DNA of 60,084 nucleotides, the filler included, from Asterionella formosa (taxonomy: Eukaryota): NCBI GenBank assembly GCA_002256025.1. It is 14 parts of 14 records of this genome, joined end to end, with 100 filler letters (N's around TTAATTAATTAA, not from the genome) between each part and the next. Parts side by side here need not be neighbours in the genome. Positions count along the whole stretch, not along the records: positions 4,319 to 8,531 come from NKIB01013648.1; 13 more parts are not named here. One strand, written 5' to 3'. The stretch's first letter is position 1; every line of letters begins with the position of its first letter. Under the pieces are notes generated by a model. The model searched no databases. It was given only the letters and a program-made list of their open reading frames with translations, and was not told where the DNA came from. Below, in pieces: positions 1 through 60,084 of the stretch. A program made the translations under genes and the position numbers.

Positions 1-618
1 TATTCAGCGTTGTATAAGATCAACTACATATGACCGTTATTAACTCTGTTATTTGACTGACCACCGGCATTCTTTCTGAAGATACATACATACATTGTTG
101 ATATCTGATTTACATATGTTTATACATATTATCTGGGTGAATGTCAAACATCATACAGTGGAGATTGAAACACGTAACCGGGAATACATACGTATGTAGG
201 ACGAAACCGTCGGGACATACTGTAGGTACCGGTATATCTGATCCAGCAGGAATTCACTCTGTAGATACCAGGTCTATATCAAATGCCACTTGATCTGTAC
301 AAACAGTACCAGGTACCGGGGACTACCGGTAACCTACCAGTTCCTCGAATTGAGCGATTTAGTATCGTGCAAAAATAACGGTACGCTACCCGGTGATCAA
401 AAAAACAAAACAAAAATAAATCCAGACGAAACTGTCGTCGGTTCTATTATTGTTTTTCTCTCGTTGGTAACGATTCGGAGTCAAAATTCTCACCAATTAC
501 CCTGGCCTACTATCCTATTCTGTCCTCCATTCCTCAGAGAGTTGTAGCAGGTGCCAGCGGTTCTATACCACTTAGATTTGCTGTTCACTAGACTCGTTGA
601 AAAACCAAACGAAAAACA

Positions 619-1925
619 ATGACGGCAACGCTATTTGGAATGAAGCCAAAGATCGCGTTTGCCTTGGTATCGTTCTCGTTGGGTGAGCTTGGTGATGGTC
701 TGAACATTTTCCAAGGGATTTACTTGGTCGGGATTGGCTGGAACGAAGGGTCAGTTGGCCTTGCCCTATCGTTGATGGGGTTCACTTGTTTGATCATTCA
801 GACCATCGCTGGGGACATAATTGATAAGACCCAGCTGGACCGACGATTATTTCTGGTTATTGCGTCTTTGGTTACCGCGCTTAGCGCATCAGCTATATTG
901 TTGGTAAGAGAAGGAAACACAGATCACATGTTGATCTTCATTTCCAAGATCATCGAGGGTGTGGCTGGGTCCTTCATTGGTCCATGTTTGGCAGCCCTCA
1001 CTTTGGCATCCTTTGGACCCATGCATTTCGATGCAATCATGGCCAACAATATTTTTTGGGCTCATCTGGGGGCAGTTTCTGCTGCAATCCTTGCAGGTTC
1101 GTCTGCCTATCTTCTATATCCAAATATCAAATATTCCTTTCTTGTGATTGGGTTCTCTGCTCTTTTGGCGATTGCCTTTGTGCAGTATTTACCTCAAGGA
1201 GATCCCCAAATGGGACGAGGCTTCAAGGGAAAGGTTGCTATGGACGAGCAGGGGCGCTTGGAAACGATCGATACCATGTCCAGTCCATCCGAATTAGGCG
1301 CATCTCCCAGGCCTGTGATAGTCCAACAAGCAGTTCCCTACTTGGAAGTATTTTCGGATCGCAAGACTTTTATTCTCTGCTTGACAGGTTTCTTCTTTCA
1401 CTTTGCCAACGCAAACGTATTGCTTGTATTGGGTGAACTCATGGGCGGGGATAATGTAGATGGCTCTCCCACAAAAGCTGCCCTACCATTGATTGCCGGT
1501 GCTATTGTTTTGGCCCAATTCACAATGGCGGTGGCAACTATTGGGTGCGACAAGTTGACTAGAAGAAAGTTTGGTCGCAAGCCCATGTTTCTAGTTGGTT
1601 TGGTGACTTTGCCAATTCGGTGTGCTTTGATTATCTATTGGAAGGACGCTGGAGATTGGTGGTTGCTCTCGACTCAGGTTCTTGACGGTTTGGCTGGTGG
1701 AATTTGTGGTTTGCTTCACGCCTTGCTGGTTGCTGACATCACGTTTGGAACCGGCCGCTTCAACGTTGTAATGGGAATGACAGCAAGCTGCTTTGGCTTG
1801 GGGGCGACGCTTAGTAACTTCTTTGGACAGCTAATGGTGGAAAAATTGGGTCATGTCGCTTCGCTGACTGGCAGCTTGGTACTGTCCCTCATCCCGGTTG
1901 TTGTTTTTGGCATCATGATGCCGGA
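619..1925 (+). CDS. Major facilitator superfamily transporter (3' end lost in scaffold gap)
   Basis: ATG at 619; ~435 codons with about 12 hydrophobic segments in two halves; MFS motif-A-like loops (GDIIDKTQLDRR; CDKLTRRKFGRK); runs into the N gap at 1926. Confidence 0.85.
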
Positions 1926-2646
1926 NNNNNNNNNNNNNNNNNNNNNNNNNNNNNNNNNNNNNNNNNNNNNNNNNNNNNNNNNNNNNNNNNNNNNNNNNNN
2001 NNNNNNNNNNNNNNNNNNNNNNNNNNNNNNNNNNNNNNNNNNNNNNNNNNNNNNNNNNNNNNNNNNNNNNNNNNNNNNNNNNNNNNNNNNNNNNNNNNNN
2101 NNNNNNNNNNNNNNNNNNNNNNNNNNNNNNNNNNNNNNNNNNNNNNNNNNNNNNNNNNNNNNNNNNNNNNNNNNNNNNNNNNNNNNNNNNNNNNNNNNNN
2201 NNNNNNNNNNNNNNNNNNNNNNNNNNNNNNNNNNNNNNNNNNNNNNNNNNNNNNNNNNNNNNNNNNNNNNNNNNNNNNNNNNNNNNNNNNNNNNNNNNNN
2301 NNNNNNNNNNNNNNNNNNNNNNNNNNNNNNNNNNNNNNNNNNNNNNNNNNNNNNNNNNNNNNNNNNNNNNNNNNNNNNNNNNNNNNNNNNNNNNNNNNNN
2401 NNNNNNNNNNNNNNNNNNNNNNNNNNNNNNNNNNNNNNNNNNNNNNNNNNNNNNNNNNNNNNNNNNNNNNNNNNNNNNNNNNNNNNNNNNNNNNNNNNNN
2501 NNNNNNNNNNNNNNNNNNNNNNNNNNNNNNNNNNNNNNNNNNNNNNNNNNNNNNNNNNNNNNNNNNNNNNNNNNNNNNNNNNNNNNNNNNNNNNNNNNNN
2601 NNNNNNNNNNNNNNNNNNNNNNNNNNNNNNNNNNNNNNNNNNNNNN

Positions 2647-3434
2647 ATCAACGGGAAGCTCTGTTGTTGTCAGAATCTTAAGTAAATAGCCGTAATCATA
2701 CCCAGAATGGAAAGTGACCCATTTCACTCTATCGTCTAGCACTAGTCCTGAAACCATTAAAAGCTCTCCAAACAAGCGAGGATCGATTCCTCTAGTAGCA
2801 TGGTCTGCAAACGATATACCGGAGTTGCCTAGCAAATCTATGGAGTCCTGAGCAAACATATCATCGTCAAGGCTAAATCGAAAATTGAACTGCCAGCATG
2901 GGCATCCAGAGGCAAAAACTCCATTTTCATCAGCGAAGCTAAGCCCGAGTTGAATAATTTTCAAAAGATCAACATTGACCTTCAGGGATTTGTAATGAAA
3001 GTCAGGTGAAAACGTTTCTGATACAGGTCGTGCCACAATTCCGGGAAATTCCGTGTCCATTGCTACAAACGGATATTTTTCAATCAACTCTCGAATGCAC
3101 GCCATCTCCTCCTCGACATTTTCAGCCCAAACATTCCGGATTTCCAAGGTTTCGCTAAACAATACGAAATCGATGTGAGTACCGGTGGGTAAGGGTGTAA
3201 GTACCAGGGTTGCGTAGACCCCAACGTGGCAATGAATACTTACCCATTTGCATCCTTGAATTCGTGTTTCATCTGTGCATTTGAATTGGAATTGGAAACC
3301 TTTGCAGGGAAAGGACTGCTAGAACGAGAACCAAAAGGAGAACTGTTTCGAGATCTAGAGGGCACAGGAGATTGATTTCTGGAATGCATCCCGCGGGGGT
3401 TGAAGGGTGGAGATTCCGTCGAAAGCTTCATCAT
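2647..3434 (-). CDS. CAF1: CAF1/POP2 (CNOT7/8) DEDD deadenylase, 2 exons, 3' end lost in gap
   Basis: EIRNVWAENVEEEM, AMDTEFPG, NVDLLKIIQLGL, WQFNF, WVTFHSGYDYGY motifs. Exon 3434-3244 joins exon 3154-<2647 in frame across a GTAAG...TTTAG intron (3243-3155, 89 nt). Confidence 0.93.
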
Positions 3435-4218
3435 TTGCTCTGATCACAAACAATAAAACCTACGAACGATGCTGGCTTTACTTGTCTTCTTCGCTCTTGC
3501 GATACACACTAGCAGGAGCTTGCAGATCAAAGGCAGTAACACTAGGTGATTGATTTCGAAAAATGGATTCCCCTGGCTTCGCTGCTTCTCTCTACTGATG
3601 AAAGAAGTACATAGTAAATAATAGCCATCTACTCGAGTACATAATATGTAATCCTCTCTGCCGACCTGATTGAAAACAACGTACTCTACCGTACACCGGT
3701 ACACAGCTAAATTACCGGTAATCCATTTATTACTGGAGATGTGGTACCTGTACCAGGTACCAGGTACTGAGAGCTGAGCTGAGCCGGAGCAGTTGTCGTG
3801 TCCATATCACAGGCGGATTGGAAAAATGGGGAGAATGTAGGAGATCCTCCTATTCTTACATTTTGGGGGAGAAATTCTCCCCTTTTTTCCGCGTTGACTT
3901 TCATTCCCCTCTAGCTTTTAACACGTATTTTTTCTGCGGCCCCGTCAGAAGCAACTTTTTGGGGAGACTTTTCTCCCCAAAAACATGTGGAAGCAGCGTT
4001 CAATTTTGTGCCATCGTTGGATTCACGTTGACAGTACATGCATGATAGCTACTGCTAATTGCTATATCGGCACTTGGTAGTACTATGGTTCCGACTCAGC
4101 CAAATATGAACATCAATTACAAACAACAACAATCAACAATATACCTATGGAAGCGACCCACTGCCACATCAAAACATCATGTCAGACAATGAAGGAATAG
4201 TTTGTGCATCTCAAGAGA

Positions 4219-4318
4219 NNNNNNNNNNNNNNNNNNNNNNNNNNNNNNNNNNNNNNNNNNNNTTAATTAATTAANNNNNNNNNNNNNNNNNNNNNNNNNN
4301 NNNNNNNNNNNNNNNNNN
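4219..4318. other. Artificial contig linker N44-TTAATTAATTAA-N44 (stops in all six frames)
   Basis: Same 100-bp linker starts at 4219, 8532, 12840, 17140, 21447, 25747, 30042, 34337, 38631, 42925, 47216, 51506 and 55800. The pieces between are all ~4.2 kb, roughly decreasing in size. Confidence 0.98.
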
Positions 4319-4776
4319 GCTAGTCCCTGACTAATGACACGGGCAACATCAAAGGGACTTGTTTTCCACGCCTGGAACTTGCTTCCTTCTTTGTCCGTGT
4401 CTAGGACCTTGCCATCTGGCATGGTCACTGTAATGTCCACCAAGGCCTTGTCCTTGAGCTCCGCCTCACGCCTAGCCTTGATCTCGTCATAGACTGTCCC
4501 ACGTGCCTTGAGCCACTCTGGGTTGGCTGTGCGGGAGATAAAGGAGTCACCGCCGAGCTGAATACCCCCTTCCATTTTGGGACCAGTCGCTGCTTTCGCC
4601 CGACGTCCCTGAAGGCCTTCTTTGTTGGTGGTGGTGGCGGCAGGAGTGTCGGAGTCAGTCTCGACGGTCCAGTCCGGCTGCGTGACACCAGGTGCATCCA
4701 GGACGGCAAACTTGCCAGTCTTGTTGAGACTGAGTCCACCATCCTGGTCAGGCGACTTCTTTTCCTTCTTCGCCAT
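4319..4776 (-). CDS. TARS: Threonyl-tRNA synthetase, N-terminal extension and start of TGS domain (truncated at contig end)
   Basis: ATG at 4776 (MAKKEKK...). ITVTMPDGKV...AWKTSPFDVARVISQGL matches the eukaryotic cytosolic ThrRS TGS domain. Confidence 0.8.
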
Positions 4777-6287
4777 AATGATTGCTGTGTTTGGTTGCTG
4801 GAACTGATGAGTTGCTGTAGCTCTCACTTATTTCTAAACTGAAAGGGAGATCTGGCTTTCGATCGTTGCCTTCGTTTCGTTTGCTATCAAAGGAACGAGC
4901 GATAGTGATCAATGACAAGGGCTATTGATTTGTACGTCAGGAAGCAACGTCAAGGTTAATCAGTGAATACTATAGTGACAATGTCGAGGTGCAATCAACA
5001 ACAGCCGACCGAGTCTTTGACTACTGATTTTATTACGTAAATAGTATGATGCACAGGCTGTAACAAAGCAAAGCACGCACAGCCAGGGACATTGATGATC
5101 ACATACTACCAGGTACCGTACATACCTTTCTTCATCCTGGCTGTGGACGGCCTTGCTGAGGATCATACATTTGTTTGTTGGGGTTCCTTCTTACCTGCAG
5201 CCATCACTCCTGTCCTATGTACAACCACTGTAAGAATCCTACGTTTTACAGACTGGACAGAGTACCCGACACGACAGCCAACCAACATGCTGAACCTTCA
5301 CCAGCGGTCAACTACCGCCACAAAAACATCTATGTACCGCTACATACTAAATCATAGTAAGTACAGCACGTAGCTAGGTACCGGTATTTCAATCCGAACG
5401 ATTACCGTGTATGATACCGCACTGCCATTTCAATGCATTTGCCATGAGCGATGGTAAACGTTTGTCCACATGTGCGTTGTCGTTAGTATCACATGTGCGT
5501 TGTCGTTAGTATCAACAATACCAGCCAATAGAGCTCTCGAAGGCAACGGTTCACTTTCACGTCGGAGGAATTTTGGGTGCGAAAACCGGATCTCGCTCTG
5601 TACTAGATAATAACAAATTCCAAGTCAGGCACATCGGTCGTGTATTATATGTGTAGCTATACATAATACGTTGCGTGATTTGCAAATCTGCGAATGTACT
5701 AGGAGTGCTGCACGTGTACATAGCACCCATCAGGGCCGTTGGTAGACGAATCTACTACCGGTAGCCAGGTCGCACAAACGCACAAGATTCGTCCTTGCTT
5801 ATTTGTAAAAATGAATCGAAGAAAAGACATTAGCCATACTATGTATCACATGAAAGGCCGACCATTGATTTTCAAGGCGCTCAATCGAGAATGCATGATA
5901 GCGTTGTCCCTGGCTGGGTATTTACTATATGTCATCTCATGACTACCCATTATCATGGCGAAGACGTGAGGAGCAAATCGATTCGTTACTTACGATCCCA
6001 AAGTCTACATAGTAAGAGAACGGAGTAAAGTATTCCGTTGTGTTCACTGTAAATTGTAAATGAAGTACCAATAGTCTCTCCCTGTATTGTTGAAGCAGTT
6101 CCAGTAGCCTAGGTATTCCCCAGTCACCCACTACATTCCTAAATCATAATCCGCGAAATAACTTTAGCGAAGTAGTGAGACATTGGAGGAAGTAATACTT
6201 CTACCACGGTAGTGTCAAAATTGTCCTTTAAAATGTTACTTCTATCATCAATGAATGCTGAAATGTTCAGGCAGAAGACGTAACTGC

Positions 6288-7277
6288 CTAATCCATTCGT
6301 TCCATAAAAATGGCCAAATGCCGGGCCAATAATTTTCCGGTCTTTTCATCGTCCACTTGTAGCGACTTGCGAAATTCCAATACCCCCAACGCAGCACTTC
6401 CATCACGTGCCATGACGGGGACGTACATTCTAGCGTGGTCCACAATCATTTCTCGACGCTGTGCACACTGCGTAGCCAATTCGTCCTTGTCTGTCAATTG
6501 ACAAATTTGAGGGCCATCCTTGCTACTTTCCTGACACGCTTTCGAAACATCAAAGTTGGTGCTTCTTGACGTGAGATACAAGGTACACCCTTGATCGTAA
6601 GAGCCTTCCTCCGTCGCCAGCATACAGGACACAACATCCTTCAGCTCCGCTGCTCTCTTTTGCCGATCGCGCGCCTCCAGATCGACGAAGAATAAGGACG
6701 ACGCTCCGAGGAAACAGCCTAGAATAATTCCCACAACAGACCCTGCCATGGAAATGTTACGGCAGAGAGGCAGTGCCCGCTGGGCCTGCGTCAATTGCGC
6801 TGGTTTGACGAGTCTGAGTCGCTCCGAAATGCGTTCCACAGTGCCTCCAAACAGTACCCCCGAGACATCACTAAAGACTTGACCCATAGCCGCCGCCGTC
6901 AGCGTGGCCAGTCCCATGGTGACGCCCAGTGTGGCATCAATATACCCGCCTGCTTGAATCATGATGAAATTGTCCATGAATCCAAAGCCCACCATGGGAA
7001 CGGCCGCAGAGATGAAAAGGGATTTGAGCTGCTCTCGCGACGGCGGGTTAAGCGAGGAGCTCATGAGCATGTCGGTGGGTGAAATGGCCGATCCAGACTT
7101 GGACGATGAGTGTATTCGTCTAGATGCATGTTTGGAATTCGGCGTGCAGTTAACGTGACGACTGGCTGCGGTGGCGCTATTTTTGAGCGAGCGCTGGTGG
7201 TGGAATGGCGTTGCTGGCAACGCACGCTTCATAACCAAGCGCTTCAGAGAAGGAGCGGCAGCGACTCGAGAAAGCAT
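6288..7277 (-). CDS. TMEM65: TMEM65-family mitochondrial inner-membrane protein with C-terminal GAF-like extension
   Basis: Arg/Ser-rich presequence-like N-terminus; AVPMVGFGFMDNFIMIQAG...TLTAAAMGQVFSDVSG is the TMEM65 signature; intronless. Confidence 0.85.
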   Translation of the reverse strand: MLSRVAAAPSLKRLVMKRALPATPFHHQRSLKNSATAASRHVNCTPNSKHASRRIHSSSKSGSAISPTDMLMSSSLNPPSREQLKSLFISAAVPMVGFGFMDNFIMIQAGGYIDATLGVTMGLATLTAAAMGQVFSDVSGVLFGGTVERISERLRLVKPAQLTQAQRALPLCRNISMAGSVVGIILGCFLGASSLFFVDLEARDRQKRAAELKDVVSCMLATEEGSYDQGCTLYLTSRSTNFDVSKACQESSKDGPQICQLTDKDELATQCAQRREMIVDHARMYVPVMARDGSAALGVLEFRKSLQVDDEKTGKLLARHLAIFMERMD

Positions 7278-7749
7278 CTTGCGCAGAGTTCAAATTGTTT
7301 TATTTGAATATGTGGAAAAGCCAAGGCAAGGGAAATTGCAGCGAGACAACGACAGATTCGTCTCGCAGGCTCTTAGTCACTCTTGCTTGTATGTAGTTTC
7401 AATTTTTTTGTGGGGCGAGGGTTTTTAGCTGAAAAAGTCACAAACTCTGAGTTCGGGCAGGAATTTTGAATGAAGCACGTTGCCAGAGGCTAACAAAAGG
7501 CCTCCACCAGCACGTGGTTATATACTGTAGGCGAATGATTGTGCAGGATTCGACGGCCCTTCCAGTCATGAACCCCTTGGTTGTACAGTCAATAGGAGTG
7601 GTTCTTACCAGCATTGCGGTAGGCATCTTGTAAAGTTCACTGCCACCAGGTACCAGTCCCGGGAACACCCGAGAAACGGCCGGAGCACCAGAACTTTTGT
7701 ATGCGAACCCCAACGTATGTCAACCAATTTGATTTGCTGGTACCGGTAC

Positions 7750-8181
7750 CTGGTACCAGTAGGTCTATGGTGGTGCAATGTGGTGCAGCGACAATATGAC
7801 GTCAGCAAGGAGTGCCTTACCGGTAGTTAAAAATTCATTACCGGTAGTAACCTATATACCGGTATATGATACAAAATGCTAGCAATACTTACTAGTACCG
7901 GTATGTCCTATTACTTTTATGAACCGGGTAGCCTTTTGCCGTTGGCTGCTACAAAATACATATCTTATATGAATCTGATCGTGATCCTATGTAGAAAATA
8001 TCACTACGGTAGTGCAGGCCGTAGCACGGATTTGATATATGGATAGTCTGATGGTGCAATTTTGGTTTCTCTAAGTAACAGTGGTGCAATCGGTGGTGCA
8101 ATTGTGGTGCAAATGCCAATGGGCAGTTGAATTTACGAATAGTTTTCTCTTTTTCAACCCTGTTTGGGAAAAGTCCCGGTA
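7750..8181. repeat. Dispersed ~430-bp repeat, copy 1 (inverted copy at 43146-43566)
   Basis: Near-identical reverse-complement match, e.g. tttttcaaccctgtttgggaaaagtcccggta vs taccgggacttttcccaaacagggttgaaaaa. Confidence 0.9.
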
Positions 8182-9414
8182 CACCCCACCACCAGTGGTA
8201 CCGTACCACCTTTCAGTCGTCGCCGTCGCTGTCGTCGTCGCTTGTTTTATACATAAAAGGTTCAAATCCATTTCATTCGCCGCTATCTTTGCATCATCAC
8301 TTGTTGCTTGGAATTCTGTACGTACGTATTTCGTTACTCTTTTATTACGCACGCACAGCATGCCGAATAAGCGTTTGTGGTACCAGGGGTACCAGGTACC
8401 AGTATGCACACACATCATCAGTATTTATGATTTGACCGAAAACCACAAACAATAATTTCCCCCATAGACATGTGGAGCAACACTCCTAAATTTTTTTGTG
8501 AAGAAGAATACCACACCATTAATGTATTCAANNNNNNNNNNNNNNNNNNNNNNNNNNNNNNNNNNNNNNNNNNNNTTAATTAATTAANNNNNNNNNNNNN
8601 NNNNNNNNNNNNNNNNNNNNNNNNNNNNNNNGAGCGTTAAAGCTGCAGCCTGTTTTGTAGTGCTACTCTGCTCCTAGATATTGTGCGTTGTGTATTCGAT
8701 CGTTGCTGTTGCATACACTGTAGTAACATGTATTGCTCGTCGTTGAACACAAAAGTATCTGATTTTTTTCTGGCTGTTGTTGCTTTTTCGCGGCATGTTT
8801 GATGTTCTTGTGACTGATGATGGACTTTCAGAGCTGAATATCACTAATAATGGACCATATCTTTTAAAATTTTATCGAACATGAATTATGTTACTTTGCG
8901 TTGTACAAATGTATTTAGCAAACAGAATTTGATCTAGTTATTTTACTTATCTAGAGATCGTCAAAACTCTTATGATTCATGGTAAGTAAAGGATAAAATG
9001 GAAAATAGTTATCATTCCTTTAGCGCATTAAAAATAGACTATTTCTAGAATCGTCTGCATTGCAATCCATGGCCCCTGTAAAGTGGGGCAATTGATGCGT
9101 TGCTGGGTGGTGGTCATTTCTTCAAAGGAAGTCTGGGTTAAACAATGTGTGGTTTTATTTGTGTGGTTTTATTTATGTTGTCCCAATTCCTGTTGCTAAC
9201 CACTTCATGTATCCCTTGATCAATGATTGACCTGTGTTTGCTTGGATCTACGAAGAAACCTTGACCAAATAGTGTCATGTCAATTCATCTTGCTTAGCTT
9301 CTTATTCAAGCTTGTATTGTGCATGTCCACTAATGGTACAGGGGGATGTGAGCATCCATGGTACTAATTTTCTTTTTGTTCACATAGGAGTACTAGTACC
9401 CTTTTTTAGTCGTC

Positions 9415-9635
9415 ATAAAAGTCAATTAAATTTTATAGTACATTAAAGCTATCAATAATCACGCTTGTGCCCACTTGAATGGAAACAATTAGTATCAGTT
9501 TTACTCATCTGTATGGTACAACGGAACCTGTCTCTTTGTCAGCCTCACACACCAGAACCCAGGGACAACATAAAAGGACGACAGATGGAGAATGCAGGAA
9601 CCCGCCACCTCATGAGGTAAGCTAGACCATTCCCC
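9415..9635 (-). mobile_element. tRNA-Ala-derived SINE, degenerate copy
   Basis: Colinear with 34064-34310 (gtcaattaaatttt...aaagctatc...acaattagta...ggtacaac...tggagaatgcagga...ttcccc). Confidence 0.75.
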
Positions 9636-10038
9636 TTTGTATTACTCATCGTAGTCTGGTTGCACATCTAAGCCTCATTTTTTCCGAAGAAGTTCATTCA
9701 ACTAATCATCAGAAGTTCGTTCAACTATTTATCTGAAGGTCATTCAAGAATTAATCTGAAGGTTGTTCAACTGTTTATCTTGAGGTTGTTCAACTAAATC
9801 TAAGACGCTGTTAATGGCACTTTTTTGAATTTATGTTGTGTACAGTGACGCATTTTTTACTTTTCTAAAATATTATGGCACTTTTTTTCAGGAATATATT
9901 TGGGTCAAACCATAATCTATATGTTCTATATAGAAATAGCAGTAAAATTATCATTATATACAGAAAAATCATGGGCTGTGCCACTAAGTTTACCATACCC
10001 TTGATCTATATAAATGATTCTTTTAATTTGCAGAAGTA

Positions 10039-10285
10039 GCTGCCCTGTTGTGGTTGATTTGATGTCCTGGTGTCCAGCGAGGCACCCCGCCCCTCCACCT
10101 GGGCGAGGTAGTGTGAGACTTTCACTCACTAAAAACCTGTGGGCAGCCCCAGTCTTGACCAGTACGCGGTCTGCCCTACCCATCGGGGCGTTGGACTGTG
10201 GAGGTGTGTGGGACCCCATCAAATGCCTCACTTGCATGAGGCCCCCAACGGGACCTGATTATGTTAGCACGAAGTCTAACAACGC
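10039..10285 (+). ncRNA. Candidate structured RNA (GC-rich multibranch fold)
   Basis: Closing stem GCTGCCC/GGGCAGC (10039-45/10141-47) encloses hairpins GGTGTC/GGCACC, CGCCC/GGGCG and GTGAG/CTCAC. Further stems downstream: CAGTC/GACTG, GACC/GGTC, TGTTAG/CTAACA. Confidence 0.4.
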
Positions 10286-11597
10286 TCACCAGGAGCCTGG
10301 CAAGGGTGGTAGCTAGCACTTAATAGTTGTATTGTCGGTATCTCAATTTCTCCGCCCGGACTCCTTCGATTTGATTCACATGGATATTTGGCATGACCAC
10401 ATCACGTCCGTCCTTATCCATTATATAAATGCATTAAGCTAATTCGGTACCTGCAAGTTGCGGTAATTTTGCTTCGTTGTGTTATTCATACCGGTTTGCT
10501 TTATCTAGCATATCATACTGGTTGTATTTCATAAACTATTGGCAAGTTGCCTTGAAAATATTTTCCTATAAGCGCATGACCAAGTAGACCGAGTTTCACA
10601 TAAGCGAATTGACGATCACCATGATGCTTACATGTTGCGTTTTTCGTCTTGTTGTTGGTCTCAGCCCCTAATACTAAGGTTTGCTGATGATATTGTTAAG
10701 AAATGTTTCTGAGCAATTTATATATATTGTATGTTCATTTTGTGATAAAATTGTAAATAGCAGATGAATTTTATCATAAAATCACTGGCCCTAATTCAAA
10801 CTAGAAGATGTTGCAATAATTACAATGCTTATTTCATGCATTAGAATCGTTTCTGACAAATAACAGAAACCAGTGGTATGCTGAGTGTGATCCTATTACC
10901 ATTTTAAGTATGATCATTTGATCATACAAATTATAGCAAAAGTATCAGATACTGAAAAACCCTGTGCCACTTAGTGTGTGATACACTGATCCTACAAATA
11001 TGATATCAAATAACTTCATTTTTATGGCGCCTTAAATGTAAAATACAGGGATAGAATCATAGAATGCATAACGCCACTTTGCGATAAATTTAGTAGAGAT
11101 CCCCAACAAATGTGAATGGTGACACCTACCTTGATGTAGCGGAGGAGAGGTGATGGAGGATACCTAATCTTGTGAGAAAGGCGGGAAAATTCCTGAAAAA
11201 GTACCAAGCATGCCAACTGGTAGTTTACTGCATAGCTAGCTTTTAATGGTGGATAGCATCAGACTTGTGAGGAGCAAGGATTGCAGCAATGGAGCTTTGC
11301 TTCGCCTTGCTCCATTGTGGCATTGTGGATATGGTAGACAACCAAGGGTCTGGAAGAGGCTTCCCTAGAAATTCCCTTGTGACTCTCATCCCAAAAGCAA
11401 TATTATATTTTTTGCCTTGGGTGCATTTCAACACTGCCTACTATGTTGGGGAAATAATTGTCATTCGAAAAGTCGAAAAATTATTGATAAGCTCAAGTGA
11501 AAAACAGTCAGGTGTGATGGAAAGTGATGAACTACTGGTACATAATTCATGAGTGGTTGGACTAATAGCTACGTGGGCTTCCTATTCCTGGAACCTG

Positions 11598-12203
11598 TGT
11601 CAGAATGTGTCTGTTAGGCTGTTGATGTCGACAGGTGTCCGAAGACTAGGTAGTCTGAGGAATGTCTAAACGGAAATAAACAGGATTTATATAGCAGAAG
11701 AATCTGCAGACGAGCGGCGTGAGAAAGATCTTGACCGGTCATTCCAGGGCAGTACTGGAGCGCGCTAGAGTAGCGCCATATATTTCAACATGGTAGCGGG
11801 CTCGTTAGTACAAGTGGTACGAGGAAGAACGTGAAAACCAGAGGTCGACAGTTCGAGTCCATCAGCAAGAACAGATAGAAAAAGAGAGAAGAGAAAAAGA
11901 AAAACAGAGACGTAGAAAACGAGAAGGCACTATGAGAATTCCTGTAGGAAAGGATGTGTCGAGCATACACATTAGGATGATGTGGTATGTCGAGCATCAA
12001 CAGGGGAGGGTGTCAGAATGTGTCTGTTAGGCTGTTGATGTCGACAGGTGTCCGAAGACTAGGTAGTCTGAGGAATGTCTAAACGGAAATAGACAGGATT
12101 TATATAGCAGAAGAATCTGCAGACGAGCGGCGTGAGAAAGATCTTGACCGGTCATTCCAGGGCAGGACTGGAGCGCGCTAGAGTAGCGCCATATATTTCA
12201 ACA
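11598..12203 (+). mobile_element. TRIM (terminal-repeat retrotransposon in miniature), complete, 606 bp
   Basis: Two 193-bp LTRs (11598-11790, 12011-12203), TG...CA, 2 mismatches. PBS TGGTAGCG directly after the 5' LTR; PPT AGGGGAGGG before the 3' LTR; 220-bp non-coding interior; TSD AACCTG (11592-97, 12204-09). Confidence 0.95.
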
Positions 12204-13089
12204 AACCTGGTCCCCACGCATATGTAGTACCAACTTCAACTGCCTATTTACCGGTAGGGGTACGTCTACAGTTTAGCAACCGGGTAATTGTACTGAACGT
12301 GGACTGTCTGTCCCCCTGCGTTGGTTTTGTACCGGTAGGCTATCGCCGTCCACCCAATTCCAGACTACATTTACATGCCGGTATGTATTTCCGATATACA
12401 TATTAAAAAAATAGTTATAGTGGTTCCATCCTCGTTAGCTACTGGTACCTGGGTATCTCTTGAGCCGAATACAGAAAACAATTGATAGCAATAATGGTTT
12501 CAGTCGATGCGCCCACCATCACGACGACAGTATTGATAATTACATATTCTGCTTCCAGTTGACTGCACTCTTCTCACCTGTTCAACCAATTGATCAACAA
12601 CAAGTGAAAATAATTCGTTAAGAATGGTGAATGCGAAGACAATGAAGGCGAGAGACAGAAAAAAGCAAGAAGGGAATGTGAAATCAAAGGACGCAGCAAC
12701 GACAGTTTCCACCGAAGTCGACGTAGCCAAAGTTTGCGAAAGCAGAGCAGCTCCCGGAAAAATCAGTGTAAGCGCATCACATCCTAACTCCTTTAAATCG
12801 ATCATCCCTCCGCTATCAGCAGGTGTACTCCAGTACATCNNNNNNNNNNNNNNNNNNNNNNNNNNNNNNNNNNNNNNNNNNNNTTAATTAATTAANNNNN
12901 NNNNNNNNNNNNNNNNNNNNNNNNNNNNNNNNNNNNNNNTGATCTAAGACATCAATCTCGTTAGCAAGCTTCTTGACATGGGAACGCACCATTTGACTCA
13001 TTGGACTATAGTCGAGTCCACAGTCCTTGTGACTCATTATAGCCATTGATGCTATATTCTTGACAAACATATTGGGACAACCCTGAAGC

Positions 13090-14078
13090 CAAGAAACTTT
13101 TCAACCTGCTGTTAAAAGATTAACCAACCAAGGACTCACACTTGCCACACATGCACACATCGTCTCTAAGTGGTACCGCAAATTCCAACTGAGAGTAGAC
13201 TCCAAGGATCTGCCACCCTTCCTTCATGCCAACCCCAACATCTGCATGAACATTCAACGACATGGCAAAGAAAACTTGGATGCCCTTTCTATCGAAATGC
13301 TTTCGGAATATATACATGACAAGGTCCTACCAGCACTGCTCCATTCGACATTCAATGAACCTGTTGAGGAAGAAGAGAAGCAGAGTGTTAGTGATGCACT
13401 TGACTTGGACTCTGAGGAGTACAAGTCAAAGTTGAAACAAATTTTAATCACACATGGACTTACCTGCATTAGACCGCCCTCTACCATCTATCGCTGGATG
13501 ACTGGGCTGGGATTCCGATATGCACCAAGGAAGAAAGGATAATATGTTCATGGATATTAAAAACCTGCAACAATTCAATACCGATGGGATTTCTGCAAAT
13601 GATCATCTGGGCTATGAAGAAAGGATGCACAGATGGACGCAGAGACCAGCTGAGGAAGCAGTTTCATGGAAGAGAAGGTGAGGTAACAAGGGGCTCAAGT
13701 TGCAGGAGAGGGAATCGAGTATTCTTGGGGTTGCGCCAAGAATTTTTACTGTCGGGTTTCTCTGACGAAGGGAAAAAGGGTCAAGAGAACTTCAGGTCTG
13801 TGGTGCAAGAGAGCATGTCAACAGGCAAAGTGTTAACAACAAAAAGGACAAGACACTTTTCAAGGCGAGCAAGACAATATAAATGTGCACACTTCAAGAT
13901 TTGGAAAGATCTGGACAAACAACAACATGACAGGATGGGCGCCGAAGTTGACACAATAACACATGAAGCGGACCCCATCAGCGTTGAGAAGCTTGTCAAG
14001 CAATTCAGAACACATCACTGTGCTCTCGATTTCGACACAACTCTCTGCAAGGCAACCTATGTCAACGATCTAACATAG
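13090..14078 (+). pseudogene. IS630/Tc1/mariner-superfamily-like transposase relic with internal deletion
   Basis: STIYRWMTGLGFRYAPRKKG (HTH and linker) and C-terminal FSRRARQY...VKQFRTHHCALDFD, broken by stops and frameshifts; catalytic core apparently deleted. Confidence 0.55.
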
Positions 14079-14829
14079 CAAACAACAGAGAAACGAAGCA
14101 AACAAGAAGCAAGCAGCAAAATCAAATTCATGAACGACTACAACAGATCGATGTTACATACCTTTAGAGGGGAAATGAGCGGAGGGCAATATAAATACTG
14201 TATATAAGAATTTGCATCAATTTTTGGATGCGTCACAATTTTTTACTCTTAATTATTAAATGCAAAAGAAAATCTATACAAAGGCCAACGTATCCTACTA
14301 TACCGGTATTGATCTTCAGGTTGCAACCAGCCATAGTAGATTGACATCCAGTGGATCGTTTCGAAAACGTCGTCTTCACATAGGGGCAATGTTTCTTTTA
14401 AGTAATTTCTTACTAATATTTTATTAGCTTATATACAAACCATCTTTGTGCTCAAATTCACTGGCATCAATCATTCCGTACTCTTGTTTGATCGGCCATT
14501 TGGATGGGTGAGAAACAGCACCAGCCAACGCGTAAATTTCATTGCTGCATTATCAGCATCAGCCAAGTAACAAAAACAAAAATCGTCGCCGCATGTAATC
14601 CCAACATCCCTACCGGTACTCCATCCAATCTTCTGGTAGTGTTTTGATACTAAACAGTATCTGTTTCGTGGATAGAGCTTTGGTGGAGGCCTGTTAGTTA
14701 AAGAAGCAACGATTGTGGAGGAAAAGGTAAGCCCATTGTGACTGACATGGTGTCAGAGCTATCACAATCCTCGCCGCCTTCATTGTTGATTGTCAACTTT
14801 TCTGTACCTCTGATGTTGTATCATTCTCA

Positions 14830-15510
14830 AAATAATTGAGGTGTTATGCCTGAAAAAACACGACCCATAGACTGTTGACTCCATGGATGCAACACCTTTG
14901 TGTGAGTTCCTGCTGTTACAAGCTCACACACCGGCCGCAGGTAGGCGAAAAATGGATGATGAGCGAAGTGGATGTGAAATTGGCAAACTTTCCATAATAG
15001 ATCAACGAAAAACAAGAGATGCTAAGCAGTATTCTCCAACATTTCCAATCAACAGGGTATCCAGCATCATTGGAACACTAAAGCTTTGGTTTCATTGATC
15101 CATTGCGATGTAACACCAGTACCATAAGTTTCTGATTTTAAAAACATAGGGGGAGAGGAAGAGAATTGTGCAAGTAACAAGGGCAAACCACATAAGAATC
15201 TTCCCATAAACATGTCTTCACCTTGCTCATACTGGACATAAATGTCCTTGACTCTGCCCATTGACCACCCACCAGATACACTGATAGAACGCACCTGATG
15301 AAGGTCCCCCTTGGCAGTCACTAATATAAGTTGCAGCCCCCTTCTTCCTATACTGTGCATGACGATGTTGTTTGATTCAATCCCTAATTCAAATAGCTGT
15401 CCTTCCTTAATTTGGAGAAGCTGCTTTAAAACAGATGAAAATCTCTTAAATTGATTGTGACCACCAGGGAATAAGCGACTATTTCCTTCAAACATGGAAA
15501 TTGAAAACAC
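14830..15510 (-). pseudogene. Crypton-type tyrosine recombinase relic
   Basis: LFPGGHNQFKRF...MHSIGRRG...GGWSMGRVKDIYVQYEQGEDMFMGRFLCGLP resembles the HSxRK...GW...Y catalytic region of stramenopile Crypton recombinases; decayed. Confidence 0.7.
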
Positions 15511-17359
15511 ATACTAAGCTACTGCAGATTCAGGTGTACCAGGAGCCTACAGCAGGTAAGGCTACGTAGCGCTTTGGTTGAACGTTGCCTCCCCCCCACC
15601 ATGGTGGTGGATACCCCCTTCCCCCAGGAAACGACGATAATGGAAATCACTTTGAATGTTGCAGCTGCAGAATCCTTTAGGGAAGCATCGAACACAGGCG
15701 GAATGGCGACAAACAATCATGACAATCTTGATTTCGAAGCAGAATACTTGCTGCTCATGAATGAACCTTCATATGAAACCAACTACAAGAATACAGTCGC
15801 AACAATTCTCACAAACAACACAACAGCGCCATATAAACCGACTAAGGACACATTGCACAACTCAAGGCAATCCAAGGTAGCGGGCAGTACTCCACAAATA
15901 GAATGGTTGGAGGAACGTCATCCTTGGGCCCATCATTGGCCCCCCTAATACTTATCATATTCCCCCGTGTATATCCAGGCACAAGTGCGATTATTAGTTT
16001 TGTTTTAACGTACTTTAAAATTTGATTTACCTAATATCACACTTGCACTGACAAAAAACGCACATGTTCGCTCAATCAGGATTCCATTTAAAAGATTAGC
16101 CTTTGGTAGGAAGCTACTACCGTAAATCCTGTGCTCCGGTCTTCCACCACGCTCCTGTCTCCTCAGTGTACATCTGGTGCTACATTCTTTTGTACATACA
16201 AAACACTGAAGTGAAGTCGTTATGTTCGGCTGGAGCATCTTGTAATATGTCGTCAATGCCTTGACCACGACAAAAATAGCGAATATCTACATTAAAATTG
16301 AGAACGACGCTTTCCAATTTGGTCCGTATATCATACCCAACATAGTAAATACAATAGTAAAAGAATTATTGTAATAACACAAATATTAACGGCGAAAATT
16401 AGAGACGCAAATGGCACATTTTTCATGAAGTTTATGGATGCACAATTCAAAATGACGATGCTCTGAACAGATTTGACACTGTCACAGTAGCTGCGAAATC
16501 ACTACAACGATGACTATAGCAATAACATGATAGACTGTAGGAAAAAATATGTAACAAGCGTTTTAAACTAAAAATTGGTTGTTTGTATCGATGCCGCAAA
16601 AGGATGCGTTGCATGCCTTTGCTTGTTTGGTTTCTTGACAATGCACCCTACGTATGAGTGAAGGAATTTTTTCTTCATCCATGATGCACAAAAATCATTG
16701 CATGATTTGATTGGCTTGCGGAAATTACTGCAAGACAGAACTTTGTATAACCTACACAAGATACTATGTTTGTAGAAACAGGTATATAAAGCTGCGTCAC
16801 TCTAGAAAAAAGTATCTTACTTGTGCTAATTTTCTGGCGCACAAGTGCGCCAAAATTTGGAAAATCAATTCATCATAGAAACCGATTCAACCAAGAACAA
16901 TATCACTTTTTATTAGCATTTGCATGCTTTCAACTATGGAGAAGAGCATGGGTATGACGTTTTGATCAACAGAAGTTGGCAATGCCAAAATCGCCATCAT
17001 CCAGTCTCCCCATCTAAGTAAATCTAGTCGTGGCTGTGTACATTTGGGGAGACCGAAGCACGGGATTTACGGTACAAGCTATTACTAGATATTTACCGGA
17101 CAATCGTCCTCTAGAACGCCGTGAAGGTGATCGTCACTANNNNNNNNNNNNNNNNNNNNNNNNNNNNNNNNNNNNNNNNNNNNTTAATTAATTAANNNNN
17201 NNNNNNNNNNNNNNNNNNNNNNNNNNNNNNNNNNNNNNNTGAGGGTACCACAACATCAGCAGTTGGTTGCATTTTGTCAAATACAGGCAATGCCTTGTAT
17301 TATGACAGAAAGTATTCAATTCCTGGAAAGGGGGAAGGGTTCACTCACTACGAGCCATT

Positions 17360-17929
17360 GTGTTTCTTTTGGTGTTGGTAGCATATCAAACCTTCTTTTG
17401 GGAGGACATACTGGCATATGTCGAAACACACGAGGAATTACTTTTGTTAGTCTGTGCCAATCTTAGTACAACAAATGACACTCGTGGTCGGATCTTTGAA
17501 TTTCTTGGTGATCAAGCACTTTTCAATCAATGCAAATGTTACTTTTTTGAAAGGATTTTCGGCATTAACGAAAGGCAATCTCATTGAAACATTTCCCCCA
17601 AAGAGTAACTTTCCCTTGATAGATACCCATTCCTCCAATATGTTGCCAGAAATTATGATTTAAATGGAATGTATGTTCCCCGAAACTCCAATTTTCCTGC
17701 AATTGATCTCATCTGGAAGTGTGGCGATAGTGTGTGTGGTGTCCAGGTACATGTTTCCAAACATCACAATATACTGAAAAAGTTTACAGAAATGTGTAAA
17801 AAGGCGGGATGGCTTGCAAAATTCAAGACGATTTATTTGCATTATTTCAGTCCTGAACAAAGTGTTGCTAATTCTGTTCAAAACCAAGCCTGTCTCAAGA
17901 CTCTACAATGGCCTAAACCAATGAAATGA
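17360..17929 (+). pseudogene. Crinkler/RHS-type PD-(D/E)xK restriction-endonuclease-fold domain, frameshifted
   Basis: RGRIFE followed, in another frame, by YVPRNSNFPAIDLIW...GVQVHVS, the pattern of CR-REase domains. Confidence 0.5.
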
Positions 17930-18819
17930 AGAAATATAATGTTTCAGAATTTGGGGTGCTAGGGTAAGGGGAGCACGCCTTCTAAGGATCACGTACACAT
18001 AGTGCTAAGGATCTATTCTAGAGTCTAGAGACCATTATGAACTGTTTAGACCACTATAACATTATTATTGGGTTAGGGTCAAGGGATTCTGCCATGTAGG
18101 TGTCATCGCTAATGAGCACCCAGCACTTCTAGGGATGGTTGTTACTTGAGCACATGGTACAACTAACCCAAGGGCTATTATTATCATTTTTCATTGTGCA
18201 TCACTTAATTTGAAATTGTTTTGAAAATGTATCATCAACGATAACTCGATTTGAACCAAAGATCATCCATTCCAAACATGAGATTGTATCATTATTTTGT
18301 GATCACAGTGTATAATCATGGAGTAACATGGATCTTCAATGGCAACAGGCCAGCAAAGATCATGTGTATATCCCTCAAGACCACTATATTGACAATGGTT
18401 ATCATATCAAGCAGCAGCATAAAATAAATATAAAATTATTAAGTAAATTTTGTTGTTAAACAACTTGACAATTGTGGAGGTTGTAAAGTCACACTTGGCC
18501 CCCCAGAGCTCGCTGTCTGCCTCACCACCCATAACTCAAGGGACTAAAGCAGGTCGATTCCTGCCACCTCGGAAAGCGAGCTAACCAACAAAGAAGCTAT
18601 TTTATACTGTATTATATATTAAAACACACCATTGCATGAATCATCATATTGTCGCATCTTGAGTTACTTGACAGCAATGATGATTTTGGTTTTGGAACAG
18701 ATGATGACAGCAGCAATCTGGATTTCTTCATCTGTCGTTTAGCTAAGGAAGAAGAGGAACAATAACACTCATCCAGAAGGCAAAGGCAACGCCACAAATG
18801 GCACTATGACTCATCCAAC

Positions 18820-18950
18820 CAATGAAGTCCACAAAGAAAGCACACATAAAGCTGAGCGATCACAAGATTGCTTTCGAAAAGACCTACAGAATTTCACACA
18901 GAGCATTTAAAAAGCTCACCTCCATACTGGAAATCAGATTGCAGGTAATA
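18820..18950 (+). pseudogene. Possible PIF/Harbinger transposase N-terminal fragment
   Basis: AFEKTYRISHRAFKKLTSILE resembles the F..YRMS..F..L...L motif; short and isolated. Confidence 0.35.
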
Positions 18951-19758
18951 ACTACAAGTGTGGCGCTTCCTCCGCCGCCGCTCTTCCCCCCCCCCCACAA
19001 CTCCTTCCGATGGTCGTCCCATGGACTTCGACATCTCCTTTCTTCCGACTCCTCCTTGAAGAAATCCTTTGCAAAAGCTCAACGTCAAAGCTCGAAAGAG
19101 CAATTACCGCTGGACAGCCCCGCCTAGGAGCTTATTTCAAGCGCCATGCGATTTCTTTCCCAACACCTTTGGCACCCTTTACCCCACCTCGCCCTCCTCT
19201 CTTCCTCCCCACCATCCTTCCCTCCCTTCTACTGATAACCACGCAAAGCAAGAAGCGTTTGTCTCGCCACTACAACCCTCCACATACACTCTCTCCATCC
19301 CAGAACTCGCTGGCCACAAAAAGATTCTCAAACTTCAACTAAAAACTGCCTTCCCCATTAAGGGAACCCAGATTACATAATAACCAACTCTGGCTGCACC
19401 CAGATAAAATAATTCAAATCCCGGTATGTGCTTACCGGTACCGGTATACAGTATGGTTAACCTCGTACTCCAGTAGGCTACTCTACTGGTACCAGGTATA
19501 CCTTTTATTACCGCGGACGGAATAATAATGCCGTGCCTAGACCTACGTGAACAAACAATATATACAGTACTGTTAAATCATTCTATACCTTGCAACTCAA
19601 TATATTTGCCACTGAGTCAGAGCACAAGAAAAGAACACAGCCTCAGTTCATCGCGACCCTCTCCTTGCTTCACCTTCATATACCTTGACCTTCGGCCATG
19701 GATACATTGGAAATGATTGGATAGCTACTACACGTAGGCTACCGTACTAAGATAATAC

Positions 19759-19787
19759 TGAGCCCTGAGCCCTGAGCCCTGAGCCCT
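19759..19787. repeat. 7-bp tandem repeat (CTGAGCC)x4
   Basis: ctgagccctgagccctgagccctgagccc. Confidence 0.85.
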
Positions 19788-21757
19788 TTGATTGTAGTAC
19801 GCAGCACATTTTCTTTCGTTTCACTGCCTTGTGCTTCTCACTTCTCTCCAGCAGCCGCCAGCCACTACTTCAGTCCTTGTTGTTTATACCTGCTAGTTAG
19901 GACTTGGTTCGTCTGCCTAACTAACAATAGAGAAGCAATGCATTACAACGCTCTGAAAAAGACAATGGGAAAGACTTAACGTCGTCAGTGGCAACTTCGA
20001 AATGTATCATTCCGTAGTTCCGTTGTTATCCATGAGCTCACACGCACAGCAATCAAGGGGCAGAAGTAGTGGATTGACTCGGAGTTCTCTCGATGGGTTC
20101 ATCCCGAGGATACACACAGGGTATAGCATCTTATTACTATGCCAACAAAATGGCTAGAGTTTGAAAGGTGGGATCTGATTATTTATAATTTATTTCGTGT
20201 TGAAAAGGCCAAGATATGGATGGTGGCTGAAGTGTACTGTGGCTACTGTTGACTCATTGACTTTTGGCCGTGTGGATGACGTAAATGGATCAACTCGCAC
20301 AGGACAAAGAAAGGTGAAAATATGAGACAAGCAAGGAAAGTGTGCGTGGTTTCCATGATGGATTGAATGCATGAATTGGTGGTGACTGGACTTGGTCCGG
20401 GCAGTGACGTGCTGGCCCCCTTGGTGGCCCTGTTTTGTGCCACAATGCTACAGATCATGAAGATTGGTATCGGCTTGTTGTTGTGATGAATCTATCCAGC
20501 ATGGTTATCATTGACACGGACGAGGATACATTCTTCTTATTGAATTTTTCCATAGAATCCGAGACAATTCTGATTGCAAGAATAACAAAGTAGTAGTTAG
20601 TATCTTGACCCCCAAATGTTATTGAATATACAAACGATTGTATAACGCCCACAATGGACGGTAATTCAGAGGAGGATGGAAGGTAAAAGAGGAGTGGTGT
20701 CTAGGAGATATTCTCACCTTGCAAGTACGGCCTGGAACAAGATTTTGACCAAACACACACACGGGCTTGTTATGATTTGCATGAAGAAGCAACAATCCAT
20801 AATATGGTACATGAGATTTTGATAGCGTGAGAATTAATGGTACAACAAATTACCCACCCCATCCATTTATGACAAGATGAAGCCGTCGCATTGTTCTTCA
20901 CTACTACATCATTTTATAATACATTGATTCCAAATAAATGAGTCAAAGATTACTCGATCAGCCATTCTAAAAACAAAATACATAGCTAGCACTCATGCCG
21001 TGCATGGCGACAGGACTAGCAACTTTTTCATTCCTTTTCCTATAACAATTACGTGAGTAGTTTTGTTCAATCATCTTTGCTCCAATACCCACCCACTTCC
21101 ACATAATATTAATACCAAAGCGCTATTTGTTGAAAGAATGTTGTCGCAAGAACACTTGTTTCTGGTAATTGTTTGCATGGGTTCGTCTGCCATGACAGCT
21201 AGCTTCCACCATGATATTGATAGGCCATATCTCCGAAAGGAAGCAGCTCAGGGTAAGTGGACATTCATTGTTGTCTCCAATTGTTCAATCTCTATGTATA
21301 GATATATATAAATATATTTCATGATACCTAGTATGAATTCACATTGAGGGATTGTTGTGCTCAACAAGTGTCACAAGAAAACAACAAGACGTTTTGCGAG
21401 GCATCTCCTTCTTGTTTGAGATGATTTCGCTGTGGCGATTTGTTCCNNNNNNNNNNNNNNNNNNNNNNNNNNNNNNNNNNNNNNNNNNNNTTAATTAATT
21501 AANNNNNNNNNNNNNNNNNNNNNNNNNNNNNNNNNNNNNNNNNNNNTCATAGCTATGTGATGTACTTTATTCAATATTACGTATCATACTTTGGTGATGT
21601 ACTATGCATCGATGTAACCCTGCTATCATGATATCACATTATCATCTTATCAATCATGATGAGATGATTGGGAAGCAATTGCATTCTGCATCGTGCTAGG
21701 GGGTATATTATTATATCATGCACTTTAGTAGCTAAGTCACTCCGCCTGTAATGTACA

Positions 21758-22160
21758 CAAGTCGACAGTGCACATACACACACGCTAATCAGGTTTGAGG
21801 CAACGGACAGTCATTCGAACGAGCGAATGACGATACCACGAGTACCAATTTTTCCAGCGGTAAACCGCAATGATAAAAAGAACTTGTCTCTCTATTGATG
21901 GGGATGACATGGACACCTACTTTTCTAGGAGCAAACAACAATGAAGAGACCCGCTTGTTGCTCTATTGATGGTAACAAAGCAACAGTGAATACAAGAACA
22001 ACATACCAATGAAAACAAGTCGACAGTGTGTGTACGCACACGCCAGGCAGGTTTGAGGCAACGGACAGTTCCAACAAGCAAGTGACGATACCGGTATCAA
22101 ATTTTTCCTATGAACAAACAACAATGAAAAGAGCCACTTGCTCTCTCTCTCTTGATGGTA
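21758..22160. repeat. Diverged direct repeat, ~260-bp period
   Basis: caagtcgacagtg...caggtttgaggcaacggacagt...gacgatacc...aatttttcc at ~21758 and ~22016. Confidence 0.7.
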
Positions 22161-23732
22161 TCAAAGATGCGGACAAGTTCAATAGTTTATACAAGTACAG
22201 TATGCCAAATGCAGAAACGAGCGAGCGATATGAAAATGAAAAGCATTCTAATCAGAATCATTCTATAACTATAGCTATGTGGACAGGAGTCTGTTACGCA
22301 CATTTTCGTATCTCCTTCTATGCTGAATCTCAATAGTAGATGTAGTATCATGTGAGAATTGATAATGTCAACAAGAACAAGTAGAATGTGTATGTTTATG
22401 GGTTGATTGGCGAGATTGTCATGCTGAAGTCGACGAAACGGATTTATTATGTGCGCTGTGTGAGGAACCATTACGAGTTCGAATGATTTCTTCTCTGTAA
22501 ACTCTTAATTGACTGATTATCAACAAAGGCTCACTGCACATGACGATAACTCAAAAATATAATGATCACTTGACCAACAATTGTAGACGTTATCGCAAAC
22601 ATTCGTTCCGCTTGCTTGTCATCGGTATTTCGTTGTTGTTGCAAAAATCGGAGTGATGATGGATGGAAATTCCGGTCGATTTGTCGTTTTCGTTACAGCA
22701 ATGATAATGGTCATGCACGTTGAATAATTGAAGCTCTCATTGCAATTTTTTTTGTTGAGTCTGATGCACATGTTTGCAGAGACATAAAGAAAACGGCTAA
22801 CTGTTTTAGTATTACAGAGATATATCTTTGAAATGTATCTCTGTAAAGATTCATTTTTTCTGAAGATACAACAAATATTAATTTGTATCTCTCTTAAGAT
22901 TGGCCCTTAGACACAATGCTACAATCCAGGAGTATCAAGAAAAGGCGGTTCTTGGAATGTTCAGAATACCTGATGGCGGCTTCAGGACAACAAACAATAA
23001 CACAACATTTTAGTCATGAGTCCAGCAGAAGAGACAAGCTCCCAAAGACACTTTCACCACCACCAAAAGTCAACATGTGACAAACAACATTTCAATATCC
23101 AGGTCTGTGACCCACAAGAACCACCAGCGGTTTCGATAATCCCGGCAAAGATCTCAGATACCACAATTTTTTCACGGCTACTACACGAGGGAGTGACCAC
23201 CATAACTTCTCCGCTGCCCTATTTTCCGGGCCATGCAGTGTAACAAAGACAATCCTGTAAATAGGCTAGTACTAATGCACAATAAAAATATTTCAACGTA
23301 CAATACAGACAGGGACATTCACCTCACGAGGTCTTCTGTACAATATTTATGCAATACTGAAAAAAAGGATACATGGGACAGGACAAGCTCAAAAGCCAAA
23401 TCACAACTATTATCGATATCATTGCAGACCAGGTACCTGGTGAAGTATATAATTAGAAGTAGTAGTATTTGTTGAATATGTGAGCTTATTAGTTAATCTT
23501 GATGTACAACTCATTCTCTTAAGGTTCCTGCATTTCAACCCTAGCTTACTAGAGGTAGGTTAAAAAAAATTGAGTCAGACTAATCAAACACATACTTTTG
23601 ACGTCTAAACTAAATATGTATATCGCTACTTGGAGCTTTCACCATTGGACACCCTTTCCATATGCTTAGATATCGGCATTGATCGAAGTAGGGGTATAGT
23701 TCAACTCTATATAACGTCAGTGTATAGGATCT

Positions 23733-23855
23733 GGCGAGAAACTGCAAAAAGGAACTTCGGTTTTTTAACTATGCTGAAAAAAGTGGTTTTTACTGGGCCA
23801 ACTTGTCTATTTGGCCTATTAAAAAAGCCGAAGTTCCTTTCTGCAGTTTCTCGCC
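23733..23855. repeat. Foldback with ~36-bp inverted arms
   Basis: ggcgagaaactgcaaaaaggaacttcggttttttaa / ttaaaaaagccgaagttcctttctgcagtttctcgcc (1 mismatch, 1 indel). Confidence 0.85.
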
Positions 23856-25190
23856 GAAAGTTAACTTCTGGGGCTATATGAAGATTACCTGTGTACTTAA
23901 CTCTTCTTCAAACCCAGACAATGTTGAGCTATCGTCCCCGAAATTCGACAAAATCGGCCTTTTCGAAGGTCTCCAATATGTCAGAATCAGAATCACTAAT
24001 CGCCAAAACGTCATCATTGGAATGGTAGTCTTGTGCTAAAATATTTAGTCGTAAAATCTCCTGTACAAAAAAAATTCCATTGTACATGCCAGCTTCACTA
24101 TAAATATTTTGATTGGTCAACTTCAATTACTTACCGATATTTGATTGGCCCGGTTTGCAAGGTGTTGCAAATCCACACCGGCCACACAGGATACACATCT
24201 AAAAATTTCTTGGGTGATTGCTGGTACCCGGTACCTGTTACACTATCCTCTATGGGTGCCAGTAGATGAAGGTTGAAATACAGGAACCGTAACTGACATG
24301 AAAGTTTACAATGCTGTAGTTGTTAGTCAAGTTCTCTCAATATTGAGTTCTGATATATAGGATATAACCCTAACCCTATATACATCTGTATTGATGCGTG
24401 GGATCACTCACCTGGCAAGTGATCTACCGGTATATGACGTACTTGGAATATGTAATAATCAATTCATTGCACTTCATAATGCTGGTAATTTGCGATTAGT
24501 AATATCAGTGGAGTCATCGGTGATGTCACTCAAATTTAGTAAATAAGGATTATTGTCGACCACCCGGTCAATTTTTGTAAAAACACAAGAACCAGGTACC
24601 GGGTAATGCTACGGGAAAGCAGAATGACCGTCTCACGACCCACGACCCACAATATATCATGCCTTCAGATATGAACCACGTTCCACTAAGAAATGTCCAA
24701 CATACCGGTACATTTGATGCTGGTAAGTGTAGAATTGGCAAGAGTCAGCTGGCAATATAGGAATACATCCTACGCAGCATCCCCCACTTTCCTGGCCTCG
24801 ACGAGCGTGTACATACAAGTACAAGTCCTATTTTGACGACAAGTCCCATGGTCAAATCATTTTCTTTTTTGAAAAGTGCAAGTATTATACCACGTCGACA
24901 ACAGCAGTGTGGTTTTAAGTCCAATCATTTACCAGTGGCTACTTCCTACTTATCATTGACAAAAAATACCTGCTGGTACTGACAGCGATCGTTTTTATGC
25001 GTCGTTGCGTACATTTGTTACAGTCACAACCGAAAGGACAAATTGAATAGACATTTTACCTGGGCGGTATTGTTCTTCCTGAACGTTATTGGCAGGAGGA
25101 ATGAATCTTCTCATTTGTCACCCAAACCATTACCATTTGGTGTTATAAAACATCTCTTACATTCTCTAATTGTGAAAAACAAAAAGGACA

Positions 25191-25310
25191 ATGCTCATCG
25201 CGGAGACACTCCTTATCCTTGCAGTTGCTCTTTGCAAATCGTCAGTATTTGCTTTTCCATCAAGCGCTGGTAGCTGCAATGCAGGCAATAATGCACTTGT
25301 AGGGGCAGGG
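25191..25310 (+). pseudogene. 5' end of a secreted-protein gene interrupted by a Copia LTR
   Basis: TATAAAA at ~25144, ATG at 25191. MLIAETLLILAVALCKSSVFA-FPSSAGSCNAGNNALVGAG reads as signal peptide plus a Reeler-like start; LTR begins after codon 40. Confidence 0.55.
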
Positions 25311-25746
25311 TGTTGAAATTGCGTCCCGAAGCACTCTATGCTTTCTTGTATCCTGTAAGGACACGTCAGGGACCAAATAGGCTGTAGATATAACAACGAT
25401 GTCTCCGTGATCGATTGTAATCGTTCCTAAGAGTTTTAATAGAATTATGGGTTTTTACTGTTGGCGTAGATTGTTTTCGAATTCTCTGGGACCATATTCT
25501 TTCTTGATTCATTCGATTCAATATGTAGTAGGTAATTTATACCGGGATTTTCTTTCCTAAAATATTTTCTCCAACACACTCCTGCTGGACACGGATGCTC
25601 ACTTTGAATTCATAATTTCCTGACGAAAATGAATAAATTTCGTTCCAACCAGTGGTTTCGTCATGTAGTCTGCTAACATTGCATCCGATGGACAGTACTT
25701 GATTTGTACTTCCTTTCTTTCAATAAGATCAGTAATATAAAAATAT
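25311..25746 (-). mobile_element. Ty1/Copia 3' end: RNase H C-terminus, PPT and 266-bp 3' LTR (25311-25576)
   Basis: YFYITDLIERKEVQIKYCPSDAMLADYMTKPL; LTR TGTTGG...TTTCAACA; near-identical to 38731-39166. Confidence 0.92.
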
Positions 25747-26094
25747 NNNNNNNNNNNNNNNNNNNNNNNNNNNNNNNNNNNNNNNNNNNNTTAATTAATT
25801 AANNNNNNNNNNNNNNNNNNNNNNNNNNNNNNNNNNNNNNNNNNNNTGTACTTATGTGATCATTGACTGACACAATATTTTACTGAATTATGCGAAAAGT
25901 TCATCGATTTCTGGTAAGTGGAGCATGCTAAAATGGGACTGCAGTGTTGAGATATAAACAAAACATGGCTAACAAGCGAGTAATTCCTTCTCATTGTTGT
26001 TATGATGAGGAAATCAAAATAGATAAAACAGAATCGGATCAAAAGGAAATGGGATTTGCAGCATGTAGTCAGATGATTTTCAGAATCTGATTGG

Positions 26095-26268
26095 AAGGAA
26101 GGCAGGAGGCATGCATCAAGAGATTTGAAGGCAGGAGGCAATGCATCCTCAAGAGCATTGAAGGGAAGCGGGAGGCATGTATCCTTAAGAGCATTGAAGG
26201 GAGTTGGGGGAGGCATGCATCCTCACGAGCATTGAAGGGAGGCAGGAGGCATGCATCAAGAGCATTGA
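26095..26268. repeat. Minisatellite, ~5 units of 30-38 bp
   Basis: Repeating ggaggcatgcatc(ctc)aagagcattgaagg. Confidence 0.85.
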
Positions 26269-26692
26269 GACAAGAATAGAAAAGGGGAACATTGGCTGTT
26301 TAACCACACAAAATGTAGAAACATAAAAATGATTTCGTGATATAACAGTAAAATTACAATCCATTTCAATCTATTTTTAACAGCTATTTCGATAAGAGTT
26401 TCCATCATATAAGGCATGATAGGTATATGATAAAAGAATATACATCATAGGATAATGTTTTGATAATTATATGGTGGTTTGATTATTATGAGTAAGCTTA
26501 GTAGCCTGTTCACTTTCATAGTATGCATTTATCATACATATAATGAGATATATATCATGCACAGAAAAATTCTGTGCCAGTTATTGTATGATACCCCTGA
26601 TCTTATAAGTACGATATTTTTATTTGCAGACGTACAAAAAGGCATTGTCGTATTTTATGCCAAATCGACTCTCCACTTGAAATGGTGCTATA

Positions 26693-28523
26693 ATGCACAG
26701 CAGTGGCAATCCAACACGGTTTGTGCCTGTCGATAACCTCATCAAGGCAGTAAAAAAGAAGGAAGTGCGCAGACAAGGGAAACCATCACAAGCAAGGCGA
26801 CCCCTAGAATCCCAAGAGTTCTCCAGTACAATGCATATCCTTCATTCATTCAAGGACAGTATCCATCGGTATCAGTTGCCTGCACTGTGTGCCTTTCAAT
26901 TCCACATGGTCGGCCGAATTGACGATTGTGTGCAATTAACAAAAATAAACCTAACTGCAAATCTTCAATTTCCTTTCACTCTGATGGCCAAGCTGTGTTT
27001 GGACAAAAATCGCTAAAGAAATGAGGGAGGCACCAAACCAGGTACTCATTGCATCCATGTCGCAAGACTATTGCGTTCTCCTTGCCTTGGCCATTCATCT
27101 TGAGACAGAATGTATGGAACAAGGCGCATCACCCGAAAATCCATGAGTGATTTCGCTGCAAACCAACAATCCATCAAATGCTAAAAGAAAGGCCCATACA
27201 ATTCTGCGTGATGATGTATGGGAAAGTAGTGAGTTCAAACGAATGAACAATGGTTTGATTGGCACACGCAGCCTTCGGAAGTACCCATCAACACATGCAC
27301 GTCGAAATGGCTGCTCCTGGGATGATGTTGCCTTCTGTGGACGCTGGAAATGGCGCACAGAACAAGTTGACACTTACATTGATGTTGAGCTACCTTATCC
27401 AGACGCCAAGGTTGCGGCAGCCCTTTGTATTGGCGGCCCAGCCATGCAAGTAGTCTATGTTCTGAATGAAGAAAGCGGTGTGCCTGATGATTGGCTTCTG
27501 CAATATGTAGTGCCAAATATATGCATGAAGTTTCCACGTAATGTGGCACTAACGCTGGCACATCCACTCCTTTGGGTGGTTTTTGAGCCAAGTCTACTGG
27601 GTTCCTTACCAGGCAAGCTGACACAACGTATCCAGACGGCATACGCACTTGTACGTAATCTTCCACCAGGTACAAATCCTGTGGGGAAACGGGTAATTGT
27701 TGTGAATGGTGCAGAGGCGGAATTCTACATTGACGAGATCTGGGATCCAGATGAGTTTTCGAACAATGTGGGTGAAGAAGTCGCTGAAGTGTCAACAGGA
27801 GTAGCTGCAGTTTCAACAGTAAATAATGGAGGAGGAGGCGTACCGCATCAGCACCAAAAACAAGCCGTCAATGCATTTATTCAGAGGAACCGGAACAAGA
27901 ACGAATTCCTTGGGCTGTACTCACAGCAAAGGGAGATTCAACAAGAGGTGAAGGAGATTCAAAGCCAGATTTCCATCCTTACAAGCACCGTGACCAAAGG
28001 GATGGGCAAGATGCAGACAAGCTTGAAACGACTTTCCCGGATGTCGGCACAAATGCTCAGGGGCAGTGTTTCTAATTTTGCTTTTGGCATAACAAATGCC
28101 AACAACAACCCGAATTTCAAATGTCGAAAATGTTGTTGTCATAGGAACCAACAACAACAGAGCCAAGCAGGCAATGACGACAAACAAACGAATATGGCTT
28201 TGGATCCTGTTTACAATATTAGCCTTTCCAAGACACCAAAAACACTATTTGTTCTTTGGCAAGAATGGGAAGTTGGAATTACAGGACGAAAACCAGCAAG
28301 GATATTTACAAGGGCAGAGAGGGGGAGGACAAAATTTATCTATTTTCGACGCAAGGTTTTCTGGGATACAGTGGCAGGTCTTGTTTGAGCTGGGTACACT
28401 GCACATGCTGCAATTGACTGAATCTATGAGGCATATGGTCCAGAGAAGACTGTTAGTACTAAAATTCTCAACCAAATGTTGAAAGATCGCCGCAATGGTG
28501 GGCATCCACAACTACGTGTCTAA
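26693..28523 (+). mobile_element. Crypton DNA transposon: tyrosine recombinase with C-terminal GCR1_C-like domain, pseudogenised
   Basis: GNPTR...VGRIDD (catalytic R); frameshift near 27000 then APNQVLIASMSQDYCVLLALAIHLE; GTRSLRK (HxxR position degraded); GRWK; VDTY. C-terminal LWQEWEVGITGRKPA...RRKVFW; in-frame TGA stops at ~27144, 28386, 28419. Confidence 0.85.
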
Positions 28524-29129
28524 CTAGATTTACATCTTAACTATTAGGAAACTACTACATGCTTACATTCCATTCTCCTTTGATTTAGTACAATTTACAT
28601 TCTGAATTCATTTTCTTTTCGCATGCATGATATGATAGCATGCATAAACCGGTATATTGTGGCTTTTTACATACAGGCGATATTTGACATGTACTGCCAA
28701 GCCAAAAATGATCGAGACCCATACTCCAGTGCATGGTGCCTTGTACGTCATGCTAGTAGTAAACTACTACCGGTAGTGCACTAGCTTTCACTACGGCAAA
28801 AAATGGTAGTATTGGGGGTAGAATTAATTGTCAATACTGGCACAGTATCAATACCGCCCTATGTAGAGCACCATCAGCCAGTAGTGTCCCAGTATATGCA
28901 CAGTAGGACATCAGAAGCGTACGATAAGGCTATCTGTTGAAACCACAATGTTCTCAATACATCTCCATGTCCATGAAACAACGAATCCGATGAAGAAAGC
29001 ACACTGGGAGGGCATTGTTTATAAAACCGAATAATTACATTAAAGTGAGCCAGTTTCGCTGGTACCAAACACTCTATTTCTAGTCCTGATCTTCCTTGGT
29101 TCAACCGCAGTCCAGCCTTGTTCGTTACT

Positions 29130-30041
29130 TTCCATGTCAGCTTGCATGAATGCGCCAGGAATATCAACTGTGGCTACGTCTCGCTCTTCTAGCGCATCAA
29201 GCACACATGACAGCATGACTGATTCAATTGCAACAGTTGGAGGGCTATCTTCTTCCTTGGTTGTGTGCTGAAGTTGCTTCCGACCATCAGCACAGCCACG
29301 ACCCCTAATAGTTCCGTTCCTTTTTTGTTTCAGAAACATGAGGTATTGCAGGAGCGCCTCCCTGCGCTGTTCATGTGACAAAATTTTTGTAGGTTTGAGT
29401 ACTCCATGTTCATGTAATTGGTTCAATTCCTTAAGCACAGCCTCCACACCGGCCTCACCGAATACTTGTAGCACTTTCTTTACGTTGTGTTGGGTCATGA
29501 CAATGCCTTCCAATGTGGCATGCAGGTGACTATAGTTGCAAGGCTTGCGAGCCCATAGATCGCATTGGTGCTGTTTATGGCCATTTGCGGCGTTCATTTG
29601 TTGAATCCTTATTTCGATACTAGTGGTTTCCTCGTCGACTTCTTCTTCATCATTGGGTTTGGCAGTGTTTTCGTTTAGTCTGTTGACTGGTTCGGTGGCT
29701 TCGGGATTGTCCATCCTTTCATGTGGTTCATTTTCGATGATATCAGGGTTGTATTCGTCTCCACCTTCTACATCGCTATTGTCATCTCTTGGTTAATTAT
29801 TCACTTCTGGTTCGGTGGTGGCTTCGGGATTGTCTTCGTCGTTCCCTTCATGCCCTTCATGTGGTTCATTTTCGATGATATCAGGGTTGTACTCGTCTCC
29901 ACCTTCTACATCGCTCGCTATTGTCATCTCTTGGTTCATCATTCAGTCCTACGATGTGAATGGGGGCGGTATCATCGTCGTCATTGTTGGCTGGATCAAA
30001 GGTGTCATCGTCATCATCGTCATGTATCTCATCTCCAATTG
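29130..30041 (-). mobile_element. Ty1/Copia (CoDi-like) fragment: acidic linker and RT N-terminus, truncated
   Basis: MTQHNVKKVLQVFGEAGVEAVLKELNQL...MFLKQKRNGTIRGRGCADGRKQ...PTVAIESV...VATVDIPGAFMQADM; ~140-bp internal tandem duplication at 29718-29945. Confidence 0.88.
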
Positions 30042-30142
30042 NNNNNNNNNNNNNNNNNNNNNNNNNNNNNNNNNNNNNNNNNNNNTTAATTAATTAANNN
30101 NNNNNNNNNNNNNNNNNNNNNNNNNNNNNNNNNNNNNNNNNA

Positions 30143-30405
30143 ATAACTACAGGGTACGCAATGAGCTACAAAATATGAAAGAATCAACAGAAACAACAAG
30201 AAACTCAAGGAGCTTGACGAATTGAATGGAATGCAACAACATGCATCATTCAGTTGTTGAAAAGCGCAATTGCCGATATCCTAGCATCAGAATCGGGTCT
30301 GTACTGGAAATTTGAGCTACACAACAACTCCAGCGTACTCAATGAGCTACAAACATTTGAAAGAATCAACAGAAATAACAAGAAACTCAAGGAGCTTGAC
30401 AAAAT
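30143..30405. repeat. Direct repeat, ~180-bp period
   Basis: caatgagctacaaa...gaaagaatcaacagaaa.aacaagaaactcaaggagcttgac occurs twice. Confidence 0.75.
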
Positions 30406-31123
30406 GGCTGGAAAAAGAAGCATTTTTCATTCAAGATGAGTCATGATGATCATGTCACCACATTTCATTTTAACCCAATCAGATCCTAAAGCAGCAGAAT
30501 ATTATCATAGTCTGCCATAAATACCACAAAAGATAAAGCAAACACATGGGAGGCAGATAGATGCCTCATTAAAAGATCAAACCAAGCCATCTGCCTTCTC
30601 CTCAGTCATCAAGATGGGCTGTGGGGACAGATTGACTCACCAGTGCCAAAATATGGCATTTACAGCGCACATAATTCCCCCTACTCTCATTCGAAAAAGT
30701 GTATCCGAACTTTCCCCGCCTTGCAGCGCCCAAAGTCACCACATTTGTTGGGTTGATACTGGGTAGGTTAAGAATTTTACATAAGCAACCTAGGCTGTCA
30801 ATCATGCCAAGAGGCGCCATGCGGGCTACCCTACTAACATTTGAGTAATTGGTATTGTTTAACAGAGAAGCAAGCAAAAATTTGTTCGACCTGCAGATTG
30901 CTTTGGTGTAGAGTGTTGCATACTGTCGTGAACTTGTCAAATCTGTTTGTACCATCGTCGTTTTGAACTGCGCATATCTGAAAGACATGAAGAAATGCGC
31001 CGTCAGTCACTTCAATCTTTGTTTTCAATAATATAAATGATAAAATGATTATCTGTTTTATAGCCCATTCCTTCTCCCCTTTTTCAAGGCAAGCATCATT
31101 GATTGTGCTGCTTGCCGACAAGA

Positions 31124-31400
31124 CCTGTGCTTCCCTAGTTTTGTTAGCGTGGTGCTAGCTGAGTCCCCAACTACCTTTTACGAAAGGTGATTGTCTTAGC
31201 AGCAGCGATAGGGGAAACTCTGACCGCCTAGGAAGGCGGCACAAGCTACTTGTATGGGGGCAAACACACTGTTTCTTGCACACCAGGCAAGACCGTGTGG
31301 GACAGTAAAGAATGTGGGAGTCGAACCCAACAATTGCTCCTGAAAACAATTGTGGGAATTAAACCGCACAACTTCAGATCAAAGGAAACGTGATCAATCA
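31124..31400 (-). mobile_element. Second putative tRNA-headed SINE family, copy 1 (copy 2 at 32054-32265)
   Basis: Two diverged ~210-bp copies share ttgcacaccaggcaagaccgtgtgggacag and tgtgcttccctagttt; minus-strand B-box GGTTCGACTCC at ~31317-31327. Confidence 0.55.
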
Positions 31401-32053
31401 TATCATATTACTGATGATACTACAATAACTCTTTTACAGTTGTATTGCCGATAAAATGATTAATGTATGCTCTTAACAGCAAATTACCATCCTTGCACAT
31501 AAGTGTTTCTAAATGCACAATCGCTTCAAGCGATGAGAATTTTTAGTCGCGTGAAGAATAAGAAGCATATTGTTGAATGTCAATATGTATGTCAGTATAA
31601 AAATGCAAAATGACCTTATCAAAGATTCCATAGAAAGACAATATGAGAACGACAAGTACTGTGTTGCTGCTACCAGTCCATTCAGAGGCATTATTGCTCA
31701 ATGCTTCAGCTGCACTATTGCTCGATTTTTGCTGGTGCTTCAATAAAAGCCTCGCTAGCTCTTTACTGAAACATGATCACAATTGAGGAGTTGGTAAGTT
31801 CATCTCATCTTTGGCAGCACCATCATCATTGTTACTGTTTATTGCTATTCGCACGAATGTCCTGTCGTCTTTCTTGAACTTGCGAGAGTAAGCAGAATTA
31901 ATGATTCTATGTGGAGGAGAAACGGCATTGGAGGTGACTTGATAGGGGGCATCGAACAGACAAGAAGAATAAGTTTTGAAACTATCTTATAACTTCGCTT
32001 TCTAAGACCACGGATTTACAGGTAGAATTTCATAGGACGGCCTACCACAAAGT

Positions 32054-32265
32054 CCGTGTGCTTCCCTAGTTTGCTTTGTTTGCTTACTAGTAGGTGAGAC
32101 CGCCCCAACCATCTTTCACAAAAAGGTGATTATCTTAGCCGCAGCGTTACTAGAGGAAACTGCGACCGTCTAGGAAGGCAGCACACTGATTGTAGGGCGG
32201 GGGCAACCCAATCTTCCTTGCACACCAGGCAAGACCGTGTGGGACAGCGAAGAGTGTGGGAGTCG
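32054..32265 (-). mobile_element. Second putative SINE family, copy 2 (5' truncated)
   Basis: Colinear with 31124-31325. Confidence 0.55.
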
Positions 32266-33620
32266 TGTTGTGATCATCGAAATCGTGTTCACCTTCTACT
32301 ACTGGTAATGATATTCAGCAACCACCGGAAGACGGTTTGCTTATACGGTTCACCAATCAGTAACTTCTAGTTATGGTCAGCAAATTATAGGCATAGTCAG
32401 AATTTTCTAATCATTGTCAGTAGATTTCTAGTCGTATGTAGTCACCAACTGGATCAGTAATTGTAAAGAAACGGGCCATTTTGAAAATGTCAATGGACTT
32501 TTAATCGATATTATTTATTTAGAGAATCAAACAAAATTTGGGTCGATTCGCAGATTATCGTGGTAGTGGAGAGTTTTGCTTTCTGTGAAAGTGTCAAATA
32601 TGTTCGTATCACCATCATTCTGAATTGAGCATCTAAACATTGCATGAAAAATGCGCCATTGTCGACTTCCCTTTTCGTTGTCAATATTCGTGTAATAAAT
32701 ATAGCTATTATACTTATATCAAATAGCAAATCGTCGTTTTCATTTTTCATGGAGATATTTGTTATTTTCGTCGTGGTCAAGGGGCTGAGACAACATGATG
32801 CAGTATTCTCCAGACGCTCACAATGACTATACTATAGTGTTTTTATATTGAAACAAATCGCAACATCTAGGCTAAATAATTATATTCTAGCGTCTACAAG
32901 GGCTACTTTGGGTACCCTGAGCACATCATATATCCCAGCCATAACAGGTTATATGTGACATGTATGACATAGTAAAGCAATATAGTGGTATCCCGGTAGG
33001 CTGTTGTATCAGGCGTGATAATGACTGTTGCCATCATGTATATAGATATTTCGTCATGTATGTTCATAGTATTGGCAATGCTACCATTAGTAAGGGTAGT
33101 GATTGTGTCTGTTCATGTATATACTTCATATGCATAAGAGTCATTCAGAAAATCTATTTTTATTCACAAATTCTAGTAATTATAAAAAAATTCTAGTTAT
33201 TGTCAGAGGTTCAATCGTTTTCACCAAATCCTAGTCACTGTCAGCAAATTCTAGTAATCATTGTCAGCAAGTTCAAAATGTAGAAAGAGATGATTACTTT
33301 TTGTATTCCGAATCTAGAAGACGATTTGCTGAACTGGTTGGTGATCAGTTAGCAAATGCAAGTCGAATTCAGAGACTGATTCTGCAAATCGTCATTGTTC
33401 AATAAGAGTAATGTTTTCCTAAATTTCTTAAGAAATATTTCCGTCGAAAGCTGGCCTAGCTATCTCCTTGTTCAGCAGGCATGGGAGGAAACATTGGGAA
33501 TTTCAGTGACAAGATATCGTATGCCAGCCAGAGAAAAATTGAGAGCATTCATAACTGTATTATCATATGAAACAAAATAACGGTTTTATATGATCAATAG
33601 GATTGCGATCAGGAGTTAAC

Positions 33621-33750
33621 TTCTGGATAAAAGTGGCAGTTATCCCTCATAGATTTTTTAGTATCCTTCATAGCCCCTTTTTATCGACTATTTTCGGGAT
33701 AGTTAGCCTAGTATGATTCCTTGAGGGATAACTGCCACTTCTCCCCAGAA
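33621..33750. repeat. Foldback with ~29-bp inverted arms
   Basis: ttctggataaaagtggcagttatccctca / tgagggataactgccacttctccccagaa. Confidence 0.8.
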
Positions 33751-34063
33751 ATGAGGTCCTTACCATATCTGAAGATAGAATACCCTTAAGTTGACCAATG
33801 GCTGTATCGAAGCATATGCAAAGTGGTGATATTGATGAAAGCTAATTTTACCTTGAACTATTTTTTTAGTTGTATGTAATTTCTGGATTGAGGTACATCA
33901 TGAAAGTATTTTGGGAAAATACAGACCTCGCAATTCGTAACTCCGAGGCCACAACCTCACAAAGCTAATGGAGAAGGTATCAGGGACAGAGCATATAAGA
34001 ACTGTTAAAAGGTCTTGTACTCCTTCCCGTCTGACAGGTATCTTCTTACATAGGTCTTACCTA

Positions 34064-34310
34064 AAAATTAAAAAATGTCAATTAAATTTTAAAGTAAATT
34101 AAAGCTATCCAATAATTGCACTCGGGCCTACCAAATAGATGGACACAATTAGTACCAGTTTTATTCATCCGTACGGTACAACAGGACCTGTCTTTTTGTC
34201 AGTCGCAAACCCCCAGAACCCTAGTAGGGACTACATGAAAAAGACAGGTGGAGAATGCAGGAATCGAACCCGCCACCACAGTGGGTATGCTAACCACTAA
34301 GCCGTTCCCC
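34064..34310 (-). mobile_element. tRNA-Ala-derived SINE, full length with 17-bp TSD
   Basis: Minus strand starts GGGGAACGGCTTAGTGGTTAGC (A box) ... GGTTCGATTCC (B box) TGCATTCTCCA, like the tRNA-Ala acceptor and T arm; ends in T-runs. Flanked by TACATAGGTCTTACCTA at 34047-63 and 34311-27. Confidence 0.9.
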
Positions 34311-34806
34311 TACATAGGTCTTACCTATTTATATACNNNNNNNNNNNNNNNNNNNNNNNNNNNNNNNNNNNNNNNNNNNNTTAATTAATTAANNNNNNNN
34401 NNNNNNNNNNNNNNNNNNNNNNNNNNNNNNNNNNNNGATATTGGATTGACTCGTCAGTCGTTGATTAGTTACTAAGGCAATACCGATAGACATCTGCCAG
34501 GGGGAGTACGGCACTGCCTAGTATGGATGGATGATGGATTATGTTGGCAAATATGAACAACGGGACGGTAGGAAGGTACTACGACCAGAAATGGCAACTA
34601 GTAACGCAACTGATTCGTTGACTGTGTACCGGTAAGATGAAAAGAGACAAATATGAAATAACAGTGATCATAATGTGACGAATATTTTTTATGTACCAGG
34701 GTACCACACCAACAGGTTTATTCCCCTGATGTCATAAAGGTATGAATAGTCTACCTACCGGTAGTCTAGTCTACCCGGTACCAGGGGTATGTACCGCTAT
34801 TACTAA

Positions 34807-35914
34807 AGCAATTCCCGCTCCAGCTATCGTCCTGCCATTCGGGTACTTCTAAGTAATTTTTAGGCTCTAAGTAATTTCTTAAGTAATTTTTATTTAAGGG
34901 CAATATGGGGCACATCGAATTTTTCGGCAATAAAATTGCCGATTTTAGCATGACAACCAGAATAACGGTAATATGCATAGAGATGGTACCTGGTACAACA
35001 ACCGTAAAACACACGAGAATGATTGTAACATGCAACATCAATGAAAATTGAACATGATGTTTGGAGCAACCAAAGTATGAAATGCGATGTAATAAGTAGC
35101 ATCAAATGTGAAATAGAAAAAATTGTTTTGGGTTAGAAATGAAATAAAAAATAAGAGTTCCAATGGAGATGTAGCTATGCATTGTGAATCATTGTAGTAC
35201 TTACACAGGCAGCATTGACTTTCCATCACCATACAATCGAAGACCGAAAGAAGAAGAAAAAAGCTCAACCCAATGTAGACCTGCATCGTTGTTTAGCGTC
35301 AATGGTCTGGTTGCTGCAACCATGCGCATCGCTGTAGTAGCCTGACACCAGTAGCAGTATTTCCGCCACAGTCATTCCTCTCCGCCCACCAAACAGGCAA
35401 TCCTGATCATTCCATTCTGAGCAAGCATGATCGCCACACTGCTCCAGCACTATTGACTCTCTCTAGCTGAGTATTCGTCATGTAGCTTCTGATACGAACT
35501 CGCAGTAGAAATGTAGCAAAGCGCGTTAGTACAAGAAAAGCATTGCTTGGCAGCAATATTGACATCATTGTCAATGACTATACAAATCAACAATGGCACA
35601 TTGAGTATAATCGCCAGGCTGCTTCAGCACTATCGACTCCCTCTAGCTGAATATACGTAGCTTCTGAATGTAGCAAAGCGCGTTAGTACAAGAAAAGCAT
35701 TGCTTGGCGACAATATTGACATCATTGTCAATGACTATACAAATCAACAACGACACAATACCACATCTTCAATGAGTAGTCATTGATAAATGCATTGGTT
35801 CTTATGTAGATATGTACAATCGAAACAAAACGACAGTGCGTAACGACAAACAACGATGGAAGCGATCAAAACAAACCAAGGAAGCAATCAAATCGGAAAG
35901 TCGATAAATACGAT
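34807..35914 (+). repeat. Long non-coding dispersed element (starts AGCAATTCCC), copy interrupted by a Copia LTR
   Basis: Matches 52369 onward, 54487-55097 and reverse 44467-45989; internal ~170-bp tandem duplication at ~35445-35760. Confidence 0.9.
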
Positions 35915-36335
35915 TGAGGGAAACCACCAAATATCAAATACAAATAAACGTAGTTTAATAACCAATAAGACAGGATCAATATCGAACGAATCTATTTTTG
36001 TTATATGAGATAGTATCGTCATTTTCCACAAAAGGCAACTCATCAACCATCAGTTGGATCGCGCACAAAACGGCAACAAGAGAAGACCGGGAACATTCGA
36101 ATATACATGAATGACACCTATAACATCGCCCATACCACCTCTCAAATCGATACTGATATCGCCACCAAACATTGTCAAGGAGGACCCAGCAGCTTTGATG
36201 GAAACGGCATCGGCATCTGAAGTAAGCTACAAATCGAATCCAACAACAACCGAAAACAAACCCGGAAACCCATCAGACACTTTCATACTGGGATCGTACG
36301 ACTATTCACCCGTAGGAACTTCGAATATTCTCACA
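35915..36335 (-). mobile_element. 3' LTR (421 bp) of Copia element
   Basis: Minus strand TGTGAG...CCCTCA follows PPT AATAAGGGAG (36336-45); its outer end coincides with the break in the host repeat. Confidence 0.8.
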
Positions 36336-36379
36336 CTCCCTTATTCGAGCAGACAACATGCGCAACATACACGTGCAGG

Positions 36380-38630
36380 TCACCAGCACTGCAACGATTT
36401 GCGATGACGAAGAAAAGTCATTAGGGGGAGTGGCTTGGTGAACATATCAGCCACCTGATCCTCCGTGTCGACATGCTCAATGCGGATAAGTTTGCGCCGG
36501 ACATGATCACGAAAGTGATGGTACTTGATATTGATATGCTTGGTACGTGGGCGCATTTTCGGCGTACAAGCCAATTCGAGCGCCCCAGAATTATCTTCAA
36601 ACAGGGTACACCGAACTGCAGGCACAGCAAGCACAGCAGGATCAAGTTTCTGCTGAATCTCCGTCAACAGACGCATCAGTGGGATTGCGTCACGCAGCGA
36701 TTGGCGAAGACACACATACTCTGCCTCAGTGGTGGACATAGCAACTTCTGTCTGTAGCTTGGAGGCCCACATGATCGGACAGGATGTTATGTGATTGCAT
36801 ACCCAGACCGTGATTTCGCCGTCATCGAATCACTAACACTTGTTTCTTTATTCCAATTGCCACAGAAATCGGCGTCTGCCCAAACAACAAATGAATGATC
36901 ATCCGGAAGCAGGATTATTCCCTGATCGGCAGTGCCAATCAAATATCGGACAATGTTCCGCACAGCCACAGCGTGGGAGGCCTTGGGATTAGCGGAGAAT
37001 CGAGCGCATTGATGAACCGCATATGCAATATCCGGTCGAGTGGACTTTTCCAAGAAATTGAGCTTCCCAATAATGGATCGATGTCTCGCTGCAGAATGAC
37101 CGTAGAGGATGGGGGAACTCCCTTGGATTTCGTGGTATTCATAAAGCCAATGTCACTGGCAATGGCCGCTATGAGGTGGGGTTGTGTAAGGGAAATTGAG
37201 TTCGAATCAGCAGACGGCGTCACCTTGATCCCTAAGTAGTCGGAGATATTCCCTTCATCTGTCAGGTTAAAACTAGCCCGCATGAGCTTGATGCATTCGT
37301 CAATCAGTCGAGCTTCTGGACTGATAAAAATCCCATCATCCACATACACCATGAATATAGTAACTCCTTTATAGAACACACACTCATCTGCGTCACTCTG
37401 TATAAATCCAATAGCCAGCAAACCTCTTTTCAAATGCTGCGACCAAGTTCTCCCAGCTTGCTTTTGTCCGTAAATGTTCTTCAGGATCTTGAGACAGTGG
37501 TCCGTTCGACCTCCCTCCGGCATCTCAAACCCATGTGGAATTTCCATGTACAAATCACACTCCACATCCGCTTGTGGGTAGGCCAGAGTAAAATCAATCT
37601 GCCTAGTACTCCAGCCATGCATCAGTGACAGCACAAGCAGTAACCGGATAGGTGGCCAGGAAAGGGTGGCAGCATAGGTTTCCCAGTAATTAACTCTGTA
37701 CTCTTGTTTACCACCATGTAAGTTCAACCTGGCTTTCCACTTATAGACCTCCCTTGAGGCAATACGGCATTTCCTTTTCATTGCCCACACGCACAGGAGG
37801 ATCTTGGTCCCAAAAGGGACCGCTGACTTGGGCACCACCTTCCAGTGATGATTGTTATGATGGGCCATAACCTCAGCCTCCATAGCGGCTATAAACTGTT
37901 TCCTGTCTGGCTCCCTCAGAGCCTGGTCGGCGCGCAACGTGTCAGGGTCGGAGGTTTTGGCCACGAAAGCTATTGGATCATCCATCATGACTTGTAGTCG
38001 ATATTCCTCATCACCATCTATGTCCTCAAGCACCATAGAGGAGCATAGAAAACCCTGTTCCACGCTTTCTTGGAGTCGACGGGAAGGCTTGTGTCGCTGT
38101 GACCAATGCACTCCTGCCGCAGGAGGTGGGGAGTGGTCCGTCGGAAGAATTTGAGGACCATCTGTCTGAGATTGGTGGGGAAAGGGCCCAACCTGGGGTA
38201 CTACCACCGGAGCAATAGCGGAGTGGTGGTGGGGTATCGCATTCTCTTCCGGACCACCAACTGGGGGCAATAGGTCCGGGATCCTCGTCACCCCCTCCAT
38301 CACTCTATCCACAATAGTAGGGGGTAGGGTTGACTCGCGCCTGACTTGGCTACTGGAAAAATGAGTGGCCGAGAGCCATCCAGTCTCATAGGAGTCATCC
38401 CCTTTTCCAACGGTTTCGAACATGTCATCAAATGCCACATGAAATTGGGGGGAAACCAGACCAGTCTTAATGTTTAATACTAGGGCCACAGACCTCGCAT
38501 GCTGGGGGGATTGTCCCAGGTACACTCCCACCCTTGCTCTCTTGTACCACTTAGGTATGCTCTGACCTGCCGCCAGCTGATTAGATAGGGCGTACACGGG
38601 GCACCCAAAGGGGCGAAAGGACCCAATCTT
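36380..38630 (-). mobile_element. Ty1/Copia pol fragment (integrase tail, RT, RNase H), frameshifted
   Basis: GLVSPQFHVAFDD, YKWKARL, QIDFTLAYPQAD, IYGQKQAGRTW, YVDDGIF, STRPDIAYAVHQCARF, DADFCG, EAEY, EDNSGA, KHINIKYHHFR, ADMFTKPL. Confidence 0.95.
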
Positions 38631-38730
38631 NNNNNNNNNNNNNNNNNNNNNNNNNNNNNNNNNNNNNNNNNNNNTTAATTAATTAANNNNNNNNNNNNNN
38701 NNNNNNNNNNNNNNNNNNNNNNNNNNNNNN

Positions 38731-39166
38731 ATATTTTTATATTACTGATCTTATTGAAAGAAAGGAAGTACAAATCAAGTACTGTCCATCGGATGCAATG
38801 TTAGCAGACTACATGACAAAACCACTGGTTGGAACGAAATTTATTCATTTTCGTCAGGAAATTATGAATTCAAAGTGAGCATCCGTGTCCAGCAGGAGTG
38901 TGTTGGAGAAAATATTTTAGGAAAGAAAATCCCGGTATAAATTACCTACTACATATTGAATCGAATGAATCAAGAAAGAATATGGTACCAGAGAATTCGA
39001 AAACAATCTACGCCAACAGTAAAAACCCATAATTCTATTAAAACTCTTAGGAACGATTACAATCGATCACGGAGACATCGTTGTTATATCTACAGCCTAT
39101 TTGGTCCCTGACGTGTCCTTACAGGATACAAGAAAGCGTAGAGTGCTTCGGGACGCAATTTCAACA
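38731..39166 (+). mobile_element. Ty1/Copia 3' end: RNase H C-terminus, PPT and 266-bp LTR (38901-39166)
   Basis: Reverse complement of 25311-25746 with two LTR differences seen; different outer flank. Confidence 0.92.
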
Positions 39167-39666
39167 AAAGACGTAATTACAGTAGAATTTTCGTCCTTGC
39201 ACCGCTGTACGGCAGAATTCACAAGGTTCTGAACGGCAGGTTTACCATGTTCGTTGTCTGGGTGAAACAAGCGGTAGTATACTGTGCGTCCCATCTGAGC
39301 GTTTTCGTTGTGTACACAGTTGTTTAATACCGCCGGAAATGTACCAAATTCCACATTGGTCTTTCTCTGCTGAGAAAGATAATTGTTTGGGTTTCACAAC
39401 AATGGATGCCTCTGCCTCCTTTCTAGTATTTATCGAATTTGTATCCTCTTCAAATTCAGATTCATCTGATTGAACTGTATCAGTACCTCCGTCGCTCACC
39501 AACAGTGACATGGTGTAAATACAGGGGAAGAGAACTTTCCTGGAAAGTGAAAATTGTCTTCCTTCATAACTCCTTAATAACGTCTGTAAATAAAAAACCG
39601 TTCGGCCTAACAGTTTTGCTGTAAGACCCACTGCCCCAAAAATTCTCAGAATGACGTATTATTTTT

Positions 39667-39760
39667 TGATTGATCATACCAAAAAACTGATTGATCATAC
39701 AGAAATATCGATTGATCATACAGAAATATTGATTGATCATACAAAAAAACTGATTGATAT
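39667..39760. repeat. 21-bp tandem repeat, ~4.5 units
   Basis: gattgatcatac(a/c)(g/a)aaa(tat/aac)(t/c) repeated head to tail. Confidence 0.85.
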
Positions 39761-42700
39761 CAACTAACGTTTTGGTGTTTGATCTAAAGATAGTTATCAT
39801 GAGATCAAATCAGTTATTCATTCGGTCTAGCCCTTGGAATGCTAATATCAAATAGAATTTTTAGCTTTCGATCTAACGTTCATTACTACTGATCTAACTA
39901 ATTTCTCTCATTGATCAAACCTGTTATCATGTTCGATCAATGATGAACACAAATTGAATTAAATGGATTGCTATTTAATACTCAAATATTCTACTTCTGG
40001 TCACCCATACTTTCCACTGTGCATCCTCTATGAGAATGAGCACACAGTGGTCTTTAATACCTCAATTTTCACTTCCGGTATGTTAGCTATGTTTAGATCA
40101 TTGCCATTTCAAAATGAAATGAGAGAGTAAACGAAATTGATGATGTTTGCTTTATTCAAACCTCTATCATTGCGAATGGCAGCAAGGCACATTCTCCAAT
40201 GTTCTTGTACGGCTTTCCTGTAAGAGATAATAACAACCATGTTAACGAAACTGTTGCATCAAGTAAGCAAGGCAGATATGTGCAACGAAACAATCACATG
40301 AACAATCCAACACTCCAATTTCCATATGAGCAGGCAATGTGCACATTAACTACCTGTTCTCTCATCGTTGATTGTTTCTTCCATTTAGAATGGTAGCAAG
40401 CCACATTCTCCAAGGTTCCTGTATGATTTTGAGGAGATGAATATATCAATGTTAGCAAAAGTGTTGCAACAATTAAAGCATCTCCATAACGAGTATCAAA
40501 TGAGAGTATAGTAACAACTTACCTATGCTCTCACTGTTGATTGATGGGTGACAAGTAGCGTTGTTGACCCTCACATCTGCATATATGGAAGGGAACAATG
40601 CTATTAATGTCGAAATCCTAATTAATGGACACAGACATTACAAACCCTCTGCAGCATTGTGCACAAACAAATTAAGTGCGGTTTCTTACCTCGTTGCTAA
40701 TTAGGTTGATTTTTATCGTTTGTCCTGAGGAATTGTAGAAACTTTGAGTGGTAGAAGCGCCCACGAACAGCGATACATTTTTATAGTTTGCTTCCGGTCT
40801 CACACAGTACCAATCATAAACCCCTTGGTAGCCACAGTTGAGAAGCAAAACAATCATATAACTTACCTCTTCTCACTGGTTGGTTTGATACCGGTAGAAG
40901 GCTCCTCTCCATCACCATTCCCTCATCAGTTTGTTCTGTGGAATAAAAAGCATTATCGGTATGATTTTTTTAACAATATCTCAACATTTCCTCTTCTCCA
41001 AAAAGTGTGTATAACATATATCTCTGTATGTCTATTAACCTTTTTTGAAGGAACATTTAATACCCTACCAGTATGTATAATTAGATAAAATATACAAGAC
41101 TTAACAGGAATTCGAATACCCGGTACTTTGAAACTGTAGTTTTGCCCTACCAGCATTCCCTTCTTCCCCTTGTCTCAATACCCGGTCGGAACATGACGTG
41201 TGTGGCTACAGTGAAACTGTACCTATTACTGAGCTGGTGCTATGAAACTGTAGCTTTGCGCTACCAATCTAATGTTTATTACTGAGCATGTCAGTGCTGC
41301 ATCGCTTCCGATCCAGGACTCACCCACAGTCTAATCCTATAGTTGACAGACCATTATCACTTTCTGCTTCCTTGTTCTGTTACAGTCACGTGTCTCTTGA
41401 CAACTTGACAGTGCAATATATCACTTCTCATCTGAAATGGCAAATGTTCCGAGTGCTAAAAGAAATGGAACGATCTTGGTTGTGAAGGGAATACCAATCG
41501 CAGATTTTTCAATCAGGAAGGCGTATTTCATGTCTGTTCAAGGGACAACGGAAGAGTAAGGAATGACTCTTACTGGTTAGATACTTTGATCATGATGAGA
41601 AAGGCAAGGAGAAGAGACTAGACAACAGGAGTGTCCTGGATTTTGTTCTCATCAAATTCTATGTGGTCCTAGGGTCTGGCTTGTTTAACAAAACATCATT
41701 TGAAACTTCAAGGAAATTTCGGAATCATATAGGACCAGCGATGATTTTATGGAATACTCACTTTCCTCGAGATTTTAGACTACATCAGAAAGACGACAAT
41801 ATGCCACCAAATGCACCCATGAACTACATTCAGACTGGCGACCATGTCCTGTTTCAAGCTTTCCAACTCCTTACTGGATAAATGGGACAAATCACTTTCC
41901 TCCTCGACCTGTTGCTTCTTTATTTACTTTCCCAATCACTCCTACAGTTTTGGAACTCTTTGGTGACAAGTCATGGACAGCTTCTTCCGGATTGGCAACC
42001 ATGTCTAGAGTTTCCTTTAAGTTACATTGTGCTTTTGCTTTGGAAGGGGGAGATTTTATATCAAGTCTATCAGATTCGATAGACTCAATTAGACGCTCTG
42101 AGGAAGTAGAAACAAGATCTACCACGGGCAGACAAGCAACACGATCTTTACTTCTTGGAATGGTATTGGGAGAAGATGAACTGGCATCAACTATTTCGTT
42201 TTCACTCGCCTGTGTCAATGCACAAACGGAGAATACACGACGTCGGTGATCTTTATTTGGAATGACAGGTGGACCGTAATGGTGCACAGAAGCTTGTTCC
42301 TCTTTTCTTCTGTATCAATACCAGCATCAACAATATTAGTAAAAATACAGGGATCATTTGAAACGCCCCAATAACAGATAAGTTTATCAACATCATTGGT
42401 TTCATTTCGACAACCATTGTTACTGTACAACATTGGAATCAGCTATTGATTGAATAATGGTTCTAGTACCATCATAAATATTTTACACTTCTTCGGAGTG
42501 GCAAGAACATATGTGTGGGACAAGCTACACTATGTATATATAAGCTATATATATAAAGCGGTCACTTTGTGGCAATTGTGTTAGGCTGTCCTATATATTG
42601 CCTCTGATGTTGCCGATAAAAAGATTTCTTAAAACAAATGGATAGTTCAATGTTATTAAGCAAAGTTACGATTGTTATTTCGAACCCCCTGCTATTCAAG

Positions 42701-43145
42701 GTTCATATGATGCTACTATTTCCTGAATGAAATGAAGCTACTTCCTGATTAGTGATGTTGCAGCTCTAATTCTGCAGCAAAAAACGTTCTCGCCAATAGC
42801 TAGTCAATGAGAATTGAAGACCCATGATTAAGGCCATGAGCAACAAAATACGCCGCCATCTGGTCCATCTTCACTTTGATCCACATCTCATCTTGAAGAA
42901 CAGATTCGAAATACGGATCGATGTNNNNNNNNNNNNNNNNNNNNNNNNNNNNNNNNNNNNNNNNNNNNTTAATTAATTAANNNNNNNNNNNNNNNNNNNN
43001 NNNNNNNNNNNNNNNNNNNNNNNNACCAAATTCTTTTTACTACATTACTGGGGGTCATTGTCAACCTAATAATGCCGGTAGTCTACTTGTGGTCAATCAA
43101 AGGAACCAGCTACACACGAGTCGAGTACGGTACCTGGTAATAGAC

Positions 43146-43566
43146 TACCGGGACTTTTCCCAAACAGGGTTGAAAAAGAGAAAACTATTCGTAAATTCAA
43201 CTGCCCATAGGCATTTGCACCACAATTGCACCACCGATTGCACCACTATTACTTAGAGAAACCAAAATTGCACCATCAGACTATCCATATATAAAATCCG
43301 TGCTACGGCCTGCACTACCGTAGTGATATTTTCTACATAGGATCACGATCAGATTCATATAAGATATGAATTTTGTAGTAGCTAACGGCCGAAGACTACC
43401 CGGTACATACATGTAATAGGACATACCGGTACTAATAAAGTATTGCTAGCATTTTGTATCATATATATAGGTTACTACCGGTAATGAATTTTTAACTAAG
43501 GCACTCCTTGCTGACGTCATCTTGTCGCTGCACCACATTGCACCACAATAGACCTACTGGTACCTG
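43146..43566. repeat. Dispersed ~420-bp repeat, copy 2 (inverted relative to 7750-8181)
   Basis: Direct sequence match. Confidence 0.9.
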
Positions 43567-44466
43567 GTGAACGATCCCGCGCACCATGACAGCGGTATAT
43601 AGGGTTAGAGTTATATCAAATATATCAGAACTAAATAATGAGAGAACTCGACTTACACCTATTGTATACTTTGGTGTCAACTCAGGAAACGGGATGTACA
43701 CAAGGCCCCTAACCCTAACAGGTCAGCGGAAAAATGGTGTGAAAAATTATCAACATATTTTCATCAACAAATGTCAACTCACACTTTTTTGTAATCACAA
43801 CGAAATTTCAGAAATGTTCAGATCGGGCCTGGAGCAGCAGAAACCGATGCATGAATAGATTTGGGGGGAGTGATTTCTGGATTGATTTCAAGTTGTGGTG
43901 GTGGAGGTGGTTGAGGAGCTATAACTTGTTGATAGTGGAGGTTTGGTGCTGGGGGTGTAGGCTGCTGGTAGTATGTGGCAGGAGAAGGAGCAGGATGCAT
44001 CGAAAAATTTACTGGCTGATGTGGGCGTTTGTGGCTTTATAACTTTAGGCGTACAAGTTTGAGTAGGATGAAAGGGAGCAATGGAGTGATATATTGTTGG
44101 TGCTGGCAAGATATGTTGCCCACATTGTTGGCATCCTGAAGACTTTACAGTCTTCATGCGAGTTTCGAATTAAGTGGCTTTGCTAGCATTGGGAAACAAG
44201 AAAAAGAAACAAATAATGTCAGTGCATGTATATTATACCTTGTGAAAAACAATAACAATCAACTGGCATTTTACTTCACCTAATTGGACAAGGGTTCGAC
44301 TAGTGGATGGTAATTTGTCGGCATTGTCAGGAAGTGGAGGAGTAGCATGACAAGTGCCTTCGCAACGTTCTGAAGAGAAAGAAATATGTATTATAATTAG
44401 TATACTTGACCATGGCGGGAACTCAAACAAGACAACAGTAATCAACAAACACAAACCTGTCCTCTC

Positions 44467-45989
44467 TTCCTGAAGGCAATACACGCCCGAGGTGGTCTCT
44501 TGCCTTCTCGTATACATGAGTTCAAGACTGGGTGGCGCGAGTAGGGTGACCTTCTGCCAGTAGCGATTCTTTGCCTAACGGATGCGGTTGGTTGTTGGAT
44601 TGCTTGTCTTCTCGAGGCATTCATGTAGTCGCATCGTCCATATTTCGTCGGACGAAAGATGATATCGATACATCTGATGTTGGTGGCAAGTTTTTGCTCC
44701 GGTCATGCATCTGATGATGCTGCCTGAACGGATACTCTACCGGTAATCATCTTTTTCTACATACGTATATGGTACTAAAAACAACCATGCATGGTTTAAG
44801 CTATACTTTAACGCTTACTTTGAACACGTTATAATATTATCTCTGTAGACTCGGTGTTATTTTTACGAGACCTGAAATGTTGAATTATATCGTTCACATA
44901 TTCATTGATTTTACGTACCGTATGCCCGATTTCGTCCTCACAAATATAGTTCTCACTCTATCTTGCCTGCCTTTGCTCTATTCGGGCTTGCAATAGGCAA
45001 CGTTCGTCTTTCATTTATCCCATAGTCTGCTGCTTGTTATGCTAGTTGAAGCGGATCGGTGAGTACAACAGTGAAACACTGAATGTGGATTGTAGATCGT
45101 ATTTATCGACTTTCCGATTTGATTGCTTCTGTGGTTTGTTTTGATTGCTTCCATCGTTGTTTGTCGTTACGCACTGTCGTTTTGTTTCGATTGTACATAT
45201 CTACATAAGAACCAATGCATTTATCAATGACTACTCATTGAAGATGTGGTATTGTGCCGTTGTTGATTGTATTTGTTGATTTGTATAGTCATTGACAATG
45301 ATGTCAATATTGCCGCCAAGCAATACTTTTCTTGTACTAACGCGCTTTGCTACATTTCTACTACGAGTTCGTATCAGAAGCTACATGACGAATACTCAGC
45401 TAGAGAGATTCAATAGTGCTGGAGCAGCGTGGCGATCACGCTTGCTCAGAATGGAATGATCAGGGTTGCTTGTTTAGTGGGCAGCGGAGAGGAATGACTG
45501 TGGAAGAAATACTGCTACTGGTGTCAGGCTACTACAGCGATGCGCATGGTTGCAGCAACTAAAGCATTTACGCTACATAACGATGCAGGTCTACATGATG
45601 GAAAGTCAATGTTGCCTGGTGTGTAAGTACTACAATGATTCACAATGCATACATCTCCATTGGAACTCTTATTTTTTATTTCATTTCTAACCCTAAACAA
45701 TTTTTTCTATTTCTCATTTGATGTTACTTATTACATCGCATTTCATACTTTGGTTGCTCAAAACATCATGTTCAATTTTCATTGACGTTGCATGTTACAA
45801 TCATTCTCATGTGTTTTAAGCTTGTTGTACCATCTCTATGCATATTACCGTTTTTGGTTGTCATGCTAAAATCGGCAATTCTATGCCGAAAAATTCGATG
45901 TGCCCCATATTGCTTAAGAAATTACTTAGAGCCTAAGAATTACTTAGAAGTACCCGAATGGCAAGATGATAGCTAGAGCGGGAATTGCT
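44467..45989 (-). repeat. Long non-coding dispersed element, apparently complete short form
   Basis: Minus strand AGCAA-TTCCCGCT ... TATTGCCTTC-AGGAA; no ORF and no obvious TSD. Confidence 0.85.
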
Positions 45990-46734
45990 TGTTGAAAACT
46001 ACAAGTTAATGCAGAACAACAGTTACATCATGTTCCGGCTGCTTTGCGGAGTTTGCGATAGCTCATTGAGATTGACGACTTCTCGTTGTCATTGTAGATG
46101 ATTATATAGAAGTAACAAAAGTAATATTGTGATTAGAAAGCAATGAAACAATACTATTGTAGGGCAGCGGAAAAAAGCCAACACATGAGCGCTAAAACTT
46201 GCTGCCGAGATCTGATTTGAGATAGTGTAGGACACATAGAAAAAATACGACAAAATTTTAGTTAAAATTTAATGGCTGATCATATCTGACGAAAATACCC
46301 GTTCAATGACGAGACGGAAGCCTAACTTTGACCTACCATAACGTTTTGAGTTTTGATACTCAACGACTGATTGAGTTCGCTTTTGAACAATCCTTAATTT
46401 ATTTATCACTACATATAAAATCTAGCGAAGGAGTTGACCGGAAAGACTATCGGAAATCAACAGAAAGGGGAACCGAAATTTTGGCGCCACTGTGACGAAG
46501 CAAGCATGATGCGATGATATGAATTCGGAATTGCCATCAACACTTTACAGAAAACCATTACGTGCCTTCACGTAGCTCATCCTACTCCCTTCCAATTTCG
46601 GCAGTCCATTTGCTTTCCTTAAGTAAATGGCAGTCCATAGGGGGGCAATAGATGTCAGTAATCCATTTCTCTTAAATAAATGGCAGTCCATTTCTGCATG
46701 CAAATCTAGGGGCTATTGAAAATATTGAAGGTAG

Positions 46735-47040
46735 TTTGGCAGTCTAAAAACGGAGCATATGAAATACACAAAATATGTTTTATATGAAGGGCAAATGCAG
46801 GATTGAGTACCCGGTAATCCAAAAACTGTACATATGAAATATACCATATATGTTTTATATGAAGGGCAGTTGGCTAGTTCGTATCCGACATACATAAAGT
46901 AGGTTTTAAATTTTTAAATGTTGGGCGCCACTCGTTCGGTCAACATCCGGTACCAGGTACCAGTACTCGCGCCTTCCAAGCCTCGAACACAAGAATACTC
47001 GCAGGCAGTCTCCACCCTCGGTGGTGTCTTACCTTCAGTA
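46735..47040 (+). repeat. Diverged right-end segment of the same element family
   Basis: catatgaaata.ac.a.atat.ttttatatga.gggca repeats as at 54105-54215, then gggcgccactc...ggtcaac...gcaggca...ccttcag as at 54392-54488. Confidence 0.7.
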
Positions 47041-47315
47041 GTGTACCTGGCACGCAGACTGTATGATAAAGACAAGAAAACAATGAAATGCATGAGCGAT
47101 GCATTTCATTTCTCAAAGTAGGAGATTGCTGACCATTGCCCATCACTGCCAACATCTTGCTTCATTGGACTCGTCTTCCTACGTTCTGCTCGTCCCTGCC
47201 GTCCATCAAGTCAGTNNNNNNNNNNNNNNNNNNNNNNNNNNNNNNNNNNNNNNNNNNNNTTAATTAATTAANNNNNNNNNNNNNNNNNNNNNNNNNNNNN
47301 NNNNNNNNNNNNNNN

Positions 47316-49701
47316 TATCTTTGACTCTGCTCCATGCAATATAGAGACTCACACAAGAAACAACAACAACAAAGGCACAGCAAATCAGCCAAAGAAATGG
47401 CTCACTTGGTGGTATTCGGTTCAGCTCAAAAATTAAAAGAAGGCTGGTGGCTGTGACGATCGTAGCGTGGCCCGAAGGATGAGACATTTGTGCATCCTGT
47501 AATTCTCGAGGATCAGTTTCTTCACATTTCTTGGTATCTAAATTATAACGCGACCTGTCATATGCGTGAGGCCTGGGTCGACCAAAGTATAACTTGAGTA
47601 CATTTATGACAATCACAATCACACCCAGTACATGAAAATAAATACGAATGCCCACATGCTCATCGCCATTTGGTCCGTAGTTTGTTCCATGCCAGAGTAA
47701 GAATGCTGCAACAATCAAGACAAAAATAAGCAACTTCCAGTTTGGAACTCTCTCTTTTTTGATGTGTTTGTGGTCAAAACTCTCGATTTTTTTCTCCTCT
47801 CCCTCTGATATATCAATTGGAATTTCCTTGCATCCGATGCATAGTCGACAAAGCAAATTCATCATCTCTGAAAAAACCAACATCAAAACAAAGAATAAAA
47901 AGCTTGCAACAGCATCAATGGCAGAATCCGAGCACAACCAAAAAGGGATGAAAGGCTTGTTGACGATAGTCTGTAATATATATTCTGAAGAGAAAAAACG
48001 ACAACAACATTCGGCTGTTACCGTGGTTGCCGCAAAGGCACAAATGGCACAAACTGTCCCTATCAATCCAATGATTTTTGCATTTGTATCCATCTTGACA
48101 AAAGGGGGACTAGTGACATAATCTCCTTCCAGATCATCGTCCTCGGATTCTTTGCTTTTATTAACGCGGGCCCGAATTTTGCAACTGACTGAGTTTGACC
48201 CAACTACAATGACAATCATTTTGCCACTTCCTTGAATTGTCGATTTTCCACTCAAAACTACATCTCCAGGATGTTTAGCAATGAACTTACTCTCCCCCGT
48301 CAAGGTACTTTCATCCACTTTCAAACCTGCCATGAACAAAAAGCTTGCAACAGCATCAATGGCAGAATCCGAGCACAACCAAAAAGGGATGAAAGGCTTG
48401 TTGACTTTTGTCTGTACTATATATACCGAGATGACGAAGCGACGACAACATTCAGCTGTTACCGTGGTTGCCGCAAAGGCACAAATGGCACAAACCGTCC
48501 CGATCAATCTAATGATTTTTGCATTTGTATCCATCTTGACAAAAGGGGGACTATTGACATCATCTCCTTCCAGATTATCGTCCTCGGATTCTTTGCTTTT
48601 ATTAACGTGGGCCCGAATTTTGCAACTGTGTTGGCAATAGGACACTTCGGAAGTTTGAATGCCCGTCTCGGGTGATGACTTGAGAACAAGAGAGGCCAAG
48701 GCCTTAGCCGGAAGTTCCGCCGTCTTGTCGTTGGATTCGTCCTCCCGCAGCTGGACGCATACCTGCAAGACATTCTGAATCCTGGTTTGTTCTTTGGTGG
48801 GCGCTTCTTCGTCGACTGCAAGAGCGTGCGTCCCAGTCTGAGCTCCTTCCATCAGGTCACATAGGGCAGTGGGAGTCCGCTCATTGGCCCAGACGGACAG
48901 GGGCTGGGGACCTTTCAGAGAAAAGGCTAGCTTCCCCGTGCAAGTCCCCCAGTCGCCCAGACTGCTGCTGATACTGGCATCGACTTGCGCGGCCAAGCAC
49001 CCTTGGCGGGGAGTCACATGCGAGTTGTTCCGATCGAATGCAAAGTCCACGGGAGGTTGTTCGAAGGTTGGGTCGGTTTTAGAGGCGATGGTCATTGTGT
49101 AAGAGCGCTCGACGTGTTGGCGATAGGACACTTCGGAGGTTTGAATGCCCGTCTCGGGTGATGACTTGAGAACAAGAGAGGCCAAGGCCTTAGCCGGAAC
49201 TTGCGCCGTCTTGTCGTTGGATTCGTCCTCCCGCAGCTGGACGCATACCTGCAAGACATTCTGAATCCTGGTTTGTTCTTTGGTGGGCGCTTCTTCGTCG
49301 ACTGCAACAGCGTGCGTCCCAGTCAGAACTTTTGTGTTTCCACGCGCTCCGCCCCTTTCTTTCTTGACTTGGTCGTACACCTGCACCTGGACAGTGACAA
49401 TCAAGGGTTTGCCAAGCTCAATATCGATGACGAATACAGACGCCCAATTGGTGCTGAGAGTACTTGCGATACTGAAACAAAGACGGCAAAGGCAGAGAGT
49501 GAACCGAGTTACACGGAGATGCAGAGGGTCAACGACAGGTTTCAATTCATATACTCACGTTTCAGTCGTTCCGATGACATCGGGCTTCGTTCCTGCCTGT
49601 GTAGTAGATACATCACGAGTCACTACAGCATAGGGATCTGAAGTGCCGAAACTGGTTGGATTCTTAAGATTGAAAGCGTGAACTGACAGCTCGATTTTCA
49701 T
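47316..49701 (-). CDS. Chimeric protein: copine-type C2 start, duplicated P-type Ca-ATPase fragments, PAP2 phosphatase (3' truncated)
   Basis: Exon 1 49701-49559 (MKIELSVHAFNLKN...TSDPYAVV), GTGAG...TTCAG intron 49558-49472, then open frame to the contig end. LKVDESTLTGES actuator motif; KLYFGRPRP, PSGH and SRV PAP2 motifs. Confidence 0.7.
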
Positions 49702-49804
49702 GTTTTTGATTCTTCCATGTTTCTCGTTCTGGACTTTTTATGCGTCTGCTTGGAAATCATGTGCGTAAAGTGATTGCATGATGTCGTTACCACACCCCTG
49801 ATCC

Positions 49805-49886
49805 CATAAGCAAAGTCGTCAAAACTGTAGTGGCCCTAACCATAAGCAAAGTCGTCAAAACTGTAGTGGCCCTAACCCTAACCCTA
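49805..49886. repeat. 36-bp tandem duplication ending in a short (CCCTAA)n run
   Basis: ccataagcaaagtcgtcaaaactgtagtggccctaa x2 then ccctaaccct. Confidence 0.75.
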
Positions 49887-52368
49887 TATATGGATGGTAA
49901 ACCACTTCAGTACCAAAAGGGCTACCGGTAGGTCAGAGGGCGGATGAGAACAGCACATATGGAACAGGCAATGAATGATCCATTGCAGCTACATACCGGT
50001 ACATACCTTGTTCCCTTAACCCTACGACATGAGTTTGACTGATGATTACCTGGTACCAGGTACCTCGTGCTGGTACCAGGTCCCGGTATTAGCATGGATG
50101 CATTATGCAGCCATGTCGTTCGTTTATTTTTACACGTCGACGCATCTGGATGCCTGGTCGCGCCGTACATTACAGAAGGCATTACTAGTGAGAGTGAGTA
50201 AACTCTACGTAACTGTATTTGCACTTGAGTCTGTAACACAAGCCGTGTCACATCCGAATCTTTCCTTCTTTGGTAAGTGTACTGGTACCGGTACGTGTTC
50301 TACCGGCAGCCGCTGTTTTCATATGCATGTGTAAAGCTTGCATATAGCTACTGGTCGCTGCAAGTTGCGGTAAATGAGTAACCCTAACTAGTACTCCTAC
50401 CTCCAAGTTGCAATCATTTTGCTGAAACTGAAATGCAGGAATGGCGGGAACTCAAAATAGACTCCTACAGTAAGACTACTTTGACATTTACAAATTCCTA
50501 ATGGTTTCGCTGGCCCATTAATTTCAATTTTATCAAAATCAAATTTCAAAGAATGATTTTGTGAAAAAACCAGTTTCCCAAACCTTTCTACCATTGGGGG
50601 AATGAGTTTCACCCTAAAATAGTTCCTGCCAAAGCGAATTCCAGCATAATAATATTCAAAGCAATCATACTACAAATAAAAGAAGGTAACCAATATCTAC
50701 AATGTCCAAATCGTCATTTCGGCAAATTCACTGCAACTTGCAGGTACCAGGTACACCATAACCCTGGTAGACTTTACATATGGTGCAAAGTACTGCAATG
50801 ATAGACGTCCTTACATTTATAGATATTGGATATTTACCTACTAGCTAGTACCTGAACATTTACTACTGATACACTACTACCATGGTAAATCCGAACAGAG
50901 GATCACACAATTGTGGATACAGACCATATTATAGTATAAAGTAGTAATAATATATAGTATGATATGATATTTATGAATGCCTGACCTGCCTGCTGATCCA
51001 ATACTTAAATAGATATGCTGGCCAGTTTGGGCATCATGGTTGCCGTCTTTCCCGCCCTCCTACTACTACCAGTAGATAAATTCATAGCAAATAAGCCGGC
51101 TGCTCATTCTCATTGCTCGGATTGATTGTCTTTTGTAGAAAGAGGGAAACATTTGCAGAGTGAGTTGATGAGAAAAACAAAAGTTGCGAAGCCATGATTT
51201 CGGTCTGCTGTGCTCCTTGCCATGTTCCCCAATGGCCAACCTAGCCCTCATCAAATTGATTGTTTGTGATCAGTGAATAACAACTGTAGAGAGAGTTCAT
51301 GAACAAACAATCATTACAAAGGCATCATTTTCGTAACAAGAGCCATGAGAAACATGTTGGCATACTCCTAATTTACAAATGTGTTTTGCCGTTGTTGAGC
51401 AAAATTATGTCTACAATCAGCAACATAGAAAAAGTATAAACATTTAAATATCATTTTTGTTCTTTTTAAATGGAACTCTATCAATCTGGCCCCGATTCCT
51501 ATTTANNNNNNNNNNNNNNNNNNNNNNNNNNNNNNNNNNNNNNNNNNNNTTAATTAATTAANNNNNNNNNNNNNNNNNNNNNNNNNNNNNNNNNNNNNNN
51601 NNNNNGACTGACGAACTATTGCACCAGCATACCACGTGGATCCAAATTGATGTTCCTAAATCTGAGCTTAGCGACGGCTCAAAATCTTTCTCACAATGCG
51701 GTAAATTCTGATTGCCGACTTGATCATTCTGGATATATGGTCAGCTGTGATGTTTGCTTGACAAACTGATCACACATTGCTGGAGAGTTGTTTTGTGTCT
51801 GTTAAGGTTAACAACACCATGATGCAATGAAGAGGTAGTGTTCCTCATCTTCCCTGTTTTCAGCACATAGCGAAGAGTATCTACTCCATTTACATAATTT
51901 TCTTAGTGTTGAACCTTATCAAGGGACAGCAAGAACTTAACTGATAAGTTGAACAATTTTCCTAATTCCAGTTACCATTGCAGCCATGTCGACCTTAACA
52001 AGATTCTCTGATGCCAGAAAAATTAGTGATTTAATGGCAGTTAGTCAACTCTAGATCCATCAAAGGCTGTTGTCAGGATCAGATTATGATGAAAAATCAA
52101 ATAGTTCTATCCCACCAAAGAGATTTGATAGATCATCCAATCTAGTAGTCCCCATGGTTTACCCAAATCATCATGATCATTGTAATATATTTTTTTCTTG
52201 TTTTACTTTCATTACTATTTTCTTGTTTCTTTTAATTCTTGGATCCTTTATTTTCATGGGTTTTTCTCTACTTTGATTCTTTCACCATCATCATCATCAT
52301 CATCATTTTCTCCTCCTTAATTTCTTGAGAAATGCCATCCATATTCAGATAAAGCATTCAGATAATCT

Positions 52369-54491
52369 AGCAATTCCCGCTCCAGCTATCGTCTTGCCAT
52401 TCGGGTACTTCTAAGTAATTTTTAGGCTCTAAGTAATTTCTTAAGTAATTTTTATTTAAGGGCAATATGGGGCACATCGAATTTTTCGGAAATAAAATTG
52501 CCGATTTTAGCATGACAACCAGAATATCGGTATTATGCATAGAGATGGTACAACAAGCGTAACACACACGAGAATGATTGTAACATGCAACATCAATGAA
52601 AATTGAACATGATGTTTGGAGCAACCAAAGTATGAAATGCGATGTAATAAGTAGCATCAAATGAGAAATAGAAAAAATTGTTTTGGGTTAGAAATGAAAT
52701 AAAAAATAAGAGTTCCAATGGAGACGTATGCATTGTGAATCATTGTAGTACTTACACAGGCAACATTGACTTTCCATCACCATATACAATCGAAGACCGA
52801 AAGAAGAAGAAAAAAAGCTCAACCCAATGTAGACCTGCATCGTTATTTAGCGTCAATGGTCTGGTTGCTGCAACCATGCGCATCGCTGTAGTAGCCTGAC
52901 ACCAGCAGTAGCAGTATTTCCGCCACAGTCATTCCTCTCCACCCACCACCAAACAGGCAACCCGCCTGATCATTCCATTCTGAGAAAGCATGATCGCCAC
53001 GCTGCTCCAGCACTATTGACTCTCTCTAGCTGAGTATTCATGTAGCTTCTGATACGAACTCGCAGTAGAAATGTAGCAAAGCGCGTTAGTACAAGAAAAG
53101 CATTGCTTGGCGGCAATATTGACATCATTGTCAATGACTACACAAATCAACAACGGCACAATACCACATCTTCAATGAGTAGTCATTGATAAATGCATTG
53201 GTTCTTATGTAGATTTGTACAATCGAAACAAAACGACAGTGCGTAACGACAAACAACGATGGAAGCAATCAAAACAAACCACGGAAGCAATCAAATCGGA
53301 AAGTCGATAAATACGATCTACAATCCACATTCAGTGTTTCACTGTTGTACTTACCGATCCGCTTCAACTAGCATAACAACCAGCAGACTATGGGATCAAA
53401 GAAAGACGAAAGTTGCCTATTTCAAGCCCGAATAGAGCAAAGGCAGTCAAGATAGAGTGAGAACTATATTTGTGAGGACGAAATCGGGCATACGGTACGT
53501 AAAATCAATGAATATGTGAACAATATAATTCAACATTTCAGGTCTCGTAAAAATAATACCGAGTCTACAGAGATAATATTATAACGTATTCAAAGTAAGC
53601 GTTAAAGCATAGCTTAAACCATGCATGGTTGTTTTTAGTACCACGTACGTATGTAGACTAGATGACTGCCGGTAACCGGTAGAATATCAATTAAGCATCA
53701 TTACATACATGACCGGAGCAAAACCTTGCCACCAACATCAGATGTATCGATATCATCGTTCATCCGACGAAATATGGACGATGCGACTACATGAATGCCT
53801 CGAGAAGACAAGCAATCTAACAACCAACCGCATCCGTTAGACAACGAGTCGCTTCTGGTGTCAACGCGGAACTGATTTTGCTTCAAACCGGTCATGATGG
53901 ACAACGATTGGCATGGTGAAAGGTGAATTGCCGGAGTCCACTTTTCAGGAGACGAACAAAAACGAGGTGAATTCTAGATATAAATTATTAAAAATCTTTT
54001 TAGTATATAAAATGGTTTCCTTAAGTAGACCCCTTGCCGAATTTGGCTATTCCAGGGCTGGAAAACCGAGGGGCAATCGCCGTCTGTTGTCTTGCCAAAA
54101 TGCGAACATATGAAATATACAAAATATATTTTAATGATGGGCAATATTGGACCTTTGGCAATTTTCGAGGTGAAGATAGGAAATATACAAAATATATTTT
54201 ATATGATGGGCAATAGTAGGCTAAAATTGACATTTATGCTAAATTTGTGGGCAGTAGGTAAGCGAATGACGCGACGATAGCTAGAGCGGGAATTTCCTCA
54301 ACAATACCCTTCTTGGCGGCTACTTGCCTTCTCGTATACATGTGTACTTGACTGGGATGGCACTTGTAGGGTGACCTTCTTGCAGCGATGGGGGCGCCAC
54401 TCATACGGTCAACCTACTTGTGCCACCCAGCCTTGAACACATGTATACTTGCAGGCAAGAGACCACCTCGGGCGTGTATTGCCTTCAGGAA
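52369..54491 (+). mobile_element. Long non-coding dispersed element, long form with internal inverted copy of its own end junction
   Basis: Starts AGCAATTCCCGCTCCAGCTATCGTC. 54273-54294 is the reverse complement of this start; 54295-54490 is an imperfect palindrome of the right end. Confidence 0.75.
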
Positions 54492-55097
54492 TTCCCGCTC
54501 CAGGTACTATCGTCTTGCCATTCAGGTACTTCTAAGTAATTTTTAGGCTCTTTGTAATTTCTTAAGTAATTTTTATTTATGGGCAATATGGGGCACATCG
54601 AATTTTTGGGTATTAAAATTGCCGATTTTAGCATCACAACCAGAATGATTGTAATATGCATGGAGATGGTGCAACAAGCGTAATACACACGAGAATGATT
54701 GTAACATGCAACATCAATGAAAATTGAACATGATGTTTGGAGCAACCAAAGTATGAAATGCGATGTAATAAGTTGTGTCAAATAAGAAATTGAAAAAATT
54801 GTTTTGGGTTATTAGAAATGAAGTAAAAAATAAGAGTTCCAATGGAAACATAGCTATGCATTGTGAATCATTGTAGTACTTACACAGGCAACATTTGCTC
54901 TACTTTCCATTGCCATACAATCGAAGACCGAAAGAAGAAGAAAAAAAGCTCAACCCAATGTAGACCTGCATCGTTATTTAGCGTCAATGGTCTGGTTGCT
55001 GCAACCATGCGCATCGCTGTAGTAGCCTGACACCAGTAGCAGTATTTCCGCCACAGTCATTCCTCTCCGCTGCCCACCAAACAAGCAACCCTGATCA
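54487..55097 (+). repeat. Tandem partial copy of the long element, joined head to tail
   Basis: ...gccttc-AGGAA-ttcccgctcc..., then ~600 bp colinear with 52372-52975. Confidence 0.9.
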
Positions 55098-56493
55098 TTG
55101 ACTTTTTATTTTGTTTTTACATACATAGGGTTTTCTCTAGATGCATTCAATCATTCTCTTGTCATCATCATCATCATCATCATCATCATGAACACTACAT
55201 CACAAACTTGTGTCTTTTTTCTCCTGTTGGAAAAATTCGTTACTCCTATTTCAATGCACCTGGTGTTAACCATTACTCAACAATGGCCATGTTGTCCTCT
55301 AAACATGGAGCAAGGGATTGTGCAGGATTTCCAAAGTGCACTATTATTCTAGTCCACAACCAAGTGGGGTAAAGACCACAACCCTAGTAAACAAGCTTAC
55401 AACCTTAAAATGAATCAGATTCTGCAATACCACTAAATTTATACATGTTCCAACAGGTCAGTGGAATGCTGTGAACAGATGGCATGATATAAAGTTGCTA
55501 CCACAACACTCTGGGAAATGAAGTGAAGGATCCATCAATACTGAAGAAAAACTGCTTTTACCCAGCACTCTTTGACGGAAAACCTAGTCCACAATCTCAT
55601 GAGCTTAGACTAAAACAGAAATTTCAACAGCAGTAAATGTATCACTATTCCGATAGATTAGTGGAATGCTGCGAAAAGATGCCATCATAATGTCGCTGCC
55701 CAAAAACTCAGGAGAACGAGCTTAGGGATCAATCAATACAGAAGAAAATATACGTTAACCCAGCTCAGCTTGAAGTCACACTATTGCGAAGGGCACACGN
55801 NNNNNNNNNNNNNNNNNNNNNNNNNNNNNNNNNNNNNNNNNNNTTAATTAATTAANNNNNNNNNNNNNNNNNNNNNNNNNNNNNNNNNNNNNNNNNNNNA
55901 CCTGGTACCTGGACCAAGCCGATACTCCGTATGTATGATCATACACCATATGTACTACAGTCAGTTGCATAATATCTAAATGGATACAGTATACGCGTGC
56001 CTGCTGACGCCGAAGTTCAGTCGTCGCACTCCCGCCTTCGTTGCTTCCTCATCCTCCTCCCCCTGAATTTGCCGCTGCGTGCCGATGCAGGAACGAATAC
56101 CTCCATATGTATTACAGTACCAGGTACTATGTAACAAGTGTACCTATACCTACATGCCCAACAGGTTGGAATACCACAGAAAACGCCCTGGAGCAGAACT
56201 TTCACCTGCACTGAATCTTCGCATACGACCGTCCGGTAGCCGCTGAGTACCTGGTACTCCGTACCAGCTAAACTTGTATTCTCATGTTGATTATTGTAAG
56301 TTCTTCAGAGCATCACCAAGTGGTTGCAACGTCGACCACTTCTATCGTTGTTGCTGAACTACTAACTAAGTCAGCTTTGCTAAACCGAGCTCCGTCGCTC
56401 ACAGGCAGTAGATGAGCCTTCTTCGCTTTCCTTGCAACCTCAACTGAACTCGACCGCATTCCCCTCAGCATCAGTAGAAGCGGTGACACCTCC

Positions 56494-58584
56494 ATGACCA
56501 GCACAACTGCAACCATGTTCCGTCGAAGACCTCGTCGCTCTCAATTGATGCTCTTTGCTATATTCGTTGCTTCCAATGTTGGCATATCATTGCATGCGTA
56601 CACTTCTCCGAAGCAACAACAGCATCAAGTCCGTTGGAACAACCCTCCTCAATACATGAGTGACGACACTTCCGCAACACAGGACTGCACGGCTCGAACT
56701 GACTTACTACCTCCATGGTTGTCACGTCACGCCGCACGGGATCAAGAGACAGTTGATGATCACCTCGAGGGCCTAGAGTTCGCACTACTGGACTACGGCA
56801 TATCGCCAATGGACGTTCGGGAGGTTGCCTTGACGATGGAAGCGGCGGCCAAAGGCGACGTTGCCAAGTTGGTGGGAATGGTGGAGTTCCTTAGACTGGT
56901 TTTAGAGTTGGAAGATCCAGGAGGAGATCATGTTTTCGTCACGAGATACGTACTGCTGGCCAGTGTCTTGCATTATGGGGATTGTGTGGTAGCGCGAGAG
57001 ACCGGGGTTTATGCGATGGTACGAGATGCGATTTTTGGAGAGCCACGCAATACTGCTTCAAGTCTTTTGCCTTTTTCTCCGACAGAAACCAGCGCTGTGG
57101 AAGTGCACACCAAAGTGATTCAAACAAGAGTTGTAACCGACTATATTCCCACAACTGCCATGGTTTTGCCAAGGAACAACGATGGGTTCGGAGAATACGA
57201 CGAAGAAGTCATGGTGATTGCTCGAGGGGCTGCTCGTATCAAGAGGGCGGAAATTATGACACAAACTGTATTGGGACCCGGAAGAATTCCATCCAAAGAG
57301 GAAGCCATACGAATCAGGGGATTACTTCTTAGTGTCATGGATGATTGGCGAGCCATGGGGATTAGGACTGTTGCTTGTTTGTTTCGATTGAATGGACTCC
57401 TCCATGACTATGAAAACGGAATATCGCAGTACATGGAACGAACCCCCGAGGTGATACACGCGGCTCGAGAGGGACTCTCTGTCTACGCGCCTTTGGCACA
57501 GCGACTAGGAATGCAAAGATTAAAGGCCAAGATTGAAGATTGTGCCTTTCGGATCCTGTACAAGCGGCAATACAACACTGTTTCTAGTCTGTATCAACAC
57601 AATGGGCAAAACATGAAGTCCATCTCCAGGCATTTAGAGAATCAAATATCATCATTACTGCATCAAAACAAAGAGCTAATGAACCAGTTGGATGATATCC
57701 AAATTACATCGCGAGTGAAGGAACCCTACTCATCATGGAAAAAGCTTCTTAAAGTACGTCTCAATCGACAGTCCGGATCTAGGGGAGCTCTTGTGGGGTC
57801 TGGTTCCATGAATACAGCACTGACATCAGCATCCGAACTATCGCTGGTGAACCTTCTAGATGGTGTGGCGTTGCGGATCATCCTTCGTGCAAAAAAGTCT
57901 TCCCCGGACGAACCAGCAGAGACTACACGAGGTCGTGAGAGGCTGTTGTGCTATTATGTCCAGCACTTGGTAAGAACAGAGTGGCCTGACTTAGATGCTA
58001 ACCGGATGAAAGATTATATTATGCATCCGAAACCGAATGGATATCAGAGCCTTCACTACACGTCATCCATTTCAAGTCAAGGCCAACGTTGGCCATTTGA
58101 AATTCAAGTACGAAGTGACGAGATGCATCGCATCGCTGAATACGGCGTTGCGGCTCATTGGGAATACAAGGGTCACCAGCCAGCTGAAGTGTTGACGCCG
58201 TCGCATTTTCAAGCGCTTCCTCAAGCAGAAGAGTCAATTATGCACGAGATTCTTTCAGATGTTGAAGGGGGTCGACCCTTGGGAGCTACCAAGGCTGCGG
58301 AAGAGTCATCATACATTGAAGCTCTTGTTAATGCACAACAAAGCCTGGTTCGGCAAAAAGTTTTTTGCTTCTTTGCCGGCGCAATCGACAACAAAGGCCA
58401 ACTTCTATCATTGCCGGTAGGATCCACTGTTGGTGACGCAATGGAGGAACTCGAAGAACTCACAGGCACAGCCGTAGTTGGGGCGAAAATTCTTGTTAAT
58501 GGCCGAGTGGCAGAATTAAATGACTTTGTGGCGAATGGAGACGTCCTTCTCATAAGTGTCGGAGTTCTCGGAGTTGTATTATAA
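56494..58584 (+). CDS. RSH: RelA/SpoT homologue, (p)ppGpp synthetase, probably plastid-targeted
   Basis: YAPLAQRLGM, SRVKEPYS, DGVALRII, KDYIMHPKPNGYQSLH, FEIQVR, AEYGVAAHWEYK, C-terminal TGS-like domain; hydrophobic signal peptide ending LHA-Y; intronless 696 aa. Confidence 0.95.
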   Translation: MTSTTATMFRRRPRRSQLMLFAIFVASNVGISLHAYTSPKQQQHQVRWNNPPQYMSDDTSATQDCTARTDLLPPWLSRHAARDQETVDDHLEGLEFALLDYGISPMDVREVALTMEAAAKGDVAKLVGMVEFLRLVLELEDPGGDHVFVTRYVLLASVLHYGDCVVARETGVYAMVRDAIFGEPRNTASSLLPFSPTETSAVEVHTKVIQTRVVTDYIPTTAMVLPRNNDGFGEYDEEVMVIARGAARIKRAEIMTQTVLGPGRIPSKEEAIRIRGLLLSVMDDWRAMGIRTVACLFRLNGLLHDYENGISQYMERTPEVIHAAREGLSVYAPLAQRLGMQRLKAKIEDCAFRILYKRQYNTVSSLYQHNGQNMKSISRHLENQISSLLHQNKELMNQLDDIQITSRVKEPYSSWKKLLKVRLNRQSGSRGALVGSGSMNTALTSASELSLVNLLDGVALRIILRAKKSSPDEPAETTRGRERLLCYYVQHLVRTEWPDLDANRMKDYIMHPKPNGYQSLHYTSSISSQGQRWPFEIQVRSDEMHRIAEYGVAAHWEYKGHQPAEVLTPSHFQALPQAEESIMHEILSDVEGGRPLGATKAAEESSYIEALVNAQQSLVRQKVFCFFAGAIDNKGQLLSLPVGSTVGDAMEELEELTGTAVVGAKILVNGRVAELNDFVANGDVLLISVGVLGVVL

Positions 58585-60084
58585 TTATGTATAAATCTTA
58601 AATTGCATTCATGAAAACCAATATCTCGTCAGTCATGTGAGATTTCATGGTGAACAAAACACCTCATAGCAAATGACCATGATTTCTGGTTCATTTTTTC
58701 AACAGTTTTTGAAGCCTAGCAACAGCCAGGGTTGACACAAACAATAATCTCGCACTGGGCATGCATTGGGTGGTTTATGCTATTCTTCTTGGATTGCACT
58801 GTATGCATAACTTGGTGTTAAAGTATCTAGTACTCTTGAGTAGTATAAGTCTATACTTCACTCTCAGCTAGCTATTTCTCGTGATCTACTTCTAGATCTT
58901 TAGTAAACGTCAGAAACTCACTTTCTGCTTTACTTTATTGTGAGCTTTCTACTACTTAGAATAAGCTCCTTCCTAAGATCCATTTTCGATCTTTCAACTT
59001 CTACTTCAATCATCTCGTCATTGTCTTTACCAAAACAATTCTGTGGTCCCTGGGAGCCACATTTACTATAACACATAGTTGGAGCATAATCATAGTTGCA
59101 GTCACTTTTGTGACTCGACTCAAATGATCCCTTCACTATTTGTCAACTTGGTACTCCCTCTGGGTGCTGACCAATTTTGTCAATTTTTAAAATTTCTCTG
59201 GGGCCATTTTGACTTCAAATGTTTTCTCCAGTTTCATTGCCCTATTTTGCGGTATACCTTAAGCTACAGATCCATATAAAGAGAGAAAGGATATATGAGA
59301 GTAAAATTGGCTTTGATTAATTTATTTAGATGCTAATTATTTAAGTACAGAAAAAAATTTACGTTCAATTCTATGTAACTCATAAAAACTCATTTTTTGA
59401 GTAAGCCTACCCCCAAAATAGAAATACAGTGTACTGTCCACATATTTTAATCCATCCCAAAACATGAAAACATGCTTCTTGCAGGCACTTGGGGTTCAGA
59501 AAATCGATGCAGCTGTTATTGGACCAACAAGGCAGCCAGGACTAGCTCAGGGAATATCTTGCTTCACGAAAAGTACTCTTTTGGCGATAACATGCAATTT
59601 AATACTAATAGATTGATAAGTTATCTCAATAAGGTGTTTCCAAATCAATCTTTTGAGCCAAACGAGGTCAAGATTTCTACAGGCAAGAAGGTGATGGTAT
59701 TTCGACGTGAGGATCAAACGAACAAGGGCAAAAGTAGGCAAAGATTTATTCACATTACAGGAAAGGCAGTATCAGCGGTTCCTCAGCTTCCTTCATATGG
59801 TAATTAATCTGAATGGGAAGAGAAATGTGTTCCATTGAAGGGGCCACTAAGAAGTGGAAGTCGGGGTAATGATGGTCAAAATTTTCGTGATGGTCACCAT
59901 GTAAATTCATCTAGTAGTGGTAGTAGTACTTCACCTCGACTATTAGAGAAAGAAATTACTCTACATACTGGTGGCTTTGATTCAAATAGTAAAATTACTA
60001 TGACTGGTCTAGAAGATGAATTAAATTCAAGGAAAAGGAGAAGGACAAGTAAAAAGCAAGAAGGAGAAGGCGAAGAAGCAACTA

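Follow-up and report, generated by a model that had tools for sequence, protein, structure and literature searches.

Probable excision footprints of TA-targeting transposons among the palindromic TA-CC(N)GG-TA units of Asterionella formosa DNA

In a 60,084-base stretch of DNA from Asterionella formosa, referred to here as the window, the palindrome TACCGGTA stands at 7818-7825, 7839-7846, and 7857-7864, the first and the third of these being missing in a second copy of the same repeat at 43.4 kb and the middle one being common to both copies. The question is how such units of CC(N)GG between two TA arise. The original prediction, which gave the positions of the first and third unit correctly (the one at 7839-7846 is to be added), read them as footprints left behind by TA-targeting transposons. 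We consider it probable that the CCGG, CCWGG, and CCSGG units between TA are indeed excision footprints of Tc1/mariner/pogo-type transposons and of their miniature derivatives with the termini 5'-CC...GG-3'.

What the window represents is not a single piece of a chromosome but a pseudo-molecule put together from unplaced scraps. It consists of 14 contigs of 4.18–4.22 kb (4,218 down to 4,185 bases, the lengths nearly descending), which are joined by 13 identical artificial linkers (N44-TTAATTAATTAA-N44, e.g., 4219-4318) recurring about every 4.3 kb, and besides these linkers there is a gap of 721 N at 1926-2646. Because the contigs are artificially joined, the repeat "twins" in the window are dispersed repeats, and the excess of the k-mer TTAATTAA is an artefact explained by the linkers. 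The DNA is eukaryotic, with long open reading frames (ORFs) matching an MFS transporter, a CAF1 nuclease, TMEM65, a copia-type reverse transcriptase, an ATPase/PAP2 protein, and a RelA/SpoT homologue; searches of the window for tRNA genes and Rfam families gave zero matches. The public runs containing one of the contigs are labelled riverine, freshwater, or algal metagenomes.

The contigs have some further peculiarities. Two of them share, at a start or an end, 436 bases that are 99.3% identical in inverted orientation (38731-39166 and 25746-25311), probably because of redundancy in the assembly or as a very young repeat. The long ORF at 47317-49554 (minus strand), with a piece of an E1-E2 ATPase and a PAP2 domain, contains internal repeats (48334-48628 versus 47893-48187, 92.5%; 49114-49330 versus 48628-48844, 96.8%). 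In the stretch upstream of it, a tandem duplication of about 36 bases at 49808-49886 ends in telomere-like CCCTAA repeats, and AACCCTA words are found again at 50018, 50381, and 50770.

Abundance and location of the units

The octamer TACCGGTA was found 29 times in the window, where 0.24 copies are expected from 100 dinucleotide shuffles, none of which reached 29, and it takes rank 1 among the over-represented 8-mers of the window when the expectation is calculated from base composition. This bears out the more than 25 exact copies counted by eye in the original prediction, against about one by chance. Its variant forms, described there as plentiful and often stacked, are TACCWGGTA with 15 copies (0.21 expected) and TACCSGGTA with 6 (0.34 expected). 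Together the TACC(N)GGTA sites number 50, they occur in 12 of the 14 contigs, and the scar density is about 0.9 per kb of window. The enrichment is specific for the TA-flanked form and for the core: 29 of the 37 ACCGGT words lie inside TACCGGTA, and the eight control cores of equal composition GGCC, GCGC, CGCG, GCCG, CGGC, GGGG, CCCC, and CCGC were each found only 0–2 times between two TA, with about 0.8 expected. One-sided forms (TACCATA, TATGGTA, TACCTA, TAGGTA) are without enrichment in the window, and forms with three bases from either side are nearly absent, TACCATGGTA being present once. Shortened forms are asymmetric, with 11 copies of TACCAGTA plus TACTGGTA versus 2 of TACCTGTA plus TACAGGTA. 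In 15 joined runs (read from 19 regex matches) two or more CC...GG-type units have a TA in common. For example, the stack TACCGGTACCTGGTACCAGTA at 7741-7761 (TA-CCGG-TA-CCTGG-TA-CCAG-TA) marks the left edge of a 424-bp repeat unit. A target preference for GTAC was considered and dropped, the signal of G before TA (29 of 81 flanks versus 26% background, P = 0.03, stack flanks removed) being too weak for such a claim.

Many of the sites are clustered in front of genes. A cluster at 227-331, with TACCGGTA at 227 and 324 and TACCAGGTA at 307, lies 290–390 bp upstream of the start of the MFS ORF (619). Upstream of the CAF1-like ORF (minus strand, 2647-3318), the stretch 3713-3766 holds TACCGGTA at 3713 together with a stack, TACCTGTACCAGGTACCAGGTA, at 3745-3766, and upstream of the ATPase/PAP2 ORF the stretch 49923-50293 holds TACCGGTA at 49923 and 49994, TACCTGGTACCAGGTA at 50047-50062, and TACTGGTACCGGTA at 50280-50293. 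At 56113-56256, TACAGTACCAGGTA (56113) and TACCTGGTA (56248) precede the start of the RelA/SpoT-homologue ORF (56494) by 240–380 bp.

Further sites are spread along the window: TACCAGGTACCGTA at 5107 with TACCGGTA at 5379 and 5756 (5107-5763); TACCGGTA at 7896-7903, which is common to the second repeat copy (43424-43431); the stack TACCAGGGGTACCAGGTACCAGTA at 8381-8404; TACCGGTA at 12249 and 12330 with the stack TACTGGTACCTGGGTA at 12440 (12249-12455); TACCGGTA at 14301 and 14611 (14301-14618); and, at 19433-19498, TACCGGTACCGGTA, in which two units have one TA in common, together with TACTGGTACCAGGTA. Single copies of TACCGGTA stand at 22089-22096, 28768-28775, and 44738-44745. The stretch 24225-24710 contains TACCCGGTA (24225), TACCGGTA (24425 and 24703), and TACCGGGTA (24597), and the stretch 34627-34995 contains TACCGGTA (34627 and 34756), the stack TACCCGGTACCAGGGGTA (34772), and TACCTGGTA (34987). 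At 40889-41125, TACCGGTA (40889) is accompanied by TACCCGGTA (41117); at 43126-43483, TACGGTACCTGGTA (43126) and TACCCGGTA (43397) by TACCGGTA (43424 and 43476); and at 46808-46966, TACCCGGTA (46808) by the stack CCGGTACCAGGTACCAGTA (46947-46966).

The absence of the motif from conserved host coding sequences, which had been noticed by eye, was borne out: the 8 Pfam-supported ORFs, to which 10,346 of the 58,219 non-N bases belong (17.8%), contain 0 of the 50 sites (P = 5.6e-5). Of these sites, 22 are located at most 1 kb upstream of six host ORFs, versus 5.2 expected for the 5,016 bases concerned among non-ORF DNA, and each of the six upstream stretches has at least two sites. When counted by clusters, 7 of 21 are upstream (P = 0.004), which is a statistic from a small sample of contigs that are unplaced scraps and that may carry unannotated genes. 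The remaining 28 sites are found elsewhere, repeats included. Most likely, the clustering upstream and the absence from coding DNA reflect where insertions are made and tolerated, although the upstream bias could also come from selection for function. As far as location is concerned, the sites are in favor of the earlier suggestion that footprints may be reshaping promoters.

Differences between repeat copies and between samples

Repeat families were found by self-comparison of the window. In the alignment of 7748-8181 with 43568-43146 on the opposite strand, 435 columns contain 16 substitutions and three gaps, one of a single base and two of six bases. Both six-base gaps are TACCGG, at 7818-7825 and 7857-7864, exactly the two changes of TA to TACCGGTA by which the 7.8-kb copy had been said to differ from its 43.4-kb twin; two other TACCGGTA are present in both copies. 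The repeat unit itself measures 424 bp at 7756-8179 (plus strand) and 413 bp at 43148-43560 (minus strand, TA-flanked at 43146-43147 and 43561-43562), the second copy being without the TACCGG units of 7818 and 7857. Both copies are bounded by TA-CCAG...CCGG-TA, their flanks are unrelated, and a clear inverted repeat is absent from the unit. Near both ends of the unit (7770-8130, 43200-43540), the word GGTGCAA occurs about seven times, each time in the same direction, and these words look like subterminal protein-binding repeats.

A second family has four copies. At 34984-34995, seven extra bases turn TA into TACCTGGTA in one of the four, and the copies at 52546, 54667, and 45829 are without them (the 54667 copy adds to the two originally compared), so that by parsimony the unit at 34987 is a derived gain. 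The stack at 46947-46966 is missing from a stretch near 54410 that is about 75% alike, as had been observed before; this alignment was read by eye. For every 8 to 17 substitutions, the two best alignments of repeats contain about one scar.

Samples, too, differ in these units. From four public runs, each belonging to a different study (X1, X3, X8, and X9), contigs were aligned to 49331-51505, the records seen being mostly 66–350 bases long and X1 giving almost no cover. In one X8 contig, TACCGG is added behind 50124, by which the TA at 50125-50126 becomes TACCGGTA; the depth of this addition is 800 of 5718.7 in X8 and 0 of 77.9 in X3, with X1 and X9 having no cover there. For a second X8 contig, at 49886-49996, the initial alignment gave a 2-base gap and 7 substitutions in a row. 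Upon realignment this contig is better read as a sequence without TACCGG at 49923-49928 and with a 4-base duplication and two substitutions, whereas X3 keeps the reference letters at 49923-49928. The TACCGGTA at 50286 is spanned gap-free by an X3 contig, and the motif is therefore not an artefact of this assembly. Several X3 and X9 contigs match only the stack 50047-50064 and then continue as unlike sequence, which means that in those samples the same stack stands in several contexts. In another X3 contig, 14 letters are added across 50006-50140, the region of the stack. An element-filled next to a scarred state at one locus was not seen, with 0 of 15 listed joints in 49331-51505 of the four runs lying at the ends of the 349-bp element described below. 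At about 51010-51505, contigs from all four runs are far more numerous than on neighboring bins, which suggests a high-copy repeat at the contig end, depth not being equal to copy number.

Thus extra letters stand between two copies of TA at 7818, 7857, and 34987 and, in X8, at 50125, with the reverse state at 49923. All five of these differences between copies or samples are gains or losses of whole units at TA, and none is a point change.

Candidate source elements

The window was scanned for inverted repeats directly inside two TA, with any terminal letters and at least 16 of 20 bases identical. Three distinct elements were found (one hit in the reversed-sequence control), and two of the three start with CC. 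The longer of these two (16118-17074) measures 957 bp with both TA counted in and is a candidate for a non-autonomous cut-and-paste element, in which 18 of 20 terminal bases are inverted-identical. Its ends, TA-CCGTAAATCC...GGATTTACGG-TA, are of the type CCG...CGG. It has one copy in the window and is not a foldback. No Pfam matches were obtained with 11 of its 20 stop-to-stop frames of at least 35 amino acids, and its terminal repeat had 0 matches in viral contigs and 0 in genome contigs.

The other is a candidate miniature element of 349 bp including both TA (50398-50746), its terminal bases being inverted-identical in 16 of 20 positions by the scan and in 23 of 28 by reading. Its ends, TA-CCTCCAAGTTGC...GCAACTTGCAGG-TA, are of the type CCT...AGG, and its right TA serves at the same time as TA of a TACCAGGTA unit (50745-50753). 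It is short and non-coding, carries terminal inverted repeats, has a duplicated TA, and is present in several copies, as is the case with the miniature transposable elements that have inverted repeats (MITEs). Its family has four close-matching ends in the window. Apart from the element's own ends, solo ends lie at 10450 and 50357; the former, TA-CCTGCAAGTTGCGGTAATTTTGC at 10448-10472 (plus strand), has no partner end in its contig. In public metagenome contigs, ends of the family were found at three short loci, two of the three ends being directly preceded by TACCAGGTA. Of the 6 ends of the family seen, 3 are directly beside a scar. The metagenome copies are foldbacks of about 95–100 bp with arms pairing almost fully, and a terminal-repeat scan revealed no autonomous copy among the three loci. 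One of these loci, L001, has six motif sites in 1,023 bases, among them TACCTAGGTA, which is the 3+3 form predicted for CCT...AGG ends. Also in L001, a repeat of at least 80 bases (741-830 and 943-1023) begins with TA-CCATTCCGG directly after TACCTGGTA in one copy and after TACCAGGTA in the other; this repeat is possibly one more element end, with CCA as its terminus.

The window yielded no element in which CCA...TGG ends are combined with a clear inverted repeat, the 424-bp unit beginning with CCA but being without such a repeat. Cut-and-paste transposases of any family were likewise not detected among 77 of the 97 stop-to-stop frames of at least 90 amino acids in the window, overlapping frames on known ORFs having been left out. 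Of the element that the original prediction postulated, with CC...GG ends and a transposase, the first part has thus found its counterpart in TA-flanked candidates, but the second has not within the window.

Excision footprints and other explanations

Excision footprints are textbook knowledge for single events studied in assays. The insect element Minos, for example, leaves a footprint of 6 bp in such assays, namely TA plus four terminal bases. The net gain at TA in the change to TACCGGTA is of the same size, with different terminal bases. MITEs of the Stowaway and Emigrant type are moved in trans by mariner- or pogo-like transposases. Like these, the 349-bp and 957-bp candidates are non-coding and have terminal inverted repeats and TA flanks, a likeness of sequence features. 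They are unlike plant Stowaway elements, the terminus of which starts CTCCCTCC, in that their own termini start with CC.

Transposases of the Tc1/mariner type are reported to cut, on the non-transferred strand, a few bases within the element; the 3' overhangs are then end-joined, and the footprints consist of the first or last 2–4 transposon bases between two TA, with TACAGTA or TACTGTA being left by Sleeping Beauty (PMC6943129). In these terms the units described here are similar in having a few terminal bases between two TA, the A/T central variants of Sleeping Beauty mirroring CCAGG and CCTGG, but they differ in having four or five bases (CCGG, CCWGG) instead of three (PMC6943129). They also differ from the products of the Sleeping Beauty assays in being standing scars of a wild genome, stacked in arrays at about 0.9 per kb and known from sequence data. 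In a genome-wide catalogue of DNA-transposon excisions in rice, which includes mariner-type (Stowaway) elements, 8 of 94 events left a clean duplicated target and the others were associated with deletions or filler DNA, most events lying up- or downstream of genes and not in exons (PMC4423477). Excision as a source of small indels near genes is common to rice and to the window; in the window, however, one or two exact scar sequences dominate and top the k-mer table, unlike in the rice catalogue (PMC4423477). The mechanism of excision is known, and what is unusual is the density, uniformity, and stacking of the scars; searches of the open-access literature and bioRxiv for diatoms or other genomes yielded no description of these properties or of a promoter bias of such scars.

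Applied to the window, the mechanism would proceed as follows. An element would insert at TA and duplicate it, as the TA flanks of the resident elements indicate. From what is known of the superfamily, staggered cuts by the transposase would then leave 2–3 terminal bases at each flank, and end-joining would seal the gap and keep TA, CC(N), GG, and TA; a TA that has gained 6 or 7 bases on balance is what is observed. Each scar having two TA, later visits could have piled up scars into the arrays that are present. Ends of the type CC...GG are predicted to give CCGG as 2+2 bases, CCWGG and CCSGG as 3+2, and CCAG or CTGG as 3+1. In the case of CCG...CGG ends the 3-base overhangs share CG and might yield CCGG directly, and CCA...TGG or CCT...AGG ends might yield CCWGG from 3+2 bases. 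Indeed, the enriched cores CCGG, CCSGG, and CCWGG agree with the first and last 2–4 bases of the resident elements, which end in CCG...CGG and CCT...AGG. The 11:2 asymmetry of the shortened forms fits three bases from a CCA end and does not fit a random loss of one base from CCWGG; the CCA end that it implies was found only on the 424-bp unit.

The interpretation as excision footprints held up when the three findings that had been named beforehand as speaking against it were looked for: TA-CC...GG-TA elements are there, in the form of the two candidates at 16118-17074 and 50398-50746; where the repeat copies provide an outgroup (one of four copies at 34987), the change is an insertion and not a deletion or slippage; and contigs from independent public runs contain the motifs as well, in a polymorphic state. 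Support of this kind is circumstantial, and several observations count against the interpretation, namely the failure to find a transposase among the frames searched, a filled and scarred state of one locus at the joints listed, or an element with CCA...TGG ends and a clear inverted repeat in the window, the scarcity of 3+3 forms, a scar uniformity far above that in rice, and an upstream bias that could also come from function. In addition, there are about 50–65 scars and only 2–3 candidate elements in 58 kb, a ratio which requires that the activity lasted long and that scars were faithfully kept. By a rough calculation, in which point mutation alone erases scars, about 20 scars per element would need an excision rate only about 200 times the mutation rate per base, so that the ratio is not implausible.

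Some of the same observations can be accounted for without excision by a transposase. Foldback miniature elements might be lost by hairpin-driven deletion or replication slippage, the host machinery leaving the outermost base pairs of the stem. The metagenome copies of the 349-bp family, being foldbacks of about 95–100 bp with nearly fully paired arms, would be in keeping with this, as would the lengthening of the palindrome by the TA duplication. We nevertheless regard this explanation as quite unlikely, since remnant lengths are sharply peaked at 2+2 and 3+2, with longer symmetric remnants all below three copies in the table of TA-X-TA words, since slippage between the TA repeats would give back a single TA and not CCGG, and since the 957-bp element is not a foldback. 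Alternatively, CC(N)GG could be written at TA without there ever being a full element, e.g., by a nuclease or an abortive transposase with templated fill-in, which would agree with the failure to see a filled allele or a transposase, with the excess of scars over candidate elements of about 20:1, and with a uniformity that is unusual compared with rice. However, the inserted letters are the termini of resident TA-flanked elements, a modest, sustained rate of excision would probably give the observed ratio, and we know of no enzyme that writes CC(N)GG at TA; such a process thus appears very unlikely.

A role of the palindromes as cis-regulatory sites (with a GTAC or ACCGGT core) under selection in promoters, abundance then reflecting function, would be in keeping with their symmetry, which is that of many binding sites, and with the excess upstream of genes given above (22 of 50 sites versus 5.2 expected; 7 of 21 clusters, P = 0.004; at least two sites in all six stretches). 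It is at odds with the way in which the sites change. A conserved regulatory motif is kept in place and changes by substitution, and the repeat copies and samples reveal instead sites that vary between samples, the five differences all being whole units. Moreover, the cores vary (CCGG, CCWGG, CCSGG, CCAG), the spacing in the stacks is irregular, and 28 of the 50 sites are elsewhere, including inside repeats. This does not mean that a function may not have been acquired later, but as an explanation for the origin of the units we regard regulation as very unlikely. Least credible is an origin from a GGTACC unit by slippage in the manner of microsatellites, or from an artefact of assembly or sequencing. 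The stacks at 3751-3766, 8381-8404, and 46951-46965 do contain the same 7-base unit in the same direction, and slippage may add copies to existing stacks. As the sole cause, slippage and artefact are largely refuted by the fact that most TACCGGTA are single units in unrelated contexts and that independent runs and a separately assembled metagenome also have contigs with the motifs; mixed cores inside one stack do not fit slippage either.

If the units are excision footprints, promoters in an ecologically important group of algae would vary to a large and measurable extent through the departure of transposons and not only through their arrival. The footprints, one of which is the top 8-mer and which are stacked in arrays and concentrated upstream of genes, would then be a readable record of past transposition, and indels of 6–7 bases at TA would be a simple marker for distinguishing strains. 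A more far-reaching possibility, to which we would assign a rather low probability, is that scarring is a self-reinforcing, promoter-directed mutational process and a main source of non-coding change in this diatom. In that case the GGTACC-like TA targets created by scars would draw further visits, resulting in promoter palindrome arrays that are possibly regulatory or nucleosome-excluding, and a helper encoded by the transposon and binding to DNA ends might be behind the unusually uniform scars.

A second class of TA-bounded micro-indels was encountered, TA being replaced by TA-GC-TA in two of four copies (35172 and 54850 versus 52727 and 45652). Similarly, the seven bases 50842-50848, which can be read as a change of TA to TA-GCTAG-TA, are left out in X8 and X9 contigs. 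Micro-indels of this second class may be scars of another element family.
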